Below are positions 1 to 64,000 of a DNA stretch of 64,000 nucleotides, in pieces. Position 1 is the first letter of the stretch; each line of letters starts with the position of its first letter. The notes below the pieces were generated by a model. The model had not been told where the DNA came from and did no database searches. It saw only the letters and a list, made by a program, of their open reading frames with translations. Source of the DNA: a virus. The translations under genes and the position numbers were made by a program. The stretch spans positions 1 through 64,000 of IMG/VR virus record IMGVR_UViG_3300037722_001025, one strand, 5' to 3'.

Positions 1-58
1 ACCATCTCGAATTGTGTAATAAATTACAGCTTTAACTTTCAAAGTCAGGAGACACCTA

Positions 59-385
59 ATGGAGCCAATGACTGTAATTATTTCCCAAGAAGCAGTACTG
101 TACTTTAAAGTTTTCACCTGGGTATTGGGTGGTTTGTTTGGGCTTTTTGGTGCTGTTCTCGGAATGCTGGTTTGGCTAGTCATTAGAATTGTCCACCGTA
201 ATGATAATGCCCATAATGATTTGTGGAATACTGTTAATCCTCTCAAAGCTTCACATGAACATCTACTCGGAGAACATGAAATCAGAGGCAGTATTTGTCC
301 TGCCTTGCATCCAGAACTTCGTTTTAATTTAATCAGACCTAATCAATCCTCAACATTGAAAAAGGAGGAGGATCTTAACCCATGA
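59..385 (+). CDS. membrane protein, putative holin
   Basis: One long hydrophobic segment (VFTWVLGGLFGLFGAVLGMLVWLVI); SD AGGAG; overlaps the endolysin-like gene (ATGA). Confidence 0.5.
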   Translation: MEPMTVIISQEAVLYFKVFTWVLGGLFGLFGAVLGMLVWLVIRIVHRNDNAHNDLWNTVNPLKASHEHLLGEHEIRGSICPALHPELRFNLIRPNQSSTLKKEEDLNP

Positions 386-816
386 ATTTACAACTCAATC
401 GATTTTCTGATGGTAAAAAATCTACTGGTGGAATCCTTCTAGTGGAAGATGATTTTTTTGGGTTTACTTGTGAGGATGAATTCAGAAAAGTTAAAGTTTT
501 TGGAGAAACTCGTATTCCTAGAGGTGCTTACCAAATTCTCCTAAGAGATGAAGGTGGGATGACTGTAAAATACCGCAAACGATTTCCTTTTCATAAAGGA
601 ATGTTACACCTTCAAAATGTTCCTAATTTTGAGTGGATTTACATTCATGTGGGTAATAACGAGAAACAGACGGCGGGTTGTATTTTAATTGGATATTCTG
701 CTAATTGTGTTAATGGAGAAATCACTTTAGGTCGATCAGAGGAAGCTTACCGAGATTTGTATGAATTGATTCTCTTAGCTTTAGAAAGAGAAAAAGTTTG
801 GATAGCCATTAATTAA
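382..816 (+). CDS. DUF5675 family L,D-transpeptidase-like endolysin
   Basis: TRIPRGAY, LQNVPNFEWIYIHVGN and TAGCILIG motifs; lysis-cassette position. Confidence 0.8.
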   Translation: MNLQLNRFSDGKKSTGGILLVEDDFFGFTCEDEFRKVKVFGETRIPRGAYQILLRDEGGMTVKYRKRFPFHKGMLHLQNVPNFEWIYIHVGNNEKQTAGCILIGYSANCVNGEITLGRSEEAYRDLYELILLALEREKVWIAIN

Positions 817-826
817 AGGAGGTTTT

Positions 827-1216
827 ATGGCTCATAGTGGCACCATTATTTTTATGAGAACCGTTCCAGAGAAGGAAGATCACAGGGCACTCACTAAACC
901 TCTTTCAGTAACAACAATTGATGGCAAAACTGAAGAGATTCCTGTAGGTTTTGAATGGGATGGTAGCAGTGTTCCATGGTTCTTTCAACGAGTGTTTCCG
1001 AGACATAAACATCCCATCGCTTCTTGCAGGCATGATTGGCGTTGTACTTACACCAAAAATGCAACAGAGAGAAAATGGGCTGATGGTGAATTTCAAAAAG
1101 ATGTAGGAACTACTAGTTGGTGGATTACAAAGAAAATTGGTTTTCTTGGTGTCCGAATAGGTGCTTTTTGGACATGGTATATGAAACCCGCAATCATGAA
1201 AGGATTAGATTTATGA
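827..1216 (+). CDS. DUF1353 family protein
   Basis: IPVGFEWDGSSVP and ASCRHDW motifs typical of DUF1353. Confidence 0.75.
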   Translation: MAHSGTIIFMRTVPEKEDHRALTKPLSVTTIDGKTEEIPVGFEWDGSSVPWFFQRVFPRHKHPIASCRHDWRCTYTKNATERKWADGEFQKDVGTTSWWITKKIGFLGVRIGAFWTWYMKPAIMKGLDL

Positions 1217-1599
1217 AATACCTTTTGCTTCTCATCATGGTAGTAGTGTTTGGTTGTGCAACATTCCGCTCCCTCTCCCCTCCCCCTGATCTGGTGACAG
1301 CACTGGTCATTGAACAAGTTCTTGCTGACAAACCTGAATGGTCAGAAGCAGCTCAAGAAATTGCTAAAACAATTCTTGAACAGGCTGGAGAAATGCCTTC
1401 TATGGATACTTTGGAGAACCTTGCTTATCTGGAAATTGATAAGAGGGAATTACTTCCTGTTCAACAAAAGCTTGCATATAATATGGTTAAAAGTATTCGA
1501 GTAGGAATAGAAGAGGACCTCAAAGCAGCAGGAATCAATGATGCAATGGAAAGAAGTTTGAGAGTACTAGAATTGGTTGCTTGGATTGCTGCATTTTAA
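1213..1599 (+). CDS. lipoprotein, possibly spanin-like
   Basis: Start re-assigned to ATG 1213 (ATGA overlap); MKYLLLLIMVVVFG-C signal peptide with lipobox. Confidence 0.6.
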   Translation: MKYLLLLIMVVVFGCATFRSLSPPPDLVTALVIEQVLADKPEWSEAAQEIAKTILEQAGEMPSMDTLENLAYLEIDKRELLPVQQKLAYNMVKSIRVGIEEDLKAAGINDAMERSLRVLELVAWIAAF

Positions 1600-1651
1600 A
1601 CGTACCCAAAATTGAAAGTGTTACACTGATATGTTTCTGAAATTGGAAACG

Positions 1652-1689
1652 AAAGAGTGCTGCGGTAAGCGTTCACCGCAGCACTCTTT
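1652..1689. terminator. bidirectional intrinsic terminator between the convergent late and replication blocks
   Basis: Perfect 15-bp inverted repeat AAAGAGTGCTGCGGT / ACCGCAGCACTCTTT. Confidence 0.8.
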
Positions 1690-1720
1690 GCATGAAATCG
1701 AAAGCATTTCTTTTGATCTG

Positions 1721-2026
1721 TCAAGATCCTACTATTTCATTCGTTCTGTACCATACAAATTCATTCAAAGGCAAATGCTTACGGCACATACAACAGTAAG
1801 TAGCACCATAAAAATAAGGATTTCTTGCATATGTCTCAGCAATGGCTCTGTTCATAGTGGTAGTATTACCACATACGGTGTGCAAATAAGTGTCACGATA
1901 AGGACGGACGAATCCTTTCTTTCTTTCTTCTTCGGATAAAACAAGGTAAACTTCATTTTGGTCAGTAGGTTCTTTGTCGGTGCCTCGACCTAATCTAGGA
2001 TCTGTAGGATCATCTGTAACACTCAT
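1721..2026 (-). CDS. conserved phage protein, zinc-binding
   Basis: HxxC...CxxC; SD GGAGG. Confidence 0.7.
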   Translation of the reverse strand: MSVTDDPTDPRLGRGTDKEPTDQNEVYLVLSEEERKKGFVRPYRDTYLHTVCGNTTTMNRAIAETYARNPYFYGATYCCMCRKHLPLNEFVWYRTNEIVGS

Positions 2027-2061
2027 GTTGGTAAACCTCCATTTTTCTGATTAGTTCCTTA

Positions 2062-2421
2062 TTAAGATCCTACTAATGTCACATTTGAAGCATGCCATCC
2101 ATCGTGTCCACTCTTCCCACCGGGTAACAACTCTTTAGCCTTTTGTTGTCTCTCACGATAGACAGGATGATTGGGATCATTTTCACACCCCTTAGCATGA
2201 AACAAACCTCCAGGTTTAATACAACATTCGTCAGGACAAGATTTGTATGTTTCGATTATGCCTTTCTTAACCAAAATTTTCAGTTTCTCCTTTCCTTTTG
2301 CCCTCTCGTACAAATTCAAAGCTTCTATTAGCCTCATCATTTTCTTATGGGCCCTACTACTACCATAATTTACAGCGGCATTGTAAGTACAGGCGAAGAG
2401 GTTAGATTCCCATGCATTCAT
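2062..2421 (-). CDS. hypothetical protein
   Basis: Tiles operon (ATGA overlap). Confidence 0.6.
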   Translation of the reverse strand: MNAWESNLFACTYNAAVNYGSSRAHKKMMRLIEALNLYERAKGKEKLKILVKKGIIETYKSCPDECCIKPGGLFHAKGCENDPNHPVYRERQQKAKELLPGGKSGHDGWHASNVTLVGS

Positions 2422-2669
2422 GTTGGTAAACCTCCATTTTTCCTAGCTAATCTTTTAGCTTCTTTTTCTGAAACCAAATTCAGATGAAAACCAGTAATAT
2501 TTTCTTCTATGGTCAAAAACAGACCTTCTGTCCCACTTTCCATGACATCTTCTTCAGTTATAGTTACACTTCCTCCCAATTTCTTTACGAGAATAGCTAC
2601 AACTTTCTGCCAATGTTCCCGCATAGCTTGGGTCATACCATGATTCGGATTTAGTTCTACCATAATCAT
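2418..2669 (-). CDS. hypothetical protein
   Basis: SD AAGGAG; operon tiling. Confidence 0.6.
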   Translation of the reverse strand: MIMVELNPNHGMTQAMREHWQKVVAILVKKLGGSVTITEEDVMESGTEGLFLTIEENITGFHLNLVSEKEAKRLARKNGGLPT

Positions 2670-2673
2670 CTCC

Positions 2674-2958
2674 TTATTCTGTACAACAATCTCGAATGAA
2701 TTTAAATCCCATTGTCATAACCTGAAGAGCTTCCTTTCTAATATCATCAGGATATTGATCTTCAGCCTCAACTTCAGTTTGTAGTTCCTGAACTTCTGCT
2801 TTAAGAGCACCCAATCCTCTCTTTGGACCAGCATGTTGTTTATGTTTTTTGTCCCCCCGAACAAGTTCCAAAATCATTTCCTCAAATACCTGTTCAAGCA
2901 AATCCCGATCGTGCTTGTTTGGTACTAGATTAAAAGCTATCTGCACTCTTCTACACAT
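2674..2958 (-). CDS. MazG-like NTP pyrophosphohydrolase domain protein
   Basis: EVQEL...IRKEALQV all-alpha ExxE pattern. Confidence 0.5.
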   Translation of the reverse strand: MCRRVQIAFNLVPNKHDRDLLEQVFEEMILELVRGDKKHKQHAGPKRGLGALKAEVQELQTEVEAEDQYPDDIRKEALQVMTMGFKFIRDCCTE

Positions 2959-2968
2959 ATCATTTCCT

Positions 2969-3922
2969 TTATAAACAAGCTCTCAATTCTGCAAGATGTT
3001 TTGTATCCATATCGTATTCATCCCGAAATCCTTTGATTCGAGGAGTTCGAGGTTTATCGATGGAGCCATATCGTTGGAATTTATAAACTACTATCTTACC
3101 CAGAAACTGCTTCTGGTGGTCCCACACATATTGGCGAAAAGCATTGTCTTTACCGATAAAAATTGCACAATTGAAAGTTTCTTTCCACTTAGGTGATTTC
3201 AAGATTACTGCACCAAGTGTGCCTTTAGGTCTCAGATTTTCTTTGTGTCCTGATCTTGAGCTAGTGCCAAGTTCATTGGTAGTTTTCTCGTTCAGATTTT
3301 CCATTTGCTCCTCGAAGCCGACAATAATAGCTTCATCATCTTCGAGGGGTTTTCGTTTAAAAATCAAAGCTTCCTTGAAGGTAGCTCTGTTCTCTTTATA
3401 ATGTCCTGATAAACTTCTGGGCATTATGCCTTCATAACCAAGCCTCACTGCTTCCTCTTCAAAATTGATTACATCTTCAGGAGAATAAAGAAATCTTTGA
3501 TCTAATATTACAATGTGAGGCAACCTTAGGAGATAAAGATCAGGCATCAGGTCAATCCACCGTTCCTGATAAGAGTAACCAGGATCTCTCCAATCATCAA
3601 ATACATAATACTTGAAATCTGGTTTACCATCTGCCCTACGAATGGGTCCTGTAGTTCTATTGAACACATCATCTTCAGGGAAAGTATTGTGTGGGCAACC
3701 TACTACTAGCTCCCCATCAAGACCTTCATACTCTTCACCAGTCAAACAGTCTTGTACATACTTGTTTCCAATACGTTTAAGAGAGTTGGACAAGACTTCT
3801 TTTCCGGTAGCAATAGCACGAATTCCATCAATCTTAAAAGATCCCACAATTGGGTATTTCAGCTTATGGAGTTCATCATCCGTTATTGATTGAGTAGGAG
3901 CCTTCATGGGTCGCTTAATCAT
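2969..3922 (-). CDS. ATP-dependent DNA ligase
   Basis: Motif I KIDGIR, LDGEL, YYVFD, GYEGIM, C-terminal OB fold with KPRTP. Confidence 0.92.
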   Translation of the reverse strand: MIKRPMKAPTQSITDDELHKLKYPIVGSFKIDGIRAIATGKEVLSNSLKRIGNKYVQDCLTGEEYEGLDGELVVGCPHNTFPEDDVFNRTTGPIRRADGKPDFKYYVFDDWRDPGYSYQERWIDLMPDLYLLRLPHIVILDQRFLYSPEDVINFEEEAVRLGYEGIMPRSLSGHYKENRATFKEALIFKRKPLEDDEAIIVGFEEQMENLNEKTTNELGTSSRSGHKENLRPKGTLGAVILKSPKWKETFNCAIFIGKDNAFRQYVWDHQKQFLGKIVVYKFQRYGSIDKPRTPRIKGFRDEYDMDTKHLAELRACL

Positions 3923-3935
3923 AAGTTTCTCCTAG

Positions 3936-4574
3936 TTATTTTAATATCGACACTTTAGAATATCCTTCGATATTCTCCACATTAATGATTCTGTCCGCAG
4001 ATTCCATAATTTCTGGAATATGACTGACAATGATCATTTGGATCCCCAGATCATCAGATAGCATTTTTAGAAGGGAAGAACACTTCTCCTGCATATCTCT
4101 AGACAAAAATTTAGCTGGTTCATCCAATATTTGAATAGCTCTTGTTTTCTTTATGGACCAGATAGCCATTTGTAAAGCAAGAGCGGCAATATCTTTTGCC
4201 CCTCCTCCTGAAGATTCCATAGGATCACATTCGTTACCATCTTTTACAAAGAACATGTCACATTCAGTTTGGTTTCGGCGATCTGTAAATTTCACCTTGA
4301 ATTCATAGGGATCAGTAAACACAGAAGATAGGGCCATAGTGACTATGTTTGAAATTTGATACTCAAGTTTCTCCTGCAATTTAGCAGCCACAATTTGAGC
4401 AACCGTTCTGGCTTTTTCTGCATTCAGAAGGAACACTTCTTCGACGCCCAAATTCTGACGAGCTTTCTCCAAAGCTTCTTCAGTCATGGCTTTACGGGTA
4501 AGTAGCCTAACAAGATTATCCTTAGCTTTGTTAAGTTCTTTTTGAATGTCTAATATTGGTTCAATATCTACCAT
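3936..4574 (-). CDS. SbcC/Rad50 C-terminal half (split gene)
   Basis: Coiled coil, ABC signature SSGGG, Walker B ILDEP, H-loop IVSH; no Walker A. Confidence 0.85.
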   Translation of the reverse strand: MVDIEPILDIQKELNKAKDNLVRLLTRKAMTEEALEKARQNLGVEEVFLLNAEKARTVAQIVAAKLQEKLEYQISNIVTMALSSVFTDPYEFKVKFTDRRNQTECDMFFVKDGNECDPMESSGGGAKDIAALALQMAIWSIKKTRAIQILDEPAKFLSRDMQEKCSSLLKMLSDDLGIQMIIVSHIPEIMESADRIINVENIEGYSKVSILK

Positions 4575-4807
4575 GAAAATTTCTCTTTCAGTTTGATGAA
4601 ATCTGTTCGGATAGTGGCTTCAATTTCTTCCAGATTTTGCTGAGTTTGGGTTTGTAGTGTTTTTAGTTCTTCTACAGTGGATACACCAAGTTCAGTTTCT
4701 ACTCTTTGAATAACTTCTGAACGTCTTCCATTCAACTGGGAAACATTCAACTTGGCTTTATCAATTTCTTTTCCAAGTTTAGCCATTTCTTCTATTATTG
4801 AATCCAT
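4568..4807 (-). CDS. small coiled-coil protein, possible SbcC accessory
   Basis: Heptad-rich; overlaps start of the SbcC C-half. Confidence 0.55.
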   Translation of the reverse strand: MDSIIEEMAKLGKEIDKAKLNVSQLNGRRSEVIQRVETELGVSTVEELKTLQTQTQQNLEEIEATIRTDFIKLKEKFSW

Positions 4808-5302
4808 TCATACTCTCCTTGATTTCATGAGTTCTTTGGCTACTTCGAAACCTGCTCGGCGACCCTCTAATCCATTTTCCCAATTCTTTTTAACTGCTTC
4901 TCTCCATTCTTCTCCATGAAGTTGAGGTTCCACTTTTGTATTCCATTTTAACCACCAAGCAGGAGCGATCATCCATGAATAGTCATCAGGTGGTTCCAAA
5001 GAACTCATAGAAACCTTAAATTTAGTACAAGCACTCCTAGAATGACCGATAAGAAAAATCCAGGCTTTGTCACCAAATAGAAAATAACCAATCAAAGCTC
5101 CAAGTTCAGCATGATTATTGTTGCTCTTGTTGGTTAAATAATCTTTACCACAATAACCTATGTCATGAATGATAATACAAACTATCTGCCAAAAACAAGG
5201 ATATTCTTTATACAGAATTTTCCAAGCTTTAATTACCATAATTGAGTGTATAATACTGTGACATCCAAAAAACCAACTTTTAGTACCTTCTGACATTCTC
5301 AT
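4808..5302 (-). CDS. HD-domain-like protein
   Basis: HS...IIIHDIGY...HAELGA...D pattern. Confidence 0.5.
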   Translation of the reverse strand: MRMSEGTKSWFFGCHSIIHSIMVIKAWKILYKEYPCFWQIVCIIIHDIGYCGKDYLTNKSNNNHAELGALIGYFLFGDKAWIFLIGHSRSACTKFKVSMSSLEPPDDYSWMIAPAWWLKWNTKVEPQLHGEEWREAVKKNWENGLEGRRAGFEVAKELMKSRRV

Positions 5303-5701
5303 CGATTCACCAAGTTACTGCAAAGTTAAGAACTGCGGCACTACTCCAATATAAGATCATTCTCCAATTTTCTAAACCATGTGAGGCTTGTACTATAGCT
5401 GAGAGAATACAGAGGATAATCATGATTGTAGGTATAAGTTTTGGAGATATCATTTACCACTCATTCCTTTTCTTTCAACTTTACCTCAAGATTGTGATCG
5501 AAATCTTGACACCACTTAATCCAAAGTCGGAAGAATTCACACCCTTTGGATAACTTTTCTTTGCAATCTTCCAGTGAAATTTAAGACGTTTCATTCCCTT
5601 CTCCTTTCAGCTTAAAATTATCCTCCGAAACTGACCTCAGATTGTTTAATGTGAGGTCTGATCATTTTCTTCTTTTTCATCTCTGTTTTATGCAGGAGTG
5701 A

Positions 5702-6397
5702 TCATGGGGTTTCCTTTAGGGCGCGGAGGGCTTTGCTTGCCTCATAGATTTCGTCCTCCAGTTTGTCGATTACACCATCAATAGGAAGATCCGAGTCGCG
5801 ATAGATTCGATATTTCTCTGCCGCCTTGATCAGCTTTGTCACGGCTCCGGTGTGAGGGGTGGAGTCGAGGGCTTTGCGAATGATGTTGGTGGTTAGAGGA
5901 CCAAATATACACTGCTCATCAAGTATGGATAATGCTTCCCTCAACTGCACCGCCTCTTCCCGCCAGCGGTCGATGTTTTGAGCAATATGTTCTTCCAGTG
6001 ATATCAGATCACGCCAGAAGTATTCGCTGTCGTGTGAGTAGCTGAACCGATCACATAGGCTTCGATGGAAATTTCTAAAGGCATCTCTGTAGCGGTCGTA
6101 GTCGGCTTCCAGTTCGCTGTACTTGTCCATCAGGTCGGAAACAGCCTTTTCGGCCAGGTCGCGTTCGGACTCGGCGGCATCCGCGCGGTCAAGGGCACCA
6201 CTCCACTCCGGCCCCATGTTACATGCCAGTCTAAGCCTTTCTCTCGATGCTTCTGCCTCCTCCCTCTTTCGCCGCGCCTTGGCGAGCTGGGCCCGGAGGT
6301 CTTTACACGACGGGCACCATGATGGGGCTTGGGCTACACTGCACATACAGGGGTCATTGTGGCATTGTGAACACTCACACCATTTATCGTCCTTCAT
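5702..6397 (-). CDS. coiled-coil hypothetical protein (GC-richer segment)
   Basis: Long ORF, N-terminal Cys cluster, SD-like purine run. Confidence 0.6.
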   Translation of the reverse strand: MKDDKWCECSQCHNDPCMCSVAQAPSWCPSCKDLRAQLAKARRKREEAEASRERLRLACNMGPEWSGALDRADAAESERDLAEKAVSDLMDKYSELEADYDRYRDAFRNFHRSLCDRFSYSHDSEYFWRDLISLEEHIAQNIDRWREEAVQLREALSILDEQCIFGPLTTNIIRKALDSTPHTGAVTKLIKAAEKYRIYRDSDLPIDGVIDKLEDEIYEASKALRALKETP

Positions 6398-6410
6398 TCC
6401 CCTTCTCCCT

Positions 6411-6602
6411 TCATCTGGTTGTACCCCAAGACAAAGGCGCTGGCTTTTTCGTAATTAAACGATTTTCCATTACTCCAACAGATCTTTTGCTACATCCCTC
6501 TATCCACCCCCAAGAATACCCCGACGTGCTTGGGTGCCTGTTTGTATGGATAGACAGTCGATCTTTTATCGGCTCAATTTCTTGCCCGCAACAGTCTTTC
6601 AT
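6411..6602 (-). CDS. hypothetical protein
   Basis: Start re-assigned to ATG 6602 (ATGA overlap, GGAGG upstream). Confidence 0.4.
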   Translation of the reverse strand: MKDCCGQEIEPIKDRLSIHTNRHPSTSGYSWGWIEGCSKRSVGVMENRLITKKPAPLSWGTTR

Positions 6603-7192
6603 TCCTTTCCTCCTTTCTCCATCTCCGCTATGCTGGAGCGGATAGCGGCGGCGACATCGATGCAAACAGAAATCCCGCACATTACATCTTCACCTTTAGC
6701 GGTCCAGTGGTTAAACCTATCCTCGGCAATCTTCGCCGCCTCCTCCATCCCCTCGATACAGAGACGGTTGGCGGTACCGGGGGTGGGGAGGGAAAGAGTT
6801 TCATCTATGGCTGTAACTAGGTCACTTTCGTTTTTGTGTGCGCAAGGAATTAAATGAATCGCGTCATTTAAAAGTTCTTCCAATTCACCCACCCTCGCCG
6901 CCAGATCGTCCCTCTCGCGGGTGAGGCTCTTGATTTCATTTTTCAGATCATCATTTGCGGCAGAGAAGCCGTTTGCAATAGTATAAAGCGTCTCCCTCTC
7001 GCGGGTGAGGGCGGCAATTTTATGCTCCGACTCGTGTACTGCTTTCAATAAGTTGGGCCGTTCTTCCCGGAGGACCTTCAATTCTTCATTCTCGCGGGTG
7101 AGGGCGGCGTTTTCATACTGCAAAAGGTGAATAGGGCACACACATTGGACACCGCTGTTCTCGGTACATTTGAAGTTATATTCCTTACCCAT
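6599..7192 (-). CDS. coiled-coil protein with LTRE repeats
   Basis: Start re-assigned to 7192 (GAGGGAG SD); three (AA/S)LTRE repeats. Confidence 0.6.
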   Translation of the reverse strand: MGKEYNFKCTENSGVQCVCPIHLLQYENAALTRENEELKVLREERPNLLKAVHESEHKIAALTRERETLYTIANGFSAANDDLKNEIKSLTRERDDLAARVGELEELLNDAIHLIPCAHKNESDLVTAIDETLSLPTPGTANRLCIEGMEEAAKIAEDRFNHWTAKGEDVMCGISVCIDVAAAIRSSIAEMEKGGKE

Positions 7193-7400
7193 CTCCCTCG
7201 CTCCCTTGTTTTGCCTTTTCTGTCCACACACTAATTTTGCCACAACAAGTGCATATCCTAATTATCGGGGATAAATACCCCCACAACCCACCACAAGCCC
7301 CACAGACCCTCATTGAACGCTTAACAAAGCTAGACGGATAATGCTCTGGATTTGAGGCTACTTTCATCAAAATATCCCATCTCCTTCCATCGAACTAGTA

Positions 7401-8312
7401 TTAAGTCAGACAATCAAAGAGAATTTCACTTATTTCCTTAGGAATTTCATTCTTTTCCACATATTCTTCCAAAGCATCCGTAAAATTCAACTTTAAAATT
7501 TCACTCCTTCCATCAAGAGTGTCTTTCCCTAGACTCTTGGCAAAGGCTTTCATCTGCTCATTCTTTTCTTTTTCCTTTTCTGCTTTCTTAATCTGCATAA
7601 CTTCTTCAAAGGGTTTACAATCTATGTCTACAATTTCAAGACCCTTATTTTCTGTATCATAAATACAAATAGCTGGGTGATGGTTTATTTGAGCTATAGT
7701 GGATCGACCCAAACTTCCCATATTCACAAGATGTTTCTGGTGTTTACTGACAGTGAATTGTTGGTGATTGTCACCAGAAACAATCAGATCAAACTTATTT
7801 TTGAGGAGTATATGGTTAGCCCAAGTGTGTCCTTCTTGTTCTGCCCATAATTTTTCATCAATAATCATTTGGTGAATGGCAAGGATGTTTGTGTAAGAAA
7901 GGGTAGCTATTTCTGGAATTCCTTTCTTCCAAGAAGCTCCATAGAAAGCTACTTCATTATTGATAATTAAAGGATTATCAGTTAGAAGAGTAATGGCACC
8001 TGATGCCAAAACAGTTTCAAGAGCGGTACCAGAAAGATCCTCATTATGAAAATGCTGATCATGTTGTCCAGCAACAGCCAACACTTTCACCTTATGCCTT
8101 CTAATAGTATAGATAACTTGCTGGGCTATCAGGTGATTTTCTTTGAAGGAATCAAATACATCACCAGGTAAAACCAAAACACTACAGTTTTCTTCATCAG
8201 CAATGGCTAATTCCTGACGAAATTTGTATATAATCGTATCCGAATATTTATCTATCCGATTCTTTGGTTTTCTAGTAGTGAGATGCTGGTCACCGCCACA
8301 GGCGATTCTCAT
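7401..8312 (-). CDS. SbcD/Mre11-like metallophosphoesterase nuclease
   Basis: DQH, GDVFD, GQHD, GDNH motifs; start 8312 supported by ATGA overlap with the upstream ORF. Confidence 0.9.
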   Translation of the reverse strand: MRIACGGDQHLTTRKPKNRIDKYSDTIIYKFRQELAIADEENCSVLVLPGDVFDSFKENHLIAQQVIYTIRRHKVKVLAVAGQHDQHFHNEDLSGTALETVLASGAITLLTDNPLIINNEVAFYGASWKKGIPEIATLSYTNILAIHQMIIDEKLWAEQEGHTWANHILLKNKFDLIVSGDNHQQFTVSKHQKHLVNMGSLGRSTIAQINHHPAICIYDTENKGLEIVDIDCKPFEEVMQIKKAEKEKEKNEQMKAFAKSLGKDTLDGRSEILKLNFTDALEEYVEKNEIPKEISEILFDCLT

Positions 8313-8476
8313 GATTTTAATACCCTTATTATTCTCATAATGAACAGGAAAGGCCAAATCAATGCTATGATTACACAACTGATAAAATCTTTCCAATCTT
8401 TCGGATTTTCAATCACCATAAAGAAATGAAGAACACTTCCCGTTATGTAAATCTGTAGGTAATTAATCGTTTCCAT
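8309..8476 (-). CDS. small membrane protein (55 aa, not in ORF track)
   Basis: METINYLQ...FISCVIIALIWPFLFIMRIIRVLKS; fills the gap and overlaps both neighbours. Confidence 0.55.
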   Translation of the reverse strand: METINYLQIYITGSVLHFFMVIENPKDWKDFISCVIIALIWPFLFIMRIIRVLKS

Positions 8477-8843
8477 CACGAAGTAACCCTTTACTTTTCA
8501 AAGCAGATTGGAGAATTTTTCCAGTTTGATCCTCCAAAAGTACTTTAATTTTTTCAGCCATAAATTCATCATAAATACCATGTTGATAAGGATACAGAAG
8601 GATGATATCAGAATCAAGTTGACCCCTTGATTCTACTCCTAAAGTTTCTGATTTACCATAACAAACTAATTTAGGGGCCAAATTAATAAAACCTGCACTT
8701 ACTAGAGTAAAGAAACGACCTTCTCTGCCTGTAGGCATAATTGTCCGAAGATTACGGAACATGTCAGAATGAATTAGAAAATCTGGAAAGATTATCGGTA
8801 TATCTCTCAAACCATCATTCATCATTATGTATTTAAAATCCAC
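8463..8843 (-). CDS. conserved phage protein
   Basis: SAGF...CYGKSETL motif; SD AAGGAG; promoter upstream. Confidence 0.6.
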   Translation of the reverse strand: MDFKYIMMNDGLRDIPIIFPDFLIHSDMFRNLRTIMPTGREGRFFTLVSAGFINLAPKLVCYGKSETLGVESRGQLDSDIILLYPYQHGIYDEFMAEKIKVLLEDQTGKILQSALKSKGLLRDGND

Positions 8844-8879
8844 TGTATTCTCCTTTAATATTCTGTGCTTTCTATTCTT

Positions 8880-8908
8880 ATAATATCACAGAATTTAAAA
8901 ACCTTTAA
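8880..8908 (-). promoter_or_regulatory. class II (middle) promoter
   Basis: TTAAAG-17 nt (ending TGTGA)-TATTAT. Confidence 0.6.
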
Positions 8909-10160
8909 ATTTATTTTTACTTAGGAGATCAACTTTTATTGAGGCTACAACTGAATCAGTGATAGCACTACCACAAGTAGGACAAGATTTCTTGTTTTCA
9001 ATAATGTTGGTATAATCCTCTACAAGTATTTCTAAATCCTCTTCACCTTTATTAATGGATCTTTCTATGTCAGTTAGAACAATAAGGTTTCTTTTAATCA
9101 CACCATTAAAAACTTCTTGGTTTTTATATTCACCAAGCTTTGATTCTACCAGCAAATAACTCTTTTCTACTGCTAACCAAGAGGTTTCTTCTTCTAGGTT
9201 TTCTTCAATTTCATATAAGGTTCTAATTGCTTTATTCAAGGTAGTAGCTTTATCTGCCTGCTTTTTATATTCAACAACTTGTTTGTTTATTTTTGTATAG
9301 ATGGGTTCTGCTTCCAGTATAACTTTAGTTTCTTCCAGAGCAGAATTGATTGAAGTGAGTTGGGAATAGTTTGAGGATATAAAATCTAAATCTTCTTGCA
9401 GAATTTGGTAATCTTCGAGTTTATTGATTATGTCTTGGTAAAATGGGAAGATTTCAAGCATCTTGTTCTGTTCTTCAATTTCTTTATCAATTGTGCTGAG
9501 TTTAGATAGCAAGGTAGCGATCAAATTTGAGCGGTGAGCTGTCTCCTGATGCAAAGACATATCAGCATCAAGCTTGAGAATTTGGGTTTGTACTGAGTCA
9601 AGATTTTTGTATCCTTCTAAATCATATTCCAATGAATTTATAGATTCAGTTAAAGTGGAGACTTTGCCTTTTGATCCATGAATTTTACTATTCAGCTTCT
9701 TGAAAACCTGATCAATGATATCTAACCCAACAAGTTCATTTAGTTTTTTAGCTCTGTCCCCAGAAGACATCTGTAACATGAAATAAGGCTGGTGCTGGGT
9801 TTGAATATTGTAATCAGTAATGTCCGATATTTTTTGAATTACTTCAGGGACTTCATACTTCATTGCCTCCAATTTACCTTTGAAAGCTCCCGCTTCATAG
9901 AAGTTTTTACCTTTAAGTCGATGCTTTGCAAACCATTCATTGTCGAATTCTAGAGCAACTAAAACCTCTTCTGCATCTGTAGCAGACCATGATTTAAAAG
10001 CTTCACCCATAGGTCTGCCCATTATAGCCCAAAGAATCGCTCTGATAATAGCTGATTTTCCAAAATCAGAAGAACCAGTTATGACATTCATTCTCGGATG
10101 AAATTCTATACAAGTGTCCCTGTGGCTTTGGTAGTTCTTTATTTCAATTCCTTGCAACAT
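8895..10160 (-). CDS. SbcC/Rad50 N-terminal half (split gene)
   Basis: IKNYQSH, Walker A GSSDFGKS, coiled coil, ends just after the zinc hook CPTCG. Confidence 0.85.
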   Translation of the reverse strand: MLQGIEIKNYQSHRDTCIEFHPRMNVITGSSDFGKSAIIRAILWAIMGRPMGEAFKSWSATDAEEVLVALEFDNEWFAKHRLKGKNFYEAGAFKGKLEAMKYEVPEVIQKISDITDYNIQTQHQPYFMLQMSSGDRAKKLNELVGLDIIDQVFKKLNSKIHGSKGKVSTLTESINSLEYDLEGYKNLDSVQTQILKLDADMSLHQETAHRSNLIATLLSKLSTIDKEIEEQNKMLEIFPFYQDIINKLEDYQILQEDLDFISSNYSQLTSINSALEETKVILEAEPIYTKINKQVVEYKKQADKATTLNKAIRTLYEIEENLEEETSWLAVEKSYLLVESKLGEYKNQEVFNGVIKRNLIVLTDIERSINKGEEDLEILVEDYTNIIENKKSCPTCGSAITDSVVASIKVDLLSKNKFKGF

Positions 10161-10308
10161 ACTGGCCCCTCATACAAATGGATATATAAAGATCGGCAGT
10201 ATTATAATGGGTATGTTCTCGCCTACAAAAAGGACAAATAACAGTTATAGTTTTTTCATCTTGCCGAATAATTTTGACATTCGGAATTCTATATCCTGGA
10301 TTCCCCAT
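10144..10308 (-). CDS. small Zn-binding protein (54 aa, not in ORF track)
   Basis: MGNPGY...CPFCRREHTH...C; fills the gap between ruvC-like and sbcC-N genes. Confidence 0.5.
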   Translation of the reverse strand: MGNPGYRIPNVKIIRQDEKTITVICPFCRREHTHYNTADLYISICMRGQYVARN

Positions 10309-10311
10309 TAT

Positions 10312-10956
10312 TTAATTCCTTCGTTTTAGAACAGGTTTCTTAATTAAGGAAGCTCTGTGTTTAGCTATTCCCCAAGAGTCAGCAAGATCGAACAAACCCT
10401 TAAGGTACTCATTGCTCTTGCTACCAGGTTTCCAATCTTTATTTTTAGCCGCGTTGATTCTGTCTCTGTTTTCATCTAAATATTTAGAAAATCGGAATTG
10501 CAGGTCTTCTGGTAATTTTTTAACGGTTGCTAATTTTAATGCCAGTTTAGTATTTTTTGGATACTCAGCTTTCCATTCCCGCTGTTCCTCTTTTGTCAGA
10601 ATATGTGATCTCCAGGTAGACACATTGATTATACCAACAGGAATGTCAGGGAATTCAACCATGAAACGAGTTCTGATATACCACTGAATAGCCCACAACA
10701 AATCATTGGAACTACCCTTTGCACTGAAGGCAGCACCTTCAAGAGCTATTCCCACAAGTTTGTTTCCTTTCATCTGCTTATCAATAAACGTCTTTATTTC
10801 ATTCCATTGGTAATGAATGAGGTCTTCTCCATCCATATAATGAGGAGCATTCACAGATATAAAATCTAGAACATGAGTTCCACAACTACTCATTGAGAGA
10901 ATAGCTGTAGAACGTTTGGATTGATCAATACCTATTATAATATCCATTTTAGTCAA
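10312..10956 (-). CDS. RuvC-like Holliday junction resolvase
   Basis: IIGIDQS, ALEG, DLADS catalytic motifs. Confidence 0.75.
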   Translation of the reverse strand: MTKMDIIIGIDQSKRSTAILSMSSCGTHVLDFISVNAPHYMDGEDLIHYQWNEIKTFIDKQMKGNKLVGIALEGAAFSAKGSSNDLLWAIQWYIRTRFMVEFPDIPVGIINVSTWRSHILTKEEQREWKAEYPKNTKLALKLATVKKLPEDLQFRFSKYLDENRDRINAAKNKDWKPGSKSNEYLKGLFDLADSWGIAKHRASLIKKPVLKRRN

Positions 10957-11191
10957 TGACCATAGTGCAATGCTCCATCAATATATCTAAACGACTTCTA
11001 CATTTAAGATGAGTAATATACTCCTCCATTGTTAACCATTTCCCATTACAATTAGGACAAACATCATTGGCATATCGTTCTTCCATAGAACCAAAACATT
11101 TACTACAATACACCTTTATTCGGGATTCTAATTCATCGATTTTAGCTACCAAATCAACTTCCATATCAATATGAGTATTCACCTTTTTCAT
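10949..11191 (-). CDS. zinc-ribbon protein
   Basis: CxxC...CxxC. Confidence 0.55.
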   Translation of the reverse strand: MKKVNTHIDMEVDLVAKIDELESRIKVYCSKCFGSMEERYANDVCPNCNGKWLTMEEYITHLKCRSRLDILMEHCTMVID

Positions 11192-11246
11192 AAATTCAAT
11201 TCCTCATATTCTTCTTGGTCCAGCAATTATTGGTTTCATAAGTTTA

Positions 11247-11618
11247 CTAAAAGGAGAAATGAATCCCTAAGCTTTGATTTCGAATCACGACTACGGTTTC
11301 CAGTATGATAATACCAAGCAAGAAGCCTTTGCGGTAATTATCCTTCAGCAGATAAGCAACTCCAGCAGTTGCGAGAATAGAGGTAGCAAAGTAGGTATTC
11401 ACTCTACCAACAGAAGGATGTTCCCCTAATATCAGATTAAGCTCTTTCCACTTGTCCTCATTTTTGGCAATTGACCGGGTCTGTCCCCAATCTGCTATTA
11501 AAGTAGCCGTAGCAATTCCTAAAAGGGTGTAGTCTGTTTTATCCCAATCACGTTCTCCTGCATTGATATTGGTAGACAATAGTAGGATAAGAATGAATGC
11601 ACAGGTTAGAATTCTCAT
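11247..11618 (-). CDS. secreted/membrane protein
   Basis: Signal peptide, ADWGQT and ELNLILG motifs, hydrophobic helices. Confidence 0.6.
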   Translation of the reverse strand: MRILTCAFILILLLSTNINAGERDWDKTDYTLLGIATATLIADWGQTRSIAKNEDKWKELNLILGEHPSVGRVNTYFATSILATAGVAYLLKDNYRKGFLLGIIILETVVVIRNQSLGIHFSF

Positions 11619-12127
11619 AAAAGAGCCTTAGGTTGTGCTAAAATAGCAACTTGTCGTACTATACGCTCAGGAGGCCATTCTAGAAAGACACCAATCTTGT
11701 TAAGGGTTTCAGTAACATTTACACCCATACCTTCAGGACACCAAGTAGCTGTATAAGTTCGAAACTTCCTATCAAGAAGTGCCTTGTTTATCTTTTCATT
11801 TAACTGCTTCCTAGCAGTATTTTGCCAATACAAAACACATTTCAATTGCCTATCTGACCAATCAGGATGAGTCTTTTTCATTTTGGATACATGGGCAGCC
11901 AGATCAAATTCATTTATTATGGCATATACAGGGTAAGATAAATCATAAATACTATCAAAAAAAGAGACTTTAGGAGGACACCGATCACTTTTGCCCCAGT
12001 TCGGACATCCTTTTGGGTGTAAAGGGTAAGCATTTAAACACATGACCCTAACCCAATCTTCTATAATTGGCTCTATATGGAGATATAGTTTCTTTTCCTC
12101 AAATAGATTTAAAGATTGGGCTCTCAT
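11615..12127 (-). CDS. DUF2284-like metal-binding protein
   Basis: VRVMC...CPNWGKSDRCPP and PEGMGVNVTET motifs. Confidence 0.6.
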   Translation of the reverse strand: MRAQSLNLFEEKKLYLHIEPIIEDWVRVMCLNAYPLHPKGCPNWGKSDRCPPKVSFFDSIYDLSYPVYAIINEFDLAAHVSKMKKTHPDWSDRQLKCVLYWQNTARKQLNEKINKALLDRKFRTYTATWCPEGMGVNVTETLNKIGVFLEWPPERIVRQVAILAQPKALL

Positions 12128-12984
12128 TTAAGATTCAGCACTTTCTTCCAATTGGTTAGATTTTCTTTCTGTAGAAACCATTGAAAATCATACATCTGGC
12201 AAATTTTCAAAAAACCATCAAAAGAATAAGAAAGTTGTTCCTGAAATTTAAGTTCAGGAGTACCTTTAAATGGTAAACTAACCAACTTGACGTTACGGTT
12301 GTAAATCTCTTTTCCCTCTGGACATCGAATATTCTGGTATGTTTTCAGATTGGGTGTAAGTTCATCGTTCAAATACTTAATGGCAGTAGCTTCACCTACA
12401 CCTCTAATCCCTGGAACTTCATCGGATTTGCAACCGGCAAGAGCTTTTACACATGCCCAATCACTGGGGAAAATGCCGTATTCTTTTACAAAATCCTTAT
12501 CTGTGTAGATTTTCTTTCCCTTCTGCATTCTGACATCAGGAGAAAGTAATTGATACATGTCCTCATCACTTGAAGCAATAGTGAAGAAAGAACCATGGTT
12601 GTAGAATACGAGGGAAGCGATTATATCATCAGCTTCAAAACCTTCTATTTTGTAATTATTCTTTACACCCAGAAGAGGTAAAATTTCTTCATAGAGGAGA
12701 TCAAATTGCTCATAGGCAGCTTTATCGTCTTCTATTTCTTCTGGTGTCTTCTCTCCTTTCTGTGTTCTCCGCTTTTCCTTATAAGCAGGAAACAACTTCT
12801 GTCTATGAGATTTTGGAGAATCCCAGGCAAATGCAATTTCGGTAGTTTCATTTTCTTTGGCTAATGTAAATAACTGCTTGAAAAATCCAAAGATTACTCC
12901 AACTTTTTTCTCTTCATAAGACAAATCACCCATGGTGAATTTAGCCTTATAACATAAGGAACTTGAGTCAACTATTACTTTCAT
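12124..12984 (-). CDS. 5'-3' exonuclease / flap endonuclease (phage RNase H type)
   Basis: IVD, YKEKR, EADDII, SSDEDM, GCKSDEVPGIRGVG motifs. Confidence 0.9.
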   Translation of the reverse strand: MKVIVDSSSLCYKAKFTMGDLSYEEKKVGVIFGFFKQLFTLAKENETTEIAFAWDSPKSHRQKLFPAYKEKRRTQKGEKTPEEIEDDKAAYEQFDLLYEEILPLLGVKNNYKIEGFEADDIIASLVFYNHGSFFTIASSDEDMYQLLSPDVRMQKGKKIYTDKDFVKEYGIFPSDWACVKALAGCKSDEVPGIRGVGEATAIKYLNDELTPNLKTYQNIRCPEGKEIYNRNVKLVSLPFKGTPELKFQEQLSYSFDGFLKICQMYDFQWFLQKENLTNWKKVLNLK

Positions 12985-13315
12985 CTTTTACTCCACACGG
13001 TGGGCCTACATGATAAACAGCTGCAAATCCTCCTGAAGCGGCAGAACAAGCATGACAATATACCTCTTTTTCATCAGCCACAGCAGGAAACCATTTCTCA
13101 CAATCCTTACAAATATCATTGTCAGAATCAAATATTTCCACTTCATTACTACCACAATTAGGACACGTTTTCACTGGTATTTTCTTTCTCCCATCCTGGG
13201 CAAACATACTTCTTGTTGTTCCTACAAAGTTTATCCCTATCAGGATTGTCTCTGTGCGGACATTCATTATCGGAGCTTTGGAGTTAGGACATCTTCCCAT
13301 CAGATGTTCAGCCAT
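12968..13315 (-). CDS. zinc-finger hypothetical protein
   Basis: Three CxxC pairs. Confidence 0.5.
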   Translation of the reverse strand: MAEHLMGRCPNSKAPIMNVRTETILIGINFVGTTRSMFAQDGRKKIPVKTCPNCGSNEVEIFDSDNDICKDCEKWFPAVADEKEVYCHACSAASGGFAAVYHVGPPCGVKDESNS

Positions 13316-13734
13316 TCAGATTTTTCCTCTACAAAGAGGGTTGGTTGATCATCTCCACAATCACAACGTATTAAAGATAACAATTCTCTTTTGGGATCAG
13401 AACCTAATGAAGCTTGCCAAGCTATTCTCAATTCTGCTTTATCTTTAAATGAAGTGTAAGGAAAATGAATTGTGATGTGTCTTTTAGGCAAACCACTTCT
13501 AGAAGGCTTATCTTTAATTATTTTAGCTTCCTTAAATTCTCGTTTAAAAATTGCCCAACATTCTTGAAAAATTTGGTATTGTTCTTCCGAATCAATATCA
13601 ATTTGCAACTCATTGTCTTTAGGAATAACAATGGTGTTACCTTCTTCTACCATTCTTGCCATATACTCTGATCTTGTTTCATTTGCATCATATTCGTGCA
13701 TAGGCATTAATTTGTGTTCTCCAATAGGATCCAT
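13300..13734 (-). CDS. hypothetical protein
   Basis: SD AAGGA; IDID...SRSG...H...LGSDPKRE. Confidence 0.6.
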   Translation of the reverse strand: MDPIGEHKLMPMHEYDANETRSEYMARMVEEGNTIVIPKDNELQIDIDSEEQYQIFQECWAIFKREFKEAKIIKDKPSRSGLPKRHITIHFPYTSFKDKAELRIAWQASLGSDPKRELLSLIRCDCGDDQPTLFVEEKSEWLNI

Positions 13735-13747
13735 AAAATATTCCTTA

Positions 13748-13780
13748 CTGGAGGGAGGCTACAAAGTAGCCTCCCTCCAG
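13748..13780 (-). terminator. intrinsic terminator-like hairpin
   Basis: 15-bp perfect stem CTGGAGGGAGGCTAC / GTAGCCTCCCTCCAG downstream of the recA operon. Confidence 0.7.
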
Positions 13781-13787
13781 AATGAAT

Positions 13788-14054
13788 TTAGTCAGGACAA
13801 CCCTCTTCTGATTTCAGGGTTTCTTTGTAGAAATTGAAGAAATTTTCATCATTTCCCCAATAGGTGTAATCATAAGCTCCCAGTGTAATCGTTTCAGGAT
13901 TGCCCAAACAAGCTACCAATTGAATGGCGTCTTCTCCCTTTTTATCTTTTACAGAACCTACCATTCGAGGATTGTGCAGAATAGTAGAACACCCTTCTAC
14001 TGTACCTACGAACAGAGCACCGCCCGATCTGACAAACTTCAGTTTTCCTTCCAT
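13788..14054 (-). CDS. hypothetical protein
   Basis: SD GAGGT; follows recA. Confidence 0.6.
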   Translation of the reverse strand: MEGKLKFVRSGGALFVGTVEGCSTILHNPRMVGSVKDKKGEDAIQLVACLGNPETITLGAYDYTYWGNDENFFNFYKETLKSEEGCPD

Positions 14055-14057
14055 GAT

Positions 14058-15143
14058 TTACCTCTTTTTTGGTGAACGTTGGATTTTGAATTGCTCCTGA
14101 ATTTCTCTCCACAGTCCTATTGTGCGGAGTTTCAAGTCTCGTTGAAGATTGTTTTCTTCAATGTAGGTTATGGCGTTTTGCATAGAAACATAAGTTTTGC
14201 TGAAACAATCATAGGAAGTCCCTTTCGTCATATCCTTATAATACTGGAGTTCATCCCGGATAGTATCAATACCGTATCCGAAAATGATTGACAGAGGGGC
14301 TTCCCGATACGGTATATCAATTGAGCTTTTCATGATTGAGCAGGTACTATGAACGCCTATTGTTTGTTCAACCTCCACACCACTTTTGAGTTTGGCTTTC
14401 TTGGAAATTTCCCATCTCGGAAATGAAGGTTTGATCTGAATACGCAAAGAGGCATAAAAAGGAACACCCATGCCACCTGGTGTTGTAGTTCCTCCAGATG
14501 TTCCTTTTGACCTGATTTGATTTGAAAATACAATCAGCCATTGGCGATTTGCAACAAGCCGACAAGTTTTGCGGAGGCCTTCAGAGAATTCTTTAGCTCT
14601 TCGCATTCCCATCTTGTCTCCTTCATCATTATCCATCTCTTGATCAGTACTGAGAGCCGCAATAGAATCACTGGCAAACATGTTGATCACGTTAGGATTT
14701 GGGGGCTGCCAAGGCCATAAATAGTCAGTGAACAAAGAAGATACAGTATCAGGTCGGTAATAATCAAACTTGTCTTCCGACATCGAAACACCGTAAATGG
14801 TAGAATACTCTTTGTCCAATCGAGCTTCTGGATCACAGAAACGAACTGCTCCTCCTTTATTTTGAGTTGATGCAGCAATTTCAGAAAGAATGGCAGTTTT
14901 TCCTGCACCAGAAGGTCCAAAAATTTCAACAAACATTCCTCCAGGAATGCCACCTTCTTCAGTATTTCCACCACTGATAGCAAGGTCAAGCAAAGTAGAT
15001 CCAGTAGATACTACTTTCTTGAGGTTAAGATTCTTGTGGATGAGGTTGAGTTCTGCATTAGTGGCAGAAGATTCCTCAACCCCATCCTGAATAGCAGCCT
15101 CAACATTTGCGGCTGCACCTCTTCTTTTCAGAAGTTCAGCCAT
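14058..15143 (-). CDS. recA: RecA/UvsX-like recombinase
   Basis: STGSTLLDLA, GIPGG, EIFGPSGAGKT, DSIAA, NQIR, TPGG..FYAS. Confidence 0.92.
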   Translation of the reverse strand: MAELLKRRGAAANVEAAIQDGVEESSATNAELNLIHKNLNLKKVVSTGSTLLDLAISGGNTEEGGIPGGMFVEIFGPSGAGKTAILSEIAASTQNKGGAVRFCDPEARLDKEYSTIYGVSMSEDKFDYYRPDTVSSLFTDYLWPWQPPNPNVINMFASDSIAALSTDQEMDNDEGDKMGMRRAKEFSEGLRKTCRLVANRQWLIVFSNQIRSKGTSGGTTTPGGMGVPFYASLRIQIKPSFPRWEISKKAKLKSGVEVEQTIGVHSTCSIMKSSIDIPYREAPLSIIFGYGIDTIRDELQYYKDMTKGTSYDCFSKTYVSMQNAITYIEENNLQRDLKLRTIGLWREIQEQFKIQRSPKKR

Positions 15144-16324
15144 TATTGACCAGGTCTCCTACGAACCCTGCGAGTAGGTTCTTCAGTTGTTGCCGCAGTA
15201 GTTGTGGGAGCAGATTCAGCCGCCGACGCAGCTGCTCCAGGACGGACTCGGCGAGCAGGTGTTGCCGCAGTAGTTTCAGCTTTGGTAACCGCTTCTGCCT
15301 CAGCCGCTTTCTTAGCAGCCTCTTCTGCCTCAGCTTTCGCTACTGCCGCATTATATTCTACCTCACAATCTGCAAAATCAGGGCAAACATCACAGACTTC
15401 GAAGGTATTGAAATCTGTTTCAGGGTCACCAGGACAACTGAAATCTTCTGCGGAAGTCGTGTTAGTAGTAGGTTCTTCTGCCGGTTTTTCTTCAGGTGTC
15501 GATCGTCGAGTAGCAGGACGACGGCGTTCTTCCTCAGCTTCTACTTTACCTTCTTCTTTGGCTTGTTCAGAAACTTCATCAGTACCACCCGTACTGCCGA
15601 AGAAAGCTGCTTCTACTTCCTCAAAAGTGGGAATATGAAGCAACTCATCCAGACAAAGTGCATTGTCCAGAAGTTCATCGGAAATAATCTCTTCCCGATC
15701 CATGAAGTCGAAAGCTTTGTATTCCGTATTTGTGGCACCGCTTCCAGACTTTCTGAAAAAAACAATCTTTCCTTCTTCTGCATTTGAGAAAAGAGTAAAA
15801 CCACCGCCACGAGGCTTCTTCGCTTTTTCAGCAAGCTCCTTCTCGAACAAGTAATGGGAAACATCGAACAACTGGATGCCTTTCTTGATCTCCTTGTCAG
15901 AGTCCAGACATTCAATATTGTACAATGCTCGACGAGTGGGATTCAAGGACTTGACAAAATCCTCATCATAACTGTCTCCTTTGCGAAGCTCAGCCTGATG
16001 ATTGCAGATAGGACAAGGTTTGTTGTAAGTCCTAGCCATGCAAACATAGTTGTCCTCGTTTACCCCAACTTTGCGGTGAAGGAAATAATCGAGAAAATAC
16101 GCCCATTTACCAGGTGCAACTTTCGGGTGATTTACGCCGGCAATAAAGGGAATGATGTTGATGAAGTGTTCATCCTCACTACACTTCCACATGGGTGTGT
16201 TACCAAGATTTTCTTTGATCAACACACTCTTGAATCGTCCAGAATCGTCTTTGCTGTTGTACGATTCCTGATGGCGTTGTGCCATCTCTTCTTTCATTTG
16301 TTGCCTACGTTCACTTGGCTTCAT
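15143..16324 (-). CDS. gp32-like single-stranded DNA-binding protein with long Ala/Thr/Glu-rich tail
   Basis: H...C...CPIC Zn site, GSGATNTEY, position next to recA. Confidence 0.75.
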   Translation of the reverse strand: MKPSERRQQMKEEMAQRHQESYNSKDDSGRFKSVLIKENLGNTPMWKCSEDEHFINIIPFIAGVNHPKVAPGKWAYFLDYFLHRKVGVNEDNYVCMARTYNKPCPICNHQAELRKGDSYDEDFVKSLNPTRRALYNIECLDSDKEIKKGIQLFDVSHYLFEKELAEKAKKPRGGGFTLFSNAEEGKIVFFRKSGSGATNTEYKAFDFMDREEIISDELLDNALCLDELLHIPTFEEVEAAFFGSTGGTDEVSEQAKEEGKVEAEEERRRPATRRSTPEEKPAEEPTTNTTSAEDFSCPGDPETDFNTFEVCDVCPDFADCEVEYNAAVAKAEAEEAAKKAAEAEAVTKAETTAATPARRVRPGAAASAAESAPTTTAATTEEPTRRVRRRPGQ

Positions 16325-16441
16325 TCTTTGCTTCTCCTTTTAAAGGCTGACAGTGATTTTCCCATTCCTAATCCAAATAATCTCCCAGCAATGTATATGA
16401 TTACTGGGAAACTAAAACATATTAGGATAAGGATGGGCCAA

Positions 16442-16984
16442 CTAACTTTTATCATTTCCTCCCCCAGTAGTCCTTCTTTGCAGTCGAGGACTTCTTTCTA
16501 AAGCATCAGTTTGGGCTTTTTCCATAGCCTCTGATGCATCATACCTAGGCCCTTGAGCAAGACTGCGGTTACCAGAATAATACCCTCCATTAACAAGGGA
16601 AACAAGATTACTGATTCTTCGGTCACGACGATCAAATGATTCTTTAGCCACTTGAAGAACGTTGACCCGATAAGCGGCTTCATGGTACTCTTCATTTGCC
16701 TCCACATAATTTACATGTGAAACGATAGCAGAACTGATAAAGGCTTCAGTGGGTGCTTTATCAATTTTCTGCCAACCAAATTCACTCGGAGTTTCTCTGA
16801 TTTCTTGATCACACTGACTCCGAACCAATGCTAGTTTGTCTTTCAAAGTGTCCCGATCTCTTACTGCATCTGCCCAAAGAAGTCCCCAGTTAGCGTATGT
16901 TACAGGATCTTCTTCACAGATAGCCTCCAAATCACACCGATCAAGTTTTAAATCCTGTTTAAAATCGAAATCACTCATATTCAC
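16442..16984 (-). CDS. putative UvsY-like recombination mediator
   Basis: Helical coiled-coil protein directly upstream of ssb-recA; PTEAFI motif. Confidence 0.45.
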   Translation of the reverse strand: MNMSDFDFKQDLKLDRCDLEAICEEDPVTYANWGLLWADAVRDRDTLKDKLALVRSQCDQEIRETPSEFGWQKIDKAPTEAFISSAIVSHVNYVEANEEYHEAAYRVNVLQVAKESFDRRDRRISNLVSLVNGGYYSGNRSLAQGPRYDASEAMEKAQTDALERSPRLQRRTTGGGNDKS

Positions 16985-17024
16985 TCCTAATTGTATAAAC
17001 TATTGTTATCTTTCACTTATTTAG

Positions 17025-17053
17025 ATTTTATCACAGTTTTTGAAAACCTTGAA
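17025..17053 (-). promoter_or_regulatory. class II (middle) promoter
   Basis: TTCAAG-17 nt (ending TGTGA)-TAAAAT. Confidence 0.7.
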
Positions 17054-17054
17054 A

Positions 17055-17759
17055 TTATCTTTTAGTTTCCACCAACCAAGTTGCCAGATAGTCAGCAGAG
17101 ACAAGCATGGGCACTAAGGCATACTTTTCGACAGCTTTCTTGATCGCAATCCCTGAAGGATAGAAGAAGAGAGTACCAGGATCAAACGATCCTAGATGCC
17201 AACGAATGGCGACAGCTTCTTCCTCAGTCAGGTCCATATGCTTCTGAATGAGGAAGATAGATTTTTCTCCATGACCAAGAGGAAGCTCTTCCTCAACTTT
17301 CCAAGCAGGAGCATATTCGGGAAATGTACCACCGTTCTTGTAGTAATCAATTAGCTTGGTGACATAAGCTTTTGTGAGCTGTTTGTCAGGAGGCATTGGA
17401 TCAGTAGTCTTGCAGAGCAGATCACCCAGGAATTTCATCTGAGGACCTGTGGCCATTTCATCGTCCTCAAAATAGATATTTACCTTACAAAGATCATGAA
17501 GCAATCCTACAATAATGATTGATTCATGGGGAATTTCATTCCCCTTATCCATGAATTCAGCATTCAGGAGTACAAGAGAATCATAGACATTGAGGCAATG
17601 TTCTGCTAGACCTCCAACATAGCTACCATGACCTTTAGTTGAAGCTGGAGCCTCGAAGAAGTCAGTTTTATTGCATAAGTATTCAACAAGTTCCTTAATG
17701 CCTTCTCGTTCAACAATCTTGAACAGGTCCAATATTTCACCTTTTATGTCATTTGCCAT
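17055..17759 (-). CDS. HD-domain phosphohydrolase (YhaM-like)
   Basis: APAS...GGLAEH, LLHDLCK, GHGEKS, AIRWH, ADY. Confidence 0.85.
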   Translation of the reverse strand: MANDIKGEILDLFKIVEREGIKELVEYLCNKTDFFEAPASTKGHGSYVGGLAEHCLNVYDSLVLLNAEFMDKGNEIPHESIIIVGLLHDLCKVNIYFEDDEMATGPQMKFLGDLLCKTTDPMPPDKQLTKAYVTKLIDYYKNGGTFPEYAPAWKVEEELPLGHGEKSIFLIQKHMDLTEEEAVAIRWHLGSFDPGTLFFYPSGIAIKKAVEKYALVPMLVSADYLATWLVETKR

Positions 17760-17781
17760 TTACATTACTCCTTTTGTGGGA

Positions 17782-17997
17782 TTATTTGGGACCTAGACCT
17801 TCTGATTCCAGTTTAGGTGATTCTGGGGTTTTGTATTTTACGGAAATATCATTAATGAGGCATTTAGAAATAACCAACAATTCTAAACCTTTATTTTGAG
17901 CAACTCCTACTTGACCAGTTTCCAGATCAATGATAATCTGCATCTGAGCACCAGTTTGTCGGTCTCTTACAATCAAGTTGACACTTCTTTCGGACAT
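17782..17997 (-). CDS. hypothetical protein
   Basis: Strong SD AAGGAGG. Confidence 0.65.
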   Translation of the reverse strand: MSERSVNLIVRDRQTGAQMQIIIDLETGQVGVAQNKGLELLVISKCLINDISVKYKTPESPKLESEGLGPK

Positions 17998-18011
17998 TGT
18001 TTCCTCCTTTT

Positions 18012-18260
18012 AAAAGTTAATGAGAGGCTTTCCACCTCTCTTGCTAGGTTTGAGCCCGAGGATCGGCTTCATCCTCCCCTTCCCATAGAATAGAAATTCA
18101 TCCATTAGTCACTATGGGGCATGTTGATTCACGTACTCCCTTTCGGGCAACTTGAAGTTTCATAGCGTAGGGGTCTTAGCTCCACTTCAAGCCTTCTGTG
18201 GTCCACTAGACTATTGGGAACGAGGCTTAACCTTCTAGGGATTCGGCCTGAACCCTCAAT
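18012..18260 (-). ncRNA. candidate ~250-nt structured non-coding RNA, family unknown
   Basis: Gap with no credible gene, GC-richer than flanks, several stems (CUUGAAGU/ACUUCAAG, CCC-GAAA-GGG, CCCAUAG/CUAUGGG, GAGGAU/AUCCUC, GAGAGG/CCUCUC). Confidence 0.55.
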
Positions 18261-18261
18261 A

Positions 18262-18726
18262 TCAGAAAGGTTTTCTTCTTTTTAAAATAGGAACATCTAA
18301 ATCATATGAAGTTTTATCATGTTCTGCAAGATGACATTTTCTACATAACCAATCAATTTCTAAAAGTTTACTATAATCTTTATGGTGAGCTTGGGATTTA
18401 ATGTTTCCACAGTTACAAGGATATCTAATAATTTTTCCGTCTCTTAAAGCATTGCTTACAGCATTTCTTGCTTTAGCTTTTTCGGGATTTTTTGTTCTTC
18501 CCCTTCTTTGGGCTTCTAAAAGTCTTTCTTTTTCTTTTGGGGTTTGCCCTTTGCCCTCTTTGTACTCCAAATAACGTTGTTTACCACATAAAATTTCTCG
18601 GTCTCTACTATCTTTTTTGGTACATTCAATACATTTATTCAAATAACCACCAGCCATACGGGCATGTTTATAAAATTCACTTTCTAACTCTTTTATAATA
18701 CCACATTTAAAACATTTCTTCATCAT
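18262..18726 (-). CDS. Zn-finger plus HNH-like nuclease domain protein
   Basis: CFKC...CIEC and QAHHKDY...WLCRKCH; start re-assigned to 18726. Confidence 0.7.
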   Translation of the reverse strand: MMKKCFKCGIIKELESEFYKHARMAGGYLNKCIECTKKDSRDREILCGKQRYLEYKEGKGQTPKEKERLLEAQRRGRTKNPEKAKARNAVSNALRDGKIIRYPCNCGNIKSQAHHKDYSKLLEIDWLCRKCHLAEHDKTSYDLDVPILKRRKPF

Positions 18727-18730
18727 AATT

Positions 18731-18961
18731 TTAGAACGGTATATTATCTTCGGGGTTATAAAACGGTGAATTCCTAACTTTCCTATCATCTATATTAGTT
18801 AAAGCATGTAAAATCTCTTGTCTCATTCCAGCTTCTTCACAACTTTCATCCTCATATATTGGATTCTGCATGAGGTCATGTAACCATCGTGCCACTTCTT
18901 CTGAAAGATCAAAATTCAATACCAGTTTGAATCGTACTCGGGTAAAGTTAGCCATAATCAA
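18731..18961 (-). CDS. hypothetical protein with SSB-like C-terminus (EDNIPF)
   Basis: Operon tiling; ends PEDNIPF. Confidence 0.55.
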   Translation of the reverse strand: MIMANFTRVRFKLVLNFDLSEEVARWLHDLMQNPIYEDESCEEAGMRQEILHALTNIDDRKVRNSPFYNPEDNIPF

Positions 18962-19893
18962 ATCTTACATGCTAAAAAGCAGGCGTTATACAAAGCGGCT
19001 TTTCCAGAATACATAAAGCTTTCCGTAAAACAATCAATCACCGCAGAAGCTCTTTCTGCGTTAGCACCATCACTGTTATCACCAATCAGAACGGCAGCCA
19101 TATATCCCAAGATAGCATACCTCATCTTCTCAGGATCATCGGGAAGTCCTCGGAGAAGTCCCTTCATAGCTGACCATTTCTGCTTACTATCTGAGATAAG
19201 CAATTTACAGATGTCAATGCTTGCTGTTTGTGATGCGGTCGATTCGGAGATTGCTCGGAGAGCTTCTTCCTCATCAATAATGTCGATCACGCTGTCTAGC
19301 AGAATCATCGATTGGCGAGCACATCCCTCAGCAGCCTTCGTAATAGCGGCAATTACTTTGGGGGAGAAATCTTCGATACCTTCAGATTCGACAGTATCCT
19401 TAACGAGCTTAGAGATAACTGGGGCAGGTAGTTCTTTCACTTCAAACTGCATACACCGAGTCCTGATGGCTTTGATCATCTTTTCAGGGTCAGTAGTACA
19501 TAGAACGAAAAAGACATGTTTGGGAGTATCTTCGAGGATTTTGAGCAAGGCATTCTGTGCATCGTTAGTCATTTTGTGGCATTCATCAATGAGGTACAAC
19601 TTGTACTTACCACTCATTGCCGAGAATTGGGCATTCTGGGAAATCTCTCGAACCGTATCAATTCCTCTTGTGTTCGAAGAGTTGTATTCTTGGATATCGT
19701 TCTTGTGGCATCCTACCATTGTTGCAACAATTCTGCCTAAGGTAGTCTTACCACAACCAGAAGGACCTGTGAACAAGAACGTGCGGGGGATATCATCTGT
19801 TCTAGAAAGAACAGATTTGAGAGCCACTTTGATGCCTTCATTACCATAGAAAGTATCAAGACTATCTGGTCGTTTATCGATGTGCAGAGGCAT
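18958..19893 (-). CDS. dnaX: DNA polymerase III gamma/tau-like clamp loader
   Basis: RP, FTGPSGCGKTT, LIDECHKM, NALLKILED, IRTRC. Confidence 0.88.
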   Translation of the reverse strand: MPLHIDKRPDSLDTFYGNEGIKVALKSVLSRTDDIPRTFLFTGPSGCGKTTLGRIVATMVGCHKNDIQEYNSSNTRGIDTVREISQNAQFSAMSGKYKLYLIDECHKMTNDAQNALLKILEDTPKHVFFVLCTTDPEKMIKAIRTRCMQFEVKELPAPVISKLVKDTVESEGIEDFSPKVIAAITKAAEGCARQSMILLDSVIDIIDEEEALRAISESTASQTASIDICKLLISDSKQKWSAMKGLLRGLPDDPEKMRYAILGYMAAVLIGDNSDGANAERASAVIDCFTESFMYSGKAALYNACFLACKI

Positions 19894-20196
19894 TTTTACT
19901 CCTTATTTTCCTTTTTAGGTGTTTTACCATTAGGACAGGAACACTGTTTCACGAAGGTTTCCGTGTCCCAAATAAATTTATACCATTTTCCACATCCAGA
20001 ACACCGAGGTCTTGTGTAACCTGCCCTAGTTTTCATAGTTGAACTCCTTAATCAAGGACTTTCATTGTCATTCGATGACAAATGGGGTACCCTTTTCTTT
20101 GAGTTATGTTTTGATCCTGATATTTGGTTGTACCACAAACATCACAAATAAAGTTTTCGGGGTATTTTATCAAGGCTAATTTTATTTTTTCCAAAT

Positions 20197-20406
20197 CTAC
20201 TTCTTGCATTTATAGTTTCCTTTATCAATAGGACACCAATATGGACGATCATTCAAAGATACAGCCCTACCATAAATTCTATCTTTTACATAAGGTCGTT
20301 TTGTATGGGCAACAGGATGATCACAGTGAATGTGGGTAATACAATTTTTGCACCATGGGCAATCACCACAGAATATGATTGTTATTACAATTGGTTCTGG
20401 TTCCAT
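20197..20406 (-). CDS. Cys-rich hypothetical protein
   Basis: CxxC...C...PYWCP; SD AGGAG. Confidence 0.55.
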   Translation of the reverse strand: MEPEPIVITIIFCGDCPWCKNCITHIHCDHPVAHTKRPYVKDRIYGRAVSLNDRPYWCPIDKGNYKCKK

Positions 20407-20428
20407 ATATTTACTCCTCTATATTCTG

Positions 20429-20457
20429 ATGATAACATGAATCTGAAATAGCTTGAA
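20429..20457 (-). promoter_or_regulatory. class II (middle) promoter
   Basis: TTCAAG-17 nt (ending TGT)-TATCAT. Confidence 0.6.
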
Positions 20458-20461
20458 ATTA

Positions 20462-20737
20462 TTATCCAACAGCGATTCCTAATGATTCTAATATCCACCA
20501 AAATGATGTACAACCTAATTCAAAACCAAATCCTAACATAATACCTACACCTAGCCACAACAAAAGTAAAAAGGATCCCTTTTTAGATTTTGAAGATTTT
20601 ACAGGAGTACATATAGTACCTGAAGGAGAAAATTCACAAAATTCCTTACAAGTAGCATCCCTTACATGGGGAGTATTCCGATGGGTACAAGGTGAGTGTC
20701 CACAATACCATCGATCTTTACATTCTACTAATTCCAT
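20462..20737 (-). CDS. Cys/His-rich membrane-anchored protein
   Basis: N-terminal Cys/His domain plus C-terminal hydrophobic segment. Confidence 0.55.
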   Translation of the reverse strand: MELVECKDRWYCGHSPCTHRNTPHVRDATCKEFCEFSPSGTICTPVKSSKSKKGSFLLLLWLGVGIMLGFGFELGCTSFWWILESLGIAVG

Positions 20738-23390
20738 AATTGTAATCCTCTCTTGTTTCTTCTTTGGTAGCCCAGCTCTTATTGACTTCAGTTTGTTCCC
20801 ACTCTATGAGTAGTGGAACATTCAACCATTTGAGTTCTTCTCTTATTTCTACTGTAGCAATCCTGCTACTTAGTTCCATTAAATTATGTTGTTCAGGAGG
20901 AAAGCAGTCTGTTAGGCAACAGTCATGTATCTGACCGTTCATTTTAGAAAGCATCCTACGTCTTTTCATTTCCTTATTGATTCGATTGATTGCCCACATG
21001 AGACAATGAAATGCGGTTCCTTGAACAGGGTAGTTTACAACATCATTCCTTGTTAACCATCCACTACATCTGAATCCAAATAACTGCTCAATATAACCTT
21101 TTTCTAAGTAACTTTTCCAAGCCCATTCTTGCCACTTCTTGACTTCTTTAAACTTATGCCAGAATTTAGCCTCACATTGTTTGATGTGGGCTTCAAATTC
21201 CTCATAAGCTCTACCTCGATTTTTAATTATCCCCACAGCTTGTAGATGTTCAAATACTGTGATTCCTTCATAACATTCCATATCCATTACTTGGTTAAAC
21301 AAATTTCTTGCTACTGATCTCCAATAAGAACCATAGAACCAAGGGAAAGTAGCTCCGTTCTTAGCTTCAAATCGAATATCCTTAGCTTTCTTTTTAGGTA
21401 TAGTTTGCCACAAATCTCCAAACTTAAACAGATCAATAGCCATATCCCTATGCATGTCTGTTGAGGCGTCAAAGATGTATGACATAAGAACAGGATCTTT
21501 TGTGTAACAGGCAATGATCCGAACTTCCATCGCCCCATAATCCCAGTCAATTAGCTTATTACCTATGTAGTCAGGATAATCAGCACAACCCACATACTGT
21601 TCAATTATGGATGGTATTATGCCTGATCTAGTTATGTTCTTTGATTCTTCATCTCTTACAGGTATATTTTGGAAGTTGGGATTAGAGGACGATCCTCTGT
21701 AGGTAACTGGAACCAACAAATCGAAAAACGGGTGAATCTTTTCATCGTCCTCAATCTCCCTGAGAAATTGAGCAAGGTATGTACCTTGAATTTTCTCAAG
21801 CTTTGAAATCCTTGTAATCTCTTTTGCTATAGGGGTATCTAGTTGGGCAAGAACAGAGGCATCTACACTGGCGTTATCACCTGAGGTTTGTTTTGCACTT
21901 TCTAACCCTAAAACTTTAAAGAATAATTCTCTAAGATCATGATTGGAATTAAAATTGATTTGCCTACCTTTATACTTTTGAAACTTAATAGCTTCAGGAA
22001 ATTTATATAGTGCAGCCTGCATTTCAGCAATACGGGCAGTTAATATTTTATCTTGACTGATGTAGTACTCCCGATTCATTGTGATGCCATTCTCTTGGAT
22101 ATCACATAAAGTCGTGAGTCCTTCCATGAAGAAAGCCCTAGCTCCCTCAAAACTTTTAACTTTACCTATATCTTCTTCTTGTTCTTCTTGTAATCTGAAC
22201 CCTAACAGACTGTCAATACCACCGTACAGCAGAAGGTCATTTAATGGAGCTTCCATAATACGATTGAAAGAACTATCTTTACTGGTGGCTTTTATGTATT
22301 TCTCAACAGAGGCATCATAATTAGAAATCCCCCATCGAATAAAAGCTTGAAATTTTAATCCTGAAAATTTTGATCTGTTATCTAAAACATGTGCGGCTAT
22401 AGCAGTACACCACCACATGTTTGCAATATCAATCCCAAAGATTGCTCTAGTCCAAGTATCCTCAAACTTGCTATTGCAAGCTATCTTTTTAATTTTGGGG
22501 TGTTCCATGATTTGAATCCACAGATCACCTATATGATTTATTTGATCAGCAGTAAAATGGGTTCTATATTCATAAGGAAATGAAAAGGCTTTATCATAAT
22601 CATAACAAAAGCTAATGGTTGCTATTTTGTGACCTGTACGATGAGGCTTTAATCCCGTAGTCTCGTAGTCAAAAGCAAATTTAGAAGGGATGATCTTAAG
22701 GACATTTTCAAGTTCCCGAATAACATCTTGATAATTCTTCAAAATTGTTACATGTTTATTAATGGGCATGTGTTCAGGAGGGTCTGTAAACTTGGAACAT
22801 TTTATGGCAAAAGACAGATCACGGTCAAAAGTAGATGCTAAATGATCGTCTTTTTCATTCTTGAGTATGTAGGCGGGGTGATAAAGAGGAACTACCCATG
22901 CTTTCTTATCAGGATCTGGTATACACAAAGCTCTCCACAAAGTTACTGTAGAATCATAGCTTTCATTTATGAAATAGGAACCTATGGCTGTGTCCCCTAA
23001 CAGCCATATATGTAAGGGTTTTAGGTCATTGATTGACTTCATCAACCTATCCCTACAACACTTTATATGCTTCTTTGTAACTCCTCCTTCTGCGTGGCAA
23101 GCTACAGCGTTGATCTTCCAGCAATCCTTGTCAAAATCTATGCCTTTAGCTTTCAATTTATCTTTTAAGAAAATGCCAGATTTTCCTGACATTGGGATTC
23201 CAGATTGATCTTCTTTTTCCCCAGGTTCAGATCCTACAATCAGAATTCTCTTCTGACCTTCTCCTGTCACTTCTAATCGGGGACTTTTACACTTCTTGTA
23301 TAAACCACATTCTTGGCATTCCCCTATAACTCCATCTACACTAACAACATTCAATTGTTCAGGGGCAAAGAATCCTGTAATTTTTGCCAT
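20718..23390 (-). CDS. polA: family A DNA polymerase with N-terminal uracil-DNA glycosylase (family 4-like) domain
   Basis: CxxC/GSEPG/YHPAY UDG domain; FDYETTG 3'-5' exo; SSSNPNFQNIP; motif A DYGAMEVRI, B RFEAKN..F..FYG, C QIHD. Confidence 0.93.
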   Translation of the reverse strand: MAKITGFFAPEQLNVVSVDGVIGECQECGLYKKCKSPRLEVTGEGQKRILIVGSEPGEKEDQSGIPMSGKSGIFLKDKLKAKGIDFDKDCWKINAVACHAEGGVTKKHIKCCRDRLMKSINDLKPLHIWLLGDTAIGSYFINESYDSTVTLWRALCIPDPDKKAWVVPLYHPAYILKNEKDDHLASTFDRDLSFAIKCSKFTDPPEHMPINKHVTILKNYQDVIRELENVLKIIPSKFAFDYETTGLKPHRTGHKIATISFCYDYDKAFSFPYEYRTHFTADQINHIGDLWIQIMEHPKIKKIACNSKFEDTWTRAIFGIDIANMWWCTAIAAHVLDNRSKFSGLKFQAFIRWGISNYDASVEKYIKATSKDSSFNRIMEAPLNDLLLYGGIDSLLGFRLQEEQEEDIGKVKSFEGARAFFMEGLTTLCDIQENGITMNREYYISQDKILTARIAEMQAALYKFPEAIKFQKYKGRQINFNSNHDLRELFFKVLGLESAKQTSGDNASVDASVLAQLDTPIAKEITRISKLEKIQGTYLAQFLREIEDDEKIHPFFDLLVPVTYRGSSSNPNFQNIPVRDEESKNITRSGIIPSIIEQYVGCADYPDYIGNKLIDWDYGAMEVRIIACYTKDPVLMSYIFDASTDMHRDMAIDLFKFGDLWQTIPKKKAKDIRFEAKNGATFPWFYGSYWRSVARNLFNQVMDMECYEGITVFEHLQAVGIIKNRGRAYEEFEAHIKQCEAKFWHKFKEVKKWQEWAWKSYLEKGYIEQLFGFRCSGWLTRNDVVNYPVQGTAFHCLMWAINRINKEMKRRRMLSKMNGQIHDCCLTDCFPPEQHNLMELSSRIATVEIREELKWLNVPLLIEWEQTEVNKSWATKEETREDYNYGISRM

Positions 23391-23415
23391 TAGATAACAC
23401 CTTGTATTGTTTAGT

Positions 23416-23453
23416 GGAAAGAAAGGCCCCTGGACATATTAACCAGGGGCCTT
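23416..23453 (-). terminator. intrinsic terminator just upstream of polA
   Basis: 11-bp stem AAGGCCCCTGG / CCAGGGGCCTT followed by TCTTT on minus strand. Confidence 0.7.
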
Positions 23454-23557
23454 GAGGTATGACTAGCACTTTTGGGCTTGCCGATGGCTTATGCCATAAT
23501 CGCCCGATCCTTGACCCTTGATTAAGGGCCCTATGTACTCTATTTAGTTTGATTTCG

Positions 23558-23597
23558 GCCCCTCAGATCAATACTGGAGAATATCAACCTGAGGGGC
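23558..23597 (-). terminator. long hairpin after small ORF
   Basis: GCCCCTCAG...CTGAGGGGC stem extended by G-U pairs. Confidence 0.55.
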
Positions 23598-23602
23598 TAA
23601 AT

Positions 23603-23746
23603 CTAACCGTAATCATTTAACCAGATGATGCGCCAGGCCGAATAGGGAGGCATTGTTTTATTTTCAAGAAGGTTTACAAGTGGGATCCATGTTCTCTCCA
23701 GAAACATTATCCTAAAACCAAAAATGTCCCCAATGATTTTAATCAT
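23603..23746 (-). CDS. small protein (47 aa, not in ORF track)
   Basis: Extended SD AAGGGGGTGA; MIKIIGDIFGFRIMFLERTWIPL...; followed by a hairpin. Confidence 0.5.
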   Translation of the reverse strand: MIKIIGDIFGFRIMFLERTWIPLVNLLENKTMPPYSAWRIIWLNDYG

Positions 23747-23825
23747 CACCGTTGAAATTCACCCCCTTTCTTTAAAATTCATAAACTGAAGCAGGAATAG
23801 AAGGCCGAATTCAGTTTTCCGACGT

Positions 23826-24857
23826 TTATCCAGCTTCGGGCAAAGCCAGAATGTGGTAGAAGTTCTCCGACTCGAAAGAACCGCGGTTCTCAACAATGCA
23901 GAATGCGGTTGCATGTGAGAGAATCTGACAAAAGAATACAGGGTTAATGAGGAATTTTATGGTGGCACCCTCGTAGTCAGACTCCACCGTTTTAGTTATC
24001 CAACCACGTTCTTTTTCGGCTTTGCATACGATCCTCCCCTTTTCAATGCTAACAGAAATACACTTGTTGGTGTCTTCATCTCCGTCAGCAAGGGGAATGA
24101 TCGACAATACGTTTTCTTTCAGGTCTGATGGGAATGTGAGAATGGGTTCATTTTCAACAAATACTCCTTTGATTGCCTCGAACGGATAATCTCCTTTCAT
24201 TGTTTTGCAGTTAAAGGTGATACCATCAGCAGTTCGAAAATGAACCCAGTTTTCCGAAACACCGTATTCGATCACCTTGTACTTGATCAGATCAAGGGCA
24301 GCATGGGCAGGAAGCAGAAGGGTGTCCATCGGAGCTTCCATGATATAAGAACTTATGCGGAGATTGTCTGTTGTATATATCGCATCTCGTTCTATAGCAC
24401 AACACGAACGGACACCTGTGGTCAAGTCTTTCGCCGCAGAAAATGCGCAGAGATAAACCCCGTCAATAAAGTCTTTCGGTAGAGCTTTCCAGAAATTCTT
24501 ACCGATCATCTCTTGCTTGAGAGAATCAACCAGATGCAGGATCATGGCTGCTTCCCCTACAACAGTTGAAAGTGCGGCTTTCGTTTTCTTGGCTTTGATA
24601 TTCAGGTTATCATCTTCGAGGGTGATTTCAAATTCTGATTCGGTGATTTTATCCACGATCTTGTAAAAATCGTCACCTTTCACAGAGAAAGGGAATTCAC
24701 TTTTGAAAGGATGCATAACACTGATCTGGTCATTGAAGGTTACCACATCTTCACCAGTAAAGATAAAGTGGGCAGCCTGCTCTACAATCTCTTTCTTTGC
24801 CAGACCAGGCTTTACGAGGGAGAGCACCTTCAGCAATTCATTTTTGACGACCTTCAT
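23826..24857 (-). CDS. dnaN: DNA sliding clamp (beta-clamp-like)
   Basis: 343 aa; TTDNLRI, GDYP and INPVFF motifs; clamp loader encoded nearby. Confidence 0.75.
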   Translation of the reverse strand: MKVVKNELLKVLSLVKPGLAKKEIVEQAAHFIFTGEDVVTFNDQISVMHPFKSEFPFSVKGDDFYKIVDKITESEFEITLEDDNLNIKAKKTKAALSTVVGEAAMILHLVDSLKQEMIGKNFWKALPKDFIDGVYLCAFSAAKDLTTGVRSCCAIERDAIYTTDNLRISSYIMEAPMDTLLLPAHAALDLIKYKVIEYGVSENWVHFRTADGITFNCKTMKGDYPFEAIKGVFVENEPILTFPSDLKENVLSIIPLADGDEDTNKCISVSIEKGRIVCKAEKERGWITKTVESDYEGATIKFLINPVFFCQILSHATAFCIVENRGSFESENFYHILALPEAG

Positions 24858-25132
24858 TTTTGCTCCTTTACTTCAAATAGATGGTACACTAAAAACCCAT
24901 AATGTAATTGAAATGTTCCTATGTAATTCTTTTCCTTTATGCCTACGATTGGTTCACCAGTACCATGCACAACAAAACTTCGAAGCTCTTTGTCCTTTTC
25001 TGGATCGACTATCGCCCATAAATAAATCTTAGATCCTTGAACTTGGACTGTGAGAATTTGTGCTCCTTCTGGTATCTCAAGATTGAATCCACCTGGAAAT
25101 ACCTCATATTTCCAAATTTCCATTATTTCCAT
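24854..25132 (-). CDS. conserved phage protein (DUF7352-like)
   Basis: IWKY...LWAIVDP...GTG...YIGT...VYHLFE. Confidence 0.65.
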   Translation of the reverse strand: MEIMEIWKYEVFPGGFNLEIPEGAQILTVQVQGSKIYLWAIVDPEKDKELRSFVVHGTGEPIVGIKEKNYIGTFQLHYGFLVYHLFEVKEQK

Positions 25133-25176
25133 TATTTACTCCTTGTGTTTATCTTGTATTCATCTTGTCTATTTTG

Positions 25177-25205
25177 ATCATATCACGATTTTTGAAAACC
25201 TTGAA
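25177..25205 (-). promoter_or_regulatory. class II (middle) promoter
   Basis: TTCAAG-17 nt (ending CGTGA)-TATGAT. Confidence 0.7.
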
Positions 25206-25349
25206 ATTTTATTTTATTTTTGAATGCCTCTTTAAATCTATCTACTTTGTAAGACTCATAGCAAGGTTCATGAGCTACACCATACCCATTAATTGATACA
25301 CCTTCAGATACAGGTTTATCACAGACAAAACAAGTAGGTTCTTCAGGAT

Positions 25350-25898
25350 TCAACGTAACCATCCCCACCACAAATTAGGAAGAGAGTCAAAGTATTTAAC
25401 TTCGGGGTGAACCTGTTCCAGAATAACTTTTTTGACACCTTCAGCCCAGGACCAATCATGAAATACAACACAACATCCTGATTTCAACTTAGGTTCCCAA
25501 GACAACCAATCAACTGTGATTCCTTCTTCACTATGATCTCCGTCAAAGAAGATCATATCAATAACATGAGGAAAGGTCTTAGCAATATCCTCAGACAAAC
25601 CTATATGAGGAAATACCCGATCTTCAAAGTCCACTGTGTTTTCCAGAAATTCTCTGTAAACATCCTTTGCGGCTACATTATCCATAGCATCATTCATCCA
25701 AGTATCAACACAATGGATTTCTGCAGGATGCAAACCAGTAACCCCTTTAGCAAGAAAGCAGGCAGAAGCACCGAGATAGCTGCCTATTTCAACTATAACT
25801 GTAGGCTTTTTATGGCTGGAAGTGATAATTGAAGCTAATTCCTGTAATTTTGCTTTTTCAGAAATTGTTAGGTGGGTTGGAATTTCATGAGGATTCAT
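25350..25898 (-). CDS. class I SAM-dependent methyltransferase (Methyltransf_24-like)
   Basis: VEIGSYLGAS, CVDTW, FFDGDHS, VFHD. Confidence 0.85.
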   Translation of the reverse strand: MNPHEIPTHLTISEKAKLQELASIITSSHKKPTVIVEIGSYLGASACFLAKGVTGLHPAEIHCVDTWMNDAMDNVAAKDVYREFLENTVDFEDRVFPHIGLSEDIAKTFPHVIDMIFFDGDHSEEGITVDWLSWEPKLKSGCCVVFHDWSWAEGVKKVILEQVHPEVKYFDSLPNLWWGWLR

Positions 25899-25992
25899 TT
25901 GTTGTCATCCTCATTATCAAATCGAACCAACAATAATTCGCTCAACCCATATAAGAAAATACCTAAACCAGCTAGAAATACTCCCCACTCGA

Positions 25993-26175
25993 TCATTTGT
26001 TTTCTCCTTTAGGTTCGTCCCGAATGATGTCGATGACCGTCTTACAATACTTGGGAAAGAAATAGGTAATCAACCTGTTGTAATCAGAACCAGCCTTTAC
26101 AATATTGTCCACCATGACTTGTTCAGATTCCCGCTTCGTTAGTTGCGGGAAATTTCCAGCTAAATATATCTTCAT
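25993..26175 (-). CDS. small protein resembling the missing N-terminal segment of a DpdA/TGT barrel
   Basis: MKIYLAG...NRLITYF; SD GAGGAG; directly after dpdA. Confidence 0.45.
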   Translation of the reverse strand: MKIYLAGNFPQLTKRESEQVMVDNIVKAGSDYNRLITYFFPKYCKTVIDIIRDEPKGENK

Positions 26176-26188
26176 TTAGGGTTTCTCC

Positions 26189-27052
26189 TCAGAAAAGCCT
26201 TCCACACTTCTTATGCCAGGGCCAAGGCCACGGCTGTTGATATTTCTCAAGATCGAGGAAGTACAACAGGTTTGCATGGTCTCTTGTTCGATGATCATTG
26301 ATCAGTCCTGGAACAACTACAAACTCTATCGCCGTTTTCTGCTTGTTTGCCCAGCACTCGTATTCTTGCAATTCGTACCCTGGTTCTACAGGAATGATTT
26401 CAGACTCACCCACTGGTAAACCCTTAGCGGCAAAGTAAGCAAAGATAGCTTCTTGTTCCATCTTCGGAAGATTAGCAAAGTGGTGCGCTTCACCAACAGC
26501 TTTAGACCTCATAGACATCATAACAGTCATGGGAGGTTTATTGTACAACGCTCGACCTTGAAAGAATTTAGGTATAAGGACCATGCCAAAAAGTCCGTAT
26601 TTAACCCAGCTTGAACTGTCAACAGAGTACCAGGGATAAGTGACAACAAAGCTGGGTTTTGTGCATCCAAACCCATGCACTTTGTTTAGTGGATAATAGT
26701 CATTGCTCTTGGGACAAACAATGGAGAATATCTCATCAACCTGATACTGTAAGCTTGAGGAGCTAGTTTTTGCCATTCCCCCTACAGCGAAATAATCATA
26801 CTCCATAGCCATTCGAAGGTACTTCAAATCTTCTGAAGCATGAAATACAGGAAGAGGTTTTAGACCAGCAGCCTCCATAATTCTTTGATTCTTCCAAGTT
26901 CCTTCAGCGTCACCTATGACATCCAGTACAGCATAGACATCAAAAACATCGGAGTACTCCTTGATATATTCAATGTATGCACCTATATCAATAAGTTTAC
27001 CACTTGTCCAAGAACTATAGGCTCCCGAGTCAAGAAAGATAGATTTATTCAT
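26189..27052 (-). CDS. dpdA: DpdA-like DNA 7-deazaguanine transglycosylase (TGT fold)
   Basis: FLDSGAYS, LDVIGD, PVFH, AVGG, HGFG, SVDSSSW; clustered with folE/queCDE; start 27052 has SD AGGAG. Confidence 0.8.
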   Translation of the reverse strand: MNKSIFLDSGAYSSWTSGKLIDIGAYIEYIKEYSDVFDVYAVLDVIGDAEGTWKNQRIMEAAGLKPLPVFHASEDLKYLRMAMEYDYFAVGGMAKTSSSSLQYQVDEIFSIVCPKSNDYYPLNKVHGFGCTKPSFVVTYPWYSVDSSSWVKYGLFGMVLIPKFFQGRALYNKPPMTVMMSMRSKAVGEAHHFANLPKMEQEAIFAYFAAKGLPVGESEIIPVEPGYELQEYECWANKQKTAIEFVVVPGLINDHRTRDHANLLYFLDLEKYQQPWPWPWHKKCGRLF

Positions 27053-27596
27053 TTTTTCTCCTAAGAAGCACGGTATTTTGATAAGCAAATTCTCCATGTA
27101 ATTCCCTAGCTTTTTGATTGTATACTACCGCTGCTTCTTCTGGGGTTGTAAAGAAACCTAAATGATAATTGACCCCATCTTTTTGAATCTTTGCTCCCCA
27201 TTTAGAACTATTACTACTCTTGTAAACTCCTTTATAACCTGAGGTGTTATCCTTTCGTTTACCTACATTGCACATATTATCACTCCATGAACATATTCTT
27301 AAATTATCTTTTCTACAATCCAATCGGTTTCCATTTTTATGGTCTCCAAGAATTTCGTGATTTGATTGTAAATTTAAGATGAAGTTATGGAGTCGAAGTA
27401 ATGTTCTGCAACCTTTTATAGTTGTGCATGGATACTCACTGTTGATATACCATTGGTATAATTTGCATCTTTCTACATCTTCCACATCAATTAAAGCGTA
27501 ACCAGATACTTTACCATTTTGATAGTAGCACTCAATTTTACAAGTCTGTCCTTCAACTATGTATCTATTAGGAGTGAATTGATACCTATTTCCCAT
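27045..27596 (-). CDS. HNH-AP2 homing endonuclease
   Basis: DHKNGNRLDCRKDNLR; NTSGYKGV...HLG.F..EEAA..YN AP2 domain. Confidence 0.88.
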   Translation of the reverse strand: MGNRYQFTPNRYIVEGQTCKIECYYQNGKVSGYALIDVEDVERCKLYQWYINSEYPCTTIKGCRTLLRLHNFILNLQSNHEILGDHKNGNRLDCRKDNLRICSWSDNMCNVGKRKDNTSGYKGVYKSSNSSKWGAKIQKDGVNYHLGFFTTPEEAAVVYNQKARELHGEFAYQNTVLLRRKNE

Positions 27597-27670
27597 AATC
27601 TTTTAATTCCTAAAGAAAGGTTGAATAGGCACCAGAATCTAAGAAGATTGAGTGGTTCATTTTATTCCTT

Positions 27671-28075
27671 TCAGAAACAGAACCAGTATCCACAAGCCGG
27701 GCAATTTACTCCTTCACCCATGAGTTGATAAAGCTTTGAACCACATTCAGGACACTTATCAGAATCATCAATAGGAGTAGAGGGAAGTCCCACATGTTCC
27801 AACATTGACGGAGGCAACATCTTGTCATCAATCACTACATCATATTGAGGTTTATCCATAATTAAACGGGTATATTTCACTCCATACTTTCGGAGCCAAT
27901 CAGTCGTTTTTCCTCTATCTTCTTCAAACCGAGCAGTGAAAAGAAGAATACTGTGACCAGCATCAAACAGCCGATTTACTCCTGCTATGTGAGAAGGTTT
28001 AGGTGTTCTGTTTTCGTAATCCCAGCCCTCAGTTTCAATGGTTAGGGTACCATCAATATCAATGGCATAAATCAT
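27671..28075 (-). CDS. HAD-family phosphatase with C-terminal zinc ribbon
   Basis: DIDGT, FTAR, KP...IDDK; CPECG...CPACG. Confidence 0.8.
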   Translation of the reverse strand: MIYAIDIDGTLTIETEGWDYENRTPKPSHIAGVNRLFDAGHSILLFTARFEEDRGKTTDWLRKYGVKYTRLIMDKPQYDVVIDDKMLPPSMLEHVGLPSTPIDDSDKCPECGSKLYQLMGEGVNCPACGYWFCF

Positions 28076-28087
28076 TTTATAACTCCT

Positions 28088-28744
28088 TTATAAGTATCCT
28101 ATTACAGCATCCATTATGGACTTGTTTCTTTCGGGTATGTATTTACCTTCCTTAGCAGATTTGTAGTATTCCCGCAATAATTGTATGTTGTAAAATTCAA
28201 TAGTTCTTCCTGCATTCGTCAAAGCAACCCACTTTCGAAAACAAGAGGGACATTTACCACAATAATTTGTGGATTGTTCACTGTAGCAGGACACTGTCCC
28301 CCACAGCAAGTCAATTTGAGGGGTGACATTTTTATTATACCAGATGATAATTTCCTCTTTTGTCATGTTCCAGAAAGGACTCATGACAGTTATAACCCGA
28401 TCAGATAGCTTTGTGAGTATCTTAGACATATAGCGAAAAGCATCAGGAGTTTTGTCGGAGACATCATCTCCTTTGATCCCAGCTATCACTATGACATCAT
28501 CATACTTCGAAGCTTCCATCGCAAGGTAGAGATTGCGATAAGGAATGAAAGCTTTTTCCCCGATCTGATTTTTACCTAGGTGTCTCAAGGAATAATCAAG
28601 AATGATATTTGGATCTATTCTTTGAATCACCCTAATTTCTTTTTCTGTGTAAGGTGTATCTAAAGGAAAATAGATTGTTTTGGGTTTACCGAGATAATGA
28701 TAAGCTACGAATGAATCAATACCGCCCGACAAAAGAAGTATCAC
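28088..28744 (-). CDS. queC: 7-cyano-7-deazaguanine (preQ0) synthase
   Basis: LSGGIDS PP-loop, IPYRN, SP..TKEEI, SCY...CGKCPSC. Confidence 0.88.
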   Translation of the reverse strand: MILLLSGGIDSFVAYHYLGKPKTIYFPLDTPYTEKEIRVIQRIDPNIILDYSLRHLGKNQIGEKAFIPYRNLYLAMEASKYDDVIVIAGIKGDDVSDKTPDAFRYMSKILTKLSDRVITVMSPFWNMTKEEIIIWYNKNVTPQIDLLWGTVSCYSEQSTNYCGKCPSCFRKWVALTNAGRTIEFYNIQLLREYYKSAKEGKYIPERNKSIMDAVIGYL

Positions 28745-28753
28745 CGCAATCTC

Positions 28754-29023
28754 CTATTTGATTCCTTCGAAGTTTAAACAAGCATCCAGCATAATAATTA
28801 TTTCCTCATTAATGCTGGTGCCATTCTTTTCCGCTGATTGTTTAATTCGATTAACCAATTTGAGATCCTCACTAATATCTACAGTAAGCACATGTTTGAG
28901 GTCTGGATAATAAATGAATCCACACATTTCACAGTAGGATTCATTTATTGTCCGATAAGAGGGGGCAACATAAACTGCCTTAGTGCTCATATTAGCACCA
29001 CATTTCAAACATATATCCATCAT
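28754..29023 (-). CDS. zinc ribbon plus Arc-like ribbon-helix-helix protein
   Basis: CxxC...CxxC then RIKQSAEKNGTSINEEI. Confidence 0.55.
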   Translation of the reverse strand: MMDICLKCGANMSTKAVYVAPSYRTINESYCEMCGFIYYPDLKHVLTVDISEDLKLVNRIKQSAEKNGTSINEEIIIMLDACLNFEGIK

Positions 29024-29239
29024 TCAACTTGGCCCTATTTTTGTTAAGTTCCAAGGTCGGTGTGCGACTCGACCTATTTTAGATTCAGTATCTACGGTTA
29101 CTGGTTCATATCCATCATACCCATAAATACCAACTACAACTCCCTCCATATAATGACGAACTATTTCCCCTTCAATGCATTCTAGATACCATACCCATTT
29201 AACTTTGTCTCCTATAGAAAATCTAAGTTTTGGGGACAT
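29024..29239 (-). CDS. hypothetical protein (SH3/KOW-like)
   Basis: FSIGDKV start; operon tiling. Confidence 0.5.
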   Translation of the reverse strand: MSPKLRFSIGDKVKWVWYLECIEGEIVRHYMEGVVVGIYGYDGYEPVTVDTESKIGRVAHRPWNLTKIGPS

Positions 29240-29677
29240 TTAGTTCTCCATTTTAATTTCTTGGTAACTTTTACCTAACCATCTTTTAACAGTATGCTTG
29301 TGAAAATTATATTTTCCCATCAATTCCTTTAGTGAAGATGAAGCCAATACAACTGCCCTTACTGCTTCTTCAGTCCACGTAACTCCTGCAATTTGTCTAT
29401 CTGGTAATGAAAATATTGGATCTTCTGTAACTTCCCTTTCAGAAAGAAAAGTAGAAAAACTTGGAGTTTTGACACCATTGATTTCGATTACAGCCAAACA
29501 GTTTGCACAGGAGGGTGATTTTATACTTTGGTAAAAAGAGCATTGCTCAGAGGTAATTCTGGCACTGAGGGAACATCTCTTGCGCTCCTTGAGTAAAGTT
29601 GGGCAATGTTCATGGATTGCTTCATAAGCTATTGGATCCATTACTTTATCCCTCCTTAAAAATTTTGGAAATATCAT
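29240..29677 (-). CDS. hypothetical protein, Cys-rich with C-terminal HTH-like segment
   Basis: Operon tiling; SLKELMGKYNFHKHTVKRWL. Confidence 0.5.
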   Translation of the reverse strand: MIFPKFLRRDKVMDPIAYEAIHEHCPTLLKERKRCSLSARITSEQCSFYQSIKSPSCANCLAVIEINGVKTPSFSTFLSEREVTEDPIFSLPDRQIAGVTWTEEAVRAVVLASSSLKELMGKYNFHKHTVKRWLGKSYQEIKMEN

Positions 29678-30277
29678 TTACACTAGCAAATTCACCGTGA
29701 TATTTTAAGGCAGCTTCATTATATACTTTTGCTGCTTCCTCCTTATTTTGAAAAAATCCTAAATTTATTCTTCTTCTTTCAATACTGATGCTAGCACACC
29801 ATTTTCTTCTTTGATTATCCCAAACAACTCCCTTGTAACCAGAAGTATTATTTTTATTAGTTGTTTTATTGTATAAATTTTCAGACCTAGTGCAAAATCT
29901 GAGATTTTTCTTCCTATTATCTAGCCTATTTTTGTTAATGTGGTCAATTTCTAATTTACCAGCTATGGGTGTAAAATCCATTATTAAATTGTGTAATTTA
30001 CCAATTATGTGATTAGATAGATACCCTTGATCAATACACCATTTAAACCCTTACATTGTTCTAAATCCTCTAAATCTATAATACCATAACCTGTTATATT
30101 TCCGTGTATGTCATAACATTCAATATTTATAAAATCCTCTCTGATCAGAAAATTATTAGGATCCCGAATTGTTCTTTCTAATATTTTACCATGGTATTTA
30201 ATTTGGTCATAATGCTTTTGGCAATAACCTTGAGTTCTGCTTTTATTATTGCATTTTTCAACTTTACAAAATTTCAT
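29646..30277 (-). pseudogene. HNH-AP2 homing endonuclease split by a -1 frameshift (pseudogene or programmed frameshift)
   Basis: 30005-30277 and 29646-29981 match the N- and C-halves of 27045-27596; frames join at GGGTTTAAAT (30041-30050). Confidence 0.75.
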
Positions 30278-30280
30278 GGT

Positions 30281-31276
30281 TTAACACTTGACCCCATGAA
30301 CATAGTCACTAAGTTTCAGACTCCCAGATTTCACACCATGAGCATCGATATGATGTGACCACACACATCCTGTACATTCAAATAGAGATTTAACCCCCCA
30401 ATATTCGGAGAATTCCTCAAATCTTTCATGCAATTCATTCAGGTAAAAATTTTTCTCCCCTTTTCTGTCCTGATAATCGTCGCAACAATATACTCGACCA
30501 TCACAATCGACAGTTACCCAGGCAGGGAAGTCTGGCTCTTTTGCACAATGCCAATCATAATTTCGAATCAGTTGGTGATCATTTTCTTTGAGCATGGAGA
30601 GATACTTCTTGCTGGAATGACAAAGGAAACCAGCATTTTTCATTTCCTCAACCTCTTCTAAAACTTCATCAAGAGCTGAAAAATCAGTAGGTCGGAAACT
30701 CAAATCCAAATCAACCGTCCTGACTTTGCTACCAGGTTGGCCCCTATCGTGATGAATGAGATCGAAGAATGTCCAGATGCCCATTTCTGACATCTGGTGA
30801 ATTGTGAATGGTAAACTCATGAAATTATTTCTCGTAAGAGTGACAATTATGGCAACGTCTCTCACCCTACCCAGACGTTGGAAGAATTGGAGACCTCTTA
30901 TTGCTTTGCTTGATTTTAAGGCACTATGCTGGTCAAGAGCAATCATGTCATAACTCATGGTAAGAGATTTTGCACCAGCCTTATGAAGTATCTCCAGCTT
31001 TCGCTTGAAGTCAGCAACAATACCACTTGATATGATGGTAGTGTGGATGCCTTGAGATTCTGTGTACCCTACTACTTCAGGAAGATTCTGAAAATCAGTC
31101 AGACATTCAGCTCCACAGAAGGCGGCGAAACCTGCCCCTAAAGCTTTGAGATTGTCTATCCCAGATTTCCAGAATTCAAGATTCTGGGAATTTCTTCTCC
31201 CATCTGCCATTGCACAATAGGAGCAGTGAACATTACAGGTTCGAGTCCACAGGATTTCAGCCTTAACTATCTGCAT
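30281..31276 (-). CDS. radical SAM protein with SPASM/twitch domain
   Basis: CNVHCSYC; C-terminal C...DGRVYCC...CTGC. Confidence 0.88.
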   Translation of the reverse strand: MQIVKAEILWTRTCNVHCSYCAMADGRRNSQNLEFWKSGIDNLKALGAGFAAFCGAECLTDFQNLPEVVGYTESQGIHTTIISSGIVADFKRKLEILHKAGAKSLTMSYDMIALDQHSALKSSKAIRGLQFFQRLGRVRDVAIIVTLTRNNFMSLPFTIHQMSEMGIWTFFDLIHHDRGQPGSKVRTVDLDLSFRPTDFSALDEVLEEVEEMKNAGFLCHSSKKYLSMLKENDHQLIRNYDWHCAKEPDFPAWVTVDCDGRVYCCDDYQDRKGEKNFYLNELHERFEEFSEYWGVKSLFECTGCVWSHHIDAHGVKSGSLKLSDYVHGVKC

Positions 31277-31294
31277 AATAATTATCCTTTGGAT

Positions 31295-31897
31295 TTAAAG
31301 AGGTTTCATAGAGAGATGAATGAGGGCCATTCCTTCAGCTCTAGTCACTCCATCCTCAAAAGAACCGTATACAGCAGAACTCACCATACCGGAATTATTG
31401 TATTGGCAAATTCCTCTGTTAGCCATACAACCATGAATAGCCCTCATAACTAGCATGGCTCCTCGGGGTTGCATGACTTCAACAAACCTATTAATTACTT
31501 GGTGACAGAGATTTTCTTGTAATTGGGGGCGTGCTGAATAGTGAGCAATTAGTCTTGCAGGCTTAGAAGCACCGACCAATTCTGATCGAACATCAATAAT
31601 ATAGTCGCCGGGAATATATAAGAACCAAGCCTTACCTGAGAAGGGCAAGAAGTGATGAGAACAGACAGAGGAAAAATGAATATTATCCATCATTGTTATT
31701 TGATTGTATTTTTCAGAATTTGGGAATTTGGAGAACGATTCTTCGGGGAATTCTTTGTTGACCGTATTAAACAACTCGTTGCAGTACATTTTGGCTATTC
31801 GTTTAGGTGTGTCAATGAGGTTGGGATCCTCCATATCAAAACCTAATCCTTCAGACATAAGCAAACCAAAATACTTTTCAACTAAAGCTTGATTCAT
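31295..31897 (-). CDS. folE: GTP cyclohydrolase I
   Basis: TPKRIAK, CSHHFLPF, GASK, RPQLQE, HGCM..RG. Confidence 0.95.
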   Translation of the reverse strand: MNQALVEKYFGLLMSEGLGFDMEDPNLIDTPKRIAKMYCNELFNTVNKEFPEESFSKFPNSEKYNQITMMDNIHFSSVCSHHFLPFSGKAWFLYIPGDYIIDVRSELVGASKPARLIAHYSARPQLQENLCHQVINRFVEVMQPRGAMLVMRAIHGCMANRGICQYNNSGMVSSAVYGSFEDGVTRAEGMALIHLSMKPL

Positions 31898-31934
31898 TTA
31901 TTCCTCCAATATATTTAAATTCTCTTCTATTTTG

Positions 31935-31963
31935 ATCATAACACGAAAAATAAAAACCTTGAA
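31935..31963 (-). promoter_or_regulatory. class II (middle) promoter for the folE-dpdA operon
   Basis: TTCAAG-17 nt (ending CGTGT)-TATGAT. Confidence 0.7.
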
Positions 31964-31982
31964 ATTATTTTTTTTCCACAAA

Positions 31983-32014
31983 AAGAGGTCAGAGTTGGTG
32001 TACTCTGACCTCTT
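31983..32014 (-). terminator. intrinsic terminator
   Basis: 13-bp stem AAGAGGTCAGAGT / ACTCTGACCTCTT plus T run on minus strand. Confidence 0.75.
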
Positions 32015-32040
32015 ACATTCATGAGTTGCAAGTTAAATAC

Positions 32041-32703
32041 TTACTCGGCAGGCGCCGGATCAGCAGGGGCCGGGGCAGCAGGGGTTTCTTTCGTTCCGAC
32101 GATACGCTCGACCTCGACAGCCGCTTCACCTTCGCCGACTTTCTCCTTCGTACGGGTGATCTTGACGCCTCTGTTGGCCTCGATAAATTTCACATGATTC
32201 GAAGCCCTGGACTGGGATACACCAGCTTTTTCGACCATCTCAGCGATGGTGGTACCAGCGGCAACCAGTTCGTCCATCGTATTGGACAGGGAGCCTTTGA
32301 CGGAGCCGAAGATGCCTTTTTCAATCGAAGAAGGCTTGCGCTCTTTGGGAGCTTTCGGGGGTTTCGGCTCTTTGACCGGCTTCGGTTCTTTGCCAGGTTT
32401 GGCTGCCTTCGGGGGTTTCGGCTCTTTGGCCGGTTTGGCTCCAGGAGAAACATCAGCTTTCACTTCGGGTTCCGGAGCAGGTGCTTCGTCGCCGAAAAGA
32501 AAATTGTACTGCTCAATCAGATTGGTAGTCAGTTTTCCAGCAGCTTCTTCGCTGAGGGCATCGACAGCACTACCGAAAGACTGGGCAAGAACTTCCTTGC
32601 TGACGCCGATGACTTTCAGTTTTTCTTCAATAAGAGCTAGTTCGTTGAATTCCTTGACAGTTTCTTTTAGTTTGACGAAATCGATTTTGTCGGGGGCTAC
32701 CAT
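32041..32703 (-). CDS. DNA-binding protein: Pro/Lys/Ala-rich linker plus C-terminal winged-helix-like domain
   Basis: KEPKPPKA repeats; TIAEMVEKAGVSQSRASNHVKFI HTH-like segment. Confidence 0.6.
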   Translation of the reverse strand: MVAPDKIDFVKLKETVKEFNELALIEEKLKVIGVSKEVLAQSFGSAVDALSEEAAGKLTTNLIEQYNFLFGDEAPAPEPEVKADVSPGAKPAKEPKPPKAAKPGKEPKPVKEPKPPKAPKERKPSSIEKGIFGSVKGSLSNTMDELVAAGTTIAEMVEKAGVSQSRASNHVKFIEANRGVKITRTKEKVGEGEAAVEVERIVGTKETPAAPAPADPAPAE

Positions 32704-32761
32704 AAAGCACTTCCTTTCTTAGATAGTTGTTGGGGTTAATAGAATACCGACAGAAAAATGA

Positions 32762-33037
32762 TTAATCCTGAACGTATTCTTTCAATTCTTTGGACGCCTT
32801 GAAATACGGTGCATTTTTGGCAGGAATCGTGAGAGCCTCTCCGGTCTGCGGATTTCGACCAGCTCGTTCTTCCCGCTTCTTGATACCGAAGCGACCGAAG
32901 CCGGCGACGTTTACATCTTCTTCTTGGTACATGCGCTCTTTGAGGACTTCAAAAACGGTGTTCACTACCGGGGTGACATCGACTTGAGTCCTGCTGGTAA
33001 GCTCAGCCACCTTTGCAATCAGTTCCGCTTTGTTCAT
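32762..33037 (-). CDS. hup: HU/IHF-family DNA-binding protein
   Basis: MNKAELI...GFGRF...RAGRNPQTGE...PYFKASKELK. Confidence 0.95.
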   Translation of the reverse strand: MNKAELIAKVAELTSRTQVDVTPVVNTVFEVLKERMYQEEDVNVAGFGRFGIKKREERAGRNPQTGEALTIPAKNAPYFKASKELKEYVQD

Positions 33038-33181
33038 GTTGGCTCCTTTGGGGTAAATGCAAGTTTATGTTTCTAACTGCCTACATATTTACTATATCAC
33101 AGAATTGCAGAAAAAAAAGAAAAAAATGCAATAAACGTTGATTTTTTTAAAAGGGTCTAAAATCTCTATGATTTCAGATAC

Positions 33182-33865
33182 TTAGAGGTCCTGATCTTCT
33201 TCCAAGGCAATAATTTTATGCAATTGGATATTTAGGACAACATCTTCCAATCGATATTTATCTATAAGGAGAACTAATTCCTTAGCTGTGATAGTTCCAC
33301 CTTCCATCGGAGAGAAAGCAAACCGAGCTTTGCACCCTAAAACCTGTAATTGTTGTTTATACCATATTGCTCTATCCATATCATAAAGACTTCCAATAAC
33401 AAACTTAAAATAATCTTTATGGGATAAGCACATTTCATGGTAGTGTTTTATAGGTAAGGAGTGTTTTTTCCCTAACTTTATATCCACCACAAAAGTTGCA
33501 AGACCGGCTAACCCGAGAGACGGTGCCCGAAAAGGAACTTCACCACTTGTTTCGATTGATATATAAAAACCTTCAATTGCAAGAGCTCTGATCAACAAAG
33601 TCAACTTTTTCATGTCTTGTTGAAGTGGTTCCCCTCCAGTTATGGTGATGTTCTTATTTCCTAACGCTATCACTCTAACCATGATATCATGAATACTCAT
33701 ATCTGTTCCTGATGCAGGGGAATTGGCGTATTTAGTGTCACAATAAGGACATGCTATGGTACACCCAGCAAATCTGATGAACGTACAAAAACTACCTTGA
33801 TTTCTATGACATACTTCACCATTGATACTGGGAAAAATACTGTAAACCTTCATTATATCTGGCAT
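33182..33865 (-). CDS. queE: 7-carboxy-7-deazaguanine synthase (radical SAM)
   Basis: IFPSINGE, FIRFAGCTIACPYCDT, ITGGEP, IETSG, QLHK. Confidence 0.93.
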   Translation of the reverse strand: MPDIMKVYSIFPSINGEVCHRNQGSFCTFIRFAGCTIACPYCDTKYANSPASGTDMSIHDIMVRVIALGNKNITITGGEPLQQDMKKLTLLIRALAIEGFYISIETSGEVPFRAPSLGLAGLATFVVDIKLGKKHSLPIKHYHEMCLSHKDYFKFVIGSLYDMDRAIWYKQQLQVLGCKARFAFSPMEGGTITAKELVLLIDKYRLEDVVLNIQLHKIIALEEDQDL

Positions 33866-33867
33866 CA

Positions 33868-34242
33868 CTACACCTCCCCATTCCATTCAGCAAAAGAGCC
33901 AGGGGATTCATACAGTCGAACTCTTCGGAGAATAACTTCCGGATAACGTCCATTTAAACCATTTTTAAGATGTTCAGCAATGTTAACCAACATGAGTTCT
34001 GCTGTGGGATTAGAGTAGATTTCATTCAGATACCGATGATCCAACGCATCTATAACCAAAGCATAGACCATCTTTTTGAGGACCATAAAATCTAAAACCA
34101 TTCCAGAATCTTCTTGAACAGGTCCCCAAACTTCTACTTCGAGAGTCCATTGGTGACCATGTAGATTCGCACAATGACCATCATAATTGGGTAATCTGTG
34201 GGCCGCATCAAAGGTGAAAGATTTGCATACTGATAGGTTCAT
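33868..34242 (-). CDS. queD: 6-carboxytetrahydropterin synthase
   Basis: FDAAHRL, CANLHGH, GMVLDF, LDH, PTAE, LYES. Confidence 0.95.
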   Translation of the reverse strand: MNLSVCKSFTFDAAHRLPNYDGHCANLHGHQWTLEVEVWGPVQEDSGMVLDFMVLKKMVYALVIDALDHRYLNEIYSNPTAELMLVNIAEHLKNGLNGRYPEVILRRVRLYESPGSFAEWNGEV

Positions 34243-34253
34243 AATGCCTCCTG

Positions 34254-35777
34254 TTAATGACCTTTGTTAAAGTGAGAATCAAGATGAGTTTGACCAAGAG
34301 CCAGAGATTGAAGTATTGTGCAATTATCACCTTCATGAAATTCTTGGTGACGATGAGCTAATAAGGCAGTTCTAAGAACACCTCTCTTTTTTTCATCTTT
34401 CGTTTGATTTAATGCGGCAAATACATCAACATGGGCTAACTTACCAATCCATTCTGCTAAGTCACTTTGATCCATATCAGCTTTGTATAATGATCCTCTG
34501 TTACCTTGACTTGCAGTAAACCATAACATGTGTCTACGGGCAGCAAGCGCAGCATTTTGCTTCCATAAAGCATCGATTCCAAAACGCTCATCCCCACCTT
34601 TACTTGAATGTTTACAAATATCAACATAGTCGAGAGCACCTACGTCGGGGATGAAGCCCTCCGTTTGCTCCAGTATGTCTAAATCTCTTTCGACATCATC
34701 TAAATCAGCAGAAAATCTAGGATAACACATTATCCTGATATTATCACCACATGTTTTGACAAACGCCTTGACTTTCTTGTGTACATTCTTGGGGGTGAAC
34801 TCAGGTTTCTCAATCGTTTCAAACCAGGTAGACATATCATATTGACCATCTTTTTTATCTTTGCAGTAGCAACAAACTTTATGGTTAATATCAGGTGAAT
34901 AAGCAGGAATTGATTCTTTACTTTCAGCAAGGGCAACACAGGTACCTGTACATGTTTTGAGGCTACAGATACCGAGTTGATTGTTGTAACAGTCAAATAC
35001 AGGTATTGTTGCTTCAGTGGCACCTGTAGGAGCATAGGCGGAGATTCTTTTCAAAATTCTTTCGTCCATTCCTACATCTTGCATCTCTAGAGAAACAAAT
35101 ACAGCCTTTAGTCCCAATACGGCTGCTACAATGACAGCTTCCTGCAACATCCACGTTTTCCCTCTCTTGAATGGAGCAAGGATAGCAACTAGCCAACCTC
35201 TTTGTAGGGGTCCATATAGTTCTCCTAAAGCCCCTGGGAATGTGAATATCCCTTGATTACGTTCATCAAATATGGCATTGACACTTTCAGTTGTAAGAGG
35301 GTTATGCCAGCGAGAAGTAAGTTTCATAACCTTTTTCATCTGGTTTAATTCTTCTTCTGCTTTATCAACTCTCCCTATATCTAGCATTTTTTGAGCAGTA
35401 CTAACCCTAACTTCTATCTCCCTCTTTCTGAAATACAACAAGGCTTGGTCCAGTATGTACTCATCATTTATACCTTGATCTTCGGTGTATTTCTTGCTGA
35501 GATTTAAAAGGAATGTTTCGATGATGTCAAGTTCAGCATCATCAAGGGTTTGTTTTTCAATAGTGAATATATCTTGGATGTGGTGTTTGGGAGCTTCCCC
35601 AAACTTGTCAAAGTAATCAAGCACCCACTTCATAATTACAGAAGCAAAGGTACTAACCATATATTTTCGGTCATATATGGGATATATTTCCTCAATAAAT
35701 TTTGTGGAAATAATCGATGCTGTTAGAATGTTATTTTCAATGGAATTATCCACCGATCTACGAACAATTTTAGCCAT
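34254..35777 (-). CDS. DnaB-like (SF4) replicative helicase with Cys-rich insertion
   Basis: Walker A APFKRGKT, SLEM, LDYVD, TASQGNR, DLAE. Confidence 0.85.
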   Translation of the reverse strand: MAKIVRRSVDNSIENNILTASIISTKFIEEIYPIYDRKYMVSTFASVIMKWVLDYFDKFGEAPKHHIQDIFTIEKQTLDDAELDIIETFLLNLSKKYTEDQGINDEYILDQALLYFRKREIEVRVSTAQKMLDIGRVDKAEEELNQMKKVMKLTSRWHNPLTTESVNAIFDERNQGIFTFPGALGELYGPLQRGWLVAILAPFKRGKTWMLQEAVIVAAVLGLKAVFVSLEMQDVGMDERILKRISAYAPTGATEATIPVFDCYNNQLGICSLKTCTGTCVALAESKESIPAYSPDINHKVCCYCKDKKDGQYDMSTWFETIEKPEFTPKNVHKKVKAFVKTCGDNIRIMCYPRFSADLDDVERDLDILEQTEGFIPDVGALDYVDICKHSSKGGDERFGIDALWKQNAALAARRHMLWFTASQGNRGSLYKADMDQSDLAEWIGKLAHVDVFAALNQTKDEKKRGVLRTALLAHRHQEFHEGDNCTILQSLALGQTHLDSHFNKGH

Positions 35778-35817
35778 TCAAAAATTACTCCTTGACATTG
35801 CAGGGGTTTCTATTTCG

Positions 35818-35846
35818 AGCTTATCATCAAAATAAAAAACCTTTAA
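35818..35846 (-). promoter_or_regulatory. class II (middle) promoter for helicase-queD-queE
   Basis: TTAAAG-17 nt (ending TGA)-TAAGCT. Confidence 0.55.
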
Positions 35847-37216
35847 ATTTTATTTTCCCACTCTTCAGTTAGTTTTACCCATTTGGAATCTAGTTGCCTT
35901 TTCAAGGATTTGAGTTTGTTATTCTCTTCCTCCTTCGTCAAATTTGCATCATAAATCTTTTTAGCTTCGGCTCTATTCCAAAATCTGAGGTTATCAAATT
36001 CTTTCTTTCTTTGCACCTTCATATCCTCTGACATCAGATCAGCAGAAGAAGAATGGTGAGCACCTAACATACCTATCTTTTTCAATTGAATGGGCATTCT
36101 ACTAAGGAAGTGATTTTCAGTGATAAGCCAAGATACTTTAACAATTGACATATCAGTAACATTGGCTAGCAAGGAATCAATCATGTGGCGGGTAAAGAGT
36201 TTGGGATTGTCTCTTTCAAGGGGGCAGGAACTAAAATTAAGTTTATCCTTAATGTTGTTGAAATAATTAACCATTTTACTGGAAGCTTTAATCAGCATAT
36301 TGTGTTCTTGAGGAGTAAACTGACAGTTATTAATTCTTTCTCGGTACTGTTTGGCAAGTTCTTTAGTTACCTCAGGATAAGCATCAAAAGCACATTTGGG
36401 CTGTTTGTCAAATTTACCAGTCAAATATTCCCAGTCATTGCAACATTCTATAAACCAGCTATCTACATCATGGAGTATATCATCCTCAGGCTTTCTGCCT
36501 GCATTAGCAACTACAATTCTTTCATTTATATGTTGGGAAAATTCAAAAAAATCAGGAAGTCCTACAAGATGACCTGGTGCTTTAAAATTCAACAAAGTGT
36601 TAGGATAGTTGATTAACCTATGGTAGTGATACATTGCTTTCTTTATTTCTTCGATATCATACTTATTGGAGTATTTTACAAGGAGTTTTATTGATGTTTT
36701 GAAAACCTTTGTTTCAGGGTTTTCTTGATGCTTTTTTATAGGATTACCTAGACTGTTCCAATAGTTGAACAAGATTTCAACTTGTTTTGAAGGATAGATA
36801 GATTTAACCCGTCTCACAAGAGTTGGTTTGATTTCTTCTTTAAAAGGCACCCTTCTTCTTAATACCAAGGCATCGCACTTGCTTGTCAAGGGCGATTCTC
36901 TTTTGACTATAGAGTCTTTTTCTATAGGCAAAAGGCCTTGTTTTTTATGATTATATAAAAGCTTTTCAAGATCTGCGCGTATAGTACCATTGTCAGAATT
37001 ACTGGACGTTTTGTGAGGATGTGTTGTGTTTTTATAGGGATCGGTTTTATTGGTATTTGAAGGCTTGTCGATTCTGAGGTTGTGGTATTCAAGGTATTCC
37101 ATGACTTCCTGAGAAATAATTTCTCTGGTAGCCTGAATTTTTGTAATGGGTTGAAGTTCTTTTGTTATAGCATTTACTAATCCTGCGATTTGATAGTCTT
37201 TCAAACCATTAATCAT
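35843..37216 (-). CDS. hypothetical protein, possible replication initiator or helicase loader
   Basis: Lies between primase and helicase; LFNYWN motif recalls phage replication proteins; SD AAGGAG. Confidence 0.45.
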   Translation of the reverse strand: MINGLKDYQIAGLVNAITKELQPITKIQATREIISQEVMEYLEYHNLRIDKPSNTNKTDPYKNTTHPHKTSSNSDNGTIRADLEKLLYNHKKQGLLPIEKDSIVKRESPLTSKCDALVLRRRVPFKEEIKPTLVRRVKSIYPSKQVEILFNYWNSLGNPIKKHQENPETKVFKTSIKLLVKYSNKYDIEEIKKAMYHYHRLINYPNTLLNFKAPGHLVGLPDFFEFSQHINERIVVANAGRKPEDDILHDVDSWFIECCNDWEYLTGKFDKQPKCAFDAYPEVTKELAKQYRERINNCQFTPQEHNMLIKASSKMVNYFNNIKDKLNFSSCPLERDNPKLFTRHMIDSLLANVTDMSIVKVSWLITENHFLSRMPIQLKKIGMLGAHHSSSADLMSEDMKVQRKKEFDNLRFWNRAEAKKIYDANLTKEEENNKLKSLKRQLDSKWVKLTEEWENKI

Positions 37217-37241
37217 AAACTCTCCTTAGGAAATAAAATAC

Positions 37242-37384
37242 CCTTTGGTATGAGGACAATAGGGAATTTAGGATCAGCTGGTGATGAGTCAGCCTACAGG
37301 AAACCTATTGTCGCTCATATCAAAAGGCATTTTTATTATGCCTAAATTTTTAATCCTGTAGTGGTAGAAACATCAGGTCATCAC
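37242..37384 (-). ncRNA. C4/CI-like antisense RNA element
   Basis: Long hairpin 37242-37327 whose three unpaired segments are complementary to 37341-48, 37354-61 and 37378-84. Confidence 0.6.
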
Positions 37385-37523
37385 TCCCGATAAAGTTGTA
37401 TCTTTTCATGGTTAAAATAGTAATGTCAAGTAAAATATTTTTACCCTAATTTAATCATTGCCTAAGAAGTTAATCCGTATCACACCACATGATGACGAGA
37501 ACTATTTCTCGTGGCTTCTCCTC

Positions 37524-38471
37524 TTAGGCAATATTCATTCCTATATCTCTTCTTAATTCCCATATTTCATCATCAGTCATTTTGTCTGGATCCCCATCAG
37601 ATAATTCTAATACTTCTACTTCGGGAACGATACAAGAGACTTCATTTGCCATTTTGTGAGCATGTGTAATTGCCTCACCATCATCCTCTTCTCTACCATC
37701 AAAAAGAATAAATAATCTCCTTATTCCTTTTAGGAGGATTAATTGTTCAGTAGTGAATTGTGTTCCAAAGGTGCAAATGCCACCATCTCCAAATCTCCAT
37801 ACATCTAATAATCCCTCCATAGCCACAGCAGTATCCTTCACACTATCTATGTTATATAGGCAGTGTTTGGCTTGTAGAACACTTTTTTCAATTGGTGCAT
37901 TTTTATAGGGAACCTCAAGTTTTCCCGTCGTGTCTCTCCCTACATACGTTACCAATTCCCCCTTCATGTAGACAGGAATAATCAATCTGAATTTCCAATC
38001 ATCCAGAGTAGGTCCAACACCTAAAACATCATACTTTCTTTGAATTTTTATAGGGTCGTAACCTCTCCCTATGATGAATTTTTCATGAATAGGGAGAAGT
38101 TTTTCATTGGTGCAAGATGGGAATAAAACTTTTTCGGAAGGAGTCCTTATTTTCTTCACTAAATGTGCAAAGTTAGTTCGGACATATTTAGGCAGTGTAG
38201 TTATAGCCCTTTTAAAAGAGCAATTATCAATAGCCATTATGAGGTTAAGAACAGTGCCTTTCTTTTTACATTTCCAACAACTAATCTTCATTGTTTCCAT
38301 GTTGACCCCGAAGTGATTCGAGGCATCTCGACAGAAAGGACAATTCATTCCAATCCATCCTGGTGAGATGTTCTTGCCTTCTGATGCCCAAATTACACCT
38401 CTATCATCAAGGTATTCTTGGACATCGAAGAAATCTAGTTCAATGTCCTCATATACAGGTTTCTTTTCCAT
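37524..38471 (-). CDS. DNA primase (zinc finger plus TOPRIM)
   Basis: CPFC...CWKC, RLIIP, GR, EGLLD, LFDG. Confidence 0.85.
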   Translation of the reverse strand: MEKKPVYEDIELDFFDVQEYLDDRGVIWASEGKNISPGWIGMNCPFCRDASNHFGVNMETMKISCWKCKKKGTVLNLIMAIDNCSFKRAITTLPKYVRTNFAHLVKKIRTPSEKVLFPSCTNEKLLPIHEKFIIGRGYDPIKIQRKYDVLGVGPTLDDWKFRLIIPVYMKGELVTYVGRDTTGKLEVPYKNAPIEKSVLQAKHCLYNIDSVKDTAVAMEGLLDVWRFGDGGICTFGTQFTTEQLILLKGIRRLFILFDGREEDDGEAITHAHKMANEVSCIVPEVEVLELSDGDPDKMTDDEIWELRRDIGMNIA

Positions 38472-38481
38472 TTTCTTCAGA

Positions 38482-38664
38482 TTATTCCCAAGAGGTTAAT
38501 TCATAATCCTCATCATTATGTAATAAATCTACAAGTCCTTTATCAGTTCGAACTACTGCCCAATCATAACCAACAGCTTCAACTCTACCACACCTAGCAA
38601 AATCATAATGTCTTAGGTAATTCAGATTCACTACACATCCTACCTTCAACTCATTTACTTTCAT
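38482..38664 (-). CDS. hypothetical protein
   Basis: Operon tiling. Confidence 0.5.
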   Translation of the reverse strand: MKVNELKVGCVVNLNYLRHYDFARCGRVEAVGYDWAVVRTDKGLVDLLHNDEDYELTSWE

Positions 38665-38851
38665 TTAATTTTCTCTCCAGATATTTTTTAATCCAATCAA
38701 GTCGAACTTGTTGACCGTACAACTGACTTGTAGCCATAAATAGTCGTTTTTCATGTAATTTTATTTTTCCTTTTATATGACTAATATAAATTTCTGTATC
38801 CACTTTTGCCTTCTCAAGCTGTTCTTTATTTAGATGTTTTAGGTCACTCAT
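38651..38851 (-). CDS. hypothetical protein
   Basis: Operon tiling. Confidence 0.5.
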   Translation of the reverse strand: MSDLKHLNKEQLEKAKVDTEIYISHIKGKIKLHEKRLFMATSQLYGQQVRLDWIKKYLERKLNESK

Positions 38852-38854
38852 AAT

Positions 38855-39169
38855 TTAATCCTTAAGTATGTAGTGAGGATTCATTCTAAAAAATAAGGAA
38901 ACTATTATTTTAGCTTCAGCCAAAGTTTTTGCTCTTTTCTTCAAAGTTCTCCATTGCCAGGGGGTTACTGAATGATCAGCAACCCTTATTTTTAATTCAG
39001 GGTGATTACCTACTCTAGCATCACAAGGATAATATCCCTTTTCACAATAAATTTTTGCCGCACATGTACCATCTTCGTATTCAGCAGAAGGCCATCCTCT
39101 TTTGTGAAAACTTCTGTATCTACCAGTTTCGGGAGGATCAACTTTCCATTTATATTTTTTCATATCCAA
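38855..39169 (-). CDS. hypothetical protein
   Basis: Operon tiling. Confidence 0.55.
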   Translation of the reverse strand: MDMKKYKWKVDPPETGRYRSFHKRGWPSAEYEDGTCAAKIYCEKGYYPCDARVGNHPELKIRVADHSVTPWQWRTLKKRAKTLAEAKIIVSLFFRMNPHYILKD

Positions 39170-40527
39170 CCTGACTCCATATAAAGAATTAATCGGAGAG
39201 CAAAATGCTCTATGAGATATCGGTTACTAGGATCAAAGATGTCATAAATCCACACCTCATCCTTATCAACTGTTTTTCTCAAACCTCGACCAATCTTTTG
39301 TAAAGCTGCTCTTTCGGTTTTACCACCCGAAGCGTTGATGACTACATTCAGAGAAGGAATGTTAATACCCTCAATCCAAACTACACTGCAAATTGTACAA
39401 CATGTTTCTTTTGCTTTCAGAGCATTAACCTCATTCGTCCTTGAGTCGGACTTAGTAGCTCCGTAGATAAATTCTGCTTTTATGTCTAGAGCTTGCAAAG
39501 CTGTTTGGATGTTATGTCCGTGTTCGGTCTGAACAACCATAATCAGAACAGATTCACCTTTATCTATATGTTTTTTGGCAGTAGCCGCAATAAGGTTATT
39601 GCGTTCGACATTATTGACTACGCCTACATTGTAGGCTTCTGGGTACTTTCGGATAGCTTTTACGTCATAATCTATGGAGGTTTTTAACAGCTTGATTTTG
39701 GGTGTAGCCAGAATACCTAAATTATTTGCTTCATTGATTGAGAGTTCTCCTACTACAGGTCCAAGTAAACCAGTACAGGCAAGAAAGCCTTCACCGTCTG
39801 ATTCTTTCATGGGTGTAGCTGTCAACCCCAATCTAAATGGAGCTGGAATCATTCTTAAAATTTTGGCATACTGAGAATCTAAACCTTTGCTTACATGGTG
39901 GGCTTCATCGACTACCACAATGTCATACAAATGACCAAATTCTTCTGCAAGACGAATAAAACTTTGTCTGGTAGCTATGGTAATATCTTTGCCACATTCG
40001 TTAAAACCGTCTCCTACTCTACCTACACTTTTGAACCCCAATTTAATAGCTTCTTCGTAGGCTTGTTTCATCAGGTCTTTTGTGTGGCACATCCATAAAA
40101 CCATTATACCTGGTAATGCTGATAGACAACCAAAACCCAGAATCGTTTTTCCTGATCCTGTAGGAGATACAATGATGCCTCTGGGGCTGTCTAACCAAGA
40201 ATCGATTAATTTAATCTGATCTTCCCTAAAAATTATGCCAGGGAGTTCAGGTTCATACATGGTAAAATCTTCTTTACTCCGATCCTCTACTTCTACCTCA
40301 AGATTTAAATCCTTACATTTTTCAAGTACATGGGATAGGAGGCCAGAATAGAAAATAAAACCTTCTTTGATTCGATATAAGGTGCTTTTTTGGGTTTCTT
40401 TCCTTATCTTCTTGTGAGGACCTTGAATGTAGTAAGCAGAGGAAAAAGATAAATAAGGTCTAACCATTTCAGCCAGATCTGGACTTATAAGAGTTTCCAC
40501 AGGATTTAAGACGACGATTTTGTGCAT
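39160..40527 (-). CDS. superfamily 2 helicase (UvsW/XPB-like)
   Basis: REDQ, PTGSGKT, DEAH, LTATP, EGINIP, QKIGRGLR. Confidence 0.92.
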   Translation of the reverse strand: MHKIVVLNPVETLISPDLAEMVRPYLSFSSAYYIQGPHKKIRKETQKSTLYRIKEGFIFYSGLLSHVLEKCKDLNLEVEVEDRSKEDFTMYEPELPGIIFREDQIKLIDSWLDSPRGIIVSPTGSGKTILGFGCLSALPGIMVLWMCHTKDLMKQAYEEAIKLGFKSVGRVGDGFNECGKDITIATRQSFIRLAEEFGHLYDIVVVDEAHHVSKGLDSQYAKILRMIPAPFRLGLTATPMKESDGEGFLACTGLLGPVVGELSINEANNLGILATPKIKLLKTSIDYDVKAIRKYPEAYNVGVVNNVERNNLIAATAKKHIDKGESVLIMVVQTEHGHNIQTALQALDIKAEFIYGATKSDSRTNEVNALKAKETCCTICSVVWIEGINIPSLNVVINASGGKTERAALQKIGRGLRKTVDKDEVWIYDIFDPSNRYLIEHFALRLILYMESGWI

Positions 40528-40820
40528 TAATCCGACGCTTTCTCCAGATTGTATCCTTTAGCGGGAGATACATCACCACCAAGGATTACTTTTGTTTCCC
40601 ACCAAGTTTTAGATCCATCATCACAACGAACAATTCCTTCAAAGGTATAACCTAGAGGAATTTTACCTGTACAACGACCGAATGTTTTGCGTAAAGCATT
40701 CAGCAAAGCAAGCTTGGTAGGAGTTTCATATTCGATTATGGCTTCTTCTTTCCATTTTTGGGAACGAGTAGTTTTGGGGACATACTCACGGGCTATGACA
40801 CGGGCTTTAATTGAATACAT
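40527..40820 (-). CDS. hypothetical protein
   Basis: Operon tiling; SD AAGGA. Confidence 0.55.
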   Translation of the reverse strand: MYSIKARVIAREYVPKTTRSQKWKEEAIIEYETPTKLALLNALRKTFGRCTGKIPLGYTFEGIVRCDDGSKTWWETKVILGGDVSPAKGYNLEKASD

Positions 40821-40840
40821 GTGGTTAAATCCTTTTCAAG

Positions 40841-41155
40841 TTAGGAACATAGTGCGTTGGCTATTTCATCCCTGACTATCAGGGTTTTTTGAGCAGACCA
40901 GTTAAAGTGTTCTTTCATGTATTTTATCAGGTCTTTTTGAATTACTCTGCCAGTTTGAGTGAACATTTCATCGGGTAGGGTCATCAGAACTCGGGTGAAT
41001 GTATAAGCTTCATCACTAAAGGAAGATAGGATTTGATTAAATATTGCTTTGCTTTCAGGATTATCTGGTGCAATTAAGATACAATCACTGTGATCCACAT
41101 ATTCACCCCAAAATACTTCACAAGCTAACTCTAGGTTAGACTTACCCTTAGCCAT
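40841..41155 (-). CDS. hypothetical protein
   Basis: SD AAGGAG. Confidence 0.6.
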   Translation of the reverse strand: MAKGKSNLELACEVFWGEYVDHSDCILIAPDNPESKAIFNQILSSFSDEAYTFTRVLMTLPDEMFTQTGRVIQKDLIKYMKEHFNWSAQKTLIVRDEIANALCS

Positions 41156-41196
41156 TCTGCCGCTCCTTCAATAAGTAAGGGATTAAATGTAAAGGT

Positions 41197-41565
41197 TTAA
41201 GTTGTTTTTCTCCTGATCAGTACAAGAGGAGCATCAGCCAACTCTCTTTCTTCCTTCCTTTTTTCAAAAGCAATGGCTCTCTTAACGTCCACAATAGTTT
41301 TATATTGGAAACATCTTATACAATATTCATCAGTTCCTTTAGAATAGCAGGAAACACAAGCTTCTACCGAAATAAAGTGATCTTTCTTGTTGCACCAGAA
41401 GATATGATGAGGATAGAATTTTTCACAGGTTTTTCTGTTTCCATCAATGTACTTCTGAACTTCAGGGCAATGACGGAGATCAGGTTTCTTTTTCTTGCTT
41501 TCGTCTTTATCAGCAGAAATTCGCCATTTAGCTTCAACAAATCTCCTACAGTATCTACAATCCAC
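41197..41565 (-). CDS. Cys-rich hypothetical protein
   Basis: Nine Cys; SD AAGGAG; C-terminal PLVLIRRK. Confidence 0.6.
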   Translation of the reverse strand: MDCRYCRRFVEAKWRISADKDESKKKKPDLRHCPEVQKYIDGNRKTCEKFYPHHIFWCNKKDHFISVEACVSCYSKGTDEYCIRCFQYKTIVDVKRAIAFEKRKEERELADAPLVLIRRKTT

Positions 41566-41569
41566 AGGT

Positions 41570-41755
41570 TCATCTCCTTTGGTTGATAGCTTGAATTTTC
41601 TCTTCCTCTTCCAGAAATTTAACTATTGCCATTTTAGTGAAAGCAGCCTGTGTGATATTCAACCTTTTACACTGATCATTGATGCGATCCTTCAAGTGAC
41701 TGTCCATCCGAACGTACAATACCTTGTTTGAATCTTCGGGAAAAGTGGTTGCCAT
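41570..41755 (-). CDS. ribbon-helix-helix (CopG-like) regulator
   Basis: LYVRM strand followed by two helices; first gene after a promoter. Confidence 0.7.
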   Translation of the reverse strand: MATTFPEDSNKVLYVRMDSHLKDRINDQCKRLNITQAAFTKMAIVKFLEEEEKIQAINQRR

Positions 41756-41793
41756 ACTGTGTTACTCCTTGTTTGTTTGCTTTTTATATTGTT

Positions 41794-41821
41794 ATTATAT
41801 CAACTAAATAGCACAATGCAA
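41794..41821 (-). promoter_or_regulatory. class I (early) promoter
   Basis: gcTTGCAT-16 nt (ending TGA)-TATAAT. Confidence 0.75.
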
Positions 41822-41851
41822 GCGGAAAGTTAAGCTCTTTTTGAGGAAAAA

Positions 41852-42130
41852 TCACTTTCCTTCAAAGATTCTTTCGAGAATAGCAATTTGTTTTTCCGAT
41901 AAATACTTACCATATATTTCAGATCGGTTAATTTGGACATTGATGGATTCTAGAAAAGTTTTTTCCCAATCTGAGAGTTTGTCCTCAGAATATAGCATTA
42001 GCCGATTAATCATAAACCTGTGGGATTCTTTTAATTTTTCGTGTTTTTGGTGTTCTAATTCTGCTTCCTTCCTTTCTCGTTCCCTTTTCTCCTTATATTC
42101 AGGAGTATTCATTTTGTTAAAATCAACCAT
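41852..42130 (-). CDS. hypothetical protein
   Basis: LSDWEKTFLESI...LSEKQIAILERI motif common in phage proteins. Confidence 0.6.
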   Translation of the reverse strand: MVDFNKMNTPEYKEKRERERKEAELEHQKHEKLKESHRFMINRLMLYSEDKLSDWEKTFLESINVQINRSEIYGKYLSEKQIAILERIFEGK

Positions 42131-42323
42131 TTTTTATATCCTTTTCTACAATAAAAGGAAGAACAGAAATACATGGAACTTTCGCATCACCGATTTCTGC
42201 ACAAAGATGGTCACATCGGCGGCTCCAATCATGGACTTTGGAATGTTCTGAGCAGGGGTTTCCACATTTGTAAGTTCTTTTACAAATTACCTTTCTCGGA
42301 ATACTCCAATCATTCATGATCAC
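42123..42323 (-). CDS. Cys/His-rich protein resembling the N-domain of 20462-20737
   Basis: Same Cys/His spacing; SD GGAGG. Confidence 0.55.
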   Translation of the reverse strand: MIMNDWSIPRKVICKRTYKCGNPCSEHSKVHDWSRRCDHLCAEIGDAKVPCISVLPFIVEKDIKNG

Positions 42324-42373
42324 CTCCTTAAGTTCTTCTCACATCAGTTTATATGCAATCTGTTCCTCAGGTG

Positions 42374-42685
42374 TCATTCCCAACGTTCCTTTTCATCAAG
42401 AACCTCCCGTTCAAATTCTTCGGCAGATTTATTTTCCACATTCGGGGTACCTTTCTGAATAATTTCTTCAACCTCTTCATCAGTCAAAAAATCTAAAAAT
42501 CTTTGCATAGCATCTGGGAAACCTTCTTCTTTTACAGCACCACAAATGGTACAACTTTTTTCTGCTTTAGAGTGGATATACTGGGGCAAAAAAGGACAGT
42601 CACATTCCCAGAAATTCGGATTGGTATAAAAACTATTAGTCTCACTTTTGTGGAGTTCTAAATTTTGTTTGTATTCTTCTTTCAT
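42374..42685 (-). CDS. zinc-ribbon protein, paralog of 52249-52545
   Basis: FYTNPxFWECDC...IH...CxxC...EGxPD...LTDEE. Confidence 0.65.
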   Translation of the reverse strand: MKEEYKQNLELHKSETNSFYTNPNFWECDCPFLPQYIHSKAEKSCTICGAVKEEGFPDAMQRFLDFLTDEEVEEIIQKGTPNVENKSAEEFEREVLDEKERWE

Positions 42686-42880
42686 GGATAAGTTCCTTAA
42701 AGATGAGGATTTTAAAAACCTTTTGTTCTTTTATGATAAAGTTTTCAGTATTGAAAAACAAGTATCTTTTGATGTTTTGGAACAGTATTTCTTAGTGTCT
42801 ACCTTGCTCTACCGTGTATTACAAATCGTAACGAATATCAGAGCGACAATGAGCAAATTTGAGCATGTGGTAGAGTGTTC

Positions 42881-43183
42881 CTAATTTTGATGCCAAGGTT
42901 TTCTTTTGCCTTTTTCTTCAAGTTGATTAGCAGTGTTCCGCAAAGCGTTGATGCAATCCTCTCGGTTAGCATTACTGATATAATTCCCAAATGTATTTTC
43001 AGGGGTTTTCTCAAATTCAAAAGTAACCAAGAAAAACCCCATCTTTTTACCAGCAACCATTTTAAGAGTTTCGTCAATTACATTTGCAAGAGGTTGTAAA
43101 ATATCGTGGATTTCAAGTTTACTCATTAGGTGCTCCTTCATATTCAAAATCTTTGTATTTGTGTTGGGACTTACTTTTGGCAA
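42881..43183 (-). CDS. hypothetical protein (true start likely downstream)
   Basis: GFFLVTF...NYISNANRED conserved-looking motif. Confidence 0.55.
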   Translation of the reverse strand: MPKVSPNTNTKILNMKEHLMSKLEIHDILQPLANVIDETLKMVAGKKMGFFLVTFEFEKTPENTFGNYISNANREDCINALRNTANQLEEKGKRKPWHQN

Positions 43184-43354
43184 TGGGTTGAACCGTTACT
43201 AATTCAACACTGAGGTGCTCATCTGGAGGTTTACTACCTTCATTAGAGCCAATATCCTTTGTTATCATTTCCGCGATTGCTATTATTGAATTTTTGGATT
43301 TTACGGTAACCAGAAATTGGTGCACCATAATTTTGTACTCCTATTAAAGCAGAG

Positions 43355-43669
43355 TTATTTTAACCAAGTATCCATACAGGTTGAATAAATAGCATTGGAT
43401 ACACGGAGTCGTTCTTCTTCCCAATCTGTTTCATCGAATTCTCCATGATTACGATAAACAAACTGGATAGTAGGAGCTAGCATTTCTACTCCTTCCTGCC
43501 CTTCAATCATGCCCATAAGTTCGTGTAAACTGATTCCTGTTTTTCTGGCTATTACAACTGTTTCACCAGCAATGGCGGCTTCTCTGCAAGCTTGATGCTT
43601 GGTTATTTCTTCTCCATAAGAAGTCGTGGCAAACAGCATGAAAGTCAACAAACCGATTATTTTCTTCAT
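43355..43669 (-). CDS. secreted protein
   Basis: Signal peptide MKKIIGLLTFMLFATTSYG; SD AAGGAG. Confidence 0.6.
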   Translation of the reverse strand: MKKIIGLLTFMLFATTSYGEEITKHQACREAAIAGETVVIARKTGISLHELMGMIEGQEGVEMLAPTIQFVYRNHGEFDETDWEEERLRVSNAIYSTCMDTWLK

Positions 43670-43803
43670 GATTTCTCCTTTTCCTCCTCTTTTTGAGTTT
43701 CCCTCCTAATATAGTTCCAACAATATTTAGGAATCTTGATTCGGTATTCTTTAGGACACCATGTGGAACAACAAGTGGAGCAAATTGTTTTCACCCTATA
43801 ACT

Positions 43804-44136
43804 TTATTCCTTTACAATGAGTAAAGTCTTATTAGCTTTGACCCACAAAACAGTCCCCATGTTGATCATTCGATAAGATTTGTTCCAGGCTTCTTCTTTG
43901 GGTAGAGTCATCAGGTATTTTCGATAAAGAAGCATGTCACCAACAAGAACATAGGAATTGCTAGGTTGTGCTGGAGATGGGCGTTTAGCGTTTTCTTTTG
44001 GTTTCCGAATGTGGGCGAGAATCTTCCGCACACTTCCATCCTTCTCTATGAATTCAGCAGAGAAGAGTTGACCCCTAGTGGCTTTCACTATGGGGTAGAT
44101 TTTGAACCTTGAAATTTCTATTTCTCTGATATCCAT
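43804..44136 (-). CDS. SH3-like beta-barrel phage protein
   Basis: FSAEFIEKDGSVR...YRMIN motif. Confidence 0.55.
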   Translation of the reverse strand: MDIREIEISRFKIYPIVKATRGQLFSAEFIEKDGSVRKILAHIRKPKENAKRPSPAQPSNSYVLVGDMLLYRKYLMTLPKEEAWNKSYRMINMGTVLWVKANKTLLIVKE

Positions 44137-44315
44137 GATTTTCTCCTTTATTTTGATTTAACTAACAAGTTTAAAAAATCTAGGATTAACGTGATTAATA
44201 ATACCACGCCAATGGATTTATCTACCATACTATCAACCTCTCCAGAATGGATCGCGTTAGCTATCAAAACACAACCAAAAACAAAAGCGAAATTCATGAG
44301 TTTTCTCCTCTCCTT

Positions 44316-44693
44316 TCAAAGCCCTCGTCGGATTATTTCCTTCAGAACTTGTGGAGCTTCTTCAGCAATATTGCTTTTGGTTTCTTCATCGATGGGATAT
44401 TCAATAAAACCAGATTCTTCATCCTCAGTATCCCAACTTGGATCATTTTTCTCAAGCCATTGTTTGAGCAATTTGATTTTTTCCTCTTCGATCAGCATAC
44501 AGAAAAGGTATTCTTCAGGGTTACAACAACCACATCCAGAGTGATAACCCTCCTGAATTATTGTGTAAAATTCCACACCTTCTTGGAGAAGGTTTTCAAT
44601 GCATTTGATATCATCTCTGGGAATCTTGGTAACATATTCACAATATTTTTCCATAGTTTTCCCCTTTAATGTTCGATAAGGTTTCTTCCACAA
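44316..44693 (-). CDS. hypothetical protein
   Basis: ORF; SGCGCC motif. Confidence 0.5.
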   Translation of the reverse strand: MWKKPYRTLKGKTMEKYCEYVTKIPRDDIKCIENLLQEGVEFYTIIQEGYHSGCGCCNPEEYLFCMLIEEEKIKLLKQWLEKNDPSWDTEDEESGFIEYPIDEETKSNIAEEAPQVLKEIIRRGL

Positions 44694-44770
44694 TAAGGGT
44701 ATCTACGCCAGCTACTTTGTATGAGACGGCGACGATTCGATAGGATGAGACAAACACAATCAACTATAGT

Positions 44771-44977
44771 TTATCTCCTATTCCAATCTACTTTAATAAG
44801 TTCGACTTTGGCTCCGTCATACCATTCAATCAAGGTTTGTTTCAGGTGTTCTTCAAATTCTCCAACATCTCCTCCAGGATCACCACTTTCAATTTCAATA
44901 GTAATTGTATCAGAGAAAGATCGAATACCAGCACCTGATTCTCCAGGATGATTAATTTTGAAAGTTACCTGTTTCAT
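44771..44977 (-). CDS. hypothetical protein
   Basis: SD GGGGG. Confidence 0.5.
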   Translation of the reverse strand: MKQVTFKINHPGESGAGIRSFSDTITIEIESGDPGGDVGEFEEHLKQTLIEWYDGAKVELIKVDWNRR

Positions 44978-45015
44978 TCTTTCCCCCTTTTGAGAAAGTT
45001 TGACTTACTCAAGTT

Positions 45016-45041
45016 GAGGCTGGGATTCTGCACCCAGCCTC
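45016..45041 (-). terminator. terminator-like hairpin
   Basis: GAGGCTGGG / CCCAGCCTC stem after the DUF932 gene. Confidence 0.6.
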
Positions 45042-45059
45042 GCTTTCAACAGTCAAGCT

Positions 45060-45929
45060 TTATGTAGCCCTTCGGTTCTTGTGTTCGAAGGCTTTCGTAA
45101 TCGCCGGCTGAATTTCGATGCGGCGCAGTTCTGACTTGATTTCATGGGTAGCATATTGGGTAGCTACACTATAGAACATCCAGCGATTCAGCTCACCGCT
45201 CTTGAGAGCAGTGGGGAGAATCAGGGAAGTGCTGGCTTCCGGAAGAGCTTCGATCTTTTCACGTTCGGGTTGAGAGAACGGAAGCTCGGCCCAGAGTTCC
45301 TCGTATTGATTCGGGAGCATCTTTTCTTCGGCCCATTCACGCCACAGCCCGGTCTGTTCGGAGAACTTGTTCATACCGTTGGTGATAGTTGCAGAGAGTT
45401 CATTCGGATCGAGGGATACAAGATGACGTTTTTTGAAGGAGTCGAAAGTCTGACCGACTTTCAGACCATTCGAACAGACGAGACGGAAAGCTCCGAAAGC
45501 TCCGCTGTATTTCCAACCCAGATCATATGAGCTGAAAACGTCGATGGTGGGGTTGACAAGATCATGGACTTTCGGATTGATGTCGAACAGAACTTCCGCA
45601 AACTTTGCCTCGACTCGCAGTTTGCCCCCGTCAGACAGAAGCTGGACGCTGATGGTGGGCTTGCCGAATTCAGGAAGTTTGTTGGCTGCTTCTTCGACCA
45701 GGTGAATCACTTCTTCATGCAGAACAGGTTGATAGGCGCTGGTGCAGACGTTGAATGCTGAACCAGTGTTCTGGTCAACAATCGCAAAGCGATCAGGAAT
45801 CCGATTCGCACTGCTGGGACGACGACCGTACCAGAGGGGTTCGAGAACGACGTTGGGAAACACTAGATTGTACCTGGTTTTCACGTCCTCACGAATTTCT
45901 TTGACTTCCTCAGGCGTTCTTTCTTTCAT
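45060..45929 (-). CDS. DUF932/DUF945-like phage protein
   Basis: YQPVLH, SSYD, AFRLVCSNGL, KRH motifs; start 45929 with GAGGAGG. Confidence 0.75.
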   Translation of the reverse strand: MKERTPEEVKEIREDVKTRYNLVFPNVVLEPLWYGRRPSSANRIPDRFAIVDQNTGSAFNVCTSAYQPVLHEEVIHLVEEAANKLPEFGKPTISVQLLSDGGKLRVEAKFAEVLFDINPKVHDLVNPTIDVFSSYDLGWKYSGAFGAFRLVCSNGLKVGQTFDSFKKRHLVSLDPNELSATITNGMNKFSEQTGLWREWAEEKMLPNQYEELWAELPFSQPEREKIEALPEASTSLILPTALKSGELNRWMFYSVATQYATHEIKSELRRIEIQPAITKAFEHKNRRAT

Positions 45930-45981
45930 GTTGCCTCCTCTCCCTTTTTCTCGGGATCGATTAGTGTTTGCTGCTATGATA

Positions 45982-46009
45982 ATTATATATGACCAATAGC
46001 AGTTTGCAA
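45982..46009 (-). promoter_or_regulatory. class I (early) promoter
   Basis: gcTTGCAA-16 nt-TATAAT. Confidence 0.75.
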
Positions 46010-46018
46010 GCAAAATAA

Positions 46019-46342
46019 TTATTTTTTATCTTTTATTTTCCTTTTACCACTGAATTGTCTCGGGTGTCTCCCGAAAAAGGTTTTATCTTTCCAAGGTTTT
46101 ATTTTCTTTAAAGTGGAATGAATTTCTTTCTTGGGGGAAAATTTTTCTTTTGTTGACATAAAAAAGAAAAATTTTTTATATTTCCTTTGGTAGCAAAGGG
46201 TGCAAATGTATCCAGGACTAGGATCAACATCGTCATCAAAAGCACCTTTAACATGAATGTCAGCCCAGTTAGTGCAGCCTAAAACTTCACACCTGAAACC
46301 TTCTTCTTCACCGTTAACAATTCTAAGAATTTCAAGGCTCAT
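46019..46342 (-). CDS. hypothetical protein, basic C-terminus
   Basis: SD AAGGA; C...C...CxxC. Confidence 0.5.
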   Translation of the reverse strand: MSLEILRIVNGEEEGFRCEVLGCTNWADIHVKGAFDDDVDPSPGYICTLCYQRKYKKFFFFMSTKEKFSPKKEIHSTLKKIKPWKDKTFFGRHPRQFSGKRKIKDKK

Positions 46343-46656
46343 AACTTAATCCTTTCATAATCTAATTTGTTCGGAGCCTCAGTTGAAACACAAGTAATAG
46401 CAGAGTATAGCTTGATACTATGGAATAACGTCCTGACTGCGGTAGAAGCTCAAAAATATTTGGTTCGTTGTTTACTTGACACATAATAATATAGATGATC
46501 CCAAGGATCATCTTCGTATTGGAAAGATTTCTGTTTGGGCAAAATCTTATCAATAGGCTTTTTAGAATTAATTTCTTTTCGGCAAGCACCACACGATTTA
46601 TTAATCTTGATACCGTGTTTACATGTAGGTATGAATTTGGACATAAGGTTATCTCC

Positions 46657-46938
46657 TCAATATTCATTCTTGAAAAATTTTAATTCCTCGTGTATTAAGA
46701 TTACTCCATCTTCATCGATTAAGGCAAAGAAGGTACCAGCCATGCATTCACAAACAAATATTGGGTAATCAGTGGAATGCTCAAGGATTTCTTCCGTCTT
46801 TAGTCCCTCTATGGAAGACAGTTTTTGGATACCATCATCCATATTATCCTGATTTTCACTGAACAGAGTAGCAGAACTATCATCATTTATGCTGAATCCA
46901 GCTTTCCAATTTAGAAAATCAAGTATTTCTTTTTTCAT
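46657..46938 (-). CDS. hypothetical protein
   Basis: SD GAGGTG. Confidence 0.55.
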   Translation of the reverse strand: MKKEILDFLNWKAGFSINDDSSATLFSENQDNMDDGIQKLSSIEGLKTEEILEHSTDYPIFVCECMAGTFFALIDEDGVILIHEELKFFKNEY

Positions 46939-47079
46939 GGTTTCACCTCAAGGTAGAGATACTTAGGAGTATGAAAATCACACCTACCAATAAAGTCAAG
47001 GGGTTTGTCGAATTTGTAATCATTAGTATACCGATTATAAAACTTACTCCTTTTATAAAATTCATTATGTATCCTATAA

Positions 47080-47109
47080 AGTAAGGGGTAGATTTCTCTA
47101 CCCCTTACT
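47080..47109 (-). terminator. intrinsic terminator
   Basis: 13-bp stem AGTAAGGGGTAGA / TCTACCCCTTACT. Confidence 0.7.
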
Positions 47110-47111
47110 GA

Positions 47112-47813
47112 TTACTTAATTTGAGTTTTCCCACCGTTGGGACCAGCAAGTGGTCTGGAGATATTCACCTTCTTACCTGCTTCAACTCCTGCTCGGTGAG
47201 CCTCGTAACTCCCGGTCAGTTTCACTCCTCGACCGCGTCGAAGATTGGGAAATTGTTGTTGAACGAAAGTGGATAACCCTTGATTTTTGATGACCATCAG
47301 GGCTGATCCAGCTTCATCGAAAGAAGCATTTCGACGGTCATAAAGATCCTTCATGCGGCGACCAATCTCGTTGACCATCGCATAGGCGAAAGTGTCCCTG
47401 TCAGCTTTTTTGGAGAATTTGTGATTTGCCTGCATCCCGACAGACCGGCGCAGATATTGGAAGAAAAAGACGGTGATTTCGATATCCGTCTTGGTACCGC
47501 AGTACATGAGAACCCAGGGTTTAGTTCGTTGAACAACCTTGACATCGAAAGCTTCTGAAATGACAAGAGCGAGGGATCCTTCCCAATTCACAGGTGCCTG
47601 TTTGTTCATGTCCACATCGATTCGGGAGAACATATCTTTAGACTTGCCAGCTCTGAGGTCAGCAAAATCGATGCTGTATTTTGCCATCAGTTTGGCAGCC
47701 ATTGCATTGGCAGCCTCACGTTCACCTGAGAGACCATTGTTGCTGTCTTTCCCAAGTTCCATGAGCTTGAGAATCTTGTCAACCATTGCTTTTTGTTCAG
47801 TGGAAAGTGCCAT
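47112..47813 (-). CDS. DUF2786 domain protein
   Basis: KILKLMEL...EREAANAMAAKLMAKYSI; C-terminal AGVEAG. Confidence 0.7.
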   Translation of the reverse strand: MALSTEQKAMVDKILKLMELGKDSNNGLSGEREAANAMAAKLMAKYSIDFADLRAGKSKDMFSRIDVDMNKQAPVNWEGSLALVISEAFDVKVVQRTKPWVLMYCGTKTDIEITVFFFQYLRRSVGMQANHKFSKKADRDTFAYAMVNEIGRRMKDLYDRRNASFDEAGSALMVIKNQGLSTFVQQQFPNLRRGRGVKLTGSYEAHRAGVEAGKKVNISRPLAGPNGGKTQIK

Positions 47814-48026
47814 TTCTTTTCTCCTTAAATGGAAGTCCTGCATTTAGAGGGTCTGTTGCAACGGGAACAAGGGTGGGCCTTCGTGGCGTTGTAGATGAGG
47901 ATCCCTTTCTCGGGGTTCAGTTTGAATTGAGGGCAAAACTGCTTGAATTTCTCGTCAGGGGTGTAGGTCTTTTTAATCAGACCACCCAAGGCTTTAAATG
48001 GCTTGTTCATCAAAACCTCCAGGAAG

Positions 48027-48063
48027 CGTCTGGGGTCGATGTCTCAAGCATCGACCCCAGACG
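48027..48063 (-). terminator. terminator-like hairpin
   Basis: 15-bp perfect stem CGTCTGGGGTCGATG / CATCGACCCCAGACG. Confidence 0.7.
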
Positions 48064-48070
48064 GTTGTGA

Positions 48071-48823
48071 TCAGATAAGTTCGAAGTGGATTTTACCGTC
48101 AGCTTCAATCTTCTTGCACTTGTCGGCGCGATTTTTGATCAACCAGGCAATGTGGCTTTTGACACGACTGACGGTAGTTTCGGTGTCTTCAGCGTGCTTT
48201 GTGAGGGTCTTGTGAGATTCCAGAGACACATCGATTTTGCCGTTCTGCATCGTGAGGTAAGATTGGGAGAATTTGCTGACGGGGCCAGTTTTCGGACGAG
48301 CCGCTCGGGCAGTACCGCCGGAAGCAGAACTGGACTTCTTGCCCTGGGGGGCCTGGGCTTTCCGATGCTCGGTCAAAGTTTTGCAGGCTTCAGCACAGTC
48401 CTTGAACTGCTTGACGCAATCCTGGCAGTAGTCGGAATTCAGATCGAACGAGCCGAAGATTGCCGGGTCACATGCGTCGGGGTGTGATTCAGCGAGAACC
48501 TTGACGGCTTCAGCGACCGCTTTTTCTTTTTCAGCATCAGCGGCGCCGACTTTTCCAGCTTCTTCTGCCACGATCTGAGCATCTTTGGCGAGAGCGGCCG
48601 CCTCTTCTGCGAGAGCAGTGGCATCTTTGGCGAGAGCAGTACCAGCACCGTTCATTTCAACGACTCGACGTTCTTCGTTTTGCCGACGTTCTTCAGCGGC
48701 GTCCTGTTTCAATTCCTCCTGGTATTTCTCTTCGTCACTTTTCAGAGCGACGGGATTGGGGGTTTGGGACTTCTGATCTTTCTCAGCGGAACGACGTTGG
48801 GAAGCTGAAGTTCTTTTTGCCAT
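48071..48823 (-). CDS. early protein: Ala-rich coiled coil, Cys microdomain and winged-helix-like C-domain
   Basis: C-domain aligns with 57594-58088 (SKF...QN..ID..LE...R.KSH...KN). Confidence 0.65.
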   Translation of the reverse strand: MAKRTSASQRRSAEKDQKSQTPNPVALKSDEEKYQEELKQDAAEERRQNEERRVVEMNGAGTALAKDATALAEEAAALAKDAQIVAEEAGKVGAADAEKEKAVAEAVKVLAESHPDACDPAIFGSFDLNSDYCQDCVKQFKDCAEACKTLTEHRKAQAPQGKKSSSASGGTARAARPKTGPVSKFSQSYLTMQNGKIDVSLESHKTLTKHAEDTETTVSRVKSHIAWLIKNRADKCKKIEADGKIHFELI

Positions 48824-48882
48824 GATACTCTCCTTTGCAAGTTGCGCCCTTTTACTCGGGCTGTTGAATTACTCTTGTATAT

Positions 48883-48910
48883 ATAATAGCAGTTAGAAAT
48901 AAGAATGCAA
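48883..48910 (-). promoter_or_regulatory. class I (early) promoter
   Basis: gcTTGCAT-16 nt (ending TGC)-TATTAT. Confidence 0.75.
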
Positions 48911-48943
48911 GCAGGAAATAACAAATTTTCATCCGAAGTGCAT

Positions 48944-49249
48944 TTATTTTCCCCTCATTCTGAAAGTGAGGATGATAGCATCACCTTCGGCACTTATACA
49001 GTTGAAATTGGGGTGATCGGTAATTCTACACACGGCACTTTTCAGGATGAGGGTGTTTTCAACTTTGGCTTTTACCACCATCCCATAATCATATTCCAAC
49101 CATACATTTGCCTTCAGCCCAAGATTGGGAAGGAATTTATTTTCGATTTCTTCAAGTAAGGATTCATTTGTCTTCGAGGTGTCAGTTGACAGAGCAAGAA
49201 GGCGGTTGAATTCTGCGGAAGGCATTACTTTGTGATCGGAAGCGCCCAT
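48944..49249 (-). CDS. hypothetical protein
   Basis: SD AAGGAG. Confidence 0.55.
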   Translation of the reverse strand: MGASDHKVMPSAEFNRLLALSTDTSKTNESLLEEIENKFLPNLGLKANVWLEYDYGMVVKAKVENTLILKSAVCRITDHPNFNCISAEGDAIILTFRMRGK

Positions 49250-49617
49250 GATGTGTCTCCTTTAATGACGACAAAACGTATACAAGAAAGTTGGTTCTCC
49301 GTGAAAGGCGCAAAGTTCTCAAATTCTTTGTTGGGTATTTTGAGGGAAATGTAAGCATGTCGGTAATAGCAACCTGATACACCATATTCAAGTTCAGCAT
49401 AATCCCAACAGTTAAGAAAACTACGTATATAATCAGCATTTTTTGGGGTGATAGTCAAACCCCTAAACCATTTAAACCGCACATATTTCGTTCTCTTTTC
49501 ATTGTAATCGGGACTTGCACCCAATAAAATGGAGACGATATGAACAGCAGGATGACGGGTTCTTGGTATTTTTTTCATAGTTTTAATCCCCGAAAACGTA
49601 AGCGAGGTCATCGACAA
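49225..49617 (-). CDS. hypothetical protein
   Basis: Operon tiling; start uncertain. Confidence 0.45.
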   Translation of the reverse strand: MSMTSLTFSGIKTMKKIPRTRHPAVHIVSILLGASPDYNEKRTKYVRFKWFRGLTITPKNADYIRSFLNCWDYAELEYGVSGCYYRHAYISLKIPNKEFENFAPFTENQLSCIRFVVIKGDTSWALPITK

Positions 49618-49996
49618 TCTGGAGCACTTGGGCTATCCCACATAACCCGAGTTTGGCATACATGTGATTGCACTCCAATTCTAAATAAACTCCAGTGAGT
49701 TGTGTCTTGTTCTTCCACTGGGGCCTGCCTTTGATCATAAGCTCTGGCGCCCATGTTCTGCCTTCATCACCTGTAACTAGAACAGGTGTAGCCTTTTGTG
49801 TAACACCGTCGAGGACAACTTCTGTGCTGGGGAGGAAGAGAAACCCTACACCATTAGATACGGTGCGGAATTGAAGATTGTTCTCTTCGGCAAATTGGTG
49901 GAGCTTTTTATTCCTCAAGTGTGAACTCCCCAGCTGTTTGAATGTTGGTGAAAAATAACAGCACCATTGAACCAGATACCTTCTTCTTTGCCCCAT
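49583..49996 (-). CDS. hypothetical protein
   Basis: Operon tiling; start uncertain. Confidence 0.45.
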   Translation of the reverse strand: MGQRRRYLVQWCCYFSPTFKQLGSSHLRNKKLHQFAEENNLQFRTVSNGVGFLFLPSTEVVLDGVTQKATPVLVTGDEGRTWAPELMIKGRPQWKNKTQLTGVYLELECNHMYAKLGLCGIAQVLQIVDDLAYVFGD

Positions 49997-50211
49997 TTGT
50001 TGATGTGGCAGACTGAGAAGCCGAAGTCATGGTTATCATTATTGTCCTTGTAAAGCCTCACCTTGATGTCCTCATCAGAATACTTACAGAGGTAGGTAAA
50101 AGACTTCATGAGTTCGGGTAAGCAGCCTTTTTCTTGAGCGAAAGCTACCACCTCAGCAAAATGGATGGCGTCGATGATCTCCAGATTGTGGATAGGATTT
50201 TTGACTGGCAT
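49915..50211 (-). CDS. DUF4120-like protein
   Basis: FGFS...WFNGAVIFH...WGVHT C-terminus. Confidence 0.55.
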   Translation of the reverse strand: MPVKNPIHNLEIIDAIHFAEVVAFAQEKGCLPELMKSFTYLCKYSDEDIKVRLYKDNNDNHDFGFSVCHINKWGKEEGIWFNGAVIFHQHSNSWGVHT

Positions 50212-50214
50212 AGA

Positions 50215-50436
50215 TTATACTCCTTCTTTTAAAGCGAGGGTAGATACTTCTTTAATCACCGCAGTTTCGGCAGACATGCCATACCCTGCGTCCGAATAAG
50301 TGTCGATGAATTTCTGGGCAATAGGTTTGGAGTTGAATTTCAGGACATACTTAGGATCCTTAGTGATCTGAACACACTGATGGGCTCTTGAGAAACCACG
50401 CACTTTGCCGCATGGTAATTCGATGTAGAATGGCAT
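50215..50436 (-). CDS. hypothetical protein
   Basis: Operon tiling. Confidence 0.5.
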   Translation of the reverse strand: MPFYIELPCGKVRGFSRAHQCVQITKDPKYVLKFNSKPIAQKFIDTYSDAGYGMSAETAVIKEVSTLALKEGV

Positions 50437-50510
50437 CCTCTTTGTTCCTCTCTTGTTTGGGTTGACTCTTCGAATCTGGGCTGGATATACTCCAGCCCAT
50501 CTTCCAAAAA

Positions 50511-50810
50511 TCAGTCATCCTGAGTGATCATTCTCGTGGGTGCAAGTGCGATCTGGGAAAACACCGTGTTGTGGAAAGGACAGTTGTAGACGCAAACCTC
50601 GAAAACGGTATCCTCAGGCCATTCTTGATTCCAGACAGTAGTTTCGGTAATTTCGGTGACAATCACATTCTTGGTGAAATGAGAAGGAATGGCAATTACG
50701 GTATCCGTCTTTGAGAGATAAAACCCAGGACCGTTGAACGCCACGTTCAATTCTTTTTCAAACTGTTTCTTGGTCATGAACTGTCGCCAATCTGGCAATA
50801 GTTGGTGCAT
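50511..50810 (-). CDS. hypothetical protein
   Basis: SD AAGGAG; promoter upstream. Confidence 0.55.
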   Translation of the reverse strand: MHQLLPDWRQFMTKKQFEKELNVAFNGPGFYLSKTDTVIAIPSHFTKNVIVTEITETTVWNQEWPEDTVFEVCVYNCPFHNTVFSQIALAPTRMITQDD

Positions 50811-50859
50811 AACTACTACTCCTTCTTTCGAGGGTTGGTGTTGCTGATCTGCTATCTAT

Positions 50860-50887
50860 ATAATAGCAAAAATACAGTACCTTGCAA
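50860..50887 (-). promoter_or_regulatory. class I (early) promoter
   Basis: gcTTGCAA-16 nt (ending TGC)-TATTAT. Confidence 0.75.
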
Positions 50888-50936
50888 GCGAAAAACTATC
50901 ATTTGTACCCCTCCCAATGAAATAATTTACCCTCTT

Positions 50937-51257
50937 TTAGCCTATGATCTTACCGAAATTGTAAGACATTTTGAATGACCGACCCGCTTTCAGATATCGA
51001 TCTATGAGCCAAGTGTATTGGGAATTAACGCCTTCAGGTAACGGCTCTAAATCTTCGTCAAGAAAGACGATAGCTTGGTGACCCATATTCTGGCATTTTA
51101 CGATTTCAGCGAGAGCTGAGTGGATATTCAGTCCAGAAACCCAAGTCTCTCGTTTCACTCGACCAGGTACGTAGTGAACAACATTCAACCTGGATCCGAA
51201 TTCATCGAATTCTTCTTGAACCTGGGCTTTGGGGATCTTGTATGCACGGCGTTTCAT
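50937..51257 (-). CDS. hypothetical protein
   Basis: SD AAGGA. Confidence 0.55.
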   Translation of the reverse strand: MKRRAYKIPKAQVQEEFDEFGSRLNVVHYVPGRVKRETWVSGLNIHSALAEIVKCQNMGHQAIVFLDEDLEPLPEGVNSQYTWLIDRYLKAGRSFKMSYNFGKIIG

Positions 51258-51269
51258 TTCGGATTCCTT

Positions 51270-51614
51270 TCAAGGGCTTTTTCGTAAGAGAATATCATCC
51301 AGAACCAATTCTTTGTCTTTACTGAATATTGCAGCAAATATGGAACTTGCTGCAATTGCGAGTACAGGACTGATACTCACCACTCTCTCAAGAGCTTTCT
51401 CGTAAGAGATGACTCCACCAGGAAGACCAGATTCAAGGTCAGATTCGAGGATCTCAGTTAAGAGGACAGGGTAAGCAGTTTTTCCAGTCTTCTTGAGGAG
51501 TTTTGTTCTTGCAAGCGAACGGACAGCAGAGGGAGGATATTTGTCGGGATTCTCTCCGGTCCATTCGTCAAGCTGTCCGTTTACAATGATGGTTACATAC
51601 TTGTTCCGAAGCAT
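51270..51614 (-). CDS. hypothetical protein
   Basis: Start re-assigned to 51614 (AAGGAGG). Confidence 0.55.
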   Translation of the reverse strand: MLRNKYVTIIVNGQLDEWTGENPDKYPPSAVRSLARTKLLKKTGKTAYPVLLTEILESDLESGLPGGVISYEKALERVVSISPVLAIAASSIFAAIFSKDKELVLDDILLRKSP

Positions 51615-51625
51615 AAATTCCTCCT

Positions 51626-51886
51626 TTAGTCGTTTTTGATTTCGATTACGGGACACCCATGATGGACAGAAACACCAGTCATACTGGGGTATGTCTGCAT
51701 CATGTATTGGATAAACGTTTTAGGGAAACGCCCCATATACTTGATTCGAATCAAGGTGTAGGTAGAAGCTCCAGGACCAAAAGTAAATTGTTTGTCAGTA
51801 CAAACAACTTCTCCTTGTTGGGTCAGCATGATTTTGAGGATTTGCTCGTCGCTGGTCATACTCGTTTTCTTCATAACGGTTCTCAC
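51626..51886 (-). CDS. hypothetical protein
   Basis: Operon tiling; promoter-like sequence upstream. Confidence 0.5.
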   Translation of the reverse strand: MRTVMKKTSMTSDEQILKIMLTQQGEVVCTDKQFTFGPGASTYTLIRIKYMGRFPKTFIQYMMQTYPSMTGVSVHHGCPVIEIKND

Positions 51887-52248
51887 TTTCTCTGAGGGTT
51901 GATAAGATATTCTTTAGTATTATGATAATAACATCGGCATATATACCTACAAGTGAAAATATCAGAGGTGTTTATTTTTCTTTTCCGAAGTTTCACATTC
52001 GGATGGTTATGGTTACCTACGGCCCAACCTAAATAATTTCAAGGATCTACCTTATAGGTAATTATCACGGCAGGCTCCTGGTGGTCAGAAGGCAATACAA
52101 AGCCCAAAGGAATGGGGAGAACTCTCGTCCTCCCCTAATGAATCAGACTTTCTTCAGTGCGGCAGCCAGGATTCGTTTCTGTCGCCGATTGATCGGAAGC
52201 TTCTGCTGTTGACGTTCTTCGATGGCTTCAGCCAGTTTCAGCACCTTC

Positions 52249-52545
52249 TTACTCAGTTTCATTTGATCCTCCTCTGTGGATGATAGATTCGATTTCTTCG
52301 TCGGTCAACTTCTCTAGGTCAGACTGTCTTACATCTGGATAACCTTCTTTTTCAACACAATTACATCTGGGACAGGACAGTTCACTCTTGTGGTGAATAA
52401 ACTCGATAGGAAAACAACAGTCACACTCCCAGAACAGGGGATTAGTATAAAAACCCTTTCTTTTATGGGAGATTCCACATATTGAACACATTGTAGAATT
52501 TCCAGGATGAAAATCTAACTTCTTGCTATAGAATTCCTTTTTCAT
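52249..52545 (-). CDS. zinc-ribbon protein, paralog of 42374-42685
   Basis: FYTNPLFWECDC...; SD AAGGAG. Confidence 0.65.
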   Translation of the reverse strand: MKKEFYSKKLDFHPGNSTMCSICGISHKRKGFYTNPLFWECDCCFPIEFIHHKSELSCPRCNCVEKEGYPDVRQSDLEKLTDEEIESIIHRGGSNETE

Positions 52546-53256
52546 GATTTCTCCTTACACCGTGTTGATTTCGAAGAGAACAGCCATCATCAGGGTCAAG
52601 ATCAATAAGATCAGTATCCAGGCGAGTCGGATATTCTCCTGACGATCTTGCTCCTTGTCGCCCAACTGTTTCTCAAGAAAACGCTCTTCCATGATTATTT
52701 TCCTTTCTTTGTGTGAACTGCCCTATGACCTGACACCCATCCTAATTCCCACTCTTTCCACTCTTTACTATATTTTTTATAAGGGTTAATTGCTTCATAA
52801 CCATCATTTACCCATCCCTCCCATCCATCCTTATACGCTTTGTTTATTGCTTTTTCCATAAATGGATTCCTTCCTTAGTTATTCAATCTTTTTACCACAC
52901 ATAGCACAAGTTATATGTGGTCCCACTTTGGTTTCAAAATAGTGTTTACATGTCGTCTCCCCAAATAGAATATTCTGATCTAATACTATTATGCATAGGT
53001 ATCAGATACTTTCAAGTAAAAATCAAGAGGAATACAAATAATTTGACCTACAGGGGGTTTTCTCTCAGAGCGTGAAGAGATAGAGTATGAGGGTGTATTT
53101 ACCGCTCTCAGATTTGCTCTCTCCGCTGTTCCAAATGCTCTTGTGTCGATTCGTACAATGAGAGATTCAACGTTGGTGCCGACGAGATTTGAAAAGCCTA
53201 GGGACCGCCTAGATTATATAATAAGGAAGGGAGCCTATACCGACTCCCTTCAATGT

Positions 53257-53556
53257 TTATTCAAATTCAACGCAAGAGGAGGCACGATCGAAGGCGAAAA
53301 TGATTTCAATCTCGACGCTTCCGGGAGCCCAGGTCCATTTGCAGACAATGAAACCACCACTTGAACTGCGGGTATTATCCCGATCACTTGCCATCACCGA
53401 ATTAAACAGGTCACCGACAGTGGCTTTCAGTTCGGCGACGGAAGGAAACCCATTGGGGTCCTCGACGCCAATCCATGTACGGTTGGTTGCTTTCATGTGC
53501 TCCGCAATCTTTTCGTAATCGATGCGGGCATTGGCTCGAAGAAATGCTTGGTACAT
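53257..53556 (-). CDS. conserved phage protein
   Basis: IDYEKI..HM....W...P....LK...SSGGF motif; SD GGAGG. Confidence 0.6.
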   Translation of the reverse strand: MYQAFLRANARIDYEKIAEHMKATNRTWIGVEDPNGFPSVAELKATVGDLFNSVMASDRDNTRSSSGGFIVCKWTWAPGSVEIEIIFAFDRASSCVEFE

Positions 53557-53847
53557 AGAAACCTCCGTTGTGAAAGTTACCTGCGGAAAAGAATGTTACA
53601 ACACCACAACAACCACACCAGGTGTATTGTGAAGAGTCCGAGTCCGACAACGTTGATTAACAGCATGTTAACCTCCCTTAGGTTGATTTGTATTCTTCCA
53701 GAAAAGCTTGCTCCAGTTTCTGGATCGTTTCTTCATCAGTTATGAGGTATTTCTCCTCAGCATTCACCCATCTACCTGCACAACGATAGAATAGACGACC
53801 GTGGAACTTGAGATATTCTTTTTGCTGGCGTCGGTTAAGTGTCGGTT

Positions 53848-54390
53848 TCATATGTAGTCACTCGGAGAACCGTAAGGATCTTCGTGGTATTCATTATACA
53901 CGGTAGCATCGAAGGTGTCGAAAGTTTCCTTCTTGATGAACTGCCCACAAGACAGAAATTCATCGATCATAGATTCAGCTTGTTCACCTACTCCGTGAAG
54001 CCAGCCATCTTCTTTCTCACTGTCCCAGATGAATTCGTATTCCTCACCGGATTTAGCGGTGATTCGAAGTATTGTGACCCAGCAGGGAATGTCGATGACC
54101 ACTTTGTAAGCATTGGGTCGAAGGTTATCTAGAGCATCATCGGTACAAGAACAACGACCGTCCTTGACAATATCACCACAGCCAGAATCAATCCCATCAG
54201 GATCATCTTCCCAATTATACCAGCAGACGGTGCCGTCGGGCCGGGGAGGTGTCTCTTCGAAACCTTGTTCCAGCATAATGTAGCCTGTCCAGATATCTTG
54301 CTGGGTAGGATCGGCAGGATTGAACGTCCGACTCTCATGGGTTCCGATGTTTTTCAGAATGTTTTGGAGATAACTCAGATTCTTGGACAT
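53848..54390 (-). CDS. acidic hypothetical protein
   Basis: Long ORF, SD AAGGA, promoter TTGCGG-16-TATCAT upstream. Confidence 0.6.
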   Translation of the reverse strand: MSKNLSYLQNILKNIGTHESRTFNPADPTQQDIWTGYIMLEQGFEETPPRPDGTVCWYNWEDDPDGIDSGCGDIVKDGRCSCTDDALDNLRPNAYKVVIDIPCWVTILRITAKSGEEYEFIWDSEKEDGWLHGVGEQAESMIDEFLSCGQFIKKETFDTFDATVYNEYHEDPYGSPSDYI

Positions 54391-54656
54391 AACAGTGATC
54401 CTTTCATCTTCTAGAGGAAAAAGAAAACATCTCTTTACATTGTTATGATATCAGAGGCAGCTATCACCGCAACAATAAAAGCGAGGTGACAGCATTTTTC
54501 TCAGCCTTACAAAACAGTGAAATGAAACGTTATATAGAGTAGATACCAGGTCAAACAAAATGATGCAACCACACAATATTGTTGATATCCTTGTAAATCG
54601 TGCTATAATCAAAACAGTAGAAGAGACACAACTAACCACGAAGGGAGACAAGGATC

Positions 54657-54845
54657 ATGGGACAGAAAGAAATTGATACTTACAAGGCTATAGGATACAC
54701 GGAAGAACAAGCCAACCTCCTTGACAAGATCGATGATTGCTTCGAGGAAGCTGTCAAGCTGGATATGTTGACAGGTGATGAAGCAGAGGAAATTGGCAGA
54801 TTCTGCGGCAAGATCATGGGTCCCAGGCTGCTCACCAAGCAATAA
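54657..54845 (+). CDS. hypothetical protein (plus-strand islet)
   Basis: Promoter TTGATA-16-TATAAT at 54582-54609; SD. Confidence 0.55.
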   Translation: MGQKEIDTYKAIGYTEEQANLLDKIDDCFEEAVKLDMLTGDEAEEIGRFCGKIMGPRLLTKQ

Positions 54846-54859
54846 GAAAGGATAAGAAC

Positions 54860-55108
54860 ATGGGACAGAAAAGGATAAACAAATTAGGGGTGGATTGTGA
54901 AACTCATGATAAAAAAGAATTAATTGGTAGGTTAGGTAAATTAAAAACAACAGTTACGGTTGAAGATGGTGGAATGTACCATCAGGATAAAGAATATTCT
55001 CAAATATGGATAGATACAACGATGACGGAAGAAGAATTGGATTGTTGGCTTTTTGAAACCAAATTTAAAGACGCTATTCCAATAGGTGTATTTGTCAGGA
55101 AAGGATAA
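54860..55108 (+). CDS. hypothetical protein (plus-strand islet)
   Basis: SD AAGGA; starts MGQK like its neighbour. Confidence 0.55.
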   Translation: MGQKRINKLGVDCETHDKKELIGRLGKLKTTVTVEDGGMYHQDKEYSQIWIDTTMTEEELDCWLFETKFKDAIPIGVFVRKG

Positions 55109-55112
55109 GGAC

Positions 55113-55313
55113 ATGTTGGTATGTTCTCAATGCGGAAACACCGAGTTTATTATAACCATAGAGGATAAGGTATTCATAACCGATCTCCTTTTCACCTCTG
55201 ATAAGAAAAAAGAGATCAGAGAGGTGGTAGTGGTCACCTGATCAAAATGCAACAGAGAGGAGGATATTGCGGAAGACGGAGAATTGAAGAATTCCTTTCT
55301 TGCTAGGATTTAA
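55113..55313 (+). CDS. zinc-ribbon protein with in-frame TGA at a Cys position (selenoprotein or pseudogene)
   Basis: MLVCSQC...VVT[TGA]SKC...; TGA at 55239-55241; frame stays open to TAA 55311. Confidence 0.45.
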
Positions 55314-55959
55314 GAAAATGTGAGAACAAACAGGGGAACAAGTAGAAGGAGGAATCCACAGGAAAATAAAAAAATTTCAAAACAAACACTCAAACAACCT
55401 AGTATACCTACCTTCTTGTACTACCCCTGTATGCAAGAGATGAGACTAGAGTATAAGTATACCTATGGGTGGTAAGGTAGTAAGGTATGGGTACTTAGGA
55501 TATCAAGGCTTTATTGATGGATACCAAGGCTTAAATTCTTAACAGGCTTCGACAGGTATCTAATGGAAACACTGGAATTTTCTTCAACAGGTGCTCCTGC
55601 CTCCACATATTACATTCGTTACGCGCCTACCTGAGGAATAATCTCACATTCGGGGCTATGCGGTCACTCAAGGATATTCGGTAGCGGCTCCTAGGAAGGA
55701 GAACGGATATCACACATTCGGGCGGTCATCGGGACCCTCGGAGCCGCCTGGAGTCCTCCAAGGAGCCACCACCCATTTATATAACATGGAGGTCTCCAGG
55801 CGGTGCCTTGGCGGTCAGAAGGAAGGAGCTATCCTTACACGTTGCTTCTTACATACTCTCAGAGACTTGTCAGACAGGTGGCACCTTGGAGGTCAGGAGG
55901 AAGGAGGAGTCCAAAGGAAAACCCGGCCTACTGCACCGAGTTCCTTATAGGATATCAGA

Positions 55960-56163
55960 TCAGAGGTCTATCTCAAAGAACGAGGTGCATTCCTCATCCT
56001 CTTCAACTTCTTTCAGCTCAGGGACAGGGGCATAAACAGGGACTCGGTATTCCTCACTTTGCTCACGTTCCTGACGAAAGCGTTTATTCATCTCATCATA
56101 GAAGGAACCCGGCACAGGCGTACCATCTTCGAATGTAGTAGGGATGTCAGAATAGTCGGTCAT
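55960..56163 (-). CDS. acidic hypothetical protein
   Basis: ATGA overlap with the upstream gene. Confidence 0.5.
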   Translation of the reverse strand: MTDYSDIPTTFEDGTPVPGSFYDEMNKRFRQEREQSEEYRVPVYAPVPELKEVEEDEECTSFFEIDL

Positions 56164-56375
56164 GACGGGATTCCTTTCTTCTGATTTCTTTGCTCTTCCC
56201 GAGCCATGAACTGCATGGTATCAAGAGCATCTTGTTTGTCATCGGTGTAGTAGGTGCGATCTTCTTGGTATTTACCGTTAACATACACCTTGATGGAATG
56301 TTCATCAAATTCTGTATCATAGTGGTATAGAAACCTCACATTACCGACAACAATCTTTGCTTTCGTAGAAGCCAT
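56160..56375 (-). CDS. hypothetical protein
   Basis: Start MASTK with AAGGAG inside the 43-bp repeat; YYTDDKQDA motif. Confidence 0.6.
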   Translation of the reverse strand: MASTKAKIVVGNVRFLYHYDTEFDEHSIKVYVNGKYQEDRTYYTDDKQDALDTMQFMAREEQRNQKKGIPS

Positions 56376-56663
56376 AACGTTCTCCTTAGGAAAGAGTGAT
56401 CCGGTGGAAGTGACCTCCCGTCGTGATTTGTACATACTACATTTCACCTTCCTGTAATTTCATTTATACTCCTCAATAAAAGTGTAGCAGATCGGACAGC
56501 ACAACCCAAAGGAACGAATGCTAAGCGGTGGACGTATAAGCTGATCGCGCTTGGTAAACGTTTTACAATTAGGGCAGGTAACGGAGTCCTCGTTCGCGTT
56601 ATCTGAATCGATCGGTAATTTAGAAGCCATAACGTTCTCCTTAAGAAAGAGTGATCCGGTGGA
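56366..56663. repeat. 43-bp direct repeat (56366-56408 and 56621-56663) containing RBS and start codon
   Basis: TAGAAGCCATAACGTTCTCCTTA(G/A)GAAAGAGTGATCCGGTGGA, one mismatch. Confidence 0.9.
56460..56630 (-). CDS. small zinc-ribbon protein (56 aa, not in ORF track)
   Basis: MASKLP...CPNC...CPIC; SD AAGGAG. Confidence 0.6.
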   Translation of the reverse strand: MASKLPIDSDNANEDSVTCPNCKTFTKRDQLIRPPLSIRSFGLCCPICYTFIEEYK

Positions 56664-56799
56664 TGTTCAAGTAACAGACATAAGACAGACCCATCAAGGC
56701 AACAACTTCATTGTACTGTTTGACAGTACGTGGGTTAACTTTACCATGTTTGCAACGCAACAGAGCTTTCGAGTAATTGGGACATGCGGAGCAGTTCAT
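56641..56799 (-). CDS. small Cys-rich protein (52 aa, not in ORF track)
   Basis: MNCSACPNY...; SD AAGGAG; ATGA overlap. Confidence 0.55.
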   Translation of the reverse strand: MNCSACPNYSKALLRCKHGKVNPRTVKQYNEVVALMGLSYVCYLNIHRITLS

Positions 56800-56942
56800 G
56801 AGGGATTCTCCTTGCTGTTGATAACTTCATGATAAATTTGAGCAGCCACAGCGTAAGAACAATTGCCTAGGCGCATGATGAATTGAATCTTTAGATTTCT
56901 TAGATCTATGGCTTCAACAAATCTTTTGTCTTCATCTGTCAT
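56796..56942 (-). CDS. small protein (48 aa, not in ORF track)
   Basis: SD AAGGAG; promoter GTGACA-17-TATACT at 56992-57020. Confidence 0.55.
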   Translation of the reverse strand: MTDEDKRFVEAIDLRNLKIQFIMRLGNCSYAVAAQIYHEVINSKENPS

Positions 56943-57059
56943 TTGTCAACTCCTTGTCAGTGTTCACGGTGAAAACTTCTTTTACAGTATCAGTATAGCA
57001 AAGGTATTTGCTCCTGTCACAAATAAGTTGATTCCACTGCATTTTTATTCGCCAGCTGG

Positions 57060-57360
57060 CATTCGGAGCCATGCGGTGTAGGTGGGAAGGTTTCACATTC
57101 CCACGGGCGGCTCCAGGCATTCGGAAGGACACGGCCACATTCCCAACCTCACATTCCCACGGACGGCTCCACATTCCCACGGGCACGGCTGGTGGACCCG
57201 AGGCTCACATTCCCACGGGCATCTCCTCGGGTCCACCGCTCCACACGGCTCCTCCTAGGGTGGCGGCTCCTCGGAGGACATTCAGGCGTTGGCGGTGTAG
57301 AGGTACAGTATTCAAAGGAATGGCCCCGGAGCAGGCCCGGGGCGAGGGAAAGGGTTCTAG
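57060..57360. repeat. GC-rich cluster of CACATTCCCA(CGG) and CGGCTCC repeats with a 13-bp inverted repeat
   Basis: CACATTCCCA at 57094, 57136, 57150, 57170, 57206; GGTGGACCCGAGG / CCTCGGGTCCACC at 57191-57237. Confidence 0.85.
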
Positions 57361-57544
57361 GTGAGGCACTTCAGCAGTGCCAGCAATACGACGAATGCAG
57401 ATATATGATTAATCATATATCACGTCATATCAGTGAAGCAAGAAAAACAAAAAGAGCAGTCTGCAACGAGCACAGAACGAAACAAACAAGCTTGTTTTTG
57501 AGAGATTCTTTGCATGTAGTGACTTGCATAATTATCATCTTTCT

Positions 57545-57584
57545 ATGCTTGCAAGCTTGATATGTGAATCAAGCTTGCAAGCAT
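57545..57584 (-). terminator. terminator hairpin built without GG/CC
   Basis: 17-bp perfect stem ATGCTTGCAAGCTTGAT / ATCAAGCTTGCAAGCAT just after the stop codon. Confidence 0.75.
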
Positions 57585-57593
57585 CAGATTGTT

Positions 57594-58088
57594 TTATTCA
57601 GCGACGACGAACTTGAAACGCTTGTTATCAGAAGTATCAGTCACACGTTTTGCATGTGTACAGTTTTTCATGATGTAAACGCAGTGTGACTTGATACGTG
57701 CTTCTGAACATTCTGTAATTTTCATCAGCTCTTTCATGCTGTGAAATTCTTCAAGCGCGCGATCAATACGATAATTCTGTCGAGTGCTTTCGAGAAGTCT
57801 GCAAAACTTCGAAGTCGTTGAAGTCGACGCAGATTGATTTCTTTTCACTTGTGCATTGTCAATCATGCGTTGCTCGATAGCTTGCACTTGCTCTTCACGA
57901 GTCATGCAAGCAAACTGTTCAGCGTCGATGTTGAGCAGTTGAGCATGATTTTTTCTGTCGAGTGCTTGAGTATCATAAGCTTGATTCATCTTGAGTGCTT
58001 CACTGTGAATCAGATACGAAGTGATCTTGCAGTGAGCTGAAAGCTTGACAGTCTTCTGAGTGTTGTTCTTTTTAGATTGCTTTTTCAT
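57594..58088 (-). CDS. first early gene: Gly/Pro/Trp-free winged-helix-like DNA-binding protein
   Basis: Paralog of the 48071-48823 C-domain; start 58088 preceded by GAGAGAGAAAG; own promoter and terminator. Confidence 0.7.
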   Translation of the reverse strand: MKKQSKKNNTQKTVKLSAHCKITSYLIHSEALKMNQAYDTQALDRKNHAQLLNIDAEQFACMTREEQVQAIEQRMIDNAQVKRNQSASTSTTSKFCRLLESTRQNYRIDRALEEFHSMKELMKITECSEARIKSHCVYIMKNCTHAKRVTDTSDNKRFKFVVAE

Positions 58089-58148
58089 TAACAATCTTCT
58101 TTCTCTCTCATTAATGAGAGCTGATTGAAGCATCATTGCTTCATTATC

Positions 58149-58176
58149 AATATAGCATAGTGCAAGCTATGTGCAA
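58149..58176 (-). promoter_or_regulatory. class I (early) promoter inside the GG/CC-free tract
   Basis: gcTTGCAC-16 nt (ending TGC)-TATATT. Confidence 0.7.
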
Positions 58177-58221
58177 GCAAACAAATCATTTTTTTCAGAA
58201 AAAGAGCAAATCGATTTAAGA

Positions 58222-58327
58222 GCTGTTTTTGTGCGAAATAGAGCTATTTCTAGAAAAGCATAGCAACTCAAGCACATATCACTAATGAGAGCTTAAATTG
58301 CTGTTTTTGTGCGAAATAGAGCTATTT
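58222..58327. repeat. 28-bp perfect direct repeat (58222-58249, 58300-58327)
   Basis: GCTGTTTTTGTGCGAAATAGAGCTATTT twice. Confidence 0.9.
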
Positions 58328-58518
58328 TGTGATTTGAGATAGAATCTTTTTTTCACTGCTGAGATCAATCGTAGTTATCATATACAAGCAGATCACGGGA
58401 TTATATTTGCTTAATAAATATAAAAATGTAATGATTTCAAGTACTTAGCCCCCCTCGATCTATCTTCATTAGAAGATTTTTTGATGTGAACGTAGGACCC
58501 AACCATAATTTTTTCCAT

Positions 58519-58602
58519 ATTTACGGAAGTTGGTCACCTTTCCTCTTAAAAGCTCAGTAATTATCATAAATTTACAGAAGTTGGTCACCTTTCCTCTTAA
58601 AA
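58519..58602. repeat. 33-bp direct repeat (58519-58551, 58570-58602)
   Basis: ATTTAC(G/A)GAAGTTGGTCACCTTTCCTCTTAAAA, one mismatch. Confidence 0.9.
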
Positions 58603-58824
58603 TCGCTGATATCTGCCAACTGTTATCTGGTATCTGAAATCTGCCTCCCTATACAGGTACAAAAATATCGCCGACTCAGATTTCGAATTTATAGCAAAGG
58701 TAAGTGTATCGCCTCGAAGCCCCAACTGTAGGCATTAGCAGAATTCCCAGGTAAAAAGAGCCAAAATAAATATGCTTGACATACATTACAGAACCATAAT
58801 AGGATGAACCAAAAGGAGGATAAA

Positions 58825-59391
58825 ATGGCACTCAAAGAGCCCGAAGAATCTAAAGAGTATCACAAACCAGTAATCGACATTGCTAACAATTCGATGATGA
58901 AAGGTGAAGTACGAGAAGGGAAGCAACTGATAGCTTGGGATTCCATCCAAGATTGTAATACCGAAAGATGCCCCATAGGTAAAACCTGCTTGTATGCGAG
59001 GATATCGAAGGAGAAGTGCGCTTTGCAGGTAGGATACCTGCAAAACCTCACTGATACGATATTCTCTACCTACAGATACCTTGATGAAACCTCGATGTTT
59101 AAGATAGGTATGCACCTCATACCTTTGTACTCCCAGCTTTGTCGCCAGAAGATAGTTGAAAAATCAGTAGGACGATTAGCATATGAGGACGAGAAGGGAC
59201 GAACTCATATCCACCCAATATATAAAGAGATACGTGAGACCATGAAGGTCATAACTATCTTGTGGCGGGAAATGGGATTCCCAGTAGCAATGAATCCTGA
59301 CGTGCCTACAGGTAAAGCAGGATTCGGGGATGCCTCACATTATGAGACGATATCTCGGGAAGCTGACAATAAGAGGAACATTGTCCGATAA
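58825..59391 (+). CDS. putative terminase small subunit
   Basis: First gene of the packaging operon; G...IHPIY.E motif resembles P27-type TerS; SD AAGGAGG. Confidence 0.5.
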   Translation: MALKEPEESKEYHKPVIDIANNSMMKGEVREGKQLIAWDSIQDCNTERCPIGKTCLYARISKEKCALQVGYLQNLTDTIFSTYRYLDETSMFKIGMHLIPLYSQLCRQKIVEKSVGRLAYEDEKGRTHIHPIYKEIRETMKVITILWREMGFPVAMNPDVPTGKAGFGDASHYETISREADNKRNIVR

Positions 59392-59414
59392 CCTCTACAC
59401 AGGAGAGTTAGAAA

Positions 59415-59657
59415 ATGCGACTGGACATCCGGGAAGGGTTTACTGAGGAATGCCTGAAACATGTTGTAGTAGACACTTTGACAAAGCAGATAATTTGGGA
59501 TGTAGTTGCCGCAGATGATTCCTTAGGGATGTACCTGATACATAACGATGAAGAAAAGACTATTGAACTGGGGGAATACCGAACAGTTATGAACCCAAAC
59601 ATCAAGATCGTACCTATAAAAGAAATAATCAACGGTATTTGGATAGGAGGAGAATAA
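59415..59657 (+). CDS. hypothetical protein
   Basis: SD AGGAG; operon tiling. Confidence 0.55.
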   Translation: MRLDIREGFTEECLKHVVVDTLTKQIIWDVVAADDSLGMYLIHNDEEKTIELGEYRTVMNPNIKIVPIKEIINGIWIGGE

Positions 59658-60094
59658 TGAGCTTTCCTAGATATCCTGAACGGTGCTTGCGGGGGAATTC
59701 AAGATGTCAGCCCTATAGCCAGATCGCTTCAAACGTAGGACTTGTAGAGGATCAAAGCTTTTTCTGTTGCGGTAAGCATGATGGAACTATGGCACCTGTA
59801 GCCCAGGACAAATATACACTTTGCTTCAAAGGACCTCATCGGGACGACATGGTTTTCATGGATCGTAGGGACTTGGTAGATCAAGCTCATGTAATCCTTG
59901 CTGCTCTCAGCTTCATAGAGCTAGATATGATGGAAGAGAAAGATGAGGAAATAACCCATCTGAAGTCCGTGATATCGGGACAGCGGATAGCAATATCCTA
60001 TGCCACTATCCTAAATAACGGACTTTCAAACAACGAGCCTGTAGATAGGATTCTGAGAGAAGTATACCTTAAATACCAAGGAGAAGACGAATGA
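59657..60094 (+). CDS. hypothetical protein
   Basis: Start re-assigned to 59657 (AGGAGG). Confidence 0.55.
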   Translation: MSFPRYPERCLRGNSRCQPYSQIASNVGLVEDQSFFCCGKHDGTMAPVAQDKYTLCFKGPHRDDMVFMDRRDLVDQAHVILAALSFIELDMMEEKDEEITHLKSVISGQRIAISYATILNNGLSNNEPVDRILREVYLKYQGEDE

Positions 60095-60657
60095 AGAAAA
60101 TCTTGCTGTTATTCTCGGTATTTCTGTTCTTGACTTCCAGCTGTTTTGCAGAAGGGTATAACCGCGAGGAGTTCGGAGGATGGATTGATGCTGATGGTGA
60201 CGGACAAGATACCAGAGAGGAAGTGCTGATAGAGGAATCTCTTATTCCTTTGACTTATTCCTTAAGAAAAGCATGGGAACTCTTCCCTATATTCGGGCTG
60301 TTCTATTGTGAACTGACAGGACAATATGAGACGGATCCAGGACTTCTGGACATCGATCACCGAGTTCCTCTCAAAGAAGCCTATGAATCAGGAGCCAAGA
60401 ACTGGCCGAAAGAAAAGAAAGTTGCCTACGCTAATTATCTAGATAACCCCAATCACCTTGTAGCTGTTATGGCAGGAGCTAATCGATCAAAAGGATCGAA
60501 GGACGTAGCTTTGTGGTTACCTATCGTAAATAAGACGGAATACATGGAGAAGTGGATAGAAATTAAGGAAGAATGGAATCTCTGTTATGACCCTGCCGAA
60601 GAAATCGTCTTATCAAATCATGGATTTACGGTAACTAACATCTGCTCTGATGAGTGA
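60091..60657 (+). CDS. secreted HNH nuclease (DUF1524-like)
   Basis: Signal peptide; YNREEFGGW.D.DGDG.DTR, DIDHRVPL.EA, NRSKGSK. Confidence 0.75.
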   Translation: MKKILLLFSVFLFLTSSCFAEGYNREEFGGWIDADGDGQDTREEVLIEESLIPLTYSLRKAWELFPIFGLFYCELTGQYETDPGLLDIDHRVPLKEAYESGAKNWPKEKKVAYANYLDNPNHLVAVMAGANRSKGSKDVALWLPIVNKTEYMEKWIEIKEEWNLCYDPAEEIVLSNHGFTVTNICSDE

Positions 60658-60666
60658 GGATAAATC

Positions 60667-60882
60667 ATGATACGAATAATCCTGGCATATTTCGGTTATG
60701 CTAAAATTCCTGTAAAAGTTGTTCAGCTCTCAATCATGCAAGAGGAATATATTAAAAAATTAATAGATTTGAGGGATTCAGAAGATTGGAAACGACTATT
60801 TGAATCCCATTTAGAAGGTCAAAAGACACTAACTCACTTTCTGAGGTCTTGTAGATTATTAGATAGGGGTAGTAAGAAATGA
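60667..60882 (+). CDS. hypothetical protein
   Basis: SD GAGGA; ATGA overlap with TerL. Confidence 0.5.
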   Translation: MIRIILAYFGYAKIPVKVVQLSIMQEEYIKKLIDLRDSEDWKRLFESHLEGQKTLTHFLRSCRLLDRGSKK

Positions 60883-62807
60883 AACCAGTCCTGCTACGCA
60901 GAAAACCAGCACCTATCACACAGGAAGAGGTATATGATCCTTCTCTGTATGATCCTGATAAATTACCCCCATATCAGATATATGAACCTTTGGACTATCG
61001 TGATGGTCCTGAGGGCTTTATCAAGTGGTGTGAAGATAAGGTCTGTATCCCGATCTATCCTGAAGGAAGTGATATTGCCCAATGGGTCAGTATTAAGGAT
61101 TTGAGTCCTGACATCCACCCTAAATCAGGAAAAAGCTACGATCATATCTGGCAGATGCAGAAGGTAGAGATTCGTAAGTGCCTGAGAATGGTCAACGGGC
61201 GTTTTATTTATCGTCTGATCATACTGAGCTGGATGCGGGGGGAAGGAAAGTCACTCCTAGCTTGCCTTATTCAGTTATGGAAGTTTTTTAACTGGCCAAA
61301 GCAACAGATTGTCCTCGGAGCGAATAGTAAAGACCAGATTCGTTTCGTCCATTATGATATTATGAGGGACATCATCAAAAACAGTCCAACCCTGCTTGCA
61401 ATATGTGGGGATAGGAACGTTCAGGAGAAAGAAATACGCTTGCGGGATGCTTCAGGTAACGTTTCGTCAGTTTTGCGTCCCATATCGTCTTTTTCGGGTA
61501 TTGTGTCGAATATTACAGGATACACGTTTTCTGAGATATTTGACATGAAGAATCCGAAGTTTTTTACACAGTTAGACGGGTCTATAAGGAACATTCCGAA
61601 CGCTTTAGGGGTTATTGACTCTACAGTTTCCCCAAAAACCCACGTTTTATATAAAATGTACCAATCTTTTGTAGCTAGGCGCACTAAAACGCTCTTTTTC
61701 TCGTACCGATGCTCCAAAGAGGCTTCAATTGCTGATTATTGGAATCCAAATATGGACCAACAGCAGTTGGACGACTATAAAGAGAAATTCCCTCTAGGGG
61801 ACTTCGAAAAGTATTTCATGAATGTCTGGGGAAGTAATGCCCAGCAAGTTTTTACCGCAGAAATGCTTGAAGGGATGAATTATATAGGAATAAATAATAA
61901 AGTCACCCCTTACAGCGATATTAGAGAACACATTGCAAAGAAACTCAAGCTCAAACAGTCGGTAGAGGATCTAGTTCAGAGAGGAATACCTTGTGATTTT
62001 GAGACAGAACTTAAGGAAGTCAATTTACTGCAATCCCAATTGGTACCCGTAGAAAACATTTACCGACTGCGAGATAAGCATGGAATATCTTGTTCCGCTA
62101 CTCTTGCAGACCTAGATAAATTGGGGGAAATCTATGACACTAACTGGGCCGTCCTCGCAGGAATCGACCGAGCAGATCCACTCAAAAAAGACCGCACGTC
62201 GGCGAGAACTATTGTTACGATTACGGCAAAAGGTCTACCTGGAAGTAAATCAAATATCTTGGCTGCTGACGGTGGTAACCCTCAGTATATGTATATACTC
62301 CTTAATATCGTTCATGTTTCTGATAGTTTACTTGAGGGAATTAAAGAGGCGATTCTGGAAGCCCATGAAACGTTCGACGGAGTAGATGCAATATGTGGGG
62401 AGCGGTGGGGTATCTGGGACATGGCTCCTTGGTGTGATGAGCATGGAATTGTGTTTGAACCTATACACCCTTCTTATGATAAGCAGAAAGCCGCGTTTGC
62501 AGAGCTTCATGGGGCGATCAGTACGGGACGATTCAAGACACCACCCATAGCTGTATGGGGAAGCAAGAATGAAGACATTTTGAAGGAAGAAGCAGAAATC
62601 TTCTATCATGATGATGAGAAAAGATGGTTCGGATCACCCGAAAAGATGGAGAAAAATGGAGTACAGGACGATGTTATGTTTGCTGAAGGATGGGGCATCT
62701 ATGGAGGCCGACTATTCAAAGCTGACACTTTTAAAGAACGGAACCACAAGATATTTTTTGGTACTATGGTCAGAAACAAAGCACTCCTCACTTCAAATAT
62801 GAAATAG
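60879..62807 (+). CDS. terL: terminase large subunit
   Basis: Adenine-binding WQ.Q, Walker A MRGEGKS, ANSKDQ, ST coupling motif, RNase H-like nuclease AGIDRA...DDVMFA. Confidence 0.8.
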   Translation: MKPVLLRRKPAPITQEEVYDPSLYDPDKLPPYQIYEPLDYRDGPEGFIKWCEDKVCIPIYPEGSDIAQWVSIKDLSPDIHPKSGKSYDHIWQMQKVEIRKCLRMVNGRFIYRLIILSWMRGEGKSLLACLIQLWKFFNWPKQQIVLGANSKDQIRFVHYDIMRDIIKNSPTLLAICGDRNVQEKEIRLRDASGNVSSVLRPISSFSGIVSNITGYTFSEIFDMKNPKFFTQLDGSIRNIPNALGVIDSTVSPKTHVLYKMYQSFVARRTKTLFFSYRCSKEASIADYWNPNMDQQQLDDYKEKFPLGDFEKYFMNVWGSNAQQVFTAEMLEGMNYIGINNKVTPYSDIREHIAKKLKLKQSVEDLVQRGIPCDFETELKEVNLLQSQLVPVENIYRLRDKHGISCSATLADLDKLGEIYDTNWAVLAGIDRADPLKKDRTSARTIVTITAKGLPGSKSNILAADGGNPQYMYILLNIVHVSDSLLEGIKEAILEAHETFDGVDAICGERWGIWDMAPWCDEHGIVFEPIHPSYDKQKAAFAELHGAISTGRFKTPPIAVWGSKNEDILKEEAEIFYHDDEKRWFGSPEKMEKNGVQDDVMFAEGWGIYGGRLFKADTFKERNHKIFFGTMVRNKALLTSNMK

Positions 62808-62815
62808 GAGATAAT

Positions 62816-63268
62816 ATGAACTTTTGTTGGGTTAAGAAAAAAGTATTACTTCTTATGAAGGAAGAAGGATGGAAGAAGTTTCCAAATGAAACTGGTGGTA
62901 TTTTGCTAGGTTATCGAAAAGATCGTTCAGCCGTAGTGACTCAATTAGTTGGTCCTGGTCCTTTAGCCAAACATGAACAGTTTGGATTTACTCCAGATTA
63001 TGGATTCCATATGTCAGAAGTGGATAGAATATTTGTAGAATCAGAAGGAACTGAAATTTATTTGGGTGATTGGCATACCCATCCTAAAGGATCTACAGAA
63101 TTAAGTGATTTGGATATAAAATGCCTTGATACGGTAGCAAAATATAAAGAGGCTTATAATCCCAATCCTCTGATGCTCGTTTTAGGTGGGAATCTAGATC
63201 GTTTGGGTGTGTATGGTTACTCTAAAGAACGAAAAGTGACAGGTTTACCATATGTTCTTTTCAGTTAA
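62816..63268 (+). CDS. stand-alone JAB/MPN (JAMM) metalloprotease
   Basis: ETGGILLG and intact JAMM motif GDWHTHP...LSDLD. Confidence 0.88.
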   Translation: MNFCWVKKKVLLLMKEEGWKKFPNETGGILLGYRKDRSAVVTQLVGPGPLAKHEQFGFTPDYGFHMSEVDRIFVESEGTEIYLGDWHTHPKGSTELSDLDIKCLDTVAKYKEAYNPNPLMLVLGGNLDRLGVYGYSKERKVTGLPYVLFS

Positions 63269-63273
63269 CAGAT

Positions 63274-63564
63274 ATGAGCATTTCACAAATTGGAGTAGCT
63301 CACCGCTCAACACCGTGCTTCTCCGAACTGTTCTTGACACTCAAAATAGACGCAATTTGTGTCAGAAAGACAAATCCCATGAGTGATGATCCCAGAAAAG
63401 CTAAAACCTTAGGAGAAGCTTGTGAAAATGTAGATGGGTCATTTAACGGCATAAAAATGATATCCTGGTTATCAGAAGTGCTAAACCCAGGAAAAGGTAT
63501 ACCTGAAGAAGAAGTGCTTAAAATATGGGAAGAAGTAAGGGTTAAAAAGAATCAGAAAAAATAA
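63274..63564 (+). CDS. hypothetical protein (start uncertain)
   Basis: ORF between the JAB gene and the probable portal. Confidence 0.4.
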   Translation: MSISQIGVAHRSTPCFSELFLTLKIDAICVRKTNPMSDDPRKAKTLGEACENVDGSFNGIKMISWLSEVLNPGKGIPEEEVLKIWEEVRVKKNQKK

Positions 63565-63647
63565 TTCTTGGATATCAATATTTTACTTGATATGTCAAAA
63601 ATTGGGGTGTATTTTTATGATAACCAGGTAAACCAAGAGGCTATTAG

Positions 63648-64000
63648 ATGAAAAACAATTCTGAAAAATTGAAGATAGCCATATCAGCTCTTGAGGACCT
63701 AAATGATGGTGAGCTTGCGGGACTCAAGTTCTCTATGCCTTGGCAGATGGATGAAGAAGAAAGGTCCAAAAGTGATCCTGACTTCAGAAATTCAGCATCC
63801 GAAGAAATGAGTAGGGAAAAACTTCAGTTGTCTTGTTGGAACAAATTCAATGAAAATCCTCAAGTAGGAACCGCAGTAAAGGGTCAAGTAGGCAGATTAG
63901 CCGGCTACGGTTTTGAAGTCACCTCAGAAATTCCTGAAATACAAGATGCTATAGAGGAAGTGGAGTTAGATCCTAGAAATCGATTGTATACTTACTGGCC
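63648..64000 (+). CDS. probable portal protein (5' part, runs off the window)
   Basis: Open frame from ATG 63648 with GAGG SD; follows TerL; NP.V..AV...AGYGF pattern. Confidence 0.5.
   Translation, partial: MKNNSEKLKIAISALEDLNDGELAGLKFSMPWQMDEEERSKSDPDFRNSASEEMSREKLQLSCWNKFNENPQVGTAVKGQVGRLAGYGFEVTSEIPEIQDAIEEVELDPRNRLYTYW

Follow-up and report, generated by a model that had tools for sequence, protein, structure and literature searches.

A conserved GG/CC-free gene unit at the early/packaging gene junction of a phage, and its possible role as a leading cassette

The window analyzed here comprises 64,000 nucleotides (positions 1 to 64,000 of the IMG/VR record IMGVR_UViG_3300037722_001025) of the 93,021-bp genome of an uncultured sediment phage. 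At the junction between its leftward block of early genes and its rightward block of packaging genes lies a tract free of GG and CC (57381-58397), which spans a whole predicted transcription unit together with its control region. The tract holds the first gene of the early block, encoding the 164-aa protein P0001 (57594-58088, minus strand), and abuts the terminase genes, as an earlier note made from the sequence alone had placed it. On the packaging side, two 33-nt direct repeats detected by repeat scan (58519-58602) separate the tract from the first gene of the rightward block (58804-59391, plus strand); no family match was found for this gene, its position fits a small terminase, and it is kept in three relatives (G002, G005, and G007). 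The large terminase (TerL; 60879-62807, plus strand) was recognized by its matches to phrog_9 and phrog_2. On the early-gene side, the tract is flanked by a non-coding repeat array dense in GG and CC (57060-57370), in which a 23-nt unit (core CACATTCCCACGG) occurs four times, together with an inverted repeat of 13 bp and a GC hairpin; the early genes beyond this repeat border have a promoter-like site of their own. An E. coli Chi sequence at 57188 was dismissed, as its four copies in the genome are at chance level, and an Rfam search of 56500-59000 returned only a chance miRNA match.

Several candidate control elements were identified within the tract. A sequence read by eye at 58146-58181 on the minus strand (TTGCAC, a 16-nt spacer, and an extended -10 element, TGcTATATT) may serve as the sigma-70 promoter of P0001; its -35 element is weak, and a consensus promoter scan missed it. 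The 5′ leader of the gene carries a perfect 16-nt palindrome, CTCTCATTAATGAGAG (58105-58120; repeat scan), which is operator-like and lies beside a GG-free ribosome binding site, and an imperfect second copy is located at 58279-58293. The repeat scan also identified two 35-nt direct repeats, 91% identical and 78 bp apart, upstream of the candidate promoter (58215-58327); these account for the 28-bp repeats reported in the earlier note, which are present as direct repeats of 28-35 nt at 58215-58249 and 58293-58327. The distal end of the tract has a perfect 22-nt palindrome (57400-57421; a 100% self-match to the opposite strand). Ten nucleotides past the stop codon of P0001, a perfect 17-bp inverted repeat with a 6-nt loop (57545-57584) forms the stem that had been taken for a terminator. 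The hairpin is present as described; however, the T-run beside it is on the plus-strand side and not on the strand of the P0001 gene, so its role as a terminator for a minus-strand gene is uncertain, and a protein-binding palindrome is also possible. In a rough check of the claim that most other genes use an AAGGAG(G)-type ribosome binding site, GGAG, GAGG, or AGGA was found upstream of 76 of the 182 ORFs of at least 80 aa.

Translation of 57594-58088 bore out that P0001 is free of Gly, Pro, and Trp. The protein was assigned to no family in Pfam or PHROG at E < 0.05, Pfam MarR/HTH membership was not supported at the sequence level, and the PDB profile matches were discarded as spurious matches to repeat proteins. 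In the structure model, pLDDT was above 90 for residues 100-164, the predicted secondary structure (H94-111, H118-125, H129-142, E146-150, and E158-162) agreed with the H-B-H-H-B-B order of a winged helix, and the top Foldseek matches were MepR, ZitR, and MarR (E 4e-3 to 4e-2, probability ~1). The modeled layout of long N-terminal helices followed by a C-terminal winged-helix domain suggests that P0001 is a coiled-coil/winged-helix DNA-binding protein. Its family was found to consist of 59 cluster representatives, about half of which contain Gly, Pro, or Trp. Across the same relatives, P0001 identity was 15-37% compared with about 75% for TerL, a difference which indicates that P0001 evolves much faster than TerL, as host-interaction genes do. 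DNA and protein searches with P0001, the tract, and TerL found no match among GenBank phages, and peptide patterns did not detect P0001 in IMG/VR.

Dinucleotide counts confirmed the absence of both GG and CC that the earlier note had reported, as a single gap of 1017 bp (57380 to 58397). The second-longest GG/CC-free gap was 73 bp, whether the window or the full genome was considered, and no other dinucleotide pair displayed a comparable gap in the 93,021-bp genome. From base composition, 72 occurrences of GG plus CC were expected in the tract, in line with the dozens that had been anticipated, and none was observed; 2000 shuffles gave a mean of 71.9 (sd 6.7, minimum 50), while the remaining 1017-bp segments of the genome averaged 97 (minimum 53). 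A Poisson-type estimate put the chance of such a gap in the genome at ~1e-38. The GG/CC-dense flank was likewise borne out, with 23-27 occurrences per 100 bp at 57060-57370 compared with ~9 elsewhere, and no genome-wide avoidance of GG was detected. The G+C content of the tract, 38%, is close to the genome mean, GC and CA/TG steps are enriched, and GA occurs 78 times. Avoidance of restriction sites in general was ruled out as the cause, because short palindromes lacking GG and CC are enriched rather than avoided in the tract (79 of 4 nt compared with 48 expected, and 20 of 6 nt compared with 10.7 expected, five of the latter being AAGCTT).

Relatives were obtained by ORF comparison and protein searches with TerL as the anchor, and dinucleotide counts, which the earlier note had proposed as a check, were made for the genome and these relatives. 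Exactly one GG/CC-free tract was found in each of the three complete genomes of the clade (1017, 1114, and 688 bp, the next gap being ~70 bp), and dozens of partial relatives, with TerL identities down to ~50%, were found to have a word-free tract. Its position was always 1-3.5 kb upstream of TerL. When a helicase was used to find relatives, a single-protein scan gave no matches and an alignment-based scan was successful; a 72-kb genome that has this helicase in common (G018) had no word-free tract. The content of the tract differed among the relatives, with unrelated ORFs on either strand. The DNA context of P0001 homologues that contain Gly, Pro, or Trp was also examined, in contigs L125 and L126, and in L125 a family member located 600 bp outside the tract was found to carry 41 GG/CC. 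Thus, the ban is positional and not intrinsic to the protein, as judged from the different ORFs that fill the tract and from the Gly, Pro, Trp, GG, and CC present in the P0001 family outside it. On these comparisons, we take the tract to be maintained by selection rather than by chance, and the data support the view that it is a complete, putatively early, unit under constraint at the DNA level.

The banned word was found to vary by lineage, with (i) GGN in the studied phage; (ii) GGB/VCC in G007 and L042; (iii) GGA/TCC in L142 and L193; and (iv) AGA plus GAG in G017 (where B is C/G/T and V is A/C/G). The G007 tract, which is 2 kb in length and at the equivalent position, bans GGB/VCC only, and that of the more distant phage G017, also 2 kb, is free of AGA/GAG. 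Switches between these dialects were rapid among close relatives, and judging from the sequences the words appear to vary in the way that enzyme specificities do. In G007, GGB was also depleted two-fold throughout the genome (O/E 0.32-0.60, ~0.45), over the whole length and in all three codon frames, with GGA enriched; this depletion of GG words was absent from the DpdA-bearing genomes G000 (the studied phage), G002, and G005. An oxidation sink, in which GG serves as a hole trap and the GG-dense flank as the sink, was ruled out since the GGB dialect tolerates abundant GGA. A mutational footprint, left by a context-specific cytosine deaminase acting on CC on both strands of a frequently single-stranded segment, would account for the two main classes of words, as GG and GA contexts are classic deaminase footprints. 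We find this explanation very improbable, however, as the edges of the tract are sharp, the ORF and control elements are intact and conserved, the G+C content and the enrichment of GC and CA/TG do not resemble plain C-to-T decay, and the ban survives deep divergence with different genes inside.

The earlier note had linked the tract to modification of the phage DNA, and the genes on which it drew are present in the window. Profile matches identified a 7-deazaguanine module on the minus strand at 26189-34242, with genes for a DpdA-like protein (26189-27097; phrog_887, 4e-47), an HNH protein (27045-27596), QueC (28088-28744), a radical SAM protein (30281-31276), FolE (31295-31897), QueE (33182-33886; phrog_2076), and QueD (33868-34242); QueC, FolE, and QueD scored above their Pfam cut-offs. 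G002 and G005 carry the module in synteny. At the syntenic site of G007, a 72%-complete contig, the whole que/dpdA module is missing and a DNA methylase (N6_N4) gene is present. The banned word could accordingly be the target of the phage's own marking enzyme, DpdA here and the methylase in G007, with a cassette that must stay unmodified, for instance to be used by unmodified host RNA polymerase or regulators or to be expressed independently of modification. Several observations speak for this possibility: dialect and module change together at one locus (GGN with que/dpdA in G000, G002, and G005, and GGB with the N6_N4 methylase in G007), the studied genome does not avoid GG as a whole, and a reader encoded by the phage would explain rapid switches of dialect among close relatives. 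In addition, known DpdA motifs are equally short and, like the banned words, centered on G, being GA in phage Iggy and GA plus GGC in CAjan (PMC10484667, PMC7544227), two systems that the module here resembles in its DpdA and FolE/QueD/QueE/QueC set. Unlike the present phage, however, Iggy and CAjan, the two phages whose DpdA motifs have been measured, both lack a kb-scale tract devoid of these motifs, even though 97% of the GA sites of Iggy are modified and CAjan is modified too; target sites are plentiful in their early genes, which carry modified sites. Early genes can therefore be expressed despite DpdA modification, which weakens the proposed link to DpdA. We also know of no way in which 7-deazaguanine could stop transcription over the length of a gene. 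Further evidence against self-modification is provided by G017, in which no DpdA was found despite its AGA/GAG-free tract, and by the genome-wide depletion of the banned word in G007, which is unexpected for a phage's own protective mark. We therefore regard self-modification avoidance as possible yet doubtful. The specific inference that GG is the context in which this DpdA modifies G, and that the purpose of the tract is to remain unmodified, was left unsupported, given the G007 tract without the module and the absence of motif-free tracts from Iggy and CAjan. The earlier note had held that relatives lacking dpdA with the same tract would favor avoidance of a defense, and G007 answers to this in part: its tract is at the same position, but the word is altered to GGB/VCC. 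That the G007 genome, which lacks DpdA as far as its 72%-complete contig shows, is depleted of the word and the three DpdA-bearing genomes are not fits better with modification as a cover against an outside reader, although this contrast between DpdA-bearing and methylase-bearing genomes is effectively n = 1 and can be read either way.

A position at the end of the genome was examined through the contig ends of the relatives, 10 of 27 of which were located within the tract and another 9 within 650 bp beyond it (19/27 in total). As these ends pile up in or next to the tract, it is plausible that the tract lies at or near a physical end of the DNA, as the earlier note had supposed; the clustering could instead reflect hypervariability rather than termini. 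The stretch itself was found as contigs in four sediment or soil DNA runs, with no RNA run listed as containing it, and one 32-kb contig crosses the tract and the terminase genes uninterrupted; this contig lends no support to an end at this site, although it fits concatemers, permutation, or terminal repeats. The tract might be all or part of a direct terminal repeat, or else the segment that is packaged last, with a ban imposed by the terminase, end duplication, or ejection; for example, repeat copies produced by fill-in synthesis during packaging would not undergo post-replicative modification and would have to lack sites intrinsically. This explanation draws on the adjoining packaging genes, on contig ends that cluster at both edges of the tract (in the 91-kb contig L197, 32 bp separate the contig end from the outer edge of the tract), and on the annotated location of T5 first-step DNA in the terminal repeat. 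It was judged quite unlikely, as the circular overlap of the assembly is elsewhere (1/93021) and the model names no factor that reads the word.

The explanation we favor, tentatively and at a probability of roughly 0.4, is that the tract is a leading cassette similar to the first-step DNA of phage T5, kept invisible to a DNA-cutting or nicking factor that reads a short word. In this model, an immediate-early control cassette at the packaging/early gene junction, probably at or beside a physical end, would consist of the promoter-operator region, a fast-evolving coiled-coil/winged-helix DNA-binding protein, and a strong hairpin, and purifying selection would purge GG and CC so that an enzyme acting on DNA at a GG-type word of 2-3 nt finds no site. 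The enzyme would most likely be hostile, cutting frequently or nicking, and would come from the host or a rival element. The cassette would be read before the counter-measures of the phage exist, and hence it alone would have to lack sites in its own sequence; the remaining DNA would be covered otherwise, by 7-deazaguanine here and by two-fold depletion of the word plus methylases in G007. The alternative offered in the earlier note, that the first-entering DNA avoids a putative GG/CC-reading defense, fared better than its DpdA inference. Several points weigh against a leading cassette: (i) a host with a GG/CC-reading enzyme would need to shield its own DNA; (ii) a two-step entry would be modeled purely on the analogy to T5; and (iii) if 7-deazaguanine masks GG elsewhere, the same masking would be expected to serve for the tract. 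We know of no enzyme of host or phage that reads GG/CC alone. The nicking/methylase pairs of chlorella viruses (e.g., Nt.CviPII at CCD) are examples of virus-associated enzymes that read 2-3 nt and in which modification protects the viral DNA; however, these are viruses of eukaryotic algae, and the specificities match neither GGN nor GGB.

In phages T5 and BF23, the genes expressed first, among them one for a DNA-binding protein, occupy a short segment that leads the DNA and beyond which lies a non-coding border rich in repeats; host nucleases, CRISPR, and Ssp can halt these phages only when their sites are in this first-step DNA, which is selected to be site-free (PMC10644984). The tract, with 0 GG/CC in 1017 bp, is site-free in the same sense and differs in the kind of word, since the T5 segment, which is ~10 kb in length, lies in the terminal repeat and has a normal GG/CC content, is devoid of particular sites of 4-8 nt rather than of a dinucleotide. 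T5 A2 was found to be unrelated to P0001 (hhalign probability of 0.1% for the P0001 family alignment against A2). Avoidance of restriction sites or PAMs is similar in that short recognized words are removed, and G007 displays the classic genome-wide under-representation; by comparison, such avoidance is usually statistical, genome-wide, and directed at 4-8 nt, whereas the present phage excludes a 2-nt word completely from one kilobase and forgoes three amino acids in doing so.

A narrower form of defense avoidance is that the tract lacks the PAMs of CRISPR-Cas types that read CC or GG (CC for type I-F, NGG for Cas9, and the CCN types), so that a first-expressed and possibly anti-CRISPR-associated unit escapes targeting and spacer sampling. 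The ban is strand-symmetric and matches a 2-nt PAM exactly, and the unit resembles acr-aca units in its small fast-evolving gene, helix-turn-helix-type regulator, and palindromic operators. T5 provides a precedent, as it evades CRISPR unless the target is in first-step DNA (PMC10644984). Nonetheless, we consider this explanation unlikely: GG/CC agrees with type I-F and NGG, but the GGB/VCC, GGA-only, and AGA/GAG dialects fit no known PAM sets, the genome-wide GGB depletion of G007 is not a usual product of PAM avoidance, and selection per PAM would be weak unless entry is truly two-step.

The total ban of a two-letter word over a gene unit, with three amino acids given up and deep conservation, points to very strong selection per site, and therefore to a GG/CC reader outside the catalogues of defense or modification enzymes; literature searches found no published account of phage gene units that lack a dinucleotide. 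If the reader is hostile, these findings would reveal a new type of phage-host conflict and would provide a simple sequence signature for the first-expressed (anti-defense or takeover) genes of uncultured phages. If it is instead the phage's own enzyme, the banned word would reveal the specificity of DpdA or a methylase straight from the sequence. The lineage-specific wording (GGN, GGB, GGA, and AGA/GAG) puts the question within reach of comparative genomics and recoding experiments. More speculatively, and with considerable doubt on our part, many unrelated tailed phages may keep a first-expressed cassette of ~1 kb without one word of 2-3 nt, against widespread undescribed enzymes that act on DNA at the dinucleotide scale (a host defense, or an enzyme that the phage uses for host shutoff in combination with base modification); the cassette would have to be immune whatever its modification state, and 7-deazaguanine and short-motif methylation would answer the same reader.

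The order of elements at the locus is a site-free unit, a repeat-rich non-coding border, and then the remaining early genes. The GG/CC-rich array beside the tract may be the counterpart of the repeat-rich border of T5, its injection-stop region, and could be bound by the cassette's own protein. GG/CC-rich repeat arrays were found at the equivalent place in the relatives and are lineage-specific, and a strain variant of the studied phage differs within the 57060-57370 array by an 18-bp deletion and several SNPs.

The complete absence of GG and CC from positions 57381-58397 (1017 bp), as reported in an earlier note, was fully confirmed. The next-longest gap without either dinucleotide was 73 bp, both within the window and across the full 93,021-bp genome of this phage (G000), and a genome-wide count revealed no comparable gap for any other dinucleotide pair. 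From base composition 72 GG plus CC were expected in the tract and none was observed; 2000 shuffles of the tract gave a mean of 71.9 ± 6.7 (minimum 50), and the remaining 1017-bp windows of the genome averaged 97 (minimum 53). The G+C content of the tract was 38% compared with a genome mean of 41%, and compensating enrichment was found in GC, CA/TG, and AG/GA steps. The tract is kept by strong selection, and a mutational footprint is a very improbable cause of the missing words. Short palindromes free of GG/CC were commoner than expected inside the tract, which indicates that the ban falls on the dinucleotide itself and not on restriction-type sites generally. The early-gene flank (57060-57370) was very dense in GG/CC, as described before, with 23-27 per 100 bp. 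As far as our literature searches reach, a dinucleotide-free phage gene unit is undescribed in print.

The tract was found at the exact divergence point of (i) a minus-strand block of early and replication genes, running leftward over about 2-58 kb; and (ii) a rightward block from 58804 with the large terminase gene TerL (60879-62807), the portal, and structural genes, in agreement with its proposed location between early genes and packaging. Its sole ORF (57594-58088, minus strand) encodes a 164-aa protein, P0001, whose translation indeed lacks Gly, Pro, and Trp. A perfect 17-bp hairpin (57545-57584) lies 10 nt past the P0001 stop; the stem is as the earlier note described it, but its T-run is on the plus-strand side, such that a terminator role for P0001 is not certain. 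The tract also has palindromes of 22 nt (57400-57421) and, in the P0001 5′ leader, of 16 nt, the latter with an imperfect second copy; two 35-nt direct repeats lie farther upstream of this leader. A candidate sigma-70-type promoter with an extended -10 was read by eye at about 58146-58181 and was not reported by a consensus promoter scan. Beyond the tract is a 300-bp non-coding array in which a 23-nt repeat occurs four times, together with an inverted repeat and a GC hairpin; a promoter-like site (57020-56992) for the remaining early genes follows. A strain from a second sediment sample carries eight substitutions and an 18-bp deletion in this GG/CC-rich array (57199-57309), yet is nearly identical in the tract. 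P0001 matched no family in Pfam or PHROG. Its structural model, built with 11 homologues, has an N-terminal pair of long helices and a C-terminal winged-helix domain at pLDDT above 90; the best structural matches were consistently to MarR-type DNA-binding domains, although at weak E-values.

Relatives were collected by TerL as 78 loci from IMG/VR and 80 loci from JGI metagenomes. Highly significant GG/CC-free tracts (gap E-values 1e-26 to 1e-104) were detected upstream of TerL, at a distance of 1-3.5 kb, in loci that include L006 (956 (+294) bp), L007 (1146 bp), L008 (1056 bp), L083 (genome G002, 1114 bp), L043/L044 (1187 bp), L053 (808 (+340) bp), L057 (1041 bp), L020 (798 bp), L076 (genome G005, 688 bp), L125/L126 (1262 bp), L133 (781 bp), L143 (828 bp), L204 (1073 bp), and L197, where the longest was found (2304 bp, L197:32-2336). 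All three complete genomes (G000, G002, and G005) have exactly one tract apiece, and the TerL tree shows the trait distributed across most branches of the clade. Tract edges are sharp; on the early-gene side, the flank usually consists of lineage-specific repeats rich in GG/CC.

The banned word itself was found to vary. In G007, a 60-kb contig with a TerL 51% identical, the longest GG/CC-free stretch is just 206 bp; at the same relative position, a 1975-bp tract (L096:10031-12006) has zero GGC, GGG, and GGT on both strands and holds 110 GGA/TCC. The same GGB/VCC ban extends over 1490 bp in L042, L142 and L193 ban GGA/TCC alone, and the wording can differ between close TerL relatives. A more distant phage, the 61-kb contig G017, has only the replication helicase and PolA in common with G000, and no DpdA was found in it. 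At its own early/late junction is a 2-kb tract (L117:13326-15277, corresponding to G017 33326-35277) without AGA/TCT (about 100 expected) or GAG/CTC (about 53 expected), in which TC remains almost exclusively as TCG; the ban there parallels that on GG/CC but centres on GA. Word-free leading cassettes thus exist in several wordings, which would be expected of an enzymatic reader with evolving specificity.

Judged by sequence comparison, the constraint is tied to DNA position rather than to the encoded protein. In the closest relatives (L006, L007, L008, and G002) the tract is filled by P0001 homologues, all without Gly, Pro, or Trp, that are 15-37% identical to P0001 compared with about 75% for TerL; in other sub-clades it is filled by unrelated ORFs, some on the opposite strand. 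When 1.8 billion representatives were searched with a profile, 59 clusters fell in the P0001 family, with the three residues missing in about half of the clusters and present in about half. A natural control for the positional ban is provided by L125/L126, in which a family gene (L125:5212-5607) lying some 600 bp away from the local tract (6218-7480) has 41 GG/CC and normal Gly and Pro.

The earlier note had tentatively attributed the tract to 7-deazaguanine modification by DpdA. The FolE, QueD, QueE, and QueC genes and a DpdA-like transglycosylase were recovered at 26-34 kb, together with a second radical-SAM protein. An HNH endonuclease ORF (27045-27596) and the DpdA-like gene overlap at the start of the latter; in both G002 and G005 related HNH copies occur at several sites, and the ORF is therefore probably a mobile element of homing type within the module. 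Co-occurrence of tract and dpdA held in G000 and in G002 and G005, which have the module at the same site and a complete GG/CC ban, but failed in G007 with its GGB-type tract. In the interval flanked by the syntenic helicase and clamp genes, G007 has an N6_N4 DNA methylase gene (L097:13628-14722) in place of the module, with a second such gene elsewhere, and neither DpdA, FolE, nor QueC was found in this 72% complete contig. In the phage Iggy, the DpdA motif was measured as GA, and 97% of these sites are modified (PMC10484667); it has no motif-free tract (longest GA/TC-free gap 171 bp), nor does CAjan (motifs GA and GGC), and DpdA target sites abound in the early genes of both. The last 500 bp of Iggy (L206:10128-10628, or Iggy 60128-60628), a divergent early control region, has 10 GA/TC compared with about 48 in typical windows, a local partial loss far short of a full ban. 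Taken together, G007 with a tract but no module, and Iggy and CAjan modified yet tract-less, speak against the tract as an outcome of DpdA; they suggest that it is independent of DpdA, and that DpdA modification would not in general demand an unmodified early cassette. Genome-wide, GGB is about two-fold depleted and GGA enriched in G007 (O/E 0.44-0.48 and 1.79, respectively), in each of the three codon frames and uniformly over the contig (L095-L097), whereas G000, G002, and G005 show no genome-wide depletion of their banned word, a difference consistent with modification serving to shield DNA from an outside reader. Since this contrast involves one DpdA-less genome, the reverse interpretation, in which the word is a target of the phage's own modification and is avoided by the cassette, remains a serious if rather doubtful rival.

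Whether the tract marks a DNA end was addressed by contig ends. A 32-kb Logan contig spans the tract and terminase genes unbroken, which is compatible with terminal repeats, concatemers, or permutation. For 27 tract-bearing contigs the upstream end is a genuine contig end: it falls inside the tract in 10, within 650 bp past the outer edge in 9, and farther away in 8; L197, a 91-kb metagenome contig, ends 32 bp from this edge and L043 80 bp. Such clustering hints either at the edge of a repeat or a physical end, or at a hypervariable spot that breaks assembly; a terminal-repeat or packaging constraint is a quite improbable cause of the ban. In T5 and BF23, restriction-modification, CRISPR, and Ssp act only through sites in the first-step-transfer DNA (PMC10644984), and a repeat-rich non-coding region lies between this DNA and the remaining genome (PMC10644984; T5 annotation). 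The order is similar here: a site-free unit with a predicted DNA-binding protein, a repeat array, and then other early genes. The T5 first-step region, unlike the tract, shows an ordinary frequency of GG/CC, and T5 A2 is no relative of P0001. By analogy, the tract may function in the way first-step DNA does without belonging to that family. Avoidance of CRISPR PAMs is an unlikely explanation; our leading one, at a probability of roughly 40%, is that the cassette escapes a hostile DNA-cutting or nicking reader of short words by a first-step-like logic, with a small share of the odds left to a cause other than those named here. Our own tests establish the conservation within this clade, the varied wording, and the weakness of the DpdA link.

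The DNA derives from sediment metagenomes, and no related isolated phage was identified in GenBank by DNA or TerL. The ends of G000 (1-150 and 92870-93021) repeat each other over about 150 bp with one mismatch, which indicates a circular or permuted assembly although the record is labelled linear. The replication and repair set includes PolA, clamp, clamp loader, RecA-like, gp32-like, and SbcCD-like proteins, a flap nuclease, and a ligase; PolA, a family A DNA polymerase (20718-23390), has an N-terminal domain of the uracil-DNA-glycosylase superfamily. A 188-aa protein (60091-60657), encoded after the putative small terminase and before TerL, has a signal-peptide-like N-terminus and a weak match to GmrSD_C (His-Me finger nuclease), and immediately past TerL a Prok-JAB (MPN-type) domain protein is encoded (62816-63268).
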